From positions 186,001 through 250,000 of the forward strand of contig NIVC01000096.1 in NCBI GenBank assembly GCA_002269645.1: 64,000 nucleotides of DNA, read 5' to 3'. Both the position numbers and the translations under genes were made by a program. This document shows, in pieces, positions 1-64,000 of this stretch (position 1 is its first letter; the number at the start of each line of letters is the position of its first letter). The notes beneath the pieces were generated by a model. It had not been told where the DNA came from and did no database searches. It saw nothing but the letters and a program-made list of their open reading frames with translations. This DNA is from Macrostomum lignano (lineage: Eukaryota).

Positions 1-120
1 GCAACAAATGCAGGAGCAGCAACAAATGCAGGAGCAGCAACAAATGCAGGAGCAGCAACAAATGCAGGAGCAGCAACAAATGCAGGAGCAGCAACAAATG
101 CAGGAGCAGCAACAACAAAA
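1..120 (+). repeat. Coding 18-bp tandem repeat ATGCAGGAGCAGCAACAA (MQEQQQ), at least 6 copies
   Basis: Direct reading; continues to window edge. Confidence 0.95.
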
Positions 121-2083
121 ACAGAAAAAGACGAGTGCAGTTTTGCACATCGTCGTAAAGGGCGGTGAGCGAGCATCGACAGTTCATCTGAGCATTTTCG
201 ATTCCACGAACGAAACGCACGAACGCACGCACGAACTGGAACAAATGACACTTGAAACAGGTGAGCAAATATGGTACTCCAAACTGAATTCTAAAAGTGA
301 CAGAAGACTAGAAAATATAGAAGTGACAGAACATGGCGAACTTAAGACAATCGTGGATGGCTCTCGATCAACGATTGATCAACCAAGACAGGTCAATTTC
401 TCAAGACCAGAAATACTGAAATTCAACCTGAGTGCTATCATTGAAGAGAAATCAATCGACTATCCAATAGAGTTTGACGAAAGGCAACGTTTTGTGCCTC
501 ACTTTTTCAAGGACAAACGAGCGGAGTTTGTTATTAACTGTGACGACCTGACAAATGGTGATTTCCGAGCTCGAGTCATTCCGATGGCACCGATCTGCCT
601 TATCTTCGAATTTCAATCCAATTTGGAAAACACCAATAATAATTTTCAACTTAAAATTAAACATAATAACGACAAGATCGAATTCAACAAGTCTCGTAAA
701 GTTTGCTCAAAATGCATGCAATGCGATGCTGCAAAGCCAGATCACGGAGACGCTCAGGTCTGGACGCTGACGATCGATGATCTGCAGATGGCCAATTATA
801 GCGACTCCATGAGACTGCCTACCGGAGAGCCACTGAGAGTTAAAGTCGTGAAAGCTCAAGATCAAGAGCCTATGATACCTTTCACAGAGTTTTACAACAT
901 CAATCTGCCTGTCGATTATGCAAACCCAACGCAAACGTATCTCATCAAAGTGGACCCTCAGGCTCAGCCCAGAGTGTACGCAGTCAATCACATTGAGCTG
1001 CATTTCGAATGCGAGATTCCGGATGTCAAATTCTTTGAGATTCGGGGAAACTGCAGCGAGTTCGGCTTATGGGAAAAGCCTCTCAAATTTGAGCTTAAAA
1101 ACGAATTCGAAAAGCCGTTATGTGTGCCTGTGGCAGTTGTGGAAGATGATGGATCAAAGCTTTTTAAGACGTTTGATCTGAAAGACTTTCGGTTTGAAGC
1201 GCTGCTTTATTCCGATCCACAAGAGGCGCCTTGGCCAAAAGCATGTACAATTCCACGCCTTCTTGTTCCATTGGAGCCGTTCTCCATATTTATCGTTAAA
1301 ATATGTAATCGAAAAAGAAGTAGTTCTCTCATTCTTCAACCCAGACTCTCAATCACACCAGTCGTCGCTGAAGTCAGTCGCAGGTTGCACAAAGTTCATG
1401 AAACAAATTCAAGCATTCTTGTTCCGAAGTTGCAAAGACTTGGTCAAATCTGCAGTGAGGTCGATGCAGATCCGCAAAGAACGCACGAAATCTGGGGCAC
1501 AGACCTTCTAAAGGAGAACAAAGGTCCTTTAAAGCCAGAAGCAAAGAGCGGATTGACATATCTAAAGCTGAGGCAGACTCGGCATCAACACGAGAGCCTC
1601 TGTGGAAGACGAATCGTTTTGAAGAGGCTTAACAAAAAGTATCACTACTATCAGGACAAAGCTGTTGGAAAGCTCTTAAAATGGAACGACCTAAAATTTA
1701 GTGATGAAAGAAAAGATGCGCTGAAAAAGATCTGCAGAGGTGACGCATCCGATAGCGATTACAAAAACACTTTGCAGACTGTTGCAACAGAAATTTACAA
1801 ACGCAGTGACCAGTGCATTGTCACAAAGCACTTGTCGCTGTTAAAGCTGGCCGCTGCCATTGTTCGCGGCAGAACTGAGGCTCTGATCCTGAGTCCCAGG
1901 GCTCAGAAATGGCAGCGAGATAACTGGGAACGGCACATGGTCGCAGCGGAGTGCTGGTTTCGAGTCGTCTTGGCGCTCTGGGAGACTCGACCCGATGATA
2001 CACCACCAGATTTTCGCGAGGCAATCAGGAGAGCCAATGACAGACCCGCCATTCCCTACTTTTACACTTGGCGCGATAAATGA
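2..2083 (+). CDS. Large single-exon ORF of unknown family (5' end off-window): Q-rich repeat, beta-rich region with CBM20-like motif, C-terminal helical domain; paralog of 27963-29960
   Basis: Frame open from base 2 to TGA at 2081-2083; ~70% aa identity by eye to the 642-aa ORF at 28032; divergence preserves frame. Confidence 0.85.
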   Translation, partial: QQMQEQQQMQEQQQMQEQQQMQEQQQMQEQQQMQEQQQQKQKKTSAVLHIVVKGGERASTVHLSIFDSTNETHERTHELEQMTLETGEQIWYSKLNSKSDRRLENIEVTEHGELKTIVDGSRSTIDQPRQVNFSRPEILKFNLSAIIEEKSIDYPIEFDERQRFVPHFFKDKRAEFVINCDDLTNGDFRARVIPMAPICLIFEFQSNLENTNNNFQLKIKHNNDKIEFNKSRKVCSKCMQCDAAKPDHGDAQVWTLTIDDLQMANYSDSMRLPTGEPLRVKVVKAQDQEPMIPFTEFYNINLPVDYANPTQTYLIKVDPQAQPRVYAVNHIELHFECEIPDVKFFEIRGNCSEFGLWEKPLKFELKNEFEKPLCVPVAVVEDDGSKLFKTFDLKDFRFEALLYSDPQEAPWPKACTIPRLLVPLEPFSIFIVKICNRKRSSSLILQPRLSITPVVAEVSRRLHKVHETNSSILVPKLQRLGQICSEVDADPQRTHEIWGTDLLKENKGPLKPEAKSGLTYLKLRQTRHQHESLCGRRIVLKRLNKKYHYYQDKAVGKLLKWNDLKFSDERKDALKKICRGDASDSDYKNTLQTVATEIYKRSDQCIVTKHLSLLKLAAAIVRGRTEALILSPRAQKWQRDNWERHMVAAECWFRVVLALWETRPDDTPPDFREAIRRANDRPAIPYFYTWRDK

Positions 2084-3539
2084 ACCTTATTTTCGAATGA
2101 TATTCGATTCGCTTTACTAACTGCATGCAGAGTAGCCATATTCACTTTAGCTATTTTAACTTTCTGTTGCTAAGCTAAAATTTTCTTTGAGAAACCATAA
2201 ACTGTAAAATTTAGTTTTATGTGAAAATGTGTCAGCTCCGGATGTGTCTTACATTCATGTACATGTAATCTGTCCCTTTGCCATTGTACGACCAAGGACC
2301 ATTGGCAGTATTTAGGACGCTACGAGAGTGGAAGTAAGAAAATCATGCATATAATTTTCAATCAAAAATATTCTTGCTTCAATAAGGAAGAATACAGAGT
2401 TTAGCAAATGTCACTTGTGAGTATTTACAACTAGGGCTTCTAAAATAAAAAGCAATACAAAAAACGAAATTCGATTTCACTGCAGAACATCATAAAATAC
2501 AGCAGAGTAACATATTGTGTGCATACACGAATGGCAATTTAAAAGAATGGCAGTCTTCACTAATCCAGATCAAATGCAATCATTGATTTTGTGATGAAAA
2601 AAGAATATTTGCTATCATCTCCTATCATTTTTTAAGGAAAACGCCCTTCACGATCTTTGAGTGTAGCGTCTTGATATACTGCTAGTGGTTCTTGGATACA
2701 ACCTATTATAAGTTTTACACTGTAGACACTCAAAGTGTATTATCATTTTTACTAACTTTTAGCAATACGGTAAATCAATTGTTAGAGTATGCTGTTTGAA
2801 ACAATATCTATGTAACAAAAAGTTACCAATATTTTCTGAAATATCTTTACCAAAGCAAAGCTTATCTGTCGTTGAGCATAACCTGCTGTAACGTGCCTAT
2901 AGCTGTGTCCCGTGTTGGTGTCAGTAGTTAGAAATTCTCTCTTTAAATTCTGATTACTTCAAATATACTACATATACTCTAAAAGGACACCATCTAGCCG
3001 GTAATATTCCAGTCAGTCACCTTATATCCCGTCAATACATTGGCATGAAAATATTTGTGAGCAGCAAATTCTATCGATCGAAAACTGAGCAAAGATCAAA
3101 AATGCACCGCGCCATCATTTTTATTCAGCCAAACAAAAATAGCAGCTAAATTGGTTGCTGTGTCAGCTTAAACTGCTTGAAAATATTATTGATAAATTGT
3201 ATTTTTACCTTAGCAGCAGGACAATGGCTAAACAGTATGAATGCGGCTGGCACAGCGTGGCACAATGTCACTACTGGCTGCTCAGCCGTCATGCATGTAC
3301 GCTCGTATTGTAAAGTACAGATGAGCCCTTCTTAATGGGTGTGATGAGAGTTGAGCTTAAATCAACATTTTTTACAACAGAGTTCAGCACAGACAGTAAA
3401 ACATGCGGCATCTTCAATGAACCCTAGCAACAGGACTGTTTACATTGGATACGACACGACACTGTTGAATGCACCGAGACAGTTCAATAAGAAAGCAGAC
3501 ATATTGTAAATTGAGACTGGGGTGAAGGAGGCTGGAGAC

Positions 3540-3715
3540 GAGGGAATCTGTGGATGAGGGATTCAGGAGTTAAGAGTCTAGAGATGAAGGAGTCTGGAGA
3601 TGTAGGAGTCTGGAGATGAAATAGTCTGGAGATGAAGGAGTCTTGCGATGCAGGAGTCTGGAGATGCAGGAGTCTGGAGATGCAGGAGTCTGGAGATGCA
3701 GGAGTCTGGCAGCTG
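3540..3715. repeat. 16-bp repeat GATGCAGGAGTCTGGA in BTAF1 3' UTR copy
   Basis: Same array at 31580-31795. Confidence 0.85.
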
Positions 3716-4726
3716 AAGAGCTCAAAGCCGTGGAGCATCAGGACAGCAGCTGCACGAACTGGCTCATGTCGAACTCCTCCTCGTAGTCCACAGTCTGCTC
3801 AGCCTCCGCAGCTGACGCGCCCGAAGCTGAAGCCGCCGACATCGAGCTGAGCACCGAGCCCAGCGTCTTGGACATCGCCTGCTTGGCTCTCTGCCTATCA
3901 ATCACCGTATCAACCACCTATCAACCTATCAACCACCGTATCAATCAAGAGCCAGAACTCCCCTAGCAACCACCTTAGCAACCAAGAGCCAGAACTCCCC
4001 CTAGCAACCACCCTATCAACCAAGAGCCAGAACTTCCCAGAACCCCTCAGCAATCCCAGAACCCCCCAGCAACCCCAGAAACCCCCAGCAACCCCAGAAC
4101 CCCCCCCAGTCCACGCACTTCATGATCTTCGCCTCGATGGTGTCCCTGGTGAGCAGCCTGTAGACGCTCACAGCCCGAGTCTGTCCGATCCGATGCGCCC
4201 TGTCCATGGCCTGCAGATCCCGCATCGGATTCCAGTCGTGATCAACAAAGATCACGGTGTCAGCGCCAGTCAGGTTCAGACCGAGGCCCCCAACAGAGGT
4301 TGTCAATAGCAACGCATCGATGCTGGGGTCGGAGTTGAACTTCTGCACCAGACTGTGCCGGTCAGCGGGTGGCACCGAGCCGTCCAGCCGCAGGTGCTGC
4401 ATGTCGCTGTCCTTGAAGACCAGCTTCTCAACGAGGTCCAGAGTGGCTTTGGTCTGAGCGAAGAGCAGCACCCGGTGCTGACTCACCACGCCCAGCCGAC
4501 TGTATCCCGTGATCCCAATGTCTGACAGGAGCTGGCGCAGTGCCAGGAACTTTCCAGAGTTTTCCACGGTGGCCACGTTCTTGTGCTGCTGCTGCTGCTG
4601 CTGGGGACTCGAACCAAGGACCAAGGCTGGGTGATTGCAGATCTTGCGCAGGAAGTGCAGCGCCTGAGGTTTCAAATGGGGATATTGGGGATCAGAGTGG
4701 GAGCTTGAGCACGCAAAGGGATGCAC

Positions 4727-5075
4727 TCAGGATCCCTCAGAATGAGTGTCCGGTCCCTCAGATTGGGTGTCCGGTCTCTCAGATTGAGTGTCTGATCCCT
4801 CAGATTGAGTGTCCGGTCCCTCAGATTGAGTGTCCGATCTCTCAGATTGAGTGTCTGATCCCTCAGAATGAGTGTACGATCCCTCAGATTGAGTGTACGA
4901 TCCCTCAGATTGAGTGTCCGGTCTCTTAGATTGAGTGTCCGATCCCTCAGATTGAGTGTCTGATCCCTCAGATTGAGTGTCCAGTCCCTCAGATTGAGTG
5001 TCTGATCCCTCGGATTGAGTGTCCGATCCCTCAGATTGAGTGTCTGATCTCTCAGATTGAGTGTCTGATCTCACC
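4727..5075. repeat. 21-bp minisatellite CAGATTGAGTGTCCGGTCCCT (short copy of BTAF1 intron-15 array)
   Basis: Direct reading. Confidence 0.9.
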
Positions 5076-5634
5076 CCAGGTGTCACTCATCACTCACCTG
5101 GAAGATGTGCTGGCGGTTGTCACCGGAGTCTGAGTCACCGGTGCCAAGGTGGCTGTTGCGGCAAAATTTCTCATACAGCTGGGCCTGCGGGGGTGGATGG
5201 GATTCGATGGGAAGATTGGAATTCAGGTTTCGGATGTACATGTAATAATGATTAAAATCGGTTCAAAAACTCAAGTTTAATTCCAACAGGTAAATGCGTT
5301 TTAAACCAGTAATATGTTACTCGAACAGTACAGTATTACAGGATGGTTCAATGATTATTTGTGTCAATTTTCACGAATCTAACTTTAAGTTCCTTCTTAA
5401 AAGAAAACCGTAGAAATACAATTAAAAAAAGCGTAGAAGTAAAAACCGTAAAATTTACTACTAAAGCTCATTGAATAAGTAAGTAGCAAGTAACAAACCT
5501 TAGATTTCGGATTTTTTATTATGTGCCCTTCGTCCAAAATGCAGTAATTCCATGCGACCTCCCTGCAATGAGCGTCGGTTTGGGGTTGACGGATATCAAT
5601 ACCTTTGTGATGAAGGGGCATAGCCTTCATATGG

Positions 5635-5838
5635 CCCAGCAACTGAGGATCTGGGAGGCTAATGGCTCAGCAACTGAGGATCTGGGAGGCTGATGGCTCA
5701 GCAACTGAGGATCTGGGAGGCTGATGGCTCAGCAACTGAGGATCTGGGAGGCTGGCCGAGCAACTGAGGATCTGGGAGGCTGATGGCTCAGCAACTGAGG
5801 ATCTGGGAGGCTGGCCGAGCAACTGAGGATCTGGGAGC
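5635..5838. repeat. 28/31-bp minisatellite CAGCAACTGAGGATCTGGGAGGCTG (copy of intron-12 array)
   Basis: Direct reading. Confidence 0.9.
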
Positions 5839-6227
5839 TGTCTTACCCGAACAGCTCAGCGTCCTTCCGCACAGCGTCAAAGGAGGTGATCAGGATGGTG
5901 CAGCCTGACTTCACCGGCGATCTTTTGTGCGTTTTAACAAAATTTTCAATCTGCGCCCGTCGCGTCTGTCGGTTGCCATTAACGACCAGAGGCTGGGCGG
6001 CCTCATCTCTGATGAACTTCTCCATCTCGTACTGCCAGTGGCCGGTGAGGGTGGCCGGGCACACCACCAGGGAGGGCAGCGGCCGGTCCGCCGCCTTGTT
6101 GCTGGCCTGGGGCGGATATGGGACAGTGGGGAGCGGATTGCGTGATGCTTCAATTAGAATCCGCAAATCCCATTAACTATTTTAGTTGAAAATTTATTCG
6201 CCTAGAAAATCCCTCCACCCAAAATCC

Positions 6228-6940
6228 CATTCGCCATCACCCAGAATCACATTCCCCATCACCCAGAATCCCATTCGCCATCACCTAGAACCACATTCCC
6301 CATCACCCAGAATACAATTCCCTATCACCCAGAATCCCATTCCCCATCACAGAATCCCATTCCCAATCACCCAGAATCCCATTCCCCATCACCCAGAATC
6401 CCATTCCCCATCACTCAGAATCACATTCCCCATCACCCAGAATCCCATTCCCCATCACCCAGAATCCCATTCCCCATCACCCAGAATCCCATTCCCCATC
6501 ACCCAGAATCCCATTCCCCATCACCCAGAATCCCATTCCCCATCACCCAGAATCCCATTCCCCATCACCCAGAATCCCATTCCCCATCACCCAGAATCCC
6601 ATTCCCCATCACCCAGAATCATATTCCCCACCATCTCATCAGTCAGGATCCTTTCTATCACCCAGAATCCCATTCCCCATCACGCAGAATTCCATTCCTC
6701 ATCATTACATCGCGCAGAATCCCATTCTCCATCATTTCATCACCCATAATCCCATTCCCCATCATTTTATCCCAGAATACCATTCCCTATCACGCAGAAT
6801 CTCATTCCCCATCACTACATCACCCAGAGTCCCATCACCCAGAATCCCATTCCCCATTATCTCATTCCCAGAATCCCATCTCCATCACGCAGAATCCCAA
6901 TCTCAATCACCCAGAATCCCATTCCCCATCACGCAGAATC
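6228..6940. repeat. 22-bp minisatellite CATCACCCAGAATCCCATTCCC (copy of intron-11 array)
   Basis: Direct reading; more homogeneous than at 40868-41345. Confidence 0.9.
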
Positions 6941-6945
6941 ATGCA

Positions 6946-7312
6946 GATTTGGGTGAATGAATGGGGATTCGGGTGAATGAATGGGGATTTGGGTGAACGA
7001 GTGGGGATTTGGGTTAATGAATGCGGATTTGGGTGAAAAATAAGATTTGGGTGAATGAGTGGGGATTTAGGAGAATGAATGCGGATTTGGGTGAATGAAT
7101 GGGGGAGGGGAATTCTGAGCTGAGGGAGGGGAATTCGGTGCTGGGGGAGGGGAATTCGGTGCTGGGGGAGGGGAATTCTGTGCTGGGGGGAATTCTGTGC
7201 TGGGGGAGGGGAATTCGGTGCTGGGGGAGGGGAATTCGGTGCTGGGGGAGGGGAATTCGATGCTTGGGGGGAATTCTGTGCTGGGGTGGGAATTCTGTGC
7301 TGGGGGAGTGGA
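6946..7312. repeat. Fused G-rich arrays: GGATTTGGGTGAATGAATGGG (intron-10 type, to ~7100) then GGGGGAGGGGAATTCGGTGCT (intron-8 type)
   Basis: Units identical to arrays at 42020-42410 and 43066-43412. Confidence 0.88.
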
Positions 7313-7354
7313 ATTTATTGGTGGTGGAGGAGCATTTTTATTTTCCAGTAGACT

Positions 7355-7890
<536 letters not shown>

Positions 7891-9630
7891 GTGAGTAGTT
7901 TATCAAGTTTGGACTTAGGATTAGATGTTTATCGATGAACTAAATTCAAGTCAAACATTTCTGTTATTCGAATACTTGAACTCGATTTGGAAACAATTCA
8001 ACGAACTCGTGCAATCTGCAGCTCTCGTCCCTAGCATTCAATAAAATCGTCCCAGAATTGTACGTTGATATTCATAGAAGCATACATGTATTATACGCGA
8101 TGTTTTGTTTTGTTTTAGCACCGGTTATCTTCTGCCATCACACAGCGGTGGAACAAATGACAGGACCGGAGGAGATGCTTTTCTTTATTGGAGCCACCAT
8201 TTCTATATCTGAAAGCAGCCGAGAAGTGCCTCGTTAGGCTTCAGTTCGTGTGCATTTTTATGAGCTCTACAATTTCATCCCAGCTGCCGCCGATGAGGTG
8301 GGGAACCGCGTTCCTAACGACGGCGGGGTTTACACAACACAGCGCATGCAATTAATAGCACTAGACATGCCCGTAACTACGGGGGCGAGGGCTAGATGGT
8401 TAGACTTAGCGGATTACTCTGGTTGCGTTAGAGCATCTGGGGGGAGCTCAGTTCACTGTCCTTCTGTGCGGGCCGGGCCAGCCAGCCACCCCTCCGTTGC
8501 CACGTCAGGTCGGGGTTGGGCGTCGGTCCCGGGCTTGCCTGCAGCTCCTCCCCAGGAGCGGCCTCCGCGCTGGGCTCATTAAGAATTCTCCGCTTGTCAA
8601 CCGTCCAGGTCAAATTGCCGCCTCGCCTCGCTATGACTGAAATATTTCATATACTATGACTGCAATATTGCAGTTATAGGATTACTGCAATCAATATTTA
8701 CTGACTGCAGTAACATACATGTATTAAGAGCTGCTTAGCGGATTGCAATCATCCTACAGCTTATGCAAAATGAGTTTAATTTACAGGTACATGTTTGACA
8801 GTGATGCTTTTTGAAGACGTCCCATATATTGTTATAAAAATATTCACTTAACCTGCTAGCCTACTGGATTTGACTTTACAACGCTTGAAAACAATAAATC
8901 TGATAGTTTAGTTTCTTAGGAAGCCACAGATTAGTACAGAGTGAGTCTTCATTCCCGAAATTGTATTCCCTCACGTCAGTAGCAGACAGACTCAAAATCT
9001 GCAGCATTGGCCAGCTACAGGATACGGCAGCTTTGCAGATGGCAAGCGGCACACTGCATGCTCACCTCCATCTACAACAAATTTTGCTCTGCTTCAAGCC
9101 TACCTACCAGCATGCTGGCAGCCTGTCGGACAGAGAGGTGAGTAGCGCCTACCTGCACTGCCAAACGGGGGGGGCGGGGGCGGCGCAAGAAATTCCATGC
9201 AGACCCCCATGCTCTGCTCAGATACTCAGAGCCATATAACCATGCCAGCCAGTTGCCACTGGTATCCCAATTGGTGAGTGGCCAAGAGACGACTAGGAGG
9301 GAGTGGGGCAGAGGGAGAGGAAGGTAAGGGAGGCAGACAGGCAAGGAGACAGACCTGCACTGGGAGGAGGTGGTAATAGGAACTCTGGGATTAAAACGGC
9401 GGAAAAGGTGTGCTGCTGCTCCAATGGGAGCTACTCCTGCAAATCGGCAGACTCAACAGTTCTGAGTTGAGCACCCCTGTCCTGTCCAATACAATACTCG
9501 CACCCTGTGTTATAAGTCAAAGGAATCACAGCAACAGTGTTGGTTAGTGCTGCAATGGAATAGAATTGTTTTTGTCTGATGCAGCAAATCATGCTTAGTG
9601 AATTAAATTATGTTGTAAAACACTTGCTCG

Positions 9631-9799
<169 letters not shown>

Positions 9800-9925
9800 T
9801 AGCTAGTAGCTGGTGGTACTGTAGGCTGCTGTACACCTCTATCCCATTGCTATGCCAGCCTCAAATCCCATTGTCTTAAAATTGAGCCAGTGGGAGTTCC
9901 CAGGTAGTTCCCCTGGTGTTTGAGC

Positions 9926-10076
9926 ATTGCCATGGTAACCGCAATTGTTCCCGGAAACGCATGCACGCAACGCTGAGGAATTAAGCATAAAGAAGCGAGG
10001 GGAGAGGCTACCATAAATAAAGCAAGTTTAGTTTGCAGCAACTTGCAGTATTTCAGTCTTAAAAGTTCCGGTAAGT
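9926..10076 (+). promoter_or_regulatory. Candidate promoter and non-coding leader exon: RFX X-box-like ATTGCCATGGTAAC (9926-9939), donor CCG|GTAAGT at 10071
   Basis: Consensus donor, no ATG in the ~80 nt before it, acceptor-led exons downstream need an upstream donor. Confidence 0.45.
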
Positions 10077-10154
10077 TTATTTCGATAATTCATTGTTGGC
10101 TTTGGTATACTCGTACAGGACAATTGCGATAACAAAAAATCTGTATGCTGTGTG

Positions 10155-13100
10155 GGGGATGCTTGCTATCTGGGGGATGCTTGCTATCTGGGTGGATGCT
10201 TGCTATCTGGGTGGATGCTTGCTATCTGGGGGATGCTTGCTATCTGGGGAATGCTTGCTATCTGGGTGGATGCTTGCTATCTGGGGGATGCTTGCTATCT
10301 GGGTGGATGCTTGCTATCTGGGGGATGCTTGCTATCTGGGGAATGCTTGCTATCTGGGGAATGCTTGCTATCTGGGGGATGCTTGCTATCTGGGTGGATG
10401 CTTGCTATCTGGGGGATGCTTGCTATCTGGGGAATGCTTGCTATCTGGGGAATGCTTGCTATCTGGGGGATGCTTGCTATCTGGGTGGATGCTTGCTATC
10501 TGGGTGGATGCTTGCTATCTGGGGGATGCTTGCTATCTGGGTGGATGCTTGCTATCTGGTGGATGCTTGCTATCTGGGTGGATGCTTGCTATCTGGTGGA
10601 TGCTTGCTATCTGGGTGGATGCTTGCTATCTGGGGAATGCTTGCTATCTGGGGAATGCTTGCTATCTGGGGGATGCTTGCTATCTGGGTGGATGCTTGCT
10701 ATCTGGGGGATGCTTGCTATCTGGGTGGATGCTTGCTATCTGGGGGATGCTTGCTATCTGGGGAATGCTTGCTATCTGGGGAATGCTTGCTATCTGGGGA
10801 ATGCTTGCTATCTGGGGGATGCTTGCTATCTGGGTGGATGCTTGCTATCTGGGGGATGCTTGCTATCTGGGGAATGCTTGCTATCTGGGGAATGCTTGCT
10901 ATCTGGGGGATGCTTGCTATCTGGGTGGATGCTTGCTATCTGGGTGGATGCTTGCTATCTGGGGGATGCTTGCTATCTGGGTGGATGCTTGCTATCTGGT
11001 GGATGCTTGCTATCTGGGTGGATGCTTGCTATCTGGTGGATGCTTGCTATCTGGGTGGATGCTTGCTATCTGGGGAATGCTTGCTATCTGGGGAATGCTT
11101 GCTATCTGGGGGATGCTTGCTATCTGGGTGGATGCTTGCTATCTGGGGGATGCTTGCTATCTGGGTGGATGCTTGCTATCTGGTGGATGCTTGCTATCTG
11201 GGGGATGCTTGCTATCTGGGGAATGCTTGCTATCTGGGGGATGCTTGCTATCTGGGTGGATGCTTGCTATCTGGGGGATGCTTGCTATCTGGGTGGATGC
11301 TTGCTATCTGGTGGATGCTTGCTATCTGGGGGATGCTTGCTATCTGGGGGATGCTTGCTATCTGGGGGATGCTTGCTATCTGGGTGGATGCTTGCTATCT
11401 GGTGGATGCTTGCTATCTGGGGGATGCTTGCTATCTGGGTGGATGCTTGCTATCTGGTGGATGCTTGCTATCTGGTGGATGCTTGCTATCTGGTGGATGC
11501 TTGCTATCTGGTGGATGCTTGCTATCTGGGGGATGCTTGCTATCTGGGGGATGCTTGCTATCTGGGGGATGCTTGCTATCTGGGGGATGCTTGCTATCTG
11601 GGGATGCTTGCTATCTGGGTGGATGCTTGCTATCTGGGGGATGCTTGCTATCTGGGTGGATGCTTGCTATCTGGGGGATGCTTGCTATCTGGGGAATGCT
11701 TGCTATCTGGGGAATGCTTGCTATCTGGGGGATGCTTGCTATCTGGGTGGATGCTTGCTATCTGGGGGATGCTTGCTATCTGGGGAATGCTTGCTATCTG
11801 GGGAATGCTTGCTATCTGGGGGATGCTTGCTATCTGGGTGGATGCTTGCTATCTGGGTGGATGCTTGCTATCTGGGGGATGCTTGCTATCTGGGTGGATG
11901 CTTGCTATCTGGTGGATGCTTGCTATCTGGGTGGATGCTTGCTATCTGGTGGATGCTTGCTATCTGGGTGGATGCTTGCTATCTGGGGAATGCTTGCTAT
12001 CTGGGGAATGCTTGCTATCTGGGGGATGCTTGCTATCTGGGTGGATGCTTGCTATCTGGGGATGCTTGCTATCTGGGTGGATGCTTGCTATCTGGGGGAT
12101 GCTTGCTATCTGGGGAATGCTTGCTATCTGGGGAATGCTTGCTATCTGGGGAATGCTTGCTATCTGGGGATGCTTGCTATCTGGGTGGATGCTTGCTATC
12201 TGGGGGATGCTTGCTATCTGGGGAATGCTTGCTATCTGGGGAATGCTTGCTATCTGGGGGATGCTTGCTATCTGGGTGGATGCTTGCTATCTGGGTGGAT
12301 GCTTGCTATCTGGTGGATGCTTGCTATCTGGGTGGATGCTTGCTATCTGGTGGATGCTTGCTATCTGGGTGGATGCTTGCTATCTGGGGAATGCTTGCTA
12401 TCTGGGGAATGCTTGCTATCTGGGGGATGCTTGCTATCTGGGTGGATGCTTGCTATCTGGGGGATGCTTGCTATCTGGGTGGATGCTTGCTATCTGGTGG
12501 ATGCTTGCTATCTGGGGGATGCTTGCTATCTGGGGAATGCTTGCTATCTGGGGGATGCTTGCTATCTGGGTGGATGCTTGCTATCTGGGGAATGCTTGCT
12601 ATCTGGGTGGATGCTTGCTATCTGGTGGATGCTTGCTATCTGGGGGATGCTTGCTATCTGGGGGATGCTTGCTATCTGGGGGATGCTTGCTATCTGGGTG
12701 GATGCTTGCTATCTGGTGGATGCTTGCTATCTGGGGGATGCTTGCTATCTGGGTGAATGCTTGCTATCTGGGTGGATGCTTGCTATCTGGTGGATGCTTG
12801 CTATCTGGTGGATGCTTGCTATCTGGTGGATGCTTGCTATCTGGTGGATGCTTGCTATCTGGTGGATGCTTGCTATCTGGGGGATGCTTGCTATCTGGGG
12901 GATGCTTGCTATCTGGGGGATGCTTGCTATCTGGGGGATGCTTGCTATCTGGGGGATGCTTGCTATCTGGGGGATGCTTGCTATCTGGGGGATGCTTGCT
13001 ATCTGGGGGATGCTTGCTATCTGGGGGATGCTTGCTATCTGGGGGATGCTTGCTATCTGGGGGATGCTTGCTATCTGGGGGATGCTTGCTATCTGGGGGA

Positions 13101-15337
13101 TGCTTGCTATCTGGGTGGATGCTTGCTATCTGGGGGATGCTTGCTATCTGGGGGATGCTTGCTATCTGGGGGATGCTTGCTATCTGGGGAATGCTTGCTA
13201 TCTGGGGATGCTTGCTATCTGGGTGGATGCTTGCTATCTGGGGGATGCTTGCTATCTGGGTGGATGCTTGCTATCTGGGGGATGCTTGCTATCTGGGGAA
13301 TGCTTGCTATCTGGGGAATGCTTGCTATCTGGGGAATGCTTGCTATCTGGGGGATGCTTGCTATCTGGGTGGATGCTTGCTATCTGGGGGATGCTTGCTA
13401 TCTGGGGAATGCTTGCTATCTGGGGAATGCTTGCTATCTGGGGGATGCTTGCTATCTGGGTGGATGCTTGCTATCTGGGTGGATGCTTGCTATCTGGGGG
13501 ATGCTTGCTATCTGGGGGATGCTTGCTATCTGGGGGATGCTTGCTATCTGGGGGATGCTTGCTATCTGGGGGATGCTTGCTATCTGGGGATGCTTGCTAT
13601 CTGGGGGATGCTTGCTATCTGGGTGGATGCTTGCTATCTGGGGGATGCTTGCTATCTGGGGGATGCTTGCTATCTGGGGGATGCTTGCTATCTGGGGGAT
13701 GCTTGCTATCTGGGGGATGCTTGCTATCTGGGTGGATGCTTGCTATCTGGGGGATGCTTGCTATCTGGGGAATGCTTGCTATCTGGGGGATGCTTGCTAT
13801 CTGGGGGATGCTTGCTATCTGGGGGATGCTTGCTATCTGGGGGATGCTTGCTATCTGGGTGGATGCTTGCTATCTGGGGGATGCTTGCTATCTGGGTGGA
13901 TGCTTGCTATCTGGGGGATGCTTGCTATCTGGGGAATGCTTGCTATCTGGGGAATGCTTGCTATCTGGGGAATGCTTGCTATCTGGGGGATGCTTGCTAT
14001 CTGGGTGGATGCTTGCTATCTGGGGGATGCTTGCTATCTGGGGAATGCTTGCTATCTGGGGAATGCTTGCTATCTGGGGGATGCTTGCTATCTGGGTGGA
14101 TGCTTGCTATCTGGGTGGATGCTTGCTATCTGGGGGATGCTTGCTATCTGGGGGATGCTTGCTATCTGGGGGATGCTTGCTATCTGGGGGATGCTTGCTA
14201 TCTGGGGGATGCTTGCTATCTGGGGGATGCTTGCTATCTGGGGGATGCTTGCTATCTGGGTGGATGCTTGCTATCTGGGGGATGCTTGCTATCTGGGGGA
14301 TGCTTGCTATCTGGGGGATGCTTGCTATCTGGGGGATGCTTGCTATCTGGGGGATGCTTGCTATCTGGGTGGATGCTTGCTATCTGGGTGGATGCTTGCT
14401 ATCTGGGGAATGCTTGCTATCTGGGGGATGCTTGCTATCTGGGGGATGCTTGCTATCTGGGGATGCTTGCTATCTGGGGGATGCTTGCTATCTGGGGGAT
14501 GCTTGCTATCTGGGGGATGCTTGCTATCTGGGGGATGCTTGCTATCTGGGGGATGCTTGCTATCTGGGGGATGCTTGCTATCTGGGGGATGCTTGCTATC
14601 TGGGGGATGCTTGCTATCTGGGGGATGCTTGCTATCTGGGTGGATGCTTGCTATCTGGGTGGATGCTTGCTATCTGGGGGATGCTTGCTATCTGGGGGAT
14701 GCTTGCTATCTGGGGGATGCTTGCTATCTGGGGGATGCTTGCTATCTGGGGGATGCTTGCTATCTGGGGGATGCTTGCTATCTGGGGGATGCTTGCTATC
14801 TGGGTGGATGCTTGCTATCTGGGGATGCTTGCTATCTGGGGGATGCTTGCTATCTGGGGGATGCTTGCTATCTGGGGGATGCTTGCTATCTGGGGGATGC
14901 TTGCTATCTGGGTGGATGCTTGCTATCTGGGTGGATGCTTGCTATCTGGGGAATGCTTGCTATCTGGGGGATGCTTGCTATCTGGGGGATGCTTGCTATC
15001 TGGGGGATGCTTGCTATCTGGGGGATGCTTGCTATCTGGGGGATGCTTGCTATCTGGGGGATGCTTGCTATCTGGGGGATGCTTGCTATCTGGGGGATGC
15101 TTGCTATCTGGGGGATGCTTGCTATCTGGGGGATGCTTGCTATCTGGGGGATGCTTGCTATCTGGGGGATGCTTGCTATCTGGGGGATGCTTGCTATCTG
15201 GGGATGCTTGCTATCTGGGGGATGCTTGCTATCTGGGGGATGCTTGCTATCTGGGTGGATGCTTGCTATCTGGGGGATGCTTGCTATCTGGGGAATGCTT
15301 GCTATCTGGGGAATGCTTGCTATCTGGGGGATGCTTG
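10155..15337. repeat. 5.2-kb minisatellite, ~280 units of 17-19 bp, invariant core ATGCTTGCTATCTGG with variable G-linker
   Basis: Direct reading; source of the 887-1739 aa artefactual ORFs. Confidence 0.98.
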
Positions 15338-16149
15338 TAGAATATATAAGCAACCACTTTCAGCAGAGTAGCAATTTTTATCTATTTTTAATTCTTAAGT
15401 TTGAAAAAAATAAATTTCTGGTTTTAATTTACGATTAAAAATAGTCAGACAAACAGGCTTCGACTGTTACAAGAAGCTGTTAAAAGGCAAAAATCAGGGT
15501 GATCGGGGTTCGGGTACTGGACTTCCCTGAGCTCGCCGAGTGGCATACGAGGGTGAGCAGCGATCCCCGAGACGTACACAGCCAGAATTGGATGGACCAT
15601 GCAGGAGTGTAACTGTTAAGCCCTAGTGATTGATGCGCGGATGATGAGGCTGCGAGCAGATAGCCACTCGGCAGCGACAGAGAGGAGAACAGTGAACACG
15701 AATATCCTGGTATAGAACAGAAACGCAAAACAGAGAAAAGAGAAGATATTTTCTGTGGTGGTAGTGGGTCGTAACTTTGGGAGGCCTTAGCTTTCCGCTT
15801 CTTGCTTTCCGCATTGTTTCCTGAGACTTTTTGATATTAATTCTAACTGTATAACTGTCAAAGAAATAGGAAAAACGGGACGGCTTAGTTTTAAAACTTT
15901 CATCAACTTGATAATTGCGACAATTAGCGCTGTATCCACAATTCTTGAAATGTTTAAATAGCCCAGCCAGGGCCCTGTCCCCTTTCAATCATGCCAAAAT
16001 ATTTGTTGTTCAATGATTTTTCATTGTTTTTTATATGCAACATCATTAAACAGAAATTTTATTGTGCCCCTAAGAAAATAAATCTTGGCTGCGCCTTTGA
16101 GCCGAACAACGAGCGTACATTTATAACTGCCAACACCTTTCCTGTGCAG

Positions 16150-16284
16150 GTCTATGGCTACGGAAACTCCTGAAAGTTCGGAAAAAAAGGAGCGCAAATG
16201 CCTCCATCGATGCCGGTCTTCATCAAGTCTGCCTGATCCGGTTAAAAAGAGAGGGCGAAAATTGCGGACTCTTCTATCATTCAG
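16150..16284 (+). CDS. Variable exon V1 (135 nt, phase 2-2; ATG 16154; MATETPESSEKKERK...LLSFR)
   Basis: CCTGTGCAG|GTCTATGG acceptor, CAG|GTATGG donor, open frame, paralogous flanks. Confidence 0.65.
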
Positions 16285-16787
16285 GTATGGCTATTAAGTT
16301 TTTGTCTTTCATTTCTCATCTCTCATGTCGCTCATTCCAGTTCTATAAAAGGCAGTTTTGCTTCTTCTGATACTAATTGATTTCATTCAGTCTGATACAA
16401 TAATAAAAACGGGACTTTACTACTGGTAGATATTAAACAAGAAGATAAAAAGGTGCGAAAATAGGTTTCTTCTAAAAGGTGCGAAATAGAGTTCCTCCTT
16501 GCTAGTCTATCGCTTTAAAGTAGTCATTTCAATTCCACTTTGGCTCAGAGAACAGCAATATATCACTTTCATTTATAGCTTTACGATTACATCCTTCACT
16601 TACATTTTTTATCATGCCTAAAAATTGTGTACGAGCGTACAATGATTCTTCGTTGTGTTTTAATTATACGTAACATCATTAAACAAAATTTTTGTGCCCC
16701 CCCCCAGAAAATAAATATTGGCTGTGTCTTTGAGCCTAACTACGAACTAACTAACCTAACTAACTGCCAACACCTTTTCCTGTGCAG

Positions 16788-16916
16788 GTCTATGGATACG
16801 GAGGCGCCTGACAGTTCAAGAAAAAAGGAGTACGAAAAGCTCCAATCGATCCGGACCGATCCAATTGAACCGGTTGAGATGACAGGGCCAGAATTATCAA
16901 CTTCTCAATCATCCAG
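16788..16916 (+). CDS. Variable exon V2 (129 nt, phase 2-2; ATG 16792; MDTEAPDSSRKKEYEK...SQSSR)
   Basis: CCTGTGCAG|GTCTATGG acceptor, CAG|GTATAG donor, open frame. Confidence 0.65.
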
Positions 16917-17024
16917 GTATAGCTAGAAATCAGCGCCCCCTGTTGGGGAGCTAACAAAAAATAAAGTACAAATTTTTGAAAAAAACTACATGTAGCGTCT
17001 CTTTGCAATAACCTCAGCAATCTT

Positions 17025-17120
17025 GAGGCCTTGACATCTCAGCAATTCCCCCACAAGCCTTAACATATCAACTTCTCCCTCCCCCCCTTGACATCTCAAC
17101 GATGCCTCCATAAGCCTCAA
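17025..17120. repeat. Degenerate dispersed copy of the 30-bp BTAF1 intron-4 minisatellite (reverse orientation)
   Basis: GCCTTGACATCTCAGCAATTCCCCCACAAG matches reverse complement of the 30-mer. Confidence 0.7.
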
Positions 17121-17533
17121 AATCTGAAGCGGTACTGCACTACTGGTATAGTCTAATATGCTAAACATCAATATCTTGCTTGCTTGTATATCACTAAAAA
17201 TTAACCTTAGTAATTAAACAAGATCATAAGAAGGTAAGTTTCATGAAGAATTAAAATCATATGTTATAAATTTTACGTGAGTTTCGACATCCGCAAAATC
17301 TTATGAATTTTCCGCTTCAGATTTCCTCCTTGCTAGTTTTTACCCGGGTTAGCATGTTAGTGATAACAAGCCGCTAAAAGGAGCGCTTTAAAGTAGTCAT
17401 TTCTATTCCACTTTGGCTCAGAGAACAGCAATCTATCACTTTCATTTATAGCTTTACGATTACATCCTTCACTTACATTTTTTATTATTTATGCAACACA
17501 AAGCCTGAGTGCTAGCACCATTTTTAACTGCAG

Positions 17534-17627
17534 ATCCGAGGACAAAGAAGACTGTGGATGGGGAATCGAAGCGGTTCGATCATTCAACGACGAACCCCCA
17601 AAATCGCCACCACTCCCCATTATGTAG
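17534..17627 (+). other. Candidate fifth, out-of-phase module exon (94 nt)
   Basis: TTTTTAACTGCAG| acceptor, TGTAG|GTTTGA donor, sits between the conserved pre- and post-exon modules. Confidence 0.35.
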
Positions 17628-17804
17628 GTTTGAGCTTCAATGTTTTGTGCCATCCACTCCGATAGCTGGCGAATTTTTGATCAATTTGTAGCTGCTGTGA
17701 CGGGCCTTTCAGGACGGAATTTCCCCTTCCCGTTAATCCCGTTAGCTAATTCTATCCACAAAATTGCCAAATAAATCGGCAAAAAAGTCTGAAAACTGAT
17801 GCAA

Positions 17805-20800
17805 GACCGCACTACCGGTGTACCAAATATAAATAGGCTGCCGAGGACTGACAAGAGCTAAACTGTAGTGGCTCGTAGCAGGCTTCATCAGAGAGTATAT
17901 TTTTTAATTATATTTTTAATAGTAACTACGGCTGGGCTCAAGCTTAAAGTAAATATTCAACTCATGGTCTCATACGTCTCATGGTTCAGATGGGTTACAA
18001 ATATGAAGATTTATAAAGAAACTAACATGTATACCAAGCTCTCCGTTAATGTCGGTTCCCATTATCCCTATAGTAGCTCGTAGTTCCGTGGGTCAGAGAT
18101 TGTTGAAATCAGTTTTATTACATTAATGAACTGTGAACCCTGGATAATAAGAGAATAGCAGACGTGTCGATACCGTGCTCGAGATCAAAAGAATCTCCTG
18201 AAGAGTTTACGAGTGGCGATCAGTCACTCAAAACCCCACTTCCAGAACTGAAGCCTGGGAACAGAATTCAGTGATCACACAGAGTATCGGAATCGGTCAG
18301 CAGATCCTATCCAATCTCTGAGGAATAGGAAGGCCTCAAATTCAGTAGCTCAGTAAAATCGACTGATCAGTAATGGCTGGCAATAAAACCGCTCTCGATA
18401 ATCAAATAACGAAGACTCGAACAAAGACTTACCCAATCGGTATCACTTTCCCTCGGAGATATAGTTCTGTCGGACTCGTCAGTTGGCTCTGAGTCTCGAG
18501 AAACTGTTTAAGTCTCTTGGCCGCTCCGAGTCTGAGATATTAGATCGGGGTTTCGGCTTGTATTTATAGGCAAATATTCTTGCGAGAATAAGGATATTTC
18601 GATGAGGTGAAGGGTTCAGTTTTTTGAAATTTGACCCTTTGACAGTTAAATACGAGTAGAAATTTATACAATAGATTTATATCGAATAAAATTAATTTCG
18701 GGGCATCATTTACCTTTTTGGGGTCGTGATTCGTTGTTTACGATATTTGAGGTAAACATATATGGTTCATCTCTTGCTTTATAAATGATTCAAGCTTTTA
18801 AATTCTCCTGCAGTATTTATGCTATTCTACTTACAGTAGCATTTTGTGAACGTGTCTCTCTACACTCTCAGCAAAAATCCTCGCTCCGGCATTTATCTCG
18901 GCTACTTCACTGATATTTCGCACAGAATCGCTAAATCGGCCTGGCCCCCAAAATTGAGCTGGATAGGCGATGCCCTTGGGTTGGTAGCAAGAGGTGTTGT
19001 ATGTCCGCCTAGAGTCTCCCCCTCGGAAACAAGCCTTCCAGACTCACTCCAATAGTTAGCCCTTTCCAAGACTTCTGGGTTTCCCGCTCTTGGACGGCTT
19101 TTCAGTAATAATCCAATTCTGTTTTTCGCGCACTCCCGAGGACCTGTCTGCTGGGGGGTAGCCTGGGTGGACTCGGTCCTAGCACCGTCCCTGATTCCAC
19201 TGTTGGGTTGGCGGTGTCTTGTACCGTAGGCTTGAAGTCCCTCGCTCTTTCCCTAGCTTAAGCTGGGGCCCAACTAAATTGGTTACTCGGACTCCGAGCG
19301 GGTATCTCGCGTGCACAGTTTTTTCTGTGCCCCTGGACAGTGCCCTCTTGCGGTAGAGCCCCTCCAAGGGCTGATCCGCGGGTAGCCCCGTAGCTTCCCA
19401 CCCCCGTTTAACAACAAATCGGCCAAGACAGGCTTGGGCATGGCTCCAAACTCGTTGCCCCGTAGCAGGCTGGGAGCCCCCGTCTCATTAGGGAATTTTC
19501 CTTGGATGCACTTTTATGCAGGTGGCTGGTGGCGGCTACGCACCCTTGGCATGTACCTAGAAACAACCGGACCTGCTACTGTAGTTAAGTTCGAGGGACC
19601 TTGGTCACTCAGTCATACAAGAAGCTACTCACAATTAACTGAGGGAAGCAGTTCCAGGGATTCGAATTCTTAAAGGCAATGTTAATTGAAACTCATTGAT
19701 TTCAATAAGTCTGAAGCAGGACCGCACTACCGGTGTACCAAATATAAATAGGCTGCCGAGGACTGACAAGAGCTAAACTGTAGTGGCTCGTAGCAGGCTT
19801 CATCAGAGAGTATATTTTTTAATTATATTTTTAATAGTAATTACGGCTGTGCTCCAGCTTAAAGTAAATATTCAACTCATGGTCTCATACGTCTCATGGT
19901 TCAGATGGGTTACAAATATGAAGATTTATAAAGAAACTAACATGTATACCAAGCTCTCCGTTAATGTCGGTTCCCATTATCGCTATAGTAGCTCGTAGTT
20001 CCGTGGGTCAGAGATTGTTGAAATCAGTTTTATTACATTAATGAACTGTGAACCCTGGATAATAAGAGAATAACAGACGTGTCGATACCGTGCTCGAGGT
20101 CAAAAGAATCTCCTGAAGAGTTTACGAGTGGCGATCAGTCACTCAAAACCCCACTTCCAGAACTGAAGCCTGGGAACAGAATTCAGTGATCACTTACGGT
20201 TGCGGGCTCCTCTTCTTTGTAGTCCGGGTTGCAATCGCGCGCTGCAAGATTCTCCTAGCTGATTCTGAAGTCGGCGAATATGAGAGCATTTTAATTAAAT
20301 CGTCGTCAATGTGTTCAATAATCCAAATCGGAGATGCGCCCTAATAACAAAGTCAATTCTATAACAATAACGAGGTCCCATAGAGGGCGTCTTCCTTTTA
20401 GAAATAACAGAATCTGAATTGTGTGCCCTTATCTGTTACTCTAGGGTACCAAACTCAATCAAATCAATAATTCTCCAAGAGTATCGGAATCGGTATCGGA
20501 ATCGGTCAGCAGATCCTATCCAATCTCTGAGCAATAGGGAGGCCTCAAATTCAGTAGCTCAGTAAAATCGACTGATCAGTAATGGCTGGCAATAAAACCG
20601 CTCTCGATAATCAAATAACGAAGACTCGGACAAAGACTTACGGAATCGGTATCACTTTCCCTCGGAGATATAGTCCTGTCGGACTCGTCAGTTATCTGAG
20701 TCTCGAGAAACTGTTGAAGTCTCTTTGGCCGCTCCGAGTCTGAGATATTAGATCGGGTTTTTGGCTGGTATTTATAGGCAAATCTTCTTGCGAGAATAAG

Positions 20801-20885
20801 GATATTTCGATGAGGTGAAGGGTTCAGTTTTTTTATATTTGACCCTTTGACAGTTAAATACGAGTAGAAATTTATACAATAGATT
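17805..20885. repeat. Tandem duplication of an unclassified ~0.9-kb unit (17805-18677 and 19720-20885, second copy with 284-bp insertion at 20194-20477)
   Basis: Near-identical sequence by eye; each copy has minus-strand CCTATAAATA and GTAAGT. Confidence 0.85.
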
Positions 20886-21177
20886 AACTGAGGGAAGCAG
20901 TTCTAGCGATTCCAATTCTTAAAGGCAATGTTAATTGAAACTCATTGATTTCAATAAGTCTGAAGCAGGACTGCACTAACTGTACCAATATAAGTAGGCT
21001 GCAGAGGGCTATCGAGCTACAATGACGCGCTTCTAGCAGCATTCATTAGTGATCATATTTTTTCGAGTCACTGTGCCTGCTTAAGCTCTAAGCAAATATT
21101 TAAATTATAGGACAAACTTCTGAAGTAAAGGAAAAATGAAGCCCAACTTTAACTGCCAACTGCTTTTTTAAATGCAG

Positions 21178-21342
21178 GTCAATGGGAAACCCTGCTGAAT
21201 TCAAGCTGGAGCACAAGCTGGGGCACAATCTCTTCTTAGAGGTGATCTTTGAACTCGAACACCAACGAGCTGCTGCTACAGGCCGGTCTTCATCAAGTTT
21301 TTCTGAAGGGAGAGAGCCACAAAAATTTTTTATTCGACTCAG
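21178..21342 (+). CDS. Variable exon V3 (165 nt, phase 2-2; ATG 21182; MGNPAEFKLEHK...FFIRLR)
   Basis: AAATGCAG|GTCAATGG acceptor, CAG|GTATGT donor, open frame. Confidence 0.65.
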
Positions 21343-21679
21343 GTATGTAATTCCGTTTTTATCTTTCATTTCTCATTTCTCAGATTCCAGGGATTACAAT
21401 TCTAAAGGGCAATGTTGCTTCTCCCGATACCACTTGGTTTCATGGAGCCTCAAAACTGAAGTGGGCTGGAGAGTAACTGACACTCGTTAAGCCCTACTAA
21501 GAGTGACGCGCTGATGATGAGGCTGAGAGCAGGTAGCCAATCGGCAGCGAAAGAGAGGTGAACACGGGGTCTGGAGGCGTACAGACACTTCAGAGGCCTG
21601 AGTAAAACACGGATGGGGGAGAGCAGTGGGCTTGGTGGGGCCAAGCCACACAGGGCTGGGGGTGGGGCTATAAACTACA

Positions 21680-21975
21680 CATGGCTGGGGTTGGGGCTAA
21701 GCTACACAGTGCTGGGGCTGGGGTTGGGGCTAAGCTACACAGTGCTTGGACTGGGGTTAGGGCTAAGCTACACAGTGCTGGGGCTGGGGTTGGGGCTAAG
21801 CTACACAGTGCTGGGGCTGGGGTTGGGGCTAAGCTACACAGTGCTGGGGCTGGGGTTGGGGCTAAGCTACACATGGCTGAGTGGGGCTAAGCTACACATG
21901 GCTGAGTGGGGCTAAGCTACACATGGCTGAGTGGGGCTAAGCTACACAGGGCTGAAGGTGGGGCTAAGCTACACA
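21680..21975. repeat. G-rich ~33-bp minisatellite GGGGCTAAGCTACACAGTGCTGGGGCTGGGGTT
   Basis: Direct reading. Confidence 0.9.
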
Positions 21976-22860
21976 GGTTATGGGGAACGTGCAAAATACT
22001 GCTTTTTTCACAATTAAACGCTATCTTACGCACTTTTAAAACGCTAACCAAAATATACTAAATTAGGTACAAAACTACTGTAGTTTTTTTCCTACAGTAT
22101 TGTAATTCTGGTATCCTACAGTACTCAGAGCGGCATGCAAAAATCCTTGAAAATCCTGGTGAGAGCAGAAATAAAAATAGAGATACGAGAAGAAACTTTC
22201 CGTGGGGGTAGTGCCTCGTAGTGCCGCCTCCAGGTTGGCACTCCAGCTACCCAAGGACTACTTAAGAAGTAGTTTAACGAAGTGACTTCAGTGGTCCTTG
22301 CAGCTATCACCTTTACCTTATCCCAGTTGGCATGCCGCTCTGTGACGACAGCCGGTATTATACTTTACTCATCAGACAGCTCCTCAAGCTCCATGCTGTC
22401 TGCAGTTTCTCTGTAATCGCGTCGCATGACAACCCGAGGGGGCCGCGCAAATTTCAACTCCACTGGAGGCCTTCGCAAGTGCTTTCCGCAATTTTTTTCC
22501 TGAGACTTGGATATTAGTTTTATCTGTACAATTGTCAAAAAATAGGCAGATAAACGGGACGGCTTAGTTCTAAAACGTTTCAGCGTGATACTTTTACATA
22601 CTACTTGATTAATCTACCAATGAACTGCTGCTTTCAGGACGAAATTTCCAGTATCTTCACCCTTTGAAGCGCTAGTCGAAGGGGACTGCCCCGGAATCAT
22701 GCCACAATTTTTGTCTCCAATGATATTGCGTCGTGTTATGCAACATCATTAAACGTACATGTAATTAATTTATTATCAAGTCGGCCTAAAAAGAAATGCT
22801 GCAGATGTAGAGGAATAAATGAAGCCTAACTATAACTGCCAACTGCTTTCTCAAATGCAG

Positions 22861-23049
22861 GTCAATGGGCAATCTAGCTGGATTCGAAGCTTGGAAAACT
22901 CTAAACGAAATGAAGAAAAAGGACCTCCTAGAGACCGCGATCTCTGCACTCAAACACGAACTAGATGATCTTACCAGGACTTCATCAGGTCGGCCTGATT
23001 TGGTTGAAGAGAGAGAGCCACAAGCAACATTAATTCGTCCATTCTGCAG
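22861..23049 (+). CDS. Variable exon V4 (189 nt, phase 2-2; ATG 22865; MGNLAGFEAWKTLNEMKK...RPFCR)
   Basis: AAATGCAG|GTCAATGG acceptor, CAG|GTACAA donor, open frame. Confidence 0.6.
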
Positions 23050-23441
23050 GTACAACAATTCAATTTTTGTCTTTCACTTCTCATTTCTCAAGTTCTAGGG
23101 ACTCCATTTCCTAATGTGACTTTTCCTAAAACTAGTTGATTTCATTGAGTCTGAGCACTGAAGCAGGACTGCACTACGCTTGTACTGGTAGCTAAATCAA
23201 TATAAATTATTAATACGCATGCACCACTTTTAGTATTTAGAGGCTGCAGAGGACTGACGAGAGCCAAAATGTCGCGCTTGTAGCAGCCTTATTAAAAAGC
23301 ATATCTAAAAAGTCCCTAAAGAAATCGGCAAAAGGGGACGACTTAGTTTGAAAACCCTCCAACATAACACTTTTACTCATTGCTTGCTCAATCTACCAAT
23401 GAACTGCTCCTTTTTCTACAAAATTTTCACCTATAAATAAA

Positions 23442-23786
23442 TCTAATCTACAATAAAAATGTTCCCTGTTGTCCCATGGCTTGGAGAATCTCACTCTACT
23501 CGGGAATTCCCACTGAGTAGACTCGGCTATTTTCAACACTTTAGAAACCTATTCTACACGTACGTATTCCAATTTCAGTTAATTTGACATTCCATACGCA
23601 CACTATCGTAGCTATTCAGATAAAGAATTCCCAAATCACCTTTCGTGCTGGAATTCAGTATCAGTGACGCTGACCTTAATTGTTAATATTGCGATTTTTT
23701 CAGAATTAATGAATATAAAAATGGGATTGATGAGGACGCACTTTTTTCCAAATCCCGCGCTAGCACGTGGGCTCTAAACTTACTAG
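23442..23786 (+). mobile_element. Short non-autonomous Helitron-like element
   Basis: 5' A|TCTAATCTACAATAAAAATG; 3' hairpin CCCGCGCTAGCACGTGGG then CTAG; interrupts a conserved module; 3' flank is C rather than canonical T. Confidence 0.5.
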
Positions 23787-24312
23787 CCTACTAACAGTGG
23801 ACAATGGGCATTTTTATCCTTTTTCTGCGAATTGTCATAGAATCTATACTAGATATAATGTTTGGTCATACTAGTAGTCGCAATAACATAGGCGCAGCTT
23901 TTTGGGTCATAAATAATCGCTTTCGAAGCTGGTCTGACAGCCACCTGCGCCTCACTCAGTGTTGAGGCGGGCGCCAGATGGTCTGAGGGGATGCGAATGA
24001 TAGCTTTTTCTCATCATTTTGACAGGCCATCAGATTTATGAGGTCAGAGCCTATTGTTCGGGTTCACTCAAGCGTGTGACAGTTTTGGCAGCTATGCGTT
24101 TTACCCCTAAAAGTACTTTGGGATTAGCGATTAGCGATTTCTCTTCATTATCTTCACTTTCTACTTAATAAGAGTTTTCTAATGTATATTTTTTCATTAA
24201 TTTTTGTCAATCCTACGCGAAAAGTCATAAATCATTTTTTTGCGATTTTGATTGATTTATGGCCGCACCTGTCATCTTTTTACGACCCTGTGGGGACTGA
24301 TAGGATCTCCCG

Positions 24313-24450
24313 GTCACGTGATTCTGGGTGGCAACTAGCTCAGCCAATCAGAAAATTCGACGCTAATTTTAACAAACCGTCTCAGCCAATCAGAATCGAC
24401 GTGTTCCATTATAACAAACTGCGGTCCAGTTGGCGGCTATTTAAACCGGT
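24313..24450 (+). promoter_or_regulatory. LTR-like promoter cluster: GTCACGTGA, two CAGCCAATCAG boxes, CTATTTAAA
   Basis: Motif order and spacing; parent element not identified. Confidence 0.4.
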
Positions 24451-26173
24451 GTTTTTGGCCCGCTCGGACTTCAACCTGCGGTTACCTTGCTGTTCCGGGT
24501 GCTACCCCTGCAAACCTCCTTGCGATCGGGTGCTACCCTTGGCTCCACCGGCCAGGAATTTACCGTCGTTTCTTGATCCCCGGATTGCGACTTCCCCCCA
24601 TCATTATCAAGGACGAATTCCCCCGGTCATCAGTAGTGAACATCAAAGTTAAGAGCATCACCTGCTAGCTATCTGCGAAGACTGTGACATCAGCATCATC
24701 CCGGGCCTTCAGCTGCGAAGCACTAAGCCGATTCGGTCACTGTGGATTACCTGGTCTCCGGCTGTTGAGTTTCTGATTGGTTGGGTGAGAGGCTACCTAG
24801 ACTTGCTTGATTGGGTGATTCCCTATCTGTCCCCTGTTTCAGTAGCTGGATTAGGCGCACACTTTTGCTCATTTTGTTCAGTTGTACTGTTACTGAGGCA
24901 GAAATCATTCAACAATACTGTTAGTAGTCCGAAACTCCAATTCAATCTGAAGTGTGAAGTTATTTAAGGAGAAGGTTAAATCTGACAATTATTTTTATCG
25001 GTTTTATTTCTTTGTTCACCGATGGCTCAGATGAGTAGCTAAGCTAGTAGGCGCCGGTCACAGTGGACCAATGGCAAGGCAGTTCTCAGTCGATCAATCT
25101 ATCAAATCAGTGAGCAAAATTGTCAATAGTGCAAAATCGGCTCCAGAGATGTACTCTGTGCACTCTGGGTTCGCCAAGCGGCTCGGGTAAATGAATCATG
25201 CGGTCTCTGAAGTTCGAGTTAGTCTATCATCAGCGCTATGAGAGGCTAGTTGGCGCGTTGAAGGCCAAAAGTACAATTCCTCGTATTTAGCAATGTAATA
25301 GTACATGTAGCTACCCCATAGTCTCGCCACTGCAAGAATCCCCTGCACAAGTCCCCTCTGTACCTGCATGGCCAATGCGATCTAGTCCCAGCAGTGTCCC
25401 TTGTCATCGGCTATGACTTCGAGATAGACAGCAAAAAGACACTAGTTGGCAGGTAAGTGCAAAGCCCCTTCTAGTCGGAAGCCCGATTTCGAGAGCCCCG
25501 GTGTGGTGAGCCAGGACGCACGGGCTGGTGGCAGCGAGTTAGCTTAGTCTGCGGATTAGCTAATTTCTACCTTCAAAATTCTCCCTGCTTGTCTCTCGCT
25601 GTCCCTCTCTTAGCTATAGGACCTAGACTGCTCGCCACACGATCAAGCTACCATGGTTTGATTAACTGGCTCAAATATTTCTGAGACCTGAGGCCCGAAG
25701 GCTTCCCCACAAGGGGGCCGAAAGGTCGAAACCCATCAGGATTATGGAGACAGTGAAAATTTTTGCACCGAAGCCTAATTGGAGCAACCTAATTGGTAGA
25801 TTATGCAAGCATCAAGTAAAAGTATTGTGTTAGCTAACTGATTCTTTAACTACTTTGGTCGACCCTTTTCTCGACTTCTGTGGCAGTTACACAGATATAA
25901 TTATTAGGATTACATGTATGAGTCAGTAGAAAATTTTTTAACTTTAAACTATATTTTTTCGCTTATTTAAGTTTCTTTTACTGTCAAGTTGTAGAATACA
26001 AGTTTAAAAAACCTTTTAACACTTGATTAACTGGCTCAAACAACTGTTTACACTTAAATAAGATTTTAAAGCAAAACGCTTGTTGTAAAAAGCTCGGAAT
26101 AGTCAGCTTAAATAAACATTGGTTTATTAGTAGGCAAACTAACGTTGATAAGATTATTTTTCTCACTATTTAG

Positions 26174-26966
26174 GCATCCAAAAGCAACAACCGATCAAGA
26201 AGCAACAACCGATCAACAAGCAACAACCGATCAAGAAGCAACAACCGATCAAGAAGCAACAACCGATAAAAAAGCAACAACCGATCAAAAAGCAACAACC
26301 AATCAAAAAGTAACAACCGAGCAAGAATCAACAACCGAGCAAGAATCAACAACCGAGCAAGAAGCAACAACCGAGCAAGAAGCAACAACCGATCAAGAAG
26401 CAACAACCGATCAGGATACTAAAGTTTCCAATAATCAACAAAACTCCCTATTCGACAAGAACTCGGTGCTCACAGACTTGACGTACTCTCTGTGCTGCAT
26501 TCCCAACCTGCCAGTTAGACTGACCAGCCACCAGAGCGTCAGAGGCATCTACGCTCGGTACTTGATGCCAGATGAGGCAGTGAGGAAGACCACTGATTGG
26601 GAAGAGAAGAAGCAGTCAGTTCTGCAGATGCTGCCCACCAGTCTGCGTGAAGTTTTCACTGAAGAAGAACTCCGTGAAGATGAAAAGCTGTGTGTAACTG
26701 AGCTGGCAATCAGCATTGCAGAGGGCGAGTGGCCGTTTGAAGAAAAGGACGCGAGAAGTTTGCTTCAGAACTCAGCTGAAATCGTTCGCAGTCACCTCCA
26801 AGCCCTGCAACTGAGCGCAGATCAGCCTCGGGACTGCTGCCCAGTGGCAGAGGCCTGGTTCTGCTTCATGGTGGCCGTGTGGAGCCGCCTCAGGACTGCC
26901 GTGACCGAGCCTGAGGACGAGGCTGAGAAGTTCGACGCATGTATGGGCAATAGGACTGTGAGTTGA
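26174..26966 (+). CDS. Downstream exon C1 (phase-2 acceptor): Thr-rich ATTDQE repeats plus novel domain shared with 28032 ORF
   Basis: TTTTCTCACTATTTAG|G CAT CCA acceptor; open to TGA 26964-26966; motifs EAVRK..DW, IVR...AL.LS, AE.WF match the paralogous ORF; possible donor GTGAGT at 26958. Confidence 0.75.
26182..26412 (+). repeat. Coding 18-bp repeat AAGCAACAACCGATCAAG (ATTDQE), ~13 copies
   Basis: Direct reading. Confidence 0.92.
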
Positions 26967-27289
26967 GTCTTCTGGCTTGTTCGTCACGCTCTGGACACGA
27001 TCATATTTGAGTATGTGAGGACCATGGTTTTTGTTTGCCCCAGATACTGTAACATTATTTCATTTGTCAAGTGCACACCTTGAACTTTTTAAAATGGGGT
27101 CCTATAGAAACCTCAAATTTTTAACTGAACGAAAAATCGAGCATTTTTTCATTGAGAATTCAATGAGAAAATCATGTGGTGGTGCCGAAATTTCATGAAG
27201 TGTTGATATCAAGTCATAAAATGGTCGACCTTTCCTCGACCTACACGTTTGTAAGGATTACTCTATTTATTAACTCGATATTGCTGGAT

Positions 27290-27422
27290 CGATCAAAGCT
27301 TTTTTATTTTAAGACGTTTGATCTGAAAGACTTTCGATTTGAAGTGCTGCATTATTCTGATCCATCGCCTTGGCCAAAAACATGTACAATTTCGCGCCTT
27401 CAAGTTCTACCGGAGCCGCTCA
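27290..27422 (+). pseudogene. Orphan ~130-bp fragment of the unknown ORF family (SKL..FKTFDLKDFRFEVLHYSDPSPWPKTCTISRL)
   Basis: Clear match to 1154-1280 and 29042-29175; no splice sites evident. Confidence 0.85.
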
Positions 27423-27962
27423 TTTTTTTTTCCTTATTATAAAAAACTGTGATAATTCTGAACAATATTGTTAATGAGAGAGATAAAGAGAATTTTTGCC
27501 ATTTTCACCTATTTTTCTCATTTTCTATTTTCCCCTATTTTTCCTATTTTCCCTTTTGCAATTTTTCCTGTTTGCCAATTTTCCTATTTAGCCATTTTTT
27601 CTATTTTGCCATTTTTTCTATTTTTGGCTGGCTCGAATAAAAATAAAACAGCTAAAAGTCTTAAAATTTACAAGGCTTTGCTGTTCTTCTCTTGCCACAT
27701 TATTTTCACAATTTATGATAGGGATAGCTCACCAAAGAGCAGTGTGCATTTCACAAACTTCTAAACTACAGTTTCTCGCTTTTTATAATTCAGTTTTATC
27801 GCTAGCTATAGAAGGAAAAACAGTTAGCAGTACAACAAAACTTGATATTTTAGCAGAACAAAAGCTTTTTAGTTTCCTGAGAAATTGAAGCCACATTCAA
27901 TTGCTTCTTAATTCAGTTAGCTGTATAGTTTAAATTTGAACTTGACTTTTCCTAACTCTCAG

Positions 27963-29960
27963 TTCCAGCAGCAGTAACAGATCGCGCCTGGAAAAAGAAA
28001 GAAATAAATAAAGCAACAACAGCAGCAACAAATGCAGCAACAAATGCAGGAGCAGCAACAACAAGAACCGAAAAAGACGAGTGCAGTTTTGCACATCGTC
28101 GTAAATGGCGGTGGGCGAGCGTCGAGAATTCAGCTCAGCATTTTTGATGCCGCAGAGACTAGGTCGCACAAACTGGAACAAAAGACACTTGAAACAGGTG
28201 AGCAAATATGGTACTCAAAACTGGATACTGACGGCGATAGAAGATTGGAAAATATAGAAGTGACAGATGATGGCGAACTCGAAAGCAAGACAACCAAAGA
28301 AATACTGCAATTCAAACTGAGTGCTACCATTGAACAGGAATCACTCGACTATCCGATAGAGTTTGGCGAAGGGACCCGGTTTGTGCCTCACTTTGTCAAG
28401 GACAGCCATGTGGAGTTTGTTATTTACTGTGACCTGACAAATGGCGAGTTCCGAGTCATTCCGATGGCACCGATCTGCCTTATCTTCGAATTTCAATCCA
28501 AGTTGGAAAACACCAATACTAATTATCAACTTGAAATTAAACACAACAATGATAAGATCGAATTCCACAAGTCTCGTAAACTTTGCACAAAGTGCATGCA
28601 ATGCGATCCTGCAATGCAAGATCACGGAGACGCACAGGTCTGGACGCTAGATAAACCCAGCGAGATTATCTACCTGGCCAATTATAATGACTCCATGAGA
28701 CTGCCTACCGGAGAGCCACTGAGAGTTAGAGTCCTGAAAGCTCAAGCTCAAGAGCCTATGGTACCTTTCACAGAGTTTTACGACATCAATCTGCCTGTCG
28801 ATTATGCAAATCCAACGCAAACGTATCTAATCAAACTGGACCCTCAAGCTCAGCCCAGAGTGTACGCAGTCACTCACATTGAGCTGCATTTCGAATGCAA
28901 GATTCCAAATGTCGAATTTTTCGAGATTCGGGGAAACTGCAGCGACGAGTTTGGCTTATGGGAAAAGCCTTTTAAATTTGAGATCGAAAACGAACCAAAA
29001 AAGCCGTTATGGGTGGCTGCGGCAGTTGTGGAAGATGAGGGGTCAAAGCTTTTCAAGACGTTTGATCTGAAAGACTTTCGATTTGAAGTGCTGCCCCATT
29101 TCAAAAAGCAACAAGAGGCGTTTTGGCTAAAAACATGTACAATTTCACGCCTTCCAGTTCCATTGGAGCCGTTCTCCGTATTTATAATTGAAATGTGTAA
29201 TCTAAAAACAAGAAATATTGTTTCGCTTCAACCCAGGCACTCAATCGAACCAGTAGTCAATGAAGTCATTCGCAGGTTGCGCGAGATTTCAGATAGTCGT
29301 TTGAGCACGAAAGGCTTAACAATTCTTGTTCCTAAGTTACGCAGACTTGGCCAAATCTACAGTGAGGACGATGATCCGCAAAGAACTCACGACATCTGGG
29401 GCGAAGACCTTCCAATGGAGACACCTGATGATCTTGACCCAGCAGCGAAGAGCGGATTGACCTATCTGCAGCTGAGGCAGACTCGGCATCAACATGAGAG
29501 CCTCTGTGGAAGACGAATCGTTTTGAAGAGGCTTAACAAACAGTATCACCGCTATCAGAACGAAGCTGTTAGAAAACTCTTGGACTGGAACGCCGATGAA
29601 GTAAGAAAAGCTGCGCTGAATAAAATCTGCAGAGGTGGCGCATCCGATGGCGAATACAAAAACATTTTGCAGACTCTTGCCACAGAAATTCACGAAGGCA
29701 CTTGCAGAGTCGAAGATCACTCGCTGCTGCTGTGGCTGGCTGCTGCCATTGTTCGCGGCAGAGCTGAGGCTTTGATTCTGAGTCCCAGGGCTCAGACATG
29801 GCAGCAAACTAATTGGGAACGGCACATGGTCGCTGCGGAGTCCTGGTTTCGAGTCGTCTTGGCGCTCTGGAAGACTCGACCCGATAAGAGAGCAGACTTT
29901 CGCGAGGCAATCCGCAGAGCCGGTGAAAGTCCCGCCTTTTACACTTGGCGCGAGAATTGA
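27963..29960 (+). CDS. Downstream exon C2 / 642-aa ORF of unknown family (ATG 28032); paralog of 2-2083
   Basis: Strong acceptor TTTTCCTAACTCTCAG| at 27962; 1.9-kb open frame; apparent 1-nt frameshift at 28006-28008 upstream of the ATG. Confidence 0.85.
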
Positions 29961-30865
29961 ATGTAACTTTCGAATGATATTCGGTTTGATTTACTGATTG
30001 CATGCAGTAGCTATATTCACTTTAGCTATTTTCACTTTCTCTCGCTAACCTGAAATTCATATCGAGAAACCATAACTGTAAAATTTAGTTTTATGTAAAA
30101 GATATTTCAGCTCCGGATGTGTCTTACATTCATGTACATGTAATCTGTCCGTTTGCCATTGTACGACCAAGGACCATGTAGCAGCATATCAGGACGCTAT
30201 GAGAATAATTTGTTCCCATCTTCTGAGGTGGGAAAAATAATTTTTATGACAAAATCAATCAAGGAACAAAATAAAAGTTTAGCTAATGACACCTGTGAGT
30301 ATTGACAACTTGGGCTTAAAAAATAAAAAGCAATGTGAAAAATGAAACTTTCAGGGCACAACAATAAAGAAGAAAGCAGAGCAAAATGCTGTGCATGTTA
30401 AATTAAAAGAATGGCAATCTTCTATTTGCAATCATTAAATTTGTGATGAAAAAATGATTGTTTCCTTTTCTATCTCCGTAGTGCATTTTTGCGTTAATCG
30501 GCCTCCAAAAACTGCACGATCTTTGAGTGTAGCGTCCGGATATACTGCTAGTGGTCCTTGTGTACAACCTATTATATGCTTTACACTGCAGACTCTCAAA
30601 GTACATTATCATTTTCCTAGCTGTTAGCAATTCGGTAATTTGCTAGTTTGCTGTTAGAAACAATATGTAACAAAAAGTTACCAATATTTCTGAACTATCT
30701 TTGCCAAAGCAAGACTGATATGTGTTTCAGCATGACCTGCTGTAACGTGCCTATAACTATTGGTGTCAGTAGTTAGAAATTATGTCTTTAAATTCTGCTT
30801 ACTTCAAATATACTACACATACTACTAATACACACCATCTAGCCGGTAATATTCGAGTCAGTCAC

Positions 30866-31085
30866 TGAAGTTCGCTGAAGGGATTCTTTGGCCGCTGCCG
30901 CAATGCCAGGCGACAGTCAGCCCGGCAGCCAGCAGTCATGCCAGCTCCGCTGACCCCCTGACGCTCACACCGGGTGTACATCGGGCCTGACTGTCTCGCT
31001 GTCAGACAGGGTGCACATCTTGCGTGTTGGCCTGCACTGTCACAGGTTAGAGAGCCACCTACTCATGAGTTTCTCTCTCAAACAT
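30866..31085. mobile_element. 220-bp insertion with 8-bp TSD (TCAGTCAC)
   Basis: TSD at 30858-30865 and 31086-31093; absent at the orthologous site (~3020) of the left duplicate. Confidence 0.7.
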
Positions 31086-31579
31086 TCAGTCACCTCAAAA
31101 TATTGTTCTGAAAATATTTGTGAGCAGCAACTTTATTCGATCAGAAACTGAGCAAAGATCAAAAATGCACCGCTCCATCATTTTTATTCAGCCAAACAAA
31201 AATAGCAGACAAATTGGTTGCTGTGTCAGCTTAAACTGCTTGAAAATATTATTGATAAATTGTATTTTTACCTTAGCAGCAGGACAATGGCTAAACAGTA
31301 TGAATGCCACTGGCACAGCGTGGCACAATGTCACTACTGGCTGCTCAGCCGTCATGCATGTATTGTGAAGTACATAGCAGATGAGCACTTCTTAATGAGT
31401 ATGATGAGAGTTGAGCTTGAATCAGCATTTTTACAGCGAAGTTCAGCACAGACAGTAAAATATGCGGCATCTTCAATGAGCCCTAGCAACAGGACTGTTT
31501 ACATTGGATACGACAGTGTTGAATGCACCGAGGCAGTTCAATAAGAAAGCAGAAATATTGTAAATTGAGACTGGGGTGA

Positions 31580-31795
31580 AGGAGGCTGGAGACGAAGGAG
31601 TCTATGGATGAGGGATTTTGGAGTTAAGAGTCTAGAGATGAAGGAATCTGGACATGCAGGAGTCTGGAGATGCAGGGTCTGGAGATGAGGAGTCCAGACA
31701 TGCAGGAGTCTGGAGATGCAGGAGTCTGGAGATGAGGAGTCCAGACATGCAGGAGTCTGGAGATGCAGGAGTCTGGAGATGCAGGAGTCTGGCAG
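31580..31795. repeat. 16-bp repeat in BTAF1 3' UTR
   Basis: Direct reading. Confidence 0.85.
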
Positions 31796-31820
31796 CTGAA
31801 GAACTCAAAGCCGTGGAGCA

Positions 31821-32139
31821 TCAGGACAGCAGCTGCACGAACTGGCTCATGTCGAACTCCTCCTCGTAGTCCACAGTCAGCTCAGCCTCCGCAGCTGACG
31901 CGCCCGAAGCTGAAGTCGCCGGCATCGAGCTGAGCACCGAGCCCAGCGTCTTGGACATCGCCTGCTTGGCTCTCTGCCTGGAGGCCGAGTCCCTGCTGTC
32001 TGCCGCCGACTTGCCCGAAGCTGCTGAGCCGGAGGAGAACTCGAACAGGTCCAGCAGCTGCTCGGTGCCGAGCGACTCCACGCTGGCGTTGTCTGCGTTC
32101 ACCACCGAGTTGGCGACTGCCGTCTTGAACTTCTGGTAC
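31821..32139 (-). CDS. BTAF1: BTAF1 exon 17 (terminal)
   Basis: [13 protein letters not shown]...YEEEFDM; TGA 31821-31823. Confidence 0.95.
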
Positions 32140-35100
32140 CTGCGGGGAGCGGGTGGCGGTGCTGCTGGCGCTAGGAATCCTCTGGCTGAGGTGCTCGATT
32201 CTCAGCACTGAATAAATCCCCACAGCATCCCTCTAATCCCCACAGCATCCCTCAAATCCCCACAGCATCCCTCAAATCCCCACAGCATCCCTCAAATCCC
32301 CACAGCATCCCTCAAATCCCCACAGCATCCCTCAAATCCCCACAGCATCCCTCAAATCCCCACAGCATCCCTCAAATCCCCACAGCATCCCTCAAATCCC
32401 CACAGTATCCCTCTAATCCCTACAGTATCCCTCTAATCCCCACAGTCACAATCACAATATTATTATTTATACTAAATCTCTAAGGTTTGTCTGTCTGTCT
32501 GACCGGTATTCCAGTCTACAGCCTGAATGCCTGTACCGATTTTTTTCAAACTTGCTTCATTCAATTGCAAATTCTTGTGAGATTGTGTAGGTGTAATTGC
32601 ATTGAAAAATTCGAATGACAAGTTGGTTAAATATTCGAAAAACGAGTTTTTTTAATGCTTTCAATGGGAGGCTAGAAAAGGTCAAAATCTCACTGACTGA
32701 ATTTCAATTCCAATTAAGATTGCGCCACAACTTTTCTCTGTTCACTGTGTACGCCTCAATACTAGCTGCAATAAGGGAGAGGAAAATAATGCTCAGTGGC
32801 TGCGTGTGTACATTTTTCTCTGGCTGACTGGCGGACTGCATAGACAATTGCTATTTATAGATTTCACTCAACTGTGCATTGGCTCTGCCTGCGCACTGAG
32901 CAGCCTATCACTGCTATGTATTTGACTGCAGTGTCGAAGCTTATATGGCTGATTTTCTCGCCTTTCCATCAATAGGCGGAGTAGCCGCATGTAGGCACTA
33001 GGTTTAGGCTAGGCGTAAGGTCCCAGGTTCGAGTCCACCTCGCTGCGAACAATTAAATTTGAATTAATTTATATTTATTTGTAACTTATGCATGGACTAA
33101 TTAGAACATCTTTCGATTAATATTGATTAATAGCGATTGAAATTTTTTTATTAAGTAAAGCAATGAATTATTTTTGCTAATCGGCACAAGCCACTAAGCA
33201 AATTTGATTTGTAAAATTGCTTCAAGTCTGGCTGATCTCATCAATGGGCGTTGCCTAGCTCCATTTAAAGTATGAAATTGCTAAAATGCAGACAATGCTG
33301 CTAAACTGCTGAAGGCATAGGCACAGCTAAATCCGAGTTGTGCAAAAGTCCGCCGATATGTATCGAACACTGATTAATGAGTCGTACTAAATGCTGAGAA
33401 ATGTTTTAAATTGTTGAAAGGATCATTGCAAGTTTGCTGAGACTGAGGAGCCAGCCGAGAGAACTGCAGAATGCTTGGGGATGAATGAGAATTCTTGAGG
33501 GAATAGTATAGGCTTCTCTTCGAAAATAGCCTCTCTTCGAAAGCAGATGGTCGGCAATTGGAGTCTGCATTGAAGCTGAAAAGTATACCTATAACTTTGA
33601 AATTTTGAAATTTTCATTGAATGATATAGCTTTTTGCAGCCCATTTGGGCTTACGTGCATTTAATTTAATCCAAATTGATTTGCCTAAGTAAATGAGCTT
33701 ATTGTCTATGGTAGAAAGGCTGGCACAGCGGCACTTAATTTAGTCCAACAAGCATCAATTTGGTCCATAGCTTCATTTGCAACTGTTGCGGAGGAGCAAG
33801 ATCAGCTCCATAATTGTGAACCATGCTAGGTCGTCGAATGAATGCCACTGGCTTGTGATCAAAGCAATCAACAGAGGTGAACACCCAAAGGACATTGCAA
33901 GGTTGCTGAATATATTGTAGAAGAAAGATGGTTTACAGCATCCATCAGCGTGTTGAAACCACTTCTGGCATAGGTCGCCTGTGAAAGGTGGCAATCGCCA
34001 AGGCAAGTTGCTAGAGACTCAGTTCCAACTGCTACTTAATGCAATTGAGACGAACCCTTTGTTGACGGAGCAGAAAAGGCAACAGAAGTTGAAGGAAAAG
34101 TTCCAGTTGGTTATCAGATTTGGACTATCAGCAGAGCTCTGGAAAAGCGACTGAAAATTGCTGGTACAGACGCTGACATTCCAGCGGTGCGCAACAAACC
34201 TTAGGCGGTTGCGAGAAGGCAAGAGTTTGCCATTGGCTCACAAGCATTTGGACCAAATTGATGCTTGTTGGACTAAATTAAATGCCGCTGTGGCAGCCTT
34301 TCTACCATAGACAATAAGCTCTGTTACATTGGCAAATGTATCTTGGATTAAATTAAATGCGCGTAAGCCCAAATAAACTGCAAAAAGCTATATTATTCTG
34401 GGACTGCATTAATCTTTTAGATCAGTGCCAATCTACGAGTATTGTATGTGCTAATTTGCAGAGAGAATTACTAATCTGGAAGAGTGGTGCTAATCTGGAG
34501 GAGTAGTGCTAATCTTGGCAAAGTGTTGCTAATCTGGAGGAGTAGTGCTAATCTTGGCAAATTGTTGCTAATCTGAGCGGAGTGCTAATTATTAGGGGTA
34601 GTGGTGCTAATCTGGGGGGAAGTCTGGGGGCTCAGTAATGCTAATCTGAGGAGCGGTGCTAATCTGGGGGAGCGGTGCTAATTTTGTATAAAACTGTGCT
34701 AATTTTTGGGGAGTGGTGCTAATCTGGGGGTGGTGCTGATCTGGGGGAGTGGTACTAATCTGGGGAGCGGTGCTAATCCGGGGAAGTGGTGGTAATTTTT
34801 GGGGAGTGGTGCTAATAGTGCTAATCTGGGGGAGAGGTGCTAATAGTGCTAATCTGGGGGAGTGGTGCTAATCTGGGGGAAGAAGCACAGAACTTTCAGT
34901 GATGTAAGTTCTGTGGGAAGAAATGCTAATCTGGGGGAAGTAGTGCTAATCTAAGGAAGTGGTGCTACTTTTGGGGGAATGGTGCTAATCCGGGGAGTGG
35001 TGCTAATCTGGGGAAATAGTGCTAATATATAATTTTCTAATATACTAAAAGTCCTACCTTTGTTTGTCTGTTTGTGAATAACGCATTTAATACTGAATGC

Positions 35101-38100
35101 CTCAACCAAATTTGATCGCGTTTTTTTTAAACTTGCAAAATTCTTCACCTTAAAATTTTAGTGACCTTGGATTTTACCTTAAAAAATTCAAATATTTGCT
35201 TGGAGAACTGCAGAATGCTGGGGGGATGAATGAGAATTCTCAAGGGAGCAGTAAAGGCTTCTCTTCGAAAATAGCCGCGTTGTAGAGGCAAAGCAGATGG
35301 TGGGCAATTCGAGTCTGCATTGAAGTAGAAAATTTATCCCCATAACTTGTGACAACATTGATGTCACCTCCAATGCAGATTGACGCAGATTTTTCGAAAT
35401 GTTCATTTAATTATTCTGGGACTGCATTAATCTTCTACAGCAGTGCAAGTCTATTGTATGCGCTAATTTTCAGAGACCATTACTGACAAAGTCTTGGCAA
35501 AGTGTTGCTAATCTGGAGTGCTAATTTAGGGGTAGGGGTGCTAATCTAGGGGGAAGTAGTGCTAATCTGGGGGGAAGTAGTGCTAATCTGAGGAGCGGTG
35601 CTAATCTGGGGGGAATAGTGCTAATCTGAGGAGCGTTGCTAATCTGAGGAGCGGTGCTAATCTGGGGGGAAGTAGTGCTAATCTGAGGAGCAGTGCTAAT
35701 CTGGGGGGGTAAATAGTGCTAATCTGAGGAGCGTTGCTAATCTGAGCAGCGGTGCTAATCTTGGAAAAGTGTTGTTAAGGTGAGTGGTGCTGAGTTTGTT
35801 TTTGCAAAAATGAGAAAAAGTAATTTTTGATTAATGGAAATGGTAATTATGGTTACCATTGGACCAAAATAAAAACCACTTGGTGTCATTTCTAAGGCCC
35901 CCCAGCGGGGGGGCTAATGGCTAGTATCCCTCTAATCCCCGAAACAACTTGGAAGTATTCCGAAATTTCATAAAGCACCGTAGAAATTCTCAGGCCAGAG
36001 TCTCATCATCAGAGCTGGCCTAACAACCCAGAACTCTAGCAACCAAGAACCATCCACCGTAGCAATCCATAAGTTCTCCTGGAAACAATCCCTTAGCAAC
36101 CCAGAACTTCCCATGACAACCCCAGAATTCCTTCTAGAATTCCAGAACACCCATAGCAACTCAGAACATACCCTAGCAACCAGAACTACCCCTAGCAACC
36201 ACCGTATCAACCAAGAGCCAGAACTCCCCTTGGCAACCACCGTATCAACCAAGAGCCAGAAATCCCCTAGCAACCACCGTATCAACCAAGAGCCGGAACT
36301 CCCCCTAGCAACCACCATAGCAACCAAGAGCCAGAACTTCCCAGAAACCCCCAGCAACCCAGAACCCCCCAGTCCACGCACTTCATGATCTTCTCCTCGA
36401 TGGTGTCCCTGGTGAGCAGTCTGTAGACGCTCACAGCCCGAGTCTGTCCGATCCGATGCGCCCTGTCCATGGCCTGCAGATCCCGCATGGGGTTCCAGTC
36501 GTGATCAACAAAGATCACGGTGTCAGCGCCAGTCAGGTTCAGACCGAGGCCCCCAACAGAGGTTGTCAATAGCAACGCATCGATGCTGGGGTCGGAGTTG
36601 AACTTCTGCACCAGACTGTGTCGGTCAGCGGCTGGCACCGAGCCGTCCAGCCGCAGGTGCTGCATGTCGCTGTCCTTGAAGACCAGCTTCTCAACGAGGT
36701 CCAGAGTGGCTTTGGTCTGAGCGAAGAGCAGCACTCGGTGCTGACTCACCACGCCCAGCCGGCTGTCTCCCGTGATCCCAATGTCTGACAGCAGCTGGCG
36801 CAGTGCCAGGAACTTTCCAGAGTTTTCCACGGTGGCCACGTTCTTGTGCTGCTGCTGCTGCTGGGGACTCGAACCAAGGACCAAGGCTGGGTGATTGCAG
36901 ATCTTGCGCAGGAAGTGCAGCGCCTGCGGTTTCAAATGGGGATATTGGGGATCAGAGTGGCAGCTTGAGCACGCGAAGGGATACACTCAGGATTGAGTGT
37001 CCGGTCCCTCAGATTGAGTGTACGATCCCTCAGATTGAGTGTCCGGTCCCTCAGAATGAGTGTCCGGTCTCTCAGATTGTGTCAGGTCCCTCAGATTGAG
37101 TGTACGATCCCTCAGATTGAGTGTCCGGTCCCTCAGATTGAGTGTCCGATCTCTCAGATTGAGTGTACGATCCCTCAGAATGAGTGTACGATCCCACAGA
37201 TTGAGTGTACGATCCCTCAGATTGAGTGTCCGGTCTCTTAGATTGAGTGTCCGATCTCTCAGATTGAGTGTACGATCCCTCAGAATGAGTGTACGATCCC
37301 ACAGATTGAGTGTACGATCCCTCAGATTGAGTGTCCGGTCTCTTAGATTGAGTGTCCGATCTCTTAGATTGAGTGTCCGGTCCCTCAGATTGAGTGTCCG
37401 GTTCCCTCAGATTGAGTGTCTCAGATTGAATGTCCGATCTCTCAGATTGAGTGTCTCAGATTGAGTGTCTCAGATTGAGTGTCCGGTCCCTTAGATTGAG
37501 TGTACGATCCCTCAGAATGAGTGTACAATCCCTCAGATTGAGTGTACGATCCCTCAGATTGAGTGTCCGGTCTCTTAGATTGAGTGTCCGATCTCTCAGA
37601 TTGAGTGTCCGGTCCCTCAGATTGAGTGTCCGGTTCCCTCAGATTGAGTGTCTCAGATTGAGTTTCCGGTCACTCAGATTGAGTGTCCGGTTCCCTCAGA
37701 TTGAGTGTCTCAGATTGAGTTTCCGGTCACTCAGATTGAGTGTCCGGTCCCTCAGATTGAGTGTCCGGTCCCTCAGATTGAGTGTCCGGTTCCCTCAGAT
37801 TGAGTGTCTCAGATTGAGTTTCCGGTCACTCAGATTGAGTGTCCGGTCCCTCAGATTGAGTGTCCGGTTCCCTCAGATTGAGTGTCCTATCTCTTAGATT
37901 TTGTGGCCGATCTCTCAGATTGAGTGTCCAGTCCCTCAGATTGAGTGTCCGGTCTCTCAGATTGAGTGTCCGATCTCTCAGATTGAGTGTCCGGTCCCTC
38001 AGATTGAGTGTCCGGTTCCCTCAGATTGAATGTCCTATCTCTTAGATTTTGTGGCCGATCTCTCAGATTGAGTGTCCGGTCCCTCAGATTGAGTGTCTCA

Positions 38101-41100
38101 GATTGAGTGTCCGGTCCCTCAGATTGAGTGTCCGGTCTCTCAGATTGAGTGTCCAATCTCTCAGATTGAGTGTCCAATCTCTCAGATTGAGTGTCCAATC
38201 TCTCAGATTGAGTGTCCGGTCCCTCAGATTGAGTGTCCGGTTCCCTCAGATTGAGTGTCCTATCTCTTAGATTTTGTGGCCGATCTCTCAGATTGAGTGT
38301 CCGGTCCCTCAGATTGAGTGTCTCAGATTGAGTGTCCGTCTCTCAGATTGAGTGTCTGATCTCTCAGATTGAGTGTCCGATCCCTCAGATTGAGTGTCCG
38401 ATCCCTCAGATTGAGTGTCCGGTCTCTCAGATCGAGTGTCCGGTCTCTCAGATCGAGTGTCCGGTCCCTCAGATTGAGTGTCCGATCGCTAAGATTGAGT
38501 GTCCGATCTCACCCCAGGTGTTACTCATCACTCACCTGGAAGATGTGCTGGCGGTTGTCACCAGAGTCTGAGTCACCGGTGCCCAGGTGGCTGTTGCGGC
38601 AAAACTTCTCATACAACTGGGCCTGCGGTGTCGAGATGGGGTGGGTGGGACTGCGATGAAAAGATGGGAATTCAGGTTTGGATGTGATGCTGGAAGGTGC
38701 ATCCCTACAAAGTCAAATATTCAAATAGTGACTAGAACAGATGAAAATGATTAGAACAGGTAAAAGGCTATTTAACAAGTACAATTTAATTCCAACAGGA
38801 AATGTCAATTTTAACAGGTAATATGCGACTCAAACCGGTAATATGTGACTCAAACCCGTAATGTGTGACTCAAACCGGTAATATGCGACTCAAACCGGTA
38901 ATATGCGACTCAAACCGGTAATATGTGACTCAAACCGGTAATATGCGACTCAAACCGGTAATATGCGACTCAAACCGGTAATATGTGACTCAAACCGGTA
39001 ATGTGTGACTCAAACAGGTAATATGCGACTCAAACCAGTAATATGCGACTCAAACCGGTAATATGTGACTCAAACCAGTAATATGCGACTCAAACCGGTA
39101 ATATGTGACTCAAACCGGTAATGTGTGACTCAAACCGGTAATATGCGACTCAAACCGGTTATATGTGACTCAATTGGTAATATGTGACTCAAATCGGTAA
39201 TAAGTGACCTAAACCGGTAAAAAGCAATTAAAACCAGCGTCAGTCTCACCTGCAGAGGACTCAGCTGGCAGTAATAATCCTGACAAATCTTCGGTGGCAG
39301 GTCCCTCAGCACGTCCTCCTTGAGCCGCCTGAGCATAAACGGCAGAGTCTGTCTGTGAAGAGCCTCCAAAGCGAGGGTGCCCTTGGTCTGGTCCTCAGTG
39401 CCAGCCTTCACATCCCTGGAGCCCTGGATTGGCTTGGCAAAGGCGGTGGAGAACTCTGACTCGGTGCCCAGGTAGCCGGGCATCAGGAAGTCGAAGATGG
39501 CCCACAGCTCGTGAACTCCGTTCTGAATTGGGGTGCCCGTCAGCACGAGACGGTGCTGGCATCTCAGTGACTTCACGGCGAGACTGAGCTGCAGGGGGGG
39601 TGAGGGTGGCTGAGTGAGCTGCAGAGGTGGTTGAGGGTGGCTGAGTGAGCTGCAGAGGTGGCTGAGGGTGGCTGAGTGAGCTGCAGTGTCGGGTGAGGGT
39701 GGCTGAGTGAGCTGCAGAGGTGGCTGAGTGAGCTGCAGAGGTGGCCGAGTGAGCTGCAGAGTGCAGAGATGGCTGAGTGAGCTGCAGAGGTGGCTGAGTG
39801 AGCTGCAGAGGTGGCTGAGTGAGCTTCAGAGGTGGCTGAGTGATCTGGGCATCACAAAGAATGGGTCAACAATTATTTCTGATTATTTGAGTCAGTTTTC
39901 ATGCATTATCGATTTCCATAATGTAAGTATAAATTTCTGCTGAAAATTAAAGCGTAAAAGTGCTAAGTTTACTACTGAATCGCATTGAACAAGTAAGTAG
40001 CAAGTAACAAACCTTAGATTTAGGATTTTTTATTATGTGACCTTCGTCCAAAATGCAGTAATTCCACGCGACCTCCCTGCAATGAGCGTCGGTTTGAGGT
40101 CGATGGATGCGAAACCTTTGTGATGACGGGGCACAACCTTTATTATGGCCCAGCAACTGAGGATCTGGGAGGCTGGCCCAGCAACTGAGGATCTAGGAGG
40201 CTGACCCAGCAACTGAGGATCTGGGAAGCTGGCCCAGCAACTGAGGATCTGGGAGGCTGGCCCAGCAACTAAGGATCTGGGAAGCTGGCCCAGCAACTGA
40301 GGATCTGGGAGGCTTCCCAGCAACTGAGGATCTGGGAAGCTGGCCCAGCAACTGAGGATCTGGGAAGCTGGCCCAGCAACTGACACTTTGGGAGGCTGGC
40401 CCAGCAACTGAGGATATGGGAGCTGTCTTACCCAAACAGCTCAGCGTCCTTCCGCACAGCGTCAAAGGAGGTGATCAGGATGGTGCAGCCCGACTTCTCC
40501 GGCGACCTTTTGTGCGTTTTAACAAATTTTTCAATCAGTGCCCGACGCGTCTGCCGGTTGCCATTGACAACCAGCGGCTGGGCGGCGTCGTCGCTGATGA
40601 ACTTCTCCATCTCGTACTGCCAGTGGCCGGTGAGGGTGGCCGGGCACACCACCAGGGAGGGCAGCGGCCGGTCCGCCGCTTTGTTGCTGGCCTGGGGCAG
40701 AAGGGGGCAGATATGGGACAATGGTGAGCGGATTGGGGAGCAGATTACCTGATGGCTGATGCTTCAATTAGAATCCACGAATCCCATTAACTGCTATTTC
40801 AAATGAATAATATCCTCAAGGAGAACCCTATTCAATAGAATCTCATCGCCCGATAAAAATCTTACGACCCAGAATCCCATCACTCACAATCTCATCACCC
40901 AAAATCCCATGACTCAAAATCTCACAACTCAGAATCCCATTGTTCATCACTCAGAATCCCACAACCCAGAATCCTATCTTTAAAATTCAATTACCAAGAA
41001 TCTCATCACTTAGAATCCCATTCCCATCACCCCATCAATCAGAAACCTACTCCCAACCATCGCATTCCCCATGTATCATCCCATTCCCCATCACTCGATT

Positions 41101-43926
41101 CACTCAGAATCCCATTCCTCATCATCAAAGTCCCCATCGCCCCATTCACCCAGAATCCCATTCCTCATCCTCCTATCACCCAGATTCCCAATACTCATCA
41201 CCCAGAATCCCTTTCTCCATCACCCAGAATCCCCTTCTCCATCACTTAGAATCCCCTTCTCCATCACCCAGAATCCCCTTTTTCCATCACTCAGAATCCC
41301 ATTCCTCGTCACTCCATCACCCAGAATCCCATTATCCATCACCCCACCCCAGCATCCCACGCACCTGGAAGCAATCCAGCCTCTCCCGGTGCTCCCCAGC
41401 CAAGGCGCAGATGGTCATGAGCGTCTTGCCCAGCCCCAGGTCGTCAGCCAAGACGCCGTTCAGTCCGTAGCGCCGCAGGAACACCAGCCAGTTGACGCCC
41501 TCCTGCTGATAGGATCGCAGCTGCGCTTTCACGGCCACCGGCGCGGAGTAGGCAGCGGCTCTGCTCGGGTGGAGCAGACAGTCGATGAAGCCTCGCTCAG
41601 CATCCCGCCTAGCAACCAGCTCCGGAGTGAGGGCAGCACTGGCGCCACTTTGAGTCGCTTCCAACGGCAGCAGGCGAAGCAGACGGCCGAACGTCTTGGC
41701 CGAGGCGGACCGGACACTGGCGTTCTGGTCGGACATGCGGCCGAGACAAGGCAGCAGCAGCAGAGCCAGGTAGGGCAGGATGAGCAGTTCCAGATCCCTG
41801 ACTAGGATGAAGCTGAGCTCAGCTGCTCCCAGTCTGCAGGCCGGCTCCGAGTGGCTCAGCCAATCCAGACACAGATGTACACCCGGGCTGCGCGCCTCCT
41901 CGCTGCGTCGGCACCAGGCGGACACCAGCCGGGCGGCGGCGTGTCGGAGGCGGGGATCGGCGCTGGACAGGGGGCCGGGGTGGCGGCGGCAGAGGGGCAG
42001 AAGGACGGAGGACAGCTGCGGGATTTGGGTGAATGAGTGGGGATTTGGGTGAATGAATGGGGATTTGGGTGAATGAGTGGGGATTTGGGTGAATGAATGG
42101 GGATTTGGGTGAATGAGTGGGGATTTGGGTGAATGAGTGGGGATTTGGGTGAATAAATAGGGATTTGGGTGAATAAATGGGGATTTAGGTGAGTAAATGC
42201 GGATTTGGGTGAATGAATGGGATTTGGGTGAATGAATGGGATTTGGGTGAATGAATGGGATTTGGGTGAATGAATGGGATTTGGGTGAATGAATGGGGAT
42301 TTGGGTGAATGAATGGGATTTGGGTGAATAAATGGGGATTTGGGTAAATGAATATGGCGATTTGGGTGAATGAATGGGGATTTGGGTGAATGAATGGGGC
42401 GATTTGGTAAACTAAGAATACGATCATATGATATTGGTAAACGGGTTGGGTGTATGGACACTTAATTGAAAAACGGTCAAATTTAGTCGAGGCCAGCTGT
42501 GTTCACCTGGTCGAAGGCGCCGCTGTCCAGATGATCGCAGCAGATCTCCAGGGCCATCAGGGAGGTCAGCAGAGAGGAGACGCCCGCGGAGTCCAGCGAA
42601 TCTGCGGCATGAAATTCGGGTTCAGAGCGAATATTTTTATTTCTATTTTAAAATATACAATAAAACGCATTTTATTTACTGCAAGTAGCAAGTAGGTAAT
42701 TTTAGCAGTATTTTATAGTGCAGTGGCCCTCACCAAAATCGGCCAGGGCTGCGGCCGGAAATTCGAGCAGCAGCCGCCACAGCGCCGGCAGCCCGGTGGC
42801 CAGGCGGTGGCCGAAAAGACGGCAGACCGCCTGGAAGGCCAGCTGGCCGCCTCGGGTCTCCAGCGGGACTGCTTCGGGCTGATGCTGCTGCATAGTTGCT
42901 ATGGCAACAATTTCTTCCTTAGCAACGGTGGGCAAGGCGGTGTCAGCGCGCAGATAGGCGGAAAGATTCTTGATGATCTTGTCGGCCACGGCCTCTCCGG
43001 ACGGCTTGGCGGACAGCAGCAGCAGTGCCTGGGCGAGGGCGTCTGCAGACAGGCGCTGGGGAGGCGAATTCGATGCTGGGGAAGGGTAATTCGGTGCTGG
43101 GGAGGGGAATTCGATGCTGGGGGAGGGGAATTCTGTGCTGGGGGAGGGGAATTCTGTGCTGGGGGAGGGGAATTCGATGCTGGGGGAGGGGAATTTAATG
43201 CTGGGGGAGGGGACTTCGATGCTGGGGGAGGGGAATTTGATACTGGGGGAGGGGAATTCGATGCTGGGGGAGGGGAATTTGATACTGGGGAGGGGAATTC
43301 GATGCTGGGGGAGGGGAATTCGATGCTGGGGGAGGGAATTCGGTGCTGGGGAGGGGAATTCGGTGCTGGGGGAGGGAAATTTAGTGCTATGGGAGGGAAA
43401 TTCGGTGCTGGGAGGAGGAGGAGTATTATTTAGTTTACTATGCCTATTATCTATCAGTATATTATCTAGTAGTAGGCTGAGGCCCACGCCCACACAGAGC
43501 AGGGAGTACAGTGGCCACCCCCCAAAGTTCACAGGTTTGCGGGATTGCTAAAAATAACTTTAACGAACACTTTAATACCTCTATTATAAGACTTTACTTT
43601 TATCCGACTACGATATGCCACTATTTTTTTCTAATAAACCTTTCCTGAATATAACTGATGAGCTTGAAATTCATCGGCAAAATCCAATGTAATGTTGGTT
43701 TTAAAGTTTTTATTTCTCCAGTTATGATTAAGCGTGAAACTGTATTTATACGATAGCTGGCTGGCGTTCGCTACCTGCAGCCTGGCGTTCTCCTCAGCTC
43801 TGAGGCTGTCCATGAGCGGCTTGATCACCGGACTGACTCGGTCTGGGAGGTCTGCCACCAGCAGGCATAGGGCCGCTGCAAGGCTGGACTGCACCCTGTA
43901 ATTGGGGAGGGGATTGATGGCAATTT

Positions 43927-44018
<92 letters not shown>

Positions 44019-44043
44019 AACAGACAGACAGACAGAGAGACAC

Positions 44044-44086
<43 letters not shown>

Positions 44087-44893
44087 AACAAACAGACAGA
44101 CAGACAGAGAGACACACAGACAGACAGACAGACAGACACACACACACACACAGACAGACAGACAGACAGAGAGACACACAGACAGACAGACAGACAGACA
44201 GACACACACACACACACACAGACAGACAGACAGAGAGACAGACAGACAGACAGACAGACACACACACAGACAGACAGACACACAGACAGACAGACACACA
44301 GACAGACACACAGACACACAGACACACAGACAGACACACACACAGACAGACAGACAGACACACAGACACACAGACAGACACACACACAGACAGACACACA
44401 CACAGACAGACACACACACAGACAGACAGACAGACACACAGACACACAGACAGACACACACACAGACAGACACACAGACAGACAGACACACAGACAGACA
44501 GACACACAGACAGACAGACAGACACACAGACAGACACACACACAGACAGACACACAGACACACAGACAGACAGACAGACACACAGACACACAGACAGACA
44601 GACAGACACACAGACACACAGACAGACAGACAGACACACAGACACACAGACAGACACACACACACAGACAGACACACACACAGACAGACACACACACAGA
44701 CAGACAGACAGACACACAGACACACACACAGACAGACACACACATAGACAGACAGACACAGACACACAGACAGACAGACAGACACACATAGACAGACAGA
44801 CACAGACACACAGACAGACAGACAGACACACAGACACACAGACACAGACAGAGAGACAGACACAGACAGACAGACACACAGACAGACAGACAC

Positions 44894-44936
<43 letters not shown>

Positions 44937-46983
44937 CACAGACACACAGACACACAGACAGACAGACAGACACAGACAGACAGACACACAGACAGACAGA
45001 CACACACACAGACAGACAGACAGACACACAGACAGACACACACACAGACAGACACACACATAGACAGACAGACACAGACACACAGACAGACAGACAGACA
45101 CACAGACACACAGACACACAGACAGAGAGACACATACACATACAGAAAGCTCACCGCATGTTCAGCAGGCCAATCAGAGCTGAGCATTTGTCCACCGAGA
45201 CGGAGGCGGCGCTGAGCTGAGCAGCCACTCGATCCCGCAGCTCGGCTGTCAGCTTGGCAGCCGCTGGACCAACCAGAGTCTTGCAGGCTTCCAGAGACAG
45301 CACGGGACTGCAGGTGGGAAGGGAGGCGCAGGATTTGGCTGAATGCCAGCTGGCAGCACTAAAACAGGCACACCATGGGCTCTGAGACCACAGAGACACC
45401 TGCAGCAGCACCAGGGGACTCAACAGCGGGCAGCTCAGCCAGCGAGTCCTCAGGCTGTGCAGGATTGGCTGTGTGGACTAGCGCTGTGGCGGGCAGGACA
45501 GCTGATGGCATTGCAAGCATCAAAATAAAATCTTGTTTTTTTCGGATAGGAATTTTTACCTAATTACGAGCCATAAAAAACTGGGAATTTTTGCTTATAT
45601 AATCCTTATGCAGAAGTAGAAAGCCTTTCAATGGCTTCAGCGGCAGACAATTCCTATTGGCTTTGGATTCTCTCCGCCTGCACTTCCGCAGACCACCGCA
45701 CCTAGCCGCGGGTCCGCCGACAAACTTTTCTGCCCTTCTATTCAAACTGTTCAGTTCATAGCCTCTCTTCTCTTGCTTGTGTTGTGCTAAACCTGCATAG
45801 AAGCTACATTCCTATTGGACTCACTCCACATCCAAGGAGGGAGGGGGGGGGCGCGGTGACCACCCTCCCACCCCACCTTGGGAGGTTTTTTTAGTACAAG
45901 CTCGTTGTATGCGTTTTTTTTAGCGTAATGCGCCTGCTCTAATTCTGAAAGTTCGCTGGGGGAGGAGGTGATCACCCAACCACCGCCCCCCCCCCCCTAA
46001 TCGGAGGTGCTGCGCCACCACTGCAGGTGTCGGCAAACTTTTTACCCTCAGATAAAAAATCCGGTCAGATAAAGAATCCAGCTCATGGCTGCGGGCCAGA
46101 TGAGAGTGGAAAAGAGAGAGAATGGGGAGAGATAAGAAAGAAAGATGATATGACAGATGAAGAGAGGAGAGCTAGGTGAGAGGCTAGATGAGAAATCAGA
46201 GAGGCTATATGAGAGAAGAAGAGATAAGAGGAGTTTGCCGACCACTAAAACTAGACTTAACTAACTATTATCTAGAATTCTATGACTTAAAGTAGCAGCA
46301 ATACTAGAGCAGCTGAATAAATCTCTGGTTTGTGTCTCACGATGAGGCTGAAATTATACTCGTACAACAAATCTTTCAATAGTTCAATCTTTTTCGGGGT
46401 CATATAATGCTAAAAAGCTAATGGTTGGTTGTAATTTGTAATAACAGTGATACACAATTACAAATTTTCTCTCAGCACAGGTGCACCAGAGAATGACCAG
46501 CCTGTACTCAAAATCACACCTAAGTAGCTCCACTCACCCAATATTCGGCAGTGCGGCGCTGGCCCCAGCCTCCTTCAACTCGCCTAGCAACAGTCGGCAG
46601 TCCAGCTGCATCTGCTTAAAGTGCAACAGGCTCTCCTCGAAGTACACAACCTCAGTCAGGCAGCGCAGAAGGCCCTGCCTCACCGAGTTCGATTCATCCC
46701 CGCTGATGGCTGCTGACACCTCGCTAAGTCCCGAGCAGAACAGGCCGGCAACAAACCGGTGGGTAGCCAGCTTAGAAACCAGGTAGCAACCAGTTAATTG
46801 GCGAATTTTTTCAGCCAACAGTTTGCCGCGCTCAGCTGAAGCCGCTGTAGCAGCAGCGGCCGGTCTCAGAGCTGCTGAGCACATCGAGCTGAGCATCTCC
46901 AGGGCGAACAGCCGCGCCTCCAGTACGACAGCTTCGCGACGTTCCACTGAGTCGGAGAGGCTCGATGAGCCACCGATGTACAA

Positions 46984-47015
<32 letters not shown>

Positions 47016-50000
47016 TGCTACTGCTGCTGCCGCCGCCGACACTTCCCGAACGGCGGGACTCGAAGGTGGCCAAACGGCCAAGGATGACGCCGGGTGTCGC
47101 TGGTGGCGCAGCGGGATCGGCGGCGGAGAACGGATCGTCTTCCTGAACGGGGGGATGGTCATAAGTCATAAGATACCTGATCGTACTCCAGTCATAAGTC
47201 ATAAGCCTAAACGGTCATACTCTAGTCATAAGTCTCTAGCCTAGACGGTCATACTCTAGTCATAAGTCTCTAGCCTAGACGGTCATACTCTAGTCATAAG
47301 TCTCTAGCCTAGACGGTCATATTCTAGTCATAAGTCTCTAGCCTAGACGGTCATACTCTAGTCATAAGTCTCTAGCCTAGACGGTCATACTCTAGTCATA
47401 AGTCTCTAGCCTAGACGGTCATATTCTAGTCATAAGTCTCTAGCCTAGACGGTCATACTCTAGTCATAAGTCTCTAGCCTAGACGGTCATACTCTAGTCA
47501 TAAGTCTCTAGCCTTGACGGTCATACTCTAGTCATAAGTCTCTAGCCTAGACGGTCATATTCTAGTCATAAGTCTCTAGCCTAGACGGTCATATTCTAGT
47601 CATAAGTCTCTAGCCTAGACGGTCATATTCTAGTCATAAGTCTCTAGCCTAGACGGTCATACTCTAGTCATAAGTCATAAGCCTAAACGGTCATACTCTA
47701 GTCATAAGTCATAAGCCTAGACGGTCATACTCTAGTCATAAGTCTCTAGCCTAAACGGTCATACTCTAGTCATAAGTCATAAGCCTAAACGGTCATACTC
47801 TAGTCATAAGTCATAAGCCTAGACGGTCATACTCCAGTCATAAGTCATAAGCCTAAACGGTCATACTCTAGTCAAAAGTCATAAGCTCAAACGATCATAC
47901 TCCAGTCATAAGTCATAATCCCAAACGGTCGTACTCTAGTCATGTATCTATCCTAAACAGTCATACTTCAGTCATAAGTCTCCAGCCTTAACGGTCATAC
48001 TCTAGTCATAATTTATAAGATCAAACGGTCATAATCTAGTCATTATTCACTCACCAGAAACTCTTGTCTCGAAGGTTGCGTAGCTAATGCCAGCATTTCG
48101 GTCAAATTCTCGGCCACTAGCAACGCCTCGGCCAGCTGTCCGACCTTGTCCGACAAATCGTCGAGAAGTTTCAACAGACTGGCCCGGACAGCCGACCGAG
48201 TCTCGGGCAGCTCCTCCAGCAGGCAGCGCTGGTAGAGGTGACGCAGCACCGCGGCCAGACAGGCTGGCGGCAGGCGTCCGCAGGCGCAACCGGCCGAAGC
48301 AAAAGCGGCCACGGCTCGGCCGGCGGTTTCTCGGACAGAGCGGAGCGAATCGTAGAGAAACGGCAGCAGAGTTTGCAGCTGATTGGACAGCTGAGCTTCA
48401 GTGCTGCAGGATGGATTGAAAAATACAAAATTATGGCATAAAATGCTAATTAGTCTACTGACCACAGTAGAAAGTATGAAATATCGTCAGAAAGATACAA
48501 AAAGCAAAATAAAGCTCACAGGGAAATCGCTGAGATACAAAGGCTCATAAGGGGGAATTGCTGAGATTACAAGGCTCATAAGGGGGAATTGCTGAGATGC
48601 CAAGGCTCACAGGTGGAATTGCTGAGATGCCAAGGCTCACAGGGGGAATTGCTAAGATGCCAAGGCTCACAGGTGGAATTGCTGAGATGCCAAGGCTCAC
48701 AAGGGGAATTGCTGAGATGCCAAGGCTCACAGGTGGAATTGCTGAGATGCCAAGGCTCACAGGGGGAATTGCTGAGATGCCAAGGCTCACAGGGGGAATT
48801 GCTGAGATGCCAAGGCTCACAGGTGGAATTGCTGAGATGCCAAGGCTCACAGGTGGAATTGCTGAGATGCCACGGCTCACAGGGGGAATTGCTGAGATGC
48901 CAAGGCTCACAGGTGGAATTGCTGAGATGCCAAGACTCACAGGGGGAATTGCTGAGATGCCAAGGCTCACAGGTGGAATTGCTGAGATGCCAAGGCTCAC
49001 AGGGGGAATTGCTGAGATGCCAAGGCTCACAGGGGGAATTGCTGAGATGCCAAGGCTCACAGGGGGAATTGCTGATGCCAAGGCTCACAGGTGGAATTGC
49101 TGAGATGCCAAGGCTTACAGGGGGAATTACTGAGATGCCCAGGCTTATAGGGGGAATTGCTGAGATGCCAAGGCTCACAGGTGGAATTGCTGAGATGCCA
49201 AGGCTCACAGGTGGAATTGCTGAGATGCCACGGCTCACAGGGGGAATTGCTGAGATGCCAAGGCTCACAGGGGGAATTGCTGAGATACCAAGGCTCACAG
49301 GTGGAATTGCTGAGATGCCAAGGCTCACAGGTGGAATTGCTGAGATGCCAAGGCTCACAGGGGGAATTGCTGAGATGCCAAGGCTCACAGGGGGAATTGC
49401 TGAGATGCCAAGGCTCACAGGGGGAATTGCTGAGATGCCAAGGCTCACAGGGGGAATTGCTGATGCCAAGGCTCACAGGTGGAATTGCTGAGATGCCAAG
49501 GCTCACAGGGGGAATTGCTGAGATGCCAAGGCTCACAGGGGGAATTGCTGAGATGCCAAGGCTCACAGGGGGAATTGCTGAGATGCCAAGGCTCACAGGT
49601 GGAATTGCTGAGATGCCAAGGCTTACAGGGGGAATTGCTGAGATGCCCAGGCTTATAGGGGGGGGGGAATACGAGCTACAAGCCACAGGATGTGAAAAAG
49701 TGCTCACAACTGGTCAGGCGACACACCGCCAGCCTGCAGAGCGGTCAGCAGACTCAAAATCGTATTGGTCGCTGGCGACAGATCGTCCATCCTGGCCAGC
49801 AGGTCCCACAGTGTCGATACCAGCTGCGGCAGTCGGTCCGGCAGACTGTTGCAGAGCTCTGTACTAACAGGCACCAGAGCAGACAGCGCCGATGCCATCA
49901 CGTCGTCATCCTTAGCCGCTGCGATGTGATTGAAAATCTCCGAGTACACTCGAGGCAGCAGGTCGGCGGCATCTCTCGGTCGGGAGGCCAGGATGTACTT

Positions 50001-52849
50001 GATGCCGAGCAGGCCGCCGTAGGAGATCATCCAGTGAGGCTGCCTGCTCAGGCACAATAGGCTGCTCACAACGCAGCCAAGCTGATGCTGGGTGAGCTCA
50101 GTGCTCAACAGGCCCAGCACCTGGCCGCAGGTCTCTCTGACCGGAGCGATCACCTCGTCGGAGACAAAGTCGGACAGCTGATCGAGAGCCAGAGTGCACA
50201 GCAGCCTCAAGCTGAGGTCTTCAACGCAGCGCTGATGGTGAGACTCTTCGTCATCGTCTCGCTGACAAGGCCGGCGCCCAAGCCAACGTCGATGATGGCG
50301 AAGCAGTTCGCGGAGGCCGACGGCAACGCCGTGTCGAACCTCCCACTCCTGGTGCCACATGTCGCGAACAAGCGAGTTGGCGAACTCGGCGAACACCCAG
50401 TCCTCCTCTGGCTGGTTTTTCTCGCTGACGCTGTCGGATTGCTGCGAGGGTTTTCGCGTAGGATATTTAAATATTCATTTAAAATACTTTGGTACGCTAC
50501 TGCTAGTAGGATATCAGAGGAAAGTAAACGGAAATAGTACCAAATACAAATTCTGCTTTAGTTACTCGCAAGCTCCTCTTAAATGCTCATAAAACATGGT
50601 AGAACAAGGCGGCTTATTAAAGTTGTCTAAGCTTAATCTCAGTTTAAGCGCCATAATTGAGCTCATTAAGACACAGAAATTGAGATCATAAAAGGCGCCA
50701 AAATTGAGATCACAAAAAGGCGCCAAAATTAAGATCATAAAAGGCGCCAAAATTAATCTCAGTTTAAGCGCCATAATTGAGCTCATTAAGACACAGAAAT
50801 TGAGATCATAAAAGGCGCCAAAATTGAGATAAAAAAAGGCGCCAAAATTAAGATCATAAAAGGCGCCAAAACTAAGATTATAAAAGGCGCCAAAACTAAG
50901 ATCATAAAAGGCGCCAAAATTAAGATCATAAAAGGCGCCAAAATTAAGATCGTAAAAGGCGCCAAAATTGATATCGTAAAAGGCACAAACATTGAGATTA
51001 AAAAAGCTATTCAAAGACTTCGCGCAAAGAATGAATGATCAAACACCTGACCCAGAAATCCTGAGCAGCTTGGAAAGCTCCAAAAACAGTTACCTTCACT
51101 TCAGCTTCTTCAGTTTCCAACTTGACCTTCTGATCGTCTCCCTGGTCCTCTTCTTCAATCGATTCCAATTTAACAAACTTTACCGCGCCTGCGGCGCTGT
51201 CAGCGGCAGCGGCATCCGCGCTGGCAGAATCCTCCTCCGATTCCGCTGGACGCTTTCGACTGCGCGAATCCTGTCGGACGAATTCTACAGCACTCTCCAC
51301 GCTCATGGTGCTGTACACCTTGCCGGAGCTGCCAACCAGGCGAAGGTCATCGTCCTCGATGCCGGCAAGCTGGCGGGAGCCGCCCAGGTGGCTGGAGACT
51401 CGTTCGTCCAGGCCGAGCCGCTGCTCCAGGCTGGCGCGGTCCACCTGGGGGAGTCATGGGATTTTAAATGATTTTATCTCCAAATCACCTGAACTCCAAG
51501 CTACCTGAACCTCATGTACCTGAATCCCAGGCTACCTGAACCCCAAGCTACTTGAACCCCAAGCTACCTGAACCCCAGGCTACCTGAACCCCAAGCTACC
51601 TGAACCCCAAGCTACCTGAACCCCAAGCTACCTGAACCCCAAGCTACTTGAATCCCAGGCTACTTGAACCCCAAGCTACTTAAATCCCAGGCTACTTGAA
51701 CCCCAAGCTACTTGAATCCCAGGCTACCTGAACCCCAAGCTACTTGAATCCCAGGCTACCTGAACCCTAAGCTACTTGAATCCCAGGCTACCTGAACCCT
51801 AAGCTACTTGAATCCCAGGCTACCTGAAACCCAAGCTACCTGAACCCCAAGTTACTTGAATCCTAGGCTACCTGAACCCTAAGCTACTTGAACCCCAAGC
51901 TACTTGAATCCCAGGCTACCTGATCACCAAGACCTGAACTCGAAGCTACTTGAAAAACTAACCTGATCCCAAAATCCCCTGAAGCCTAAACCCCAAACTA
52001 CTTGAACCCCAAGCACCTTCAAGCCTAAAGCCCACCTGGCTGACTCCGGTCTCATCAACGGTCTCAGCATCGGAGCTGAGCAGCCGAGCTCCTGTGCGCA
52101 CAATTTTCGCAAAGTCCAACTCCTCGAACTGCAGCAGCAGCGAGTCAGACGTAGGCGGCCGGACGCGCTGACAGGCCGGCGGGCGCGAGTTGCCGTCAGG
52201 GCCGGCCAAGGCGGCCGAGATGGCCAAGACGGCCTAGGGGAGAAGTGCGGATTGTACTTGTGTGTGAATCTATAGCCATGCAGCACTTACAACGGGACCT
52301 ATTAATAGGGGGTTGTAGCCCAGTGGTTAAAGCGTCGGACTCACGACTGGAAGGTCGGGGGTTCGACGCCATCTCACTGGAACTATTAATTTGTGTCCTT
52401 GAGCAAGACACTCAACTCTGCATTGCTTCAGTTCACCCAGCTGTAAAATGGGTGCCAGCATTAGCTGGGGTAATTGAGGGTGTGTGTGGCGACATCCCAG
52501 TCCTTGGACTGAACAGCCGTACGCAGCCTTCAGATACGCCGCGCAATAGCTGCGGCTGAGCTGTCGGTTGCACATCTGGCCCGATTGGGGCAGATGTAAT
52601 CAGTTATTATTATTAGCCAATAGGCTTTTCATTTACCTGTCCAGCAGCCACTCGGGTATCCCAGCTTCGGCTTCTCAACAGCTTAGCGAGCCGTTGCAGC
52701 AGCTGCGGCGCCTCGTGCGGCATTGAGCGAGCCAGTTCGCCAATCTGCACTGCGGCCGACTTGCGAACCGCCTGCTGCTGGCCTCCGCTCTCCAACAGAT
52801 GGTAGAGCCGGTCTAGCCTGCATTGGAGTTGGGGTGTTGTGTTTATCAT
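31821..52849 (-). CDS. BTAF1: BTAF1/Mot1, TBP-associated SNF2-family ATPase; 17 exons, 5403 nt CDS, 1800 aa
   Basis: RLDRL and [12 protein letters not shown]-terminus, WEVRHG HEAT region, [63 protein letters not shown]; all 16 introns GT-AG with consistent phases. Confidence 0.97.
32214..32445. repeat. 20-bp minisatellite CACAGCATCCCTCAAATCCC (intron 16)
   Basis: Direct reading; resumes at 35925 after the Helitron. Confidence 0.93.
33627..34390 (+). mobile_element. Internally deleted Tc1/mariner-IS630-like transposon
   Basis: ~141-bp TIRs (TAGCTTTTTGCAG...), TA TSD, decayed HTH-like transposase remnant ([20 protein letters not shown]; RRQEFAHWL), empty site in the duplicate at ~35410. Confidence 0.8.
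34470..35025. repeat. ~19-21-bp G-rich array GTGCTAATCTGGGGGAGTG (second array at 35500-35765)
   Basis: Direct reading. Confidence 0.88.
36170..36370. repeat. ~37-bp repeat CAACCAAGAGCCAGAACTCCCCTAGCAACCACCGTAT beside exon-16 donor
   Basis: Direct reading; copy at 3900-4110. Confidence 0.8.
36382..36923 (-). CDS. BTAF1: BTAF1 exon 16 (helicase C-terminal lobe)
   Basis: LRKICNHP, motifs IV-VI; phase 0-2. Confidence 0.97.
36988..38510. repeat. 21-bp minisatellite CAGATTGAGTGTCCGGTCCCT (intron 15)
   Basis: Direct reading. Confidence 0.96.
38536..38622 (-). CDS. BTAF1: BTAF1 exon 15
   Basis: AQLYEKF...HIFQ; phase 0-0. Confidence 0.92.
38818..39220. repeat. 20-bp minisatellite AAACCGGTAATATGCGACTC (intron 14)
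   Basis: Direct reading. Confidence 0.95.
39250..39588 (-). CDS. BTAF1: BTAF1 exon 14 (motif III)
   Basis: [23 protein letters not shown]; phase 0-0. Confidence 0.96.
39600..39848. repeat. ~21/31-bp minisatellite GAGTGAGCTGCAGAGGTGGCT (intron 13)
   Basis: Direct reading. Confidence 0.92.
40013..40076 (-). CDS. BTAF1: BTAF1 exon 13 (Walker B)
   Basis: [14 protein letters not shown]; phase 2-0. Confidence 0.95.
40148..40420. repeat. 28-bp minisatellite CCCAGCAACTGAGGATCTGGGAGGCTGG (intron 12)
   Basis: Direct reading. Confidence 0.94.
40432..40691 (-). CDS. BTAF1: BTAF1 exon 12
   Basis: [13 protein letters not shown] (motif Ia); phase 0-2. Confidence 0.95.
40868..41345. repeat. Degenerate 22-bp CATCACCCAGAATCCCATTCCC array (intron 11)
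   Basis: Direct reading. Confidence 0.85.
41365..42015 (-). CDS. BTAF1: BTAF1 exon 11 (Walker A)
   Basis: [24 protein letters not shown]; phase 0-0. Confidence 0.95.
42020..42410. repeat. 20-21-bp minisatellite GGATTTGGGTGAATGAATGG(G) (intron 10)
   Basis: Direct reading. Confidence 0.94.
42507..42601 (-). CDS. BTAF1: BTAF1 exon 10
   Basis: Phase 1-0 bridges exons 9 and 11 in frame. Confidence 0.82.
42734..43055 (-). CDS. BTAF1: BTAF1 exon 9
   Basis: [14 protein letters not shown]; phase 0-1. Confidence 0.9.
43066..43412. repeat. 21-bp minisatellite GGGGGAGGGGAATTCGATGCT (intron 8)
   Basis: Direct reading. Confidence 0.94.
43775..43895 (-). CDS. BTAF1: BTAF1 exon 8
   Basis: [21 protein letters not shown]; phase 2-0. 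Confidence 0.92.
43927..45142. repeat. Compound (CAGA)n/(CA)n microsatellite (intron 7)
   Basis: Direct reading. Confidence 0.97.
45155..45307 (-). CDS. BTAF1: BTAF1 exon 7
   Basis: CTCCCTTCCCACCTGCAG| acceptor, VLSLEACK; phase 2-2; alternative in-frame acceptor upstream possible. Confidence 0.75.
46024..46247. mobile_element. Possible small hAT-like MITE carrying a polypurine tract (intron 6)
   Basis: Imperfect TIRs CAGGTGTCGGCAAACT / AGTTTGCCGACCACTA; no TSD found; similar end at 56519-56536. Confidence 0.35.
46538..47142 (-). CDS. BTAF1: BTAF1 exon 6 (contains poly-Gly/Ser tract)
   Basis: [17 protein letters not shown]; phase 0-2. Confidence 0.88.
47160..48040. repeat. 34-bp minisatellite TCTAGTCATAAGTCTCTAGCCTAGACGGTCATAC (intron 5)
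   Basis: Direct reading. Confidence 0.96.
48055..48403 (-). CDS. BTAF1: BTAF1 exon 5
   Basis: [14 protein letters not shown]; phase 2-0. Confidence 0.9.
48530..49655. repeat. 30-bp minisatellite GAGATGCCAAGGCTCACAGGGGGAATTGCT (intron 4)
   Basis: Direct reading. Confidence 0.97.
49708..50441 (-). CDS. BTAF1: BTAF1 exon 4
   Basis: [29 protein letters not shown]; phase 0-2. Confidence 0.92.
50680..50995. repeat. 24-bp minisatellite AAAATTAAGATCATAAAAGGCGCC (intron 3)
   Basis: Direct reading. Confidence 0.93.
51094..51444 (-). CDS. BTAF1: BTAF1 exon 3
   Basis: CCCCCAG|[12 protein letters not shown]...EVK|GTAACT, phase 0-0. Confidence 0.8.
51490..52010. repeat. 16-bp minisatellite CCCAAGCTACCTGAAC (intron 2)
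   Basis: Direct reading. Confidence 0.94.
52036..52233 (-). CDS. BTAF1: BTAF1 exon 2
   Basis: CCCCTAG|AVLAIS...VSQ|GTGGGC, phase 0-0. Confidence 0.85.
52308..52615 (+). mobile_element. tRNA-derived SINE with CORE-like central domain (BTAF1 intron 1, antisense)
   Basis: A box TAGCCCAGTGG, B box GGTTCGACGCC, GTGTCCTTGAGCAAGACACTCAAC...CTGTAAAATGGG, (TTA)n tail. Confidence 0.8.
52637..52849 (-). CDS. BTAF1: BTAF1 exon 1 (start uncertain; internal acceptor gives 52637-52817)
   Basis: [12 protein letters not shown]...WDTRVAAGQ|GTAAAT. Confidence 0.8.
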
Positions 52850-52904
52850 GCGTTCAGAGCGTGCGCGACAGTGACCTTGGGAATCCCCAGAGGCTGGATG
52901 TTTC

Positions 52905-53045
52905 TACTGGCCGGGGCGGAGTCACGTGACAATGACACCTATTGCTTGGAATTTTGCAATATGCGCTTACATTTTTATCGATATGTGCAGGAAAAGATGT
53001 CACGTGACAATTATTTATACTCTCATTCAGGCTTGATTGGATTTT
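52905..53045 (-). promoter_or_regulatory. BTAF1 proximal promoter: GC box, two perfect GTCACGTGAC palindromes (52921, 52999), CCAAT box
   Basis: Motif cluster 60-200 bp upstream of the first in-frame ATG. Confidence 0.6.
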
Positions 53046-53861
53046 CTAGATAAAAATGGATGAAGGACACCTAGACTAGACTAGACTGCATTACTCAAGG
53101 ACTCCAAATTGCACAATTTAGATTCTTGACTAATTATTGACTTTGTGGACAGCAAATTAATATTACAATACAATAAAACAAGTAATATTATAATTTTTAA
53201 TGCATCTTGGAATTTAAAATTAAGAAATACATAAGTAGGCCCCTAGCCTAGCAAACAGTAGCATAACTAGAAGTCATTACCAGATGGTCTTCCCTAATTT
53301 CTTAGATTATCCCAAAAGAAAGGGCTAACCAGGGTTGTAACATTGTTGGCAAATTATAAAGAGAATTACATTTTGAGACTATAGATAACTTGTCTTAAAC
53401 TTTCCTTTAGCAATTTCTTAAAAATAAATAAATGTCACTTTTACTGGAACACCCTACAACTTTGGTAGGATAGAAATCTACCCTGCAACATAACAGCAGG
53501 TAACAGCAGTATAATATTTATAGAAGGCAAAATTTAAGCCTCATTACAACTCAGTGACAATAATGAAATGTTTTTAAAGATAGGAAAAATACCTACATAA
53601 CAACTGCAATAGCTTAGTGATAGAATTGAAGCACAAGCCTAGGACAACATTGAAGTAAGCTTTGGAATAGAAGTAAAGGGGTGTTAGTCTCTTTGGCTAC
53701 TGGCATTTTGTGCTTGTCAAATGGTTGACAAAGTGACTATTTGGCAAGGGCACAAATAATTTTTAATTGACAAAGTCCCAACTGCCAACAAGATAATCAA
53801 GAATCTTTCCACTTATCTATGTGCCAAAACCACCCTGCTGACTGTTGCTAAGGATAAGATT

Positions 53862-53875
53862 GTTGCCATAGCAAC
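53862..53875. promoter_or_regulatory. RFX X-box GTTGCCATAGCAAC
   Basis: Consensus match; a weaker site adjacent at ~53844. Confidence 0.4.
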
Positions 53876-54001
53876 TATGCAATAGCAATAGCTAGAAGCA
53901 GTCCTGCTAGAGACCCAAGGTGGCCAGCTGGCCTTTCAGTCTACAGTCTTTTTGGCCGCATTATAGTATATCTACATGCACAACCTTAGGAATCACTTGG
54001 A

Positions 54002-54109
54002 CATTTCTATTGGCAACACACACATGTAAGTTGCTATTGGCCAAGAGCAGTCATGTGACTACTATTCCATCCAATAGCAACTTACATGTATGTATTGCCA
54101 ATAGAAATG
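54002..54109. repeat. Inverted repeat, 39-bp arms (37/39), 30-nt loop
   Basis: CATTTCTATTGGCAA...GCTATTGG / CCAATAGC...TTGCCAATAGAAATG. Confidence 0.9.
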
Positions 54110-54269
54110 GCTGGGTGAATCCCTGGGTTATGCCTAAGCATGATAGTATAATCATGTTGTATCATAATTAGTAGTGACTAGCAATCTAGTGCCTCTCCAC
54201 CATTGGGGTAACAACTAAGCAAAGGACAAAAGTTATTTATATAAATATGAGCCTTGACATGTTAGACTT

Positions 54270-54545
54270 CTTTTCCTTTTTATCTTTTCTTTTCTTTGAC
54301 ATCTCAGCAACTCCCCCCATAAGCCTTGACATCTAAGCAATTCCCCCGTAAGCCTTGACATCTCAGCAATTCCCCAAAAAGCCTTGATATTTCAACAATT
54401 CTCCCAATAAGCCTGAATATCTTAGCAATTCAATTTGAGCCTTGACATCTTAGCAATTCTTTAGTAAGTCACTTCAAGCATTATAGAAATTCTTGCCAAG
54501 CTTTGATCTCAAATATTTTCTATGAGCCTTGACATATTAGAATTT
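54270..54545. repeat. Degenerate dispersed array of the intron-4 30-mer (reverse orientation)
   Basis: GCCTTGACATCTCAGCAATTCCCC units. Confidence 0.8.
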
Positions 54546-55779
54546 CCCAAAGATTCTTTTATATTTGACATTGGACAATAATTCTAATAAATAAATTATT
54601 ACAATACCACTAGTTTAGCACAAATAAGGATGTTAAAATCTTAGAAATTTATGACCTTTTACCTAAAAATTTACCTAAAAATTCTCATTTTTCTAAAATC
54701 TATAGGCTTAGATAATCTTAGGTTGATATAGAAAAGTACTAAGTCTAGATATTCTAGGATCTTAGGATACTACTAGGGTTATTGGGATTCAACCCACTTT
54801 GGCAAAGGAATTTTTAGCAAAAATCAATAATGGCAAAAAAGACTTTTGCAATGACCATTTTGTCTAAATCTAGCCATTTCGGCAAACAATTTGTTAGGGC
54901 ACCTATGATTATTGATCTACTAAGGCAAAGAGGTTATTGGCAAGTTTAAGGCTTTTAAAAAATCAAAAAACAACTGCATGAATAAAAAACATATAAAAAT
55001 AAACAAATTTAGCAAACTAAATTGATAAATAAAAGTTGCTTATGCTAAAATTAAATCTTTTCATTTTAATTATACATACATAATGCAAATTAAGTTGGTG
55101 CATTCACTTATAATTCAAGAAGCTTTCAGTTGAGTGCAGACTTGAGCAGTGTTCATGCGGTGCCCAAACTCAGACACTTTCATTATGCTTATGTGCATAC
55201 ATGCGCAACTTCTGAAATTACGCTGGCCGTGCGACTTAGTTTTCGATAAAAAATGCGACTTACCTATGAAAGAGCCAAGCAAAAACTTTAGGTAAACGGC
55301 AGGAGTAACTATGACCATATTTTTAAAGCTAAATGCCTCGCCAGCTAATTAGTGCTGCGTGCAGATTCCGCGTTTTTATAACAGCTAATCAGTATGTCAT
55401 CTAGTGGCGGCATGAAGCAATTAGTAAATTGTCAGTACAGTGTAGTGAGCATACTACAAAAGTCATGATTCATGAATGTCCAGAAGTAAGTGAAGTGAAT
55501 ACAGTGTGACCTATAGCTCAAGAACGATTTGCTAGACGATTTGGCATGGAAGATGAGAGCCCTGATTCAGATGGCTCATCAGATGCAGAATACGAATCCA
55601 GTAGAGATACAAGCTGTGAAAACCCACAGATTTTTAAACCACTGAATTCTAATTCCCGGAACTATTTTTGCATAGATTCTAAATTTGAAGTCAGGCTCAA
55701 ACAAAAACTTGTTAACAGTTAGGAAAAAGGCAAAGATGGGAGTAATGCATGTTAAACTAAGATTTGAGGCCTTTGCAAA

Positions 55780-56445
55780 TTCTCTCCATTCCTCAATCTT
55801 CTCATCCTCTTTTTCTTTTCTCTCTCATCCCTTATCCCTTCTCTCTTTCCTCTCCTCTCCTATCTCTTCTTTCTCCTCTCTACATTCTTATCTCTCCTCT
55901 CGTCTCTCTCCATTCCACTCTACTCTACTCTCTCATCTTATCTTCCCTCTCGTCTCTCTCCACTCTACTCTCTCATTATCTCTCCTCTCTTTTCTACTCT
56001 CTCATCTCTCCTCTCTTCACTCTCCTCTCATCTCCTCTTTATCCTCTCTTCTCTCATCTACTCTCTCCTCTTTCCTCTTTCCTCTCTTCTGATCTTATCC
56101 ATCATCTTTTCTTTCCTCTTTCCTCTAATCTCCTCTTCTCTCTCATCTCTTTCCTCCCTCAGCTTTTCTCTCCTCTTCTATCTTTTCTCCCATCACATCG
56201 CTCGCCTCTCCTCTGTTTGCTTATCTCTAATCTTCTATTCCCTCTACTTTGAAGTAAGAAAATATGCACATATTTTTGCTGAAGATAAGAGGAGAGAAGA
56301 GGGCATTGAGGAGAAAGGGTAGAGAGAAAGGGGGAGAAGAGAGGAGAGTAAAAATGAGAGGAGAGAGAAGAGGGAAAAGGGGGAGAGAGAGAAGAGGGGA
56401 GGCAAGGTAGAGAAGAAGAGAGAGATGAGAGTTGAAGAGACACCA
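55780..56445. repeat. Polypyrimidine tract (55780-56235) followed by polypurine tract (56280-56445)
   Basis: Direct reading. Confidence 0.85.
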
Positions 56446-56679
56446 ACCTTGCTACTCGTAGTTAGGAAGTTTCAAAGAACCCGAGGGGCGAGGGCCAGAT
56501 AGAGGGGCTTCGCGAGCCGGAGTTTGCCAACCCCTGCTCCAGAGTTTAAGAAATGACGCGGGCTTCTGATTTCAAAGATCTTGTCTGTGGTTGAAGGCTT
56601 CTATTCTGTTTTTGCTCTCCTGCCACACTTGCACCTACTACCCCCTGATTGCCTCTGATTGTGACTTACTTCCCTCTTA

Positions 56680-57700
56680 TTGCGACTTAGTTGCTTCTTT
56701 TTGCGACTTACCTAATCCTTTTTGCGAATTACTTAATCCTTTTTGCGACTTACCTAATCCTTTTGCGACTTACCTAACCCTTTTGCGACTTACCTAATCC
56801 TTTTTGCGACTTACTCAATCCTTTTTGCGACTTACTTAATCCTTTTGCGACTTACCTAACCCTTTGCGACTTACCTAACCCTTTGTGACTTACCTAATCC
56901 TTTTTGCGACTTACCTAATCCTTTTTGCGACTTACCTAATCCTTTTGCGACTTACCTAACCCTTTTGCGACTTACCTAACCCTTTGCGACTTACCTAACC
57001 CTTTGTGACTTACCTAATCCTTTTTGCGACTTACCTAATCCTTTTTGCGACTTACTTAATCCTTTTTGCGACTTACCTAATCCTTTTTGCGACTTACCTA
57101 ACCCTTTGTGACTTAGCTAATCCTTTTTGCGATTTACTTAATCCTTTTTGCGACTTACCTAATCCTTTTTGCGACTTACCTAACCCTTTGTGACTTAGCT
57201 AATCCTTTTTGCGACTTACCTAACCCTTTGTGACTTACCTAATCCTTTTTGCGACTTACTTAATCCTTTTGCGACTTACTTAATCCTTTTGCGACTTACC
57301 TAACCCTTTGTGACTTACCTAATCCTTTTTGCGACTTACCTAATCCTTTTTGCGACTTACCTAATCCTTTTGCGACTTAGCTGATCCTTTTGCGACTTAC
57401 CTAACCCTTTTGCGACTTACCTAACCCTTTTGCGACTTACCTAACCCTTTTGCGACTTACCTAACCCTTTTGCGACTTAGCTGATCCTTTTGCGACTTAC
57501 CTGATCCTTTTGCGACTTACCTGATTCTTTTTGCGACTTACCTAATCCTTTTTGCGACTTACCTAATCCTTTTGCGACTTACCTAACCCTTTTGCGACTT
57601 ACCTAATCCTTTTTGCGACTTACTTAATCCTTTTTGCGACTTACTTAATCCTTTTGCGACTTACCTGATCCTTTTTGCGACTTACCTGATTATTTTTACA
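56680..57700. repeat. 19-21-bp minisatellite TTTTGCGACTTACCTAATCC(T), ~50 units, inside the hAT element
   Basis: Direct reading. Confidence 0.96.
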
Positions 57701-60700
57701 ACTTAGTTTGCTTCTTTTGCGAATTGTTTTTCTTTTGCTTCATTATTTTCCCTGAACTGCTCTTTCTTTCGCTTTCCTCTTGCCTTTCTTGGTTCTTGTG
57801 TTTTTCTGTTTTTGGTTGACTCAATTTTGCGACTTACCCCTGGTCAGCCACGATTTACGGTGGCCGGATCGGCCAGGTCGGCCAGCAGTTGCGCATGTAT
57901 GCTTATGTGTTGTGCTAGAATTTTTGCAACTATCCTTGTGCAATCAGCTAAGCTATCTGGCTCTGCTAGTGATGGCACCTAGTTGATTGGGCACCTAGGG
58001 ATTACATGTATATAGTTAGCAATCATTTTTTAGTCAAAAGTTCCACCTATACAAATCATATATAAGTTGATGGTATATGTTGACAATGACAAGCACTTAT
58101 AGTCTTCTCACATAGTAGATATATGCTTGTACATATACTATAAATCTCTAGGTGCATTTAGTTCCAGAGTGCAGAGTTCTATTATATTATTGTACACCTT
58201 TGTAAAGCAAGTTACTATGAGCATAGAGTGATTTAAAGCTCATTTAAACTTTGGCCTAAATTGATAACAATGTAAATAAGCCTTTAGTGCTATTACAAGT
58301 GTTTGTTTAATTTGTGTTTAATCAAATACTTAAATTCACTTATTTGTGGAGCCATCCCAATCCTTCAATGTATTTTATACAAGTATATATAAGCATGCAT
58401 TCAAGCTCAATTTGTGTTTGTAAGTTTTCAATGTACAAATATATATGTGATAAGGCAGTCAATAAATAATTTGTTAAGACTAGAGCTATTAGCAACAAAG
58501 TATTGTATTTACTATCTTTTTGCCAAACTGGTCACTTTCTTTTGCCAAAAAGTCCCTTTTTGAAAACTAAAAATCTTTCCTCCCTGAAGCATATTTTGCC
58601 AAAATGGGCTATATCCAATTATAGCCCTTGATATTTAAATATAAAAAGAAGGTGCCATCTTATCCAAGGCCTAGTATCCAATAAAATTAGATAGTTGAAT
58701 ATTTTATAATAGGCCAAAAGGTGGCTAGCCTAGCCTAAATAAACAAAAATATAATGTTTTTTATTATAATCTATATATAGCATTATCAAGACATTGGCAG
58801 TGAACTTTGCAGTGGCTAATCTGGTTAGTAGGCCCCTATCAACTATGTCTATAGGGCCTAGCTGCCCTAGCACTAGCAGGCCAAGTTAAACCTATAAAAC
58901 TGACAACCAAAAATAAAGACTAAAAAGAAAGGATAAGGATAATGGCTAAATACTCTAGAAAAGTGAAAAAAACATGGAAAAAATATGATACAGGAAAGGA
59001 AGAATAGAAAAAGCTAGCAAAGCAAAAACAAAGCAAGTTCAATTCACAAGAGGTGTTATAATCATTTGAAGCAAGAAATGACTAATATAGCAAGCTAGCT
59101 ACTTGTATAGTCTGAGTAATAAATTAAAAATATCCGAAGGGCCTACTAGGCCTCAGGCTCAATATAGAACTTGAAATTTAGAAAATTAGGGCTTAAACAA
59201 CTGAAGTGGGGGTAGGGGGCCTACTCAGCTACTAAGATTCATTAGACATTTTTAGTATTACGTTAAAATTGGTCAGGCTGGGGCTGGGAGGTAAGCTTAC
59301 CTTGATGTCATTAAATTGTCGATTAATGAAAAATGAATCAAAAAGCACTCGCAAATGTGGTTTAAAAGCTGATTTAGCAATAAATAACTCACATTTAAAC
59401 GAGACCTTAGACCCACTTTTCACGTCCAGCTGATATTTATACTGATTGAAAATATGCTGGGACCCCACTTCTTAAGGCTTGAAGAACCGTTCTGATTGGC
59501 TCACGTGATTTAATGAATAAATCAAAATATAAGGTAATTTAGCAAAAATTCTCTTAATTCGTTTACAAATGAAACCGAAACTCTTCAAAATGTAATTTTT
59601 GTTTAAAAAACTGTATAATAGTATACTTTTTAGAAATAATTAAACGACTACAGAAAGAAACTGAAAACATTTTTACTGTAAAAATTCGTGGAAGACGCAA
59701 GTAAAATGCTTCGACGCATATTCCCAAAAAAGAAGCAAAGAGTAGCTCACAGGTTCTTTGTTTACAGTCACTTTGTAACTCCTATGAAGAATTTTGTTTA
59801 CTAAATTGCAATCTTACGAGAACTTACTACGTTTAATGCATAAGACGTAGTAGTCTCCAAAAAGCCTTACTAGTCATTTAGGCTTTTTCCTAAATGTATA
59901 TTGGTCGACTCCTAAATAAATATTGGTCGACAACTTTTTGCAACCTAGACACCTATTGCTGCGCAGCCCTCGTATTCATGCCATTTCGGCCCTCGGAAAC
60001 AGACACACCCTTTTATTGTTGCCAATTCTTGGCTACTTATTAATTATTGCACCGCAGGGCTTTAAAATATGAAATACTGCGGTACATGTAGGTATAGAAA
60101 CATGTGACATGTAAGAGCTCCCACTCCCACAAAATGGATCTAGACTGCTGAGGGAATGTGGGAAGTCATGTCAAAATCGCAATATAATGGTAGAATCTTC
60201 CGATCTAATTCAATTACTCTCTAATTACTGTTCACCATTCAACAAAAAACTGAGGCTATATGTCAGTCACAAACTTATATTGATAAGTTTTCAAAGCAAT
60301 TTTTTCCAGCAGCTTTGCCGGTAGTTTTATGCTATATTTTATTAAGATTTTTATGCCAAAATGACTATATGATAAGTGACTATTTGTCGCAGACGTAGGA
60401 ACGCAGAGATGATTTAAATGGGTATAAAGGATTACAAATCAGCAAGCGCCAAGCTGATAGTATTATATGTCAGACGCAGATGGACCAGAGGACCAGATGC
60501 GATTCTGGGTTGCCCAGAGACAAAAATGAGAACAGAAAAACATTGCGCGCCAATGCCAATATAAAAAAGGAAAAGCTTCACAACTGTTGCTGCTGCGTTC
60601 AAAACTGATCTGATGATTCCAAGAAAACGATAACGACTAAACAGACAAAGCAGAGGTTTAACCGTCTAGAATGAATGTACAACAGGGGACCTCAAGAAAA

Positions 60701-61845
60701 TAGCAAGCACAAAGGTAGTCAAAAAGGTTAGCAGAGAAGAAAAAACAGAAAAAGAATCTAAAGAACAAAGACAAACACTTAAGAGATTGCAGTCTATAAA
60801 TTGTGTGTGGAACTTGAGTTTCTTGTGCGCAGATATTTAGTAAAATTATGATAAATATTTAAACTAGAATAGCAAATAATAAACAAAGGCCAAGCTTATA
60901 AAAAATGGCTTGAAATATCGTATATAACTGTGCTTTTCTAAATTCTAAAAAGGTCAAAAGCACAATACACTTGTAAGTAAAAAAGTGGTAGGCAATACAA
61001 AATAGAACCATACATCCTAGTTCTAAATTGATTAGAATTTATTAATTTTGTAATTGCACACTAAAAAATTATTACGCCATATTATTTGCACATTAATGAT
61101 TTTGTCGAGGAAAGCACAAATCTTAGCGACTGTTGATGACTAAACCAGTTGTGCGCATCGTAAAATAAACTAGAATATTCAACATTTCTAAATATAAAGT
61201 AACATTGAAAAAAGTGACTTTTACAACTGCCTAAAACTAGTGCAAAAACTTATTCAGTTTTTTAAAGAGGGTTACTCAATAGTCAAATAAGAAACTTGCT
61301 GATTAATAAAATATCCAGGCAATAATTAATTAGTTAACACATGTAACTAGGCTGTGTACTAATAACATCTCGAACCAATGACAAGCAGCATAGTACGATA
61401 TGAACGTGTTGGATGATGAACACCATTTAGAATTTAGCAAAATAGTCAACATATAATGGTCCCATTATTGTACTTTAAGCAAATCTATCTATACGCTGAC
61501 TGTATTGACAATGTACGCAGATAAATATAGATGAGATACGCATTGCACAGAGTAAAATGTGATAAATTTGATGTCCAATAGTACTTGTATGCCTATGGGT
61601 TCAAATTTATACAATTTTTGCCTTTAATAGTTGACGTTGCCAAACATTTTAAGCAAAAAGACATGAAATATTAACGGCAAGATGCACAGAAACATATGAT
61701 CAATATCTCCATTTCTAAAAAATTAAGTACTAAAATGAATTGCATTGCCTTTTATCATCCGGTAATAAGGTCACAAAAACTTTGTGACAAAATTGGATAT
61801 TTTAACTTAGTAATCTCGAAAATGATAGATTAGAAATTCATTATC

Positions 61846-63415
61846 CCTCAAACTGGATAGATTAGCAATCCATTCTATCCCCTCAAACTGGATAGATTAG
61901 CAATCCATTCTATTCCCTCAAACTGGATAGATTAGCAATCCATTCTATTCCCTCAAACTGGATAGATTAGCAATCCATTCTATTCCCTCAAACTGGATAG
62001 ATTAGCAATCCATTCTATCGCGTCAAACTGGATAGATTAGCAATCCATTCTATCCCCTCAAACTGGATAGATTAGCAATCCATTCTATCCCCTCAAACTG
62101 GATAGATTAGCGATCCATTCTATCCCCTCAAACTGGATAGATTAGCAATCCATTCTATCGCGTCAAACTGGATAGATTAGCAATCCATTCTATCCCCTCA
62201 AACTGGATAGATTAGCAATCCATTCTATCCCCTCAAACTGGATAGATTAGCGATCCATTCTATCCCCTCAAACTGGATAGATTAGCAATCCATTCTATCC
62301 CCTCAAACTGGATAGATTAGCGATCCATTATATTCCCTCAAACTGGATAGATTAGCAATCCATTCTATCGCGTCAAACTGGATAGATTAGCGATCCATTC
62401 TATCCCCTCAAACTGGATAGATTAGCGATCCATTATATTCCCTCAAACTGGATAGATTAGCAATCCATTCTATCGCGTCAAACTGGATAGATTAGCAATC
62501 CATTCTATCCCCTCAAACTGGATAGATTAGCAATCCATTCTATCCCCTCAAACTGGATAGATTAGCGATCCATTCTATCCCCTCAAACTGGATAGATTAG
62601 CAATCCATTCTATCCCCTCAAACTGGATAGATTAGCAATCCATTCTATTCCCTCAAACTGAATAGATTAGCAATCAATTCTATTACCTCAAACTGTATAG
62701 ATTAGCAATCCATTCTATCCCCTCAAACTGTATAGATTAGCAATCAGTTCTATCCCCTCAAACTGGATAGATTAGCGATCCATTCTATTCCCTCAAACTG
62801 AATAGATTAGCAATCAATTCTATTACCTCAAACTGAATAGATTAGCGATCCATTCTATTCCCTCAAACTGAATAGATTAGCAATCCATTCTATTCCCTCA
62901 AACTGGATAGATTAGCGATCCATTCTATCCCCTCAAACTGGATAGATTAGCAATCCATTCTATCGCCTCAAACTGGATAGATTAGCAATCCATTCTATCC
63001 CCTCAAACTGGATAGATTAGCAATCAGTTCTATTCCCTCAAACTGTATAGATTAGCAATCCATTCTATCGCGTCAAACTGTATGGATTAGCAATCCATTA
63101 TATTCCCTCAAACTGGATAGATTAGCAAACCATTCTATCGCGTCAAACTGTATAGATTAGCAATCCATTCTATTCCCTCAAACTGGATAGATTAGCGATC
63201 CATTCTATCCCCTCAAACTGGATAGATTAGCAATCCATTATATTCCCTCAAACTGGATAGATTAGCAATCCATTCTATCCCCTCAAACTGGATAGATTAG
63301 CAATCCATTCTATCCCCTCAAACTGGATAGATTAGCAATCCATTCTATCCCCTCAAACTGTATAGATTAGCAATCCATTCTATCCCTCAAACAGGATAGA
63401 TTAGCAATCCATTTT
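61846..63415. repeat. 35-bp satellite CCTCAAACTGGATAGATTAGCAATCCATTCTATCC, ~45 units
   Basis: Direct reading; period 35. Confidence 0.97.
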
Positions 63416-63824
63416 ATTCCAATAAAAGCATTAACAATGTAACCTTTGATTCCTAAATATAATAACCATAATTGCACAAATATTTTGCTTTTGCAACAAA
63501 AGCAACAAAATTTTGATATGCAGCCCGGATAAGAATAATAAAGAGTACAAAAGCATTGCTAGCAATATGATAAAGTCACTTCTAAAGCATCATGTTATTA
63601 CGCGTACAAATAATTGAAAAGACTTTTTTTTAAAAACAAAGCTTTTTCTGTCTCGACCTGCCTGTCGCAGTAGAAGAAAGCAAAATGTTTTAACAAAATC
63701 CCTGAACAGCGAGAAAAATTGATATATAAGTAGACAATAAACAAACTATTAGAGAGCATTGTTACCCTAGCAACCGCAAAAAACACGCAAAAGGAAACTA
63801 TGAAATTGAAATTAGGGACACAGC

Positions 63825-64000
63825 TCAGAGAAGATGCCGACTAGGCGGGCTTGAATTGGCGTACACGCCCTCCTGATCGCAGCTGTTCTGCTGCTGCTGC
63901 TGTAGTTGTTCCTCGTCAATGCCGGGCAAATTACTACTACAAGTAGGCTGAGCACTGCTATTAGAATCTTTCAATTTCAGCATTAGAAGGCGCTGTTGCT
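63825..64000 (-). CDS. Possible last coding exon of a neighbouring gene (..LPGIDEEQLQQQQQNSCDQEGVYANSSPPSRHLL*)
   Basis: Frame open from window edge to TGA at 63825-63827; GC-richer with CAG run; no homology recognised. Confidence 0.4.
   Translation of the reverse strand, partial: QQRLLMLKLKDSNSSAQPTCSSNLPGIDEEQLQQQQQNSCDQEGVYANSSPPSRHLL

Follow-up and report, generated by a model that had tools for sequence, protein, structure and literature searches.

Four paralogous exons in Macrostomum lignano, best explained as tandem duplicates of one small symmetric coding exon in an orphan gene

Tandem exon duplicates are in many cases constitutive or simple cassette exons. The variable exons of the protocadherins and UGT1A are first exons: none has an acceptor, each is driven by a promoter of its own, and each encodes a whole functional domain. 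The original prediction placed four exons (V1 to V4) of Macrostomum lignano beside these genes and the mutually exclusive clusters of Dscam1, as the variable part of an undescribed variable-constant gene; they lie in a 64,000-nt stretch of contig NIVC01000096.1, here called the window. What stands of that reading is the set of paralogous, splice-competent exons upstream of a shared exon at 26174; a second shared acceptor at 27963, the label ‘undescribed’ and the analogy with protocadherin, UGT1A and Dscam1 do not. On balance we favor the view that the four exons arose by tandem duplication of a single small symmetric coding exon in a fast-evolving, Macrostomum-specific orphan gene and are chained serially. 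No finding in the analysis demonstrates exon choice of the protocadherin or Dscam style, and on the favored view the mechanism is not new.

With the tandem exon duplication class the locus shares adjacent paralogous exons copied along with flanking intron, phase 2-2, lengths that are multiples of three, an open chain that keeps its frame in serial reading, and conserved splice signals. As for mature transcripts, a V-type exon occurs in the model (from an RNA-seq-derived annotation) of a paralogous locus, L003, and the window locus has a predicted model. Different here are the peptides (dN/dS ~1, no known domain) and the gene itself, an orphan restricted to Macrostomum. Protocadherin and UGT1A likewise have several related 5' exons upstream of a shared, phase-compatible 3' exon, but every V exon has a canonical acceptor, with ordinary branch point, pyrimidine tract and AG, is chainable and encodes 43-63 codons and no domain, and the V-type exon of the L003 model is internal (exon 2); neither a first exon without a 3' splice site nor a complete selected domain was found among them. 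Like Dscam1 the locus has tandem homologous same-phase exons and one complementary intronic pair, near V4 and the constant exon. In contrast to Dscam1, the lengths (129-189 nt) are all divisible by three, so that joint inclusion keeps the frame and nothing enforces exclusivity; introns of at least 500 nt (the shortest is 503 nt) impose no steric block; V1-V3 have no selector-like partners, and L003 does not conserve the pairing. Thus joint inclusion is not blocked for every variant, nor is a docking/selector arrangement conserved in related loci. The precedent is further undercut by the dN/dS of ~1, a dead V unit in L003 and a second paralogous locus, L002, that has no V exon.

The coordinates and motifs first given for the four exons were exact on re-check, as were their lengths, phase and AG/GTA ends (Table 1). 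They have in common the acceptor context TAACTGCCAAC…TGCAG/GTC(T/A)ATGG (splice junction after TGCAG), with a TAAC branch-point-like motif, pyrimidine tract and CAG acceptor in all four, and the donor CAG/GTA. In the window, TAACTGCCAAC occurs with zero mismatches only at 16124, 16761, 21150 and 22833, and GCAGGTCWATGG only at 16146, 16784, 21174 and 22857; with at most one mismatch the latter gives 6 matches against 0.66 expected, a count reached in no shuffle. An ATG 4 nt past the acceptor is invariant in all V copies. The phase 2-2 frame is open in each exon, and the other + strand frames contain stops in all of them, except for one more open frame in V1. Antisense ORFs over V1, V3 and V4 were set aside: V2 has no such open frame, and in paralogue model P0006 the V-type exon is read on the + strand. 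Two peptide motifs noted before, RSSSS in V1 and V3 and EREPQ in V3 and V4, were found again.

Table 1. Features of the V-exon locus, in window coordinates
Feature	Position	Strand	Remarks
V1 exon	16150..16284	+	135 nt, phase 2-2
V2 exon	16788..16916	+	129 nt, phase 2-2; V1 paralogue
V3 exon	21178..21342	+	165 nt, phase 2-2
V4 exon	22861..23049	+	189 nt, phase 2-2; weakest donor, CAG/GTACAA
Extra exon X, RSEDKEDCGWGIEAVRSFNDEPPKSPPLPIM	17534..17623	+	90 nt, phase 2-2; between V2 and V3; overlooked earlier
Upstream intron block of V1	16008..16149	+	TAACTGCCAAC branch-point-like, pyrimidine tract, CAG; conserved
Equivalents of V1 upstream block	16637-16787 (V2), 21122-21177 (V3), 22804-22860 (V4)		
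Downstream intron block of V4	23050..23177	+	conserved
Equivalents of V4 downstream block	16285-16400 (V1), 21343-21465 (V3)		
Far-upstream blocks shared by V1 and V4 units	15612..15902	+	15612-15691 ~ 21482-21564; 15803-15902 ~ 22480-22582
Inverted copy of upstream block	25780..25870	+	~300-390 nt 5' of 26174 acceptor
Terminal coding exon	26174..26966	+	phase-2 acceptor, 263 codons, stop TGA 26964-26966
Neighboring single-exon gene, Mlig021936 family	28032..29960	+	own ATG

The V exons are true paralogues in two pairs, V1/V2 and V3/V4, with 74-75% nucleotide identity over their full length (V1 and V2, at 75%, have 19 of 41 amino acids identical). It had been noted that flanks are conserved and exons are not; this is so only in the ~50-140 nt that adjoin the 3' splice site (identity 88-89% vs. 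74-75% in exon bodies, P = 0.008 for V1/V2), not for the intron downstream of V3/V4, which at 73.5% identity is as diverged as the exon. The comparison of dN/dS among V exons, proposed as a check, gave 0.98 and 0.90; since the exon bodies diverge like introns and dN/dS is ~1, the faint similarity of the peptides needs no diversifying selection. What the V exons retain is their splice-site cores, an open frame and a length that is a multiple of three, and nothing else. Under neutral substitution at 13% divergence each would remain open with probability ~0.33-0.41; that all four, and the V exon of L003, are open and divisible by three argues that these are translated exons. No homologue of the V peptides was found by HMMER with the public protein model A0A1I8HLH2 as query among 1.84 billion representative proteins (self-match only). 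The predicted structure of the V chain has a pLDDT of 45, too low for fold searches, and the V exons, with their size, dN/dS of 0.9-1.0 and lack of homologues, contain no complete functional domain under selection.

The intron blocks next to the V exons are repeated as well, with the exception that the V4-type downstream block has no equivalent at V2; exon-less relics of that block lie at ~17796-17866, 19634-19820 and 20883-21063. The far-upstream blocks that V1 and V4 have in common imply a duplicated unit of ~1.2-1.7 kb. Rfam gave no match in 15300-28100, so these conserved blocks are not known RNA genes; a far-upstream block as coding first exon was rejected, as neither copy's ORF is kept in the other. 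Directly upstream of V1 is a 5-kb satellite, and the window also has a segmentally duplicated region that includes a truncated copy of BTAF1.

The exons were already in the public record: UniProt A0A1I8HLH2 (P0005), a UniProt/WormBase-derived predicted model, is the exact translation of the joined segments 16154-16284, 16788-16916, 17534-17623, 21178-21342 and 22861-23098, in the order V1-V2-X-V3-V4, with the V1 ATG at 16154 as start codon. This chaining, and the mutual phase compatibility of the V exons, agree with the original prediction that each can be read through as R-S-M. Exon X, which is not paralogous to the V exons, has homologues in L003 that the RNA-seq-derived model there leaves unused, and its standing as a real exon is uncertain. 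After V4 the model passes the donor and stops at 23098 in the intron, without the 26174 exon; it may be partly ab initio and is probably truncated, and for annotation of M. lignano it probably needs extension by a join, likely correct, to that exon. Exact-protein look-ups for this locus recorded nothing beyond this older model, and a literature search on the gene identifiers returned no mention. As homology query the V chain alone retrieved A0A1I8HLH2 and the V chain plus constant exon only a constant-exon paralogue, because the (ATTDQE)n repeat in the constant exon probably saturated the word index. The phase-2 acceptor predicted at 26174 does fit the V exons; the terminal exon that it opens has this 18-nt coding repeat at 26182-26413, followed by a helical C-terminal domain of ~180 aa, and corresponds by homology to the final exon in Mlig022669g1/g2. 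The dN/dS of the C-terminal domain (0.46-0.65) indicates moderate purifying selection, and its predicted structure is helical with a pLDDT of 54, again too low for fold searches. Neither the terminal exon nor any of the large or inter-V ORFs matched a Pfam family.

Model P0006 of locus L003 (BOX15_Mlig022669g2, GenBank) is exactly reproduced by its exons there: exon 1 at 10001-10050, a V-type exon at 10544-10687, another at 11868-11981 that is not called V-type, and a final exon homologous to the one at 26174. The V-type exon has the acceptor TAACTGCCAAC…GCAG/GTCTATGG and the donor CAG/GTA, and is spliced in cis after exon 1. The annotation that contains this gene was built from RNA-seq assemblies (PMC5730564). 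Besides this live unit, L003 has one decayed V3/4-type unit, a dead pseudo-exon. In L002 the V region is lost, and model P0004 represents an expressed copy without a V exon; motif search and sensitive blastn found no V unit in L002 or, within 7.6 kb, in another paralogous locus, L001. V content thus varies between gene copies. The paralogue models Mlig022669g1/g2 combine a homologous terminal exon with a Cys-rich exon 1 and one V exon or none, and are without (ATTDQE)n; the Cys-rich exon 1 (M..CCQ..NC..C) is present in L002 and L003 and has no homologue in the window. Throughout the family, junctions are all phase 2 and internal exons all multiples of three.

On our favored reading, one phase 2-2 coding exon would have been copied together with flanking intron to give the four V exons, which would lie in the 5' half of a gene of the Mlig022669 family that ends in the terminal exon of the window. 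All junctions being phase 2, exons could be duplicated, lost or skipped without a frame break. The copies would most likely be joined serially into a single N-terminal region, weakly constrained and probably unstructured, and N-terminal diversity in the family would mainly reflect genomic exon gain and loss from one gene copy to another rather than a mechanism devoted to exon choice. For the window we infer that the V exons are transcribed and serially joined to the 26174 exon; their alternative use is possible. Several observations speak against serial reading: A0A1I8HLH2 does not make the V4-to-26174 join, the window has no Cys-rich exon 1, which leaves the gene with no defined 5' end, and serial reading alone does not account for the invariant ATG. 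Donor departures at +4/+5 are a frequent feature of alternative exons. At just these positions the V donors (GTATG, GTATA, GTACA) differ from GT[G/A]AG, the donor consensus in M. lignano (PMC8629364). If serial reading is right, the locus is a small, clean case of a lineage-specific gene of symmetric phase-2 mini-exons that changes the length of its N-terminus by exon duplication, decay and deletion among the numerous copies of the gene in a hidden-polyploid flatworm; it would be a notable case of isoform diversification only if transcripts had one V per mRNA, or trans-splicing at each V.

The locus might instead be a decaying partial duplicate, in which the V exons, perhaps the whole copy, are unexpressed and the open frames are leftovers. 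The segmental duplication and the satellite abutting V1 are compatible with decay, as are the window's lack of an exon-1 homologue, a V dN/dS of ~1 with exon bodies as diverged as intron, the older predicted model as the one exact protein on record, and the decayed V unit in L003. Yet four frames have stayed open, with lengths in multiples of three, despite at least 25% divergence and several indels (joint chance ~1e-2 to 1e-4), the V splice-site cores are invariant, and the terminal exon is intact over its 263 codons, its C-terminal domain under purifying selection (dN/dS 0.58-0.65); we consider decay unlikely.

The V exons could also be alternative first coding exons, each with a separate promoter and/or used through spliced-leader trans-splicing at its acceptor, with translation from its ATG and several N-termini on one constant exon as the result. 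The ATG 4 nt past every acceptor fits this, as do the ~550 nt upstream that V1 and V4 share, which could be promoter-like, the phase compatibility of all V donors with 26174, and the frequency of trans-splicing in M. lignano, ~39% of genes (PMC5730564; PMC8629364). However, an upstream cis donor favors cis- over trans-splicing (a rule cited in PMC8629364), and V2, V3 and V4 each have one in the previous V exon, such that only V1 could have an outron; in L003 the same acceptor is joined in cis to exon 1. In M. lignano the spliced leader (CGGTCTCTTACTGCGAAGACTCAATTTATTGCATG) itself ends in ATG (PMC8629364), which on trans-splicing would lie out of frame 4 bases before the V ATG and create an overlapping 8-codon uORF (the frame from the leader ATG meets 3 stops in every V exon). 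The exons are moreover only four, encode no domain and are under no detectable sequence selection, and we regard first-exon use as decidedly improbable. The version in which they serve as alternative 5' coding exons by trans-splicing at each acceptor, or undergo regulated skipping aided by an inverted intronic element, is highly improbable; were alternative 5' use real, this flatworm orphan gene would join a small set of different N-termini to one shared C-terminal domain and so be an analogue of variable-constant genes that works by trans-splicing.

That inverted element, which copies the upstream block in opposite orientation, is complementary to 23361-23400, 3' of V4, and to 22588-22621, 5' of V4; the stretches complementary to 25792-25831 measure 40 nt (83%) and 34 nt (82%), with duplex energies of -78 and -61 kcal/mol vs. 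~-30 ± 4 in shuffles. Inclusion of V4 set by competing (docking/selector) RNA pairing, in which the copy 3' of V4 would bridge the 3.1-kb intron and the copy 5' of V4 would loop V4 out, is extremely improbable in spite of these energies, since a repeated block and its inverted copy are expected to be complementary by descent, with no partner for V1-V3 in the window, no equivalent inverted pair in L003 and no inverted element found in L001.

The acceptor at 27963, predicted as a second shared downstream exon, is not a coding continuation of the V gene: its phase-2 reading stops after 16 codons. The single-exon gene of the Mlig021936 family that follows is separate and does not serve the V gene as a constant exon; its C-terminal domain and the domain in the 26174 exon are distantly paralogous (~28-30% identical).

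The four paralogous exons of the array (V1 to V4) are real and were correctly described in the original prediction: the motif GCAG|GTC(T/A)ATGG is exact at all four acceptors (six matches at one mismatch or fewer, against 0.66 expected), CAG|GTA closes 4 of 4 exons, every length is divisible by three, and the proposed reading frame is open throughout each. Exact matches to TAACTGCCAAC occur only 26 nt before each of the four acceptors. The other forward frames hold one to six stops per exon, except for one further open forward frame of V1. V1/V2 and V3/V4 align as pairs over their full length, at 74-75% nucleotide identity each, the motif R(S/T)SS…PD.V(K/E)(K/E)R recurs in all four in a common frame, and the invariant columns of a multiple alignment of the units cluster at the acceptor block and CAGGTA. 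Two phase-2 acceptors had been proposed as the shared continuation, and only that at 26174 stands: the chain V1-V2-V3-V4-26174 exon is open through to a TGA at 26964-26966, whereas phase-2 reading from 27963 gives SSSSSNRSRLEKERNK and then an early stop. The ORF after 27963 belongs to another gene, and the M. lignano homologues of that gene begin at the equivalent internal methionine.

Coordinates of features in the window and in the paralogous locus L003
Feature	Locus	Position	Remarks
V1	window	16150-16284 (+)	135 nt
V2	window	16788-16916 (+)	129 nt
V3	window	21178-21342 (+)	165 nt
V4	window	22861-23049 (+)	189 nt
Terminal exon	window	26174-26966 (+)	phase-2 acceptor
Exons of A0A1I8HLH2	window	16154-16284, 16788-16916, 17534-17623, 21178-21342, 22861-23098	third exon 90 nt, phase 2-2
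Upstream blocks, V1 ~ V4	window	15612-15691 ~ 21482-21564; 15803-15902 ~ 22480-22582	
Doubled intronic segment	window	16511-16612, 17384-17485	102 nt, 98% identity
Satellite	window	10153-15337	5.2 kb; 18-bp unit TGGGGGATGCTTGCTATC, ~285 copies, 95% matches
Large ORF	window	28008-29957 (+)	
Exon 1	L003	10001-10050	Cys-rich, MANQCCQKSNCKACAN
V-type exon	L003	10544-10687	144 nt; acceptor ataactgccaacaccttttcctgtgcag|GTCTATGG, donor CAG|gtaatt
Third exon	L003	11868-11981	114 nt
Terminal exon	L003	14551-15325	last exon of Mlig022669g2

The exons are not undescribed, as had been thought. A homology search with the V chain alone recovered UniProt A0A1I8HLH2 (M. lignano, 250 aa), a predicted model of this locus that already uses the same acceptors and donors, chained, and that is reproduced residue for residue by five exons, one of which is not a V paralogue; the match identifies the window as M. 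lignano DNA. The model reads past the weak V4 donor (GTACAA) into a stop and does not reach the 26174 exon. Two stretches homologous to the non-V exon occur in L003, one with an in-frame stop, both unused by the model in the RNA-seq-derived annotation.

We compared three paralogous loci (L001, L002 and L003), all from assembly GCA_002269645.1, the GenBank annotation of which consists solely of genome-guided RNA-seq assemblies (StringTie/TACO/TBONE/TransDecoder) (PMC5730564). At L003, joining four exons yields exactly the gene model Mlig022669g2, with phase 2 at every junction and both internal exons multiples of three; the V acceptor context thus serves there for ordinary cis-splicing of an internal exon, and the V-exon ATG is a mere Ser-Met within the protein. 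A second, V3/4-type unit of L003 is a dead pseudo-exon, which starts ctataactgccaac…attcag|GTCAATGGGTAACCTAGCTGGA, meets a stop, is interrupted by inserted sequence and has lost its GT donor at the 3' end. Outside the V region, L002 and L003 are 96-99% identical; in place of that region L002 has an 11-kb satellite and retroelement block, and its model joins a first exon straight to the terminal exon. L001 has a longer repeat array, with no V unit found within 7.6 kb; the window has four V units, and no exon-1 homologue was found in it. At the genomic level, then, the gene copies differ strongly in their N-terminal content. Short Cys-rich first exons, M..CC(Q/E)..NC.(D/A)C, recur at L002 1759 (-), 7329 (+) and 10007 (+) and at L003 6511 (-) and 10013 (+), on both strands, which suggests a gene family with this first exon in common, one member being a neighbor in divergent orientation.

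Divergence was compared by compartment, with global alignments of whole units and Fisher tests, and the proposal that flanks are better kept than exons held only in part. The V1/V2 upstream block is 88% identical vs. 75% for the exon (P = 0.008), whereas flanks and exon do not differ significantly for V3/V4 (56 nt upstream 89%, exon 74%, downstream intron 73.5%). V1 is ~75% identical to V3 or V4 in all compartments, with gaps far more numerous in exons. Nei-Gojobori dN/dS, a comparison the prediction had itself proposed, came to 0.98 (V1/V2) and 0.90 (V3/V4), so that selection on residues, whether purifying or diversifying, is not required; neutral nucleotide divergence of ~25%, together with in-frame indels, would account for the faint likeness of the peptides. 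The V units keep their 3' splice-site block and donor core, along with the open frame and length modulo three. Assuming neutral substitution at 13% per lineage, the probability of remaining open is 0.33-0.41 for each V exon; the five V-type exons of two loci are all open (5/5) and all divisible by three (5/5), a joint chance of roughly 1e-2 to 1e-4, which argues that V exons are, or recently were, translated. Their peptides, for which a search of 1.84 billion representative proteins gave no homologue, are probably unstructured (pLDDT 45 for a single-sequence model of the V chain, weak evidence for disorder).

The best-supported reading is tandem exon duplication of the ordinary kind in a fast-evolving orphan gene built of symmetric phase-2 exons, where the V exons would be joined serially or used as simple cassettes. 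The analogies first offered do not carry over: wherever testable, the V array lacks the defining features of protocadherin/UGT1A and likewise those of Dscam. Alternative use of the exons would be possible in principle, since all V exons are symmetric and have sub-consensus donors, and the absence of exon 1 from the window makes a pseudogene state of the locus possible. The ATG only four bases past each acceptor suggests a spliced-leader acceptor, and ~39% of M. lignano genes are trans-spliced (PMC5730564). However, trans-splicing requires an acceptor without an upstream donor in cis (PMC8629364), which V1 alone could satisfy. The leader ends in ATG (PMC8629364), and its junction with a V exon (…GCATG|GTCTATGG) would place that ATG four bases ahead of the V ATG and out of its frame, opening a short overlapping uORF in a frame with three stops in every V; moreover, Mlig022669g2 cis-splices the same acceptor. 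At ~25780-25870, 300-390 nt ahead of the 26174 acceptor, the upstream block recurs in inverted orientation; by pairing, this copy could span the last intron or loop V4 out, being complementary to 22588-22621 (before V4, 34 nt, 82%) and 23361-23400 (after V4, 40 nt, 83%) with duplex energies well beyond shuffled controls, but this has low probability, as the element is an inverted repeat by descent, lacks partners for V1-V3, and is absent from L003 and L001.

For the tandem duplication, the V1 and V4 units have common blocks up to 550 nt upstream, ~130 nt downstream is common to V1, V3 and V4, V2, a short local copy, lacks the downstream block, and relics of that block without an exon lie at ~17796, 19634 and 20883. 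These shared blocks and relics indicate several unequal duplications of a ~0.6-1.7 kb unit, then insertions and partial deletions. The doubled intronic segment would, from its identity, be far younger than the V1/V2 duplication flanked by it. Window 15937-16469, in the V region, is ~72% identical to L003 10325-10866, exon and intron alike, while across 26442-31000 vs. L003 14801-20317 the terminal exon and downstream gene are ~89-90% identical and the stretch beyond them ~80%; the 5' half of the locus seems to differ from the 3' half in history or rate.

Minisatellites are abundant in the window, the sequence of which is eukaryotic. The large ORF matches hypothetical proteins of M. lignano only (60-77% identity), and exons of a BTAF1/Mot1-type SNF2 helicase occupy the minus strand from ~31.8 to 53 kb. 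The first 8 kb and 28-45 kb are diverged copies of each other, a large tandem segmental duplication (1-3100 vs. 28000-31200; 3500-7900 vs. 31600-45100; ~80-88% identical). The first 8 kb bear a truncated BTAF1/Mot1-like copy (3' exons) and, at 2-2080, a further copy of the large ORF's 650-aa orphan gene, which runs off the window start and has an expanded (QQMQEQ)n repeat. In both segment copies, GCAG|GACAATGG (3216-3227 and 31279-31290), downstream of the large gene, has one mismatch to the V acceptor-ATG motif; the peptides are not V-like. A lone intergenic fragment of the large gene at 27263-27430 (…KTFDLKDFRFEVL…PWPKTCTISRL…) has 49% protein identity to its residues 326-384. Between the 8-kb duplicate and the V region, directly upstream of the array, lies the satellite, which may mark the breakpoint at which the first exon was removed.

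In the 26174 exon, an 18-nt coding repeat, (ATTDQE)n, is followed by ~180 residues that are 82% identical to BOX15_Mlig022669g1 and distantly paralogous (~28-30%) to the C-terminus of the neighboring large gene. This domain has no Pfam match, is helical in a low-confidence structure prediction (pLDDT 54), and shows moderate constraint between loci (dN/dS 0.46-0.65). The repeat (26182-26413, at the exon start) is far longer in L001 (7750-8350). L002 and L003 lack it, and their shared domain follows a different N-terminal stretch.

Follow-up and report, generated by a model that had tools for sequence, protein, structure and literature searches.

Two neighbouring genes sharing an undescribed helical end-domain probably account for a Macrostomum lignano locus

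The interval 26174-29960 of a 64,000-nucleotide stretch of Macrostomum lignano DNA (the window) is best explained by two separate neighbouring genes, which share a genus-restricted and undescribed helical end-domain by ordinary duplication and not by combinatorial splicing. We give this reading a probability of about 0.8. The interval would then comprise the 3' end of one gene (gene A) and the whole of another (gene B), both on the forward strand. Gene A would run through the exons V1, V2, Vx, V3 and V4 (16.1-23.0 kb) into the terminal exon C1, which would encode a variable hexapeptide repeat rich in Thr, Asp and Glu, then a helical domain of about 170 amino acids, and would stop at 26964. Gene B, called C2 here, would be intronless and encode 642 amino acids behind a short 5'UTR starting at a conserved acceptor, most likely a spliced-leader site; its protein would join a beta-rich N-terminal half to the helical domain at the C-terminus. 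The helical module may tether differing N-terminal parts, and the short gene-A protein, as a module-only protein, may then partner or compete with the long forms. The features of the interval on which this reading is built are:

26174..26966, forward strand: C1 terminal exon, with phase-2 acceptor tttag/G and its own stop TGA at 26964-26966
26182..26413, forward strand: 18-nt in-frame tandem repeat of 12.9 copies (TRF), encoding (A/S)TT(D/E)Q(E/K)
26436..26963, forward strand: C1 copy of the helical domain (BLASTP, hhalign, HMM; dN/dS 0.37-0.56 between loci)
28032..29960, forward strand: C2, a complete intronless gene of 642 aa with its ATG at 28032 (ORF, full-length paralogs)
29322..29957, forward strand: C2 C-terminal module, aa 431-642, made up of an LVP..HDIWG lead-in and the helical bundle (hhalign, AF2 domain model)

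C1 (26174-26966) has the domain in common with the C-terminus of C2 (28032-29960), and a third copy forms the 3' end of the ORF at 8-2083, where the same motifs lie at about 1540-2000. In the frame of 26175, C1 carries DLTYSLCCIPNLPVRLTSHQSVRG, DEAVRKTTDW, AEIVRSHLQALQLS and AEAWFCFMVAVWS in that order; the C-terminus of C2 carries GLTYLQLRQTRHQHESLCG, NEAVRKLLDW, AAIVRGRAEALILS and AESWFRVVLALWK, also in that order. All motif strings quoted in the initial annotation of this DNA were found again in C1, C2 and ORF 8-2083. That annotation had left the significance of the matches to a profile alignment, which was run here. The C1 family aligned against the C2 family with an hhalign E of 2.6e-6, and an HMM built from C2-type sequences and larger relatives, with no C1 sequence in it, scored the C1 of the window at 37.3 bits (per-sequence E 1.3e-13), while the maximum over 2000 shuffles was 8.3 bits. 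BLASTP of C1 against C2 gave E 3e-5 with 32% identity over 123 aa. The similarity between the two copies far exceeds chance. C1 is about 30% identical to C2, the shared part of the C2 module begins at about 29448, and the two genes are old paralogs in the domain only.

C1 is predicted, from its acceptor, its stop and its relatives, to be the last exon of a multi-exon gene separate from C2. Two M. lignano proteins, P0004 and P0017, terminate at the homologous ...CMGNRTVS stop, and AATAAA occurs downstream of the C1 stop at 27636 and 27642. A GTGAGT lies within the end of C1 (26958-26963); spliced from this donor (26958) to the acceptor at 27962, the frame would read FQQQ-stop. The TGA at 26964, the AATAAA near 27636 and the FQQQ-stop product had all been read correctly before, and so had the conclusion that C1 and C2 are not consecutive exons, as C1 stops at its own TGA just as P0004 and P0017 do. 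The exon has the make-up of a C1-type short form, being a phase-2 terminal exon with the domain and the ...CMGNRTVS stop, where the junction from V4 to C1 is inferred at this locus. The C1 of the window has no ATG of its own. The spliced-leader ATG was tried as initiator and rejected, as it is in the wrong frame and meets a stop after 31 codons; expression of C1 would therefore hang on the V4-to-C1 junction.

The gene design can be read from a related locus (L004), in which the P0017 gene has four exons (6001-6050, 6544-6687, 7868-7981 and 10551-11325). Every junction is in phase 2, the last exon ends at the C1-type stop, and the exon 6544-6687 is of the V type with the same 3' splice-site motif. 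P0004 has the same exon design. In addition, P0010, from another sample, is a divergent C1-type ORF with 46% identity and its own ATG. Given P0010, the short form appears to be old and maintained, as far as the compared sequences indicate.

C2, by its reading frame and its paralogs, is considered an autonomous gene that lacks introns and brings its own ATG. In the annotation each paralog is a single protein of 625-643 aa which starts at the same point, and the gene of one of them (P0001) is one uninterrupted exon. The M. lignano annotation behind these models is an RNA-seq assembly with spliced-leader and poly(A) evidence (PMC5730564). C2 and ORF 8-2083 are 69% identical over the full length, and the family is collinear from the initiator Met to the stop. 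The exact C2 protein of the window is not on record in the public assemblies in which it was looked up.

C2 had been proposed as an alternative terminal exon to C1, and entry into it was followed in all frames. From the acceptor at 27962 the C2 frame meets stops at 27975 and 28005, the phase-2 frame also stops, and phase 1 does not bring the C2 ATG into frame. Nor does any AG that follows the last in-frame stop and precedes the conserved C2 body accept a phase-2 donor. C1 accepts phase 2 and C2 cannot, which, together with the ATG of C2 and its single-protein paralogs, speaks against the proposal.

The upstream exons assigned to gene A are:

16150..16284, forward strand: V1, opening the coding sequence of the public model, 135 nt (divisible by 3), ATG at 16154, phase-2 donor; 100% match to P0016 aa 1-44
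16788..16916, forward strand: V2, symmetric phase 2-2 exon of 129 nt; 100% match to P0016 aa 44-87
17534..17623, forward strand: Vx, symmetric phase 2-2 exon of 90 nt without homology to the V units; P0016 aa 88-117
21178..21342, forward strand: V3, symmetric phase 2-2 exon of 165 nt; 100% match to P0016 aa 118-172
22861..23049, forward strand: V4, symmetric phase 2-2 exon of 189 nt; P0016 aa 168-250

Among public models, P0016 alone covers these exons (UniProt A0A1I8HLH2, M. lignano). It is 100% identical to V1, V2, V3 and V4 and its residues 88-117 are read exactly from Vx, which identifies the window as M. lignano DNA; it runs through the V4 donor to a stop in the intron (23096-23098) without reaching C1. 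The V4 donor, CAG/GTACAA, is in phase 2 and compatible with the C1 acceptor. A conserved branch point, a Y-tract, a CAG acceptor and a length divisible by 3 are found in all V exons. The V1 acceptor has the conserved form TAACTGCCAAC..Y-tract..TGCAG, and for Vx the splice sites were read from the sequence as acceptor AG/ATCCGAGG and donor AT/GTAGGT. V2 is homologous to exon 2 of P0017. A homolog of exon 1 of the L001 and L004 genes (M..CCQ..NC..CK) was sought in the window and none was found.

These exons bear directly on the reading in the initial annotation, a combinatorial locus with four to five alternative N-terminal exons, each spliced to either C1 or C2. All V exons end in phase 2, which C1 accepts; each V-type exon, exon 2 of the L004 gene included, has an ATG in frame 4 nt past the acceptor and could in principle start a protein; and C1 and C2 have domain and strand in common. 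We nevertheless regard such a locus as extremely improbable, and for C2 it is already largely refuted, since C2 is not enterable in frame from a phase-2 donor and C2-type genes are annotated as single proteins from the same ATG, one of them confirmed as a single exon. Nor do the V exons have the structure of mutually exclusive first exons, which would carry a donor only and a 5' end of their own. They have strong acceptors and lengths that are multiples of 3, they follow one another within P0016, and in P0017 an exon of the V type has an internal position. They look like cassettes belonging to the C1 gene and not like the alternative N-termini for which they had been taken, though they may be used alternatively.

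With two separate genes as the preferred reading, the pair can be compared with its copies. In this neopolyploid genome the gene A-gene B pair has been copied, flanks included, so that it is present at four loci or more. In L001, L002 and L004 an intact C2-like ORF lies about 0.8-1.1 kb downstream of a C1-type exon; the genes called at these other loci omit the C2-like ORFs of L001 and L004 as well as the C1-like exon of L002. The number of symmetric 2-2 cassette exons is 5, 2 or 0 depending on the genomic copy. The hexapeptide repeat also differs in copy number, with a much longer run in L002 and none in L001 and L004. The 1.9-kb C2 ORFs are intact at dS 0.14-0.24, and dN/dS is 0.59-0.72 for C2; C2 values of 0.6-0.8 indicate weak constraint. 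Two further features of the window belong to this comparison:

8..2083, forward strand: second C2-type gene, 691 aa, in a segmental duplication with 27.6-43.4 kb
27257..27436, forward strand: orphan intergenic fragment of C2 type (about C2 aa 313-373; tblastn)

In a self-blastn the orphan fragment aligns at 27307-27421 with 29051-29174; at the equivalent position of L001, L002 and L004 it is absent. This stray piece just downstream of C1 would fit an explanation in which C1 is a decaying partial duplicate of a C2-type 3' end, that is a pseudo-exon, and C2 alone is functional. Neither the C1 of the window nor that of L002 has its own ATG, the 5' parts of C1 are wholly different between loci, and the L002 copy is missing from the called genes. 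Still, four loci have an undisrupted C1 ORF, at a dN/dS of 0.37-0.56, the C1-type exon is the last coding exon in the RNA-seq-derived models P0004 and P0017, P0010 is a short-form ORF that has an ATG itself, and an identity of about 30% to C2 means that C1 is not a recent copy. We consider decay of C1 improbable.

The two genes of the preferred reading are separated by 808-1067 nt between the C1 stop and the C2 acceptor in four loci. The acceptor itself is found at:

27950..27962, forward strand: conserved branch-point/acceptor TCCTAACTCTCAG, 5' of C2 (four-locus comparison)

It is kept in all four loci, L002 differing by one or two substitutions. The resulting 5'UTR from acceptor to ATG is 26-69 nt long across the loci (69 nt in the window), and the frame is not kept. 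The acceptor at 27962 is probably a spliced-leader trans-splice site in the 5'UTR. It may be supposed, tentatively, that genes A and B form an operon, with one polycistronic precursor that is polyadenylated after C1 and trans-spliced to the spliced leader at 27962. The common strand, the length of the gap and the conserved acceptor close to the C2 ATG are in keeping with it. In M. lignano, operons have been defined by a distance of at most 1 kb after repeat adjustment and a trans-spliced downstream gene, and an estimated 15% of the genes belong to operons (PMC8629364). On the other side, the usual intercistronic distance peaks near 100 bp and the acceptor hexamer TCTCAG does not exactly fit the enriched motif [T/C]TNCAG (PMC8629364), and the pair recurs across loci through recent segmental duplication, not through independent retention. 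At the protein level an operon is compatible with the explanation by two genes. Neither an Rfam nor a tRNA scan yielded a match in the window.

The structure of the domain was predicted from the domain alone. The AF2 model has six helices and a core pLDDT of 80-89, and a Foldseek search with it returned only generic helical bundles (best E 0.23, TM<=0.35). No Pfam hit was shared among 12 members of the domain family, and a profile search of PDB gave no sequence relative (best E 0.77). For full-length C2 the AF2 model was of low quality (pLDDT 49.8), and no more than an all-beta N-terminal half was concluded from it. The N-terminal part of about 290 aa is beta-rich, and the N-terminal half is predicted to be all-beta; Foldseek with the full-length model gave generic tandem beta-sandwiches (TM<=0.3), where the best match of the N-terminal half was a CBM26.

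An HMM search of 1.84 billion protein representatives gave 11 hits. The named domain-bearing hits are all from Macrostomum lignano, and besides these only two unnamed entries of the library had the domain. The domain had been described as unrecognised, helical and lineage-specific, and all three attributes hold. Hits to three proteins with short Ala-rich repeats (P0012, P0014 and P0015) and to an Amphiura Calx-beta protein (P0013) were judged spurious or compositional and not counted as members. The domain is C-terminal in every domain-bearing hit except the 4007-aa protein P0007. At least six architectures contain it, of which some include CBM20 modules. The C-terminal module of C2 matches the C-termini of P0005, P0006, P0008 and P0009 with hhalign probabilities of 98-99%. 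CBM_20 (PF00686) is above the Pfam gathering threshold of 23.3 bits in P0005 (37.8 bits) and P0006 (24.0 bits); in C1, C2 and ORF 8-2083 Pfam gave no CBM_20 match at E<=1. The N-terminus of C2 was compared with the CBM20 modules of P0005 and P0006, and no link was found (best hhalign E 0.05; the iterated module HMM did not grow).

Apart from one Arg, nearly all residues kept in both the C1 and the C2 type are hydrophobic or aromatic, a pattern more in line with a module for packing or interaction than with an enzyme. From this conservation pattern and the architecture only, our best guess is that the domain may be a non-catalytic helical-bundle module for interaction or assembly. A more speculative and rather doubtful extension is that gene A is a small diversity generator, with expandable 2-2 cassettes and an in-frame VNTR. 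If exons were skipped, or the spliced leader were joined to any one of the V exons, a module-only protein with many different N-termini would result, which would pair with or antagonise the CBM20-type long proteins via the domain.

The main value of the analysis is the corrected annotation: two genes are to be called here in place of a single combinatorial locus, with the V exons assigned to the C1 gene. Furthermore, an undescribed C-terminal helical module is now defined and is a candidate for registration as a new family of domains. As RNAi and transgenesis exist for M. lignano, the family is experimentally tractable. Otherwise it is an ordinary, fast-evolving, lineage-specific gene family amplified by polyploidy.

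The closest relatives of C2 are BOX15_Mlig021936g1 (PAA91076), Mlig031750g1 and Mlig033770g2, which agree with it in length, start and two-part architecture and are 60-77% identical over 94-99% of C2; the gene of BOX15_Mlig021936g1 is a single exon, like C2. They are paralogs at other loci without name, domain annotation or published function, and literature searches found nothing on the Mlig gene IDs or on Macrostomum CBM20. For C1 the closest are BOX15_Mlig022669g1/g2 (PAA81080, PAA75088), 87% identical to C1 (for g1 the comparison spans the entire domain). Stop and phase-2 acceptor agree with those of C1, and g2 also has a V-type internal exon. They differ from the C1 gene in exon 1 and in a unique N-terminal segment that replaces the ATTDQE repeat. 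A0A1I8HLH2, identical to the V exons of the window, ends short of C1.

Animal proteins with the starch- or glycogen-binding module CBM20 include STBD1, laforin and GPCPD1. The distant relatives P0005 and P0006 resemble these in having a CBM_20 module, which, unlike in the known proteins, is not detected in C1 and C2, and the helical C-terminal module has no counterpart there. In the clustered protocadherins and UGT1A, paralogous short 5' exons stand in an array before a constant exon and use one splice phase, each variable exon having its own promoter and no acceptor. The V array is similar in that paralogous short exons with one splice phase precede C1. It differs in that the V exons have a strong conserved acceptor, are symmetric and are used consecutively in public models, and in that the second 'constant' exon is a separate gene.

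The window is AT-rich, eukaryotic DNA laden with minisatellites, and the exons and reading frames concerned are the following.

Exons of the C1 gene and reading frames of C2 type
8-2083: ORF, 691 codons, 69% identical to C2 from end to end
16150-16284: V1, 135 nt, paralogous unit, open, ends in phase 2
16788-16916: V2, 129 nt, paralogous unit, open, ends in phase 2
17534-17623: Vx, 90 nt, 2-2 exon between V2 and V3, unrelated to the V units
21178-21342: V3, 165 nt, paralogous unit, open, ends in phase 2
22861-23049: V4, 189 nt, paralogous unit, open, ends in phase 2
26174-26966, plus strand: C1 (frame 26175), from the 3' splice site tttag|G (26173/26174) to TGA 26964-26966; an 18-nt unit repeated 12.9 times and coding for (A/S)TT(D/E)Q(E/K), then a unique segment of ~175 aa
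28032-29960: C2, uninterrupted ORF of 642 codons from its ATG

Each string quoted in the initial annotation was found in the sequence, as were GTGAGT at 26958, AATAAA at 27636 and the FQQQ-stop reading past the acceptor at 27962. Between C1 and C2 lies a lone C2-type fragment of ~180 nt (27257-27436, corresponding to aa ~313-373), nearer to the 8-2083 copy than to C2, adjoined by a T-rich 8/17-nt repeat (27491-27625) and not found in the three paralogous loci L001, L002 and L004.

C2 is a gene and not an exon. A search with C2 retrieved three proteins from Macrostomum lignano, 625-643 aa long (60-77% identity); the annotated paralogs share its length and start point, and the gene of P0001, a C2-type protein, is a single uninterrupted exon of 1932 nt. 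These annotations come from genome-guided RNA-seq assembly, with gene ends placed by means of reads carrying the spliced leader or poly(A) (PMC5730564). Upstream of the ATG the C2 frame is interrupted at 27975 and 28005, the phase-2 frame has stops too, and past the last in-frame stop before C2 there is no AG fit for a phase-2 donor. Hence C2 cannot serve as the alternative terminal exon for which it had been taken. A branch point and acceptor, TCCTAACTCTCAG|TTCCAGCAGCAG, is kept upstream of the ATG in all four loci (one or two substitutions in L002), and acceptor and ATG are 26 to 69 nt apart, without frame being preserved. From its context it looks like a 5'UTR acceptor and, since ~30% of M. 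lignano genes receive a 35-nt spliced leader (PMC8629364), it is most simply a candidate trans-splice site.

C1 is the last exon of a gene distinct from C2, and the V exons are part of that gene. The C1 domain matched a 272-aa M. lignano protein (87% identity), and the upstream exons matched P0016 (UniProt A0A1I8HLH2), which is 100% identical to V1, V2, V3 and V4 and reads them consecutively, Vx being included exactly as aa 88-117 between V2 and V3. V1-V4 have in common a strongly conserved 3' splice region, TAACTGCCAAC...TGCAG|GTC(A/T)ATGG, and the donor CAG|GTA; their interiors are diverged and unequal in length. As their lengths are multiples of three and they are open with phase-2 ends, the V exons are symmetric 2-2 exons, readable through one another. 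The RNA-seq-derived model P0017 from L004 was exactly reconstructed (6001-6050, 6544-6687, 7868-7981 and 10551-11325): exon 2 is of V type, with the same splice motif in an internal position, every junction is in phase 2, and the final exon, of C1 type, ends ...CMGNRTVS-stop. P0004 from L001 has the same phase design without cassette exons, that stretch being replaced by a LINE and satellite. P0016 continues into the intron after V4, not into C1; we infer the V4-C1 junction in the window from phase compatibility and the paralogs. The original interpretation is therefore kept in part: C1 ends at its own stop, as in P0017, and the domain is novel and lineage-specific; C2 as alternative terminal exon falls away, and so does the combinatorial V x C matrix, the V exons being symmetric, consecutive in P0016 and internal in P0017, and C2 a separate gene.

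An in-frame ATG stands exactly 4 nt past the acceptor (AG|NNNNATG) in the V-type exons at 16150, 16788, 21178, 22861 and L004 6544, and likewise in the C1-type terminal exons L004 10551 and L001 19429; the spliced leader's own terminal ATG would be out of frame with this start. Directly upstream of V1 lies a 5.2-kb array (10153-15337) of an 18-nt satellite, TGGGGGATGCTTGCTATC, with ~285 copies, 95% matches and all three plus frames open; dozens more minisatellites occur in introns and intergenic DNA. In the Vx-V3 intron a ~0.9-kb segment is doubled (17796-18677 and 19711-20885, 96-98% identity), probably a recent local duplication or repeat element.

C1 and C2 are neighbouring paralogous genes present in several copies by segmental duplication, and the pair is possibly one transcription unit resolved by the spliced leader. 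The match to P0016 shows the window itself to be M. lignano DNA, and L001, L002 and L004 (GCA_002269645.1) are 85-92% identical paralogous or homeologous copies in this neopolyploid genome. In all three the C1-type stop is followed by an intact ORF of C2 type; AATAAA signals occur over the initial 300-700 nt beyond the stop, and the C2 acceptor comes at 808-1067 nt. The cassette array holds 5, 2 or 0 exons depending on the copy, and L001 and L004 lack the ATTDQE repeat, which runs longer in L002. Public annotation gives only one member of the pair at each of these loci, missing the intact C2-like ORFs L001 21043-22950 and L004 12166-14070 and the C1-like exon L002 7807-8895. Retroelement ORFs lie ahead of the C1-type gene or within it in L002 (a reverse transcriptase) and L001 (10755-15885; a LINE-like ORF of 946 aa). 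A ~260-355-aa ORF (MSDPIIHYINWGNLP...) that may resemble the N-terminal part of tyrosine recombinases of the Crypton type is present twice in L002; the L002 ORFs concerned, reverse transcriptase included, are at 1974-3005, 4365-5432 and, on the minus strand, 126-905. Within the window, 1-7100 and 27600-43400 form a segmental duplication, and in each copy the C2-type gene is followed by the 3' exons, on the minus strand, of a helicase gene of the SNF2 family, with Helicase_C in the ORFs at 4016-4726 and 36282-36986. The first copy seems to be cut short past about 7.1 kb. The helicase ortholog in L002 is BTAF1/Mot1-like (1789 aa, HEAT/DUF3535/SNF2).

The family is fast-evolving. Four C2-type ORFs of 1.9 kb have stayed open at dS 0.14-0.24 with dN/dS of 0.59-0.72, and the C1 domains have dN/dS of 0.37-0.56. 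Because P0010, on contig L003 from an unrelated sequencing run, is a 226-aa ORF of the short form that begins with its own ATG and is 46% identical to C1, the short form appears old and maintained rather than a fresh pseudogene.

Judged by sequence comparison, the domain common to C1 and C2 is real, and the motif similarity noticed in the initial annotation is significant. BLASTP of C1 against C2 gave E 3e-5 (32% identity over 123 aa), and profile-profile comparison of three C1-type with six C2-type sequences E 2.6e-6. The cleanest test was an HMM trained on C2-type sequences and larger relatives only, C1 sequences being left out: the window C1 scored 37.3 bits (per-sequence E 1.3e-13), against a maximum of 8.3 bits for 2000 C1 shuffles. 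Conserved columns are L-T-Y, Y..Y, EA.RK, LL..(S)A.IVR....AL.LS and AE.WF....W...F; those invariant in both types (L, A, R, W, F, W, F) hold no polar constellation suggesting catalysis. The AlphaFold model of the domain alone has six helices (core pLDDT 80-89, mean 63; pTM 0.58). A direct reading of the two protein sequences shows no hydrophobic signal at either N-terminus.

Searching 1.84 billion cluster representatives with the profile gave 11 proteins, spurious repeat matches included. These apart, the named matches are all from M. lignano, namely P0005 (649 aa), P0006 (1525 aa), P0008 (1348 aa), P0009 (529 aa) and P0011 (1848 aa, module copies partial); also among the matches are the Logan short form and an unnamed 4007-aa MetaClust entry, whose domain is nearly identical to the one in P0006. 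C2 residues ~431-641 align to the C-termini of P0005, P0006, P0008 and P0009 with 98-99% probability (hhalign). In the long forms the module begins earlier (LVP...HDIWG) and ends FY.W; C1-type proteins have it from LTY onwards only. The N-terminal 290 residues of C2 are predicted to be all-beta.

As to function, we would give roughly one chance in three to a mechanism in which the helical bundle is an intracellular interaction module tethering varied N-terminal parts. In the long forms these would be arrays of beta-sandwiches, some of them glycan-binding, and in the short form cassettes of low complexity. The neighbouring short-form gene would then supply a module-only partner or competitor. 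The conclusion on gene structure is much firmer than this mechanism.

With regard to known families, Pfam CBM_20 is above threshold in P0005 and P0006, and no CBM20 is demonstrable in C2. No Pfam family was matched consistently across 12 family members, no PDB sequence relative of the family profile was found, and Foldseek gave no PDB fold neighbour of the domain model (best E 0.23), in agreement with the initial view of an unrecognised domain. The domain family is undescribed and genus-restricted, and its novelty is modest.
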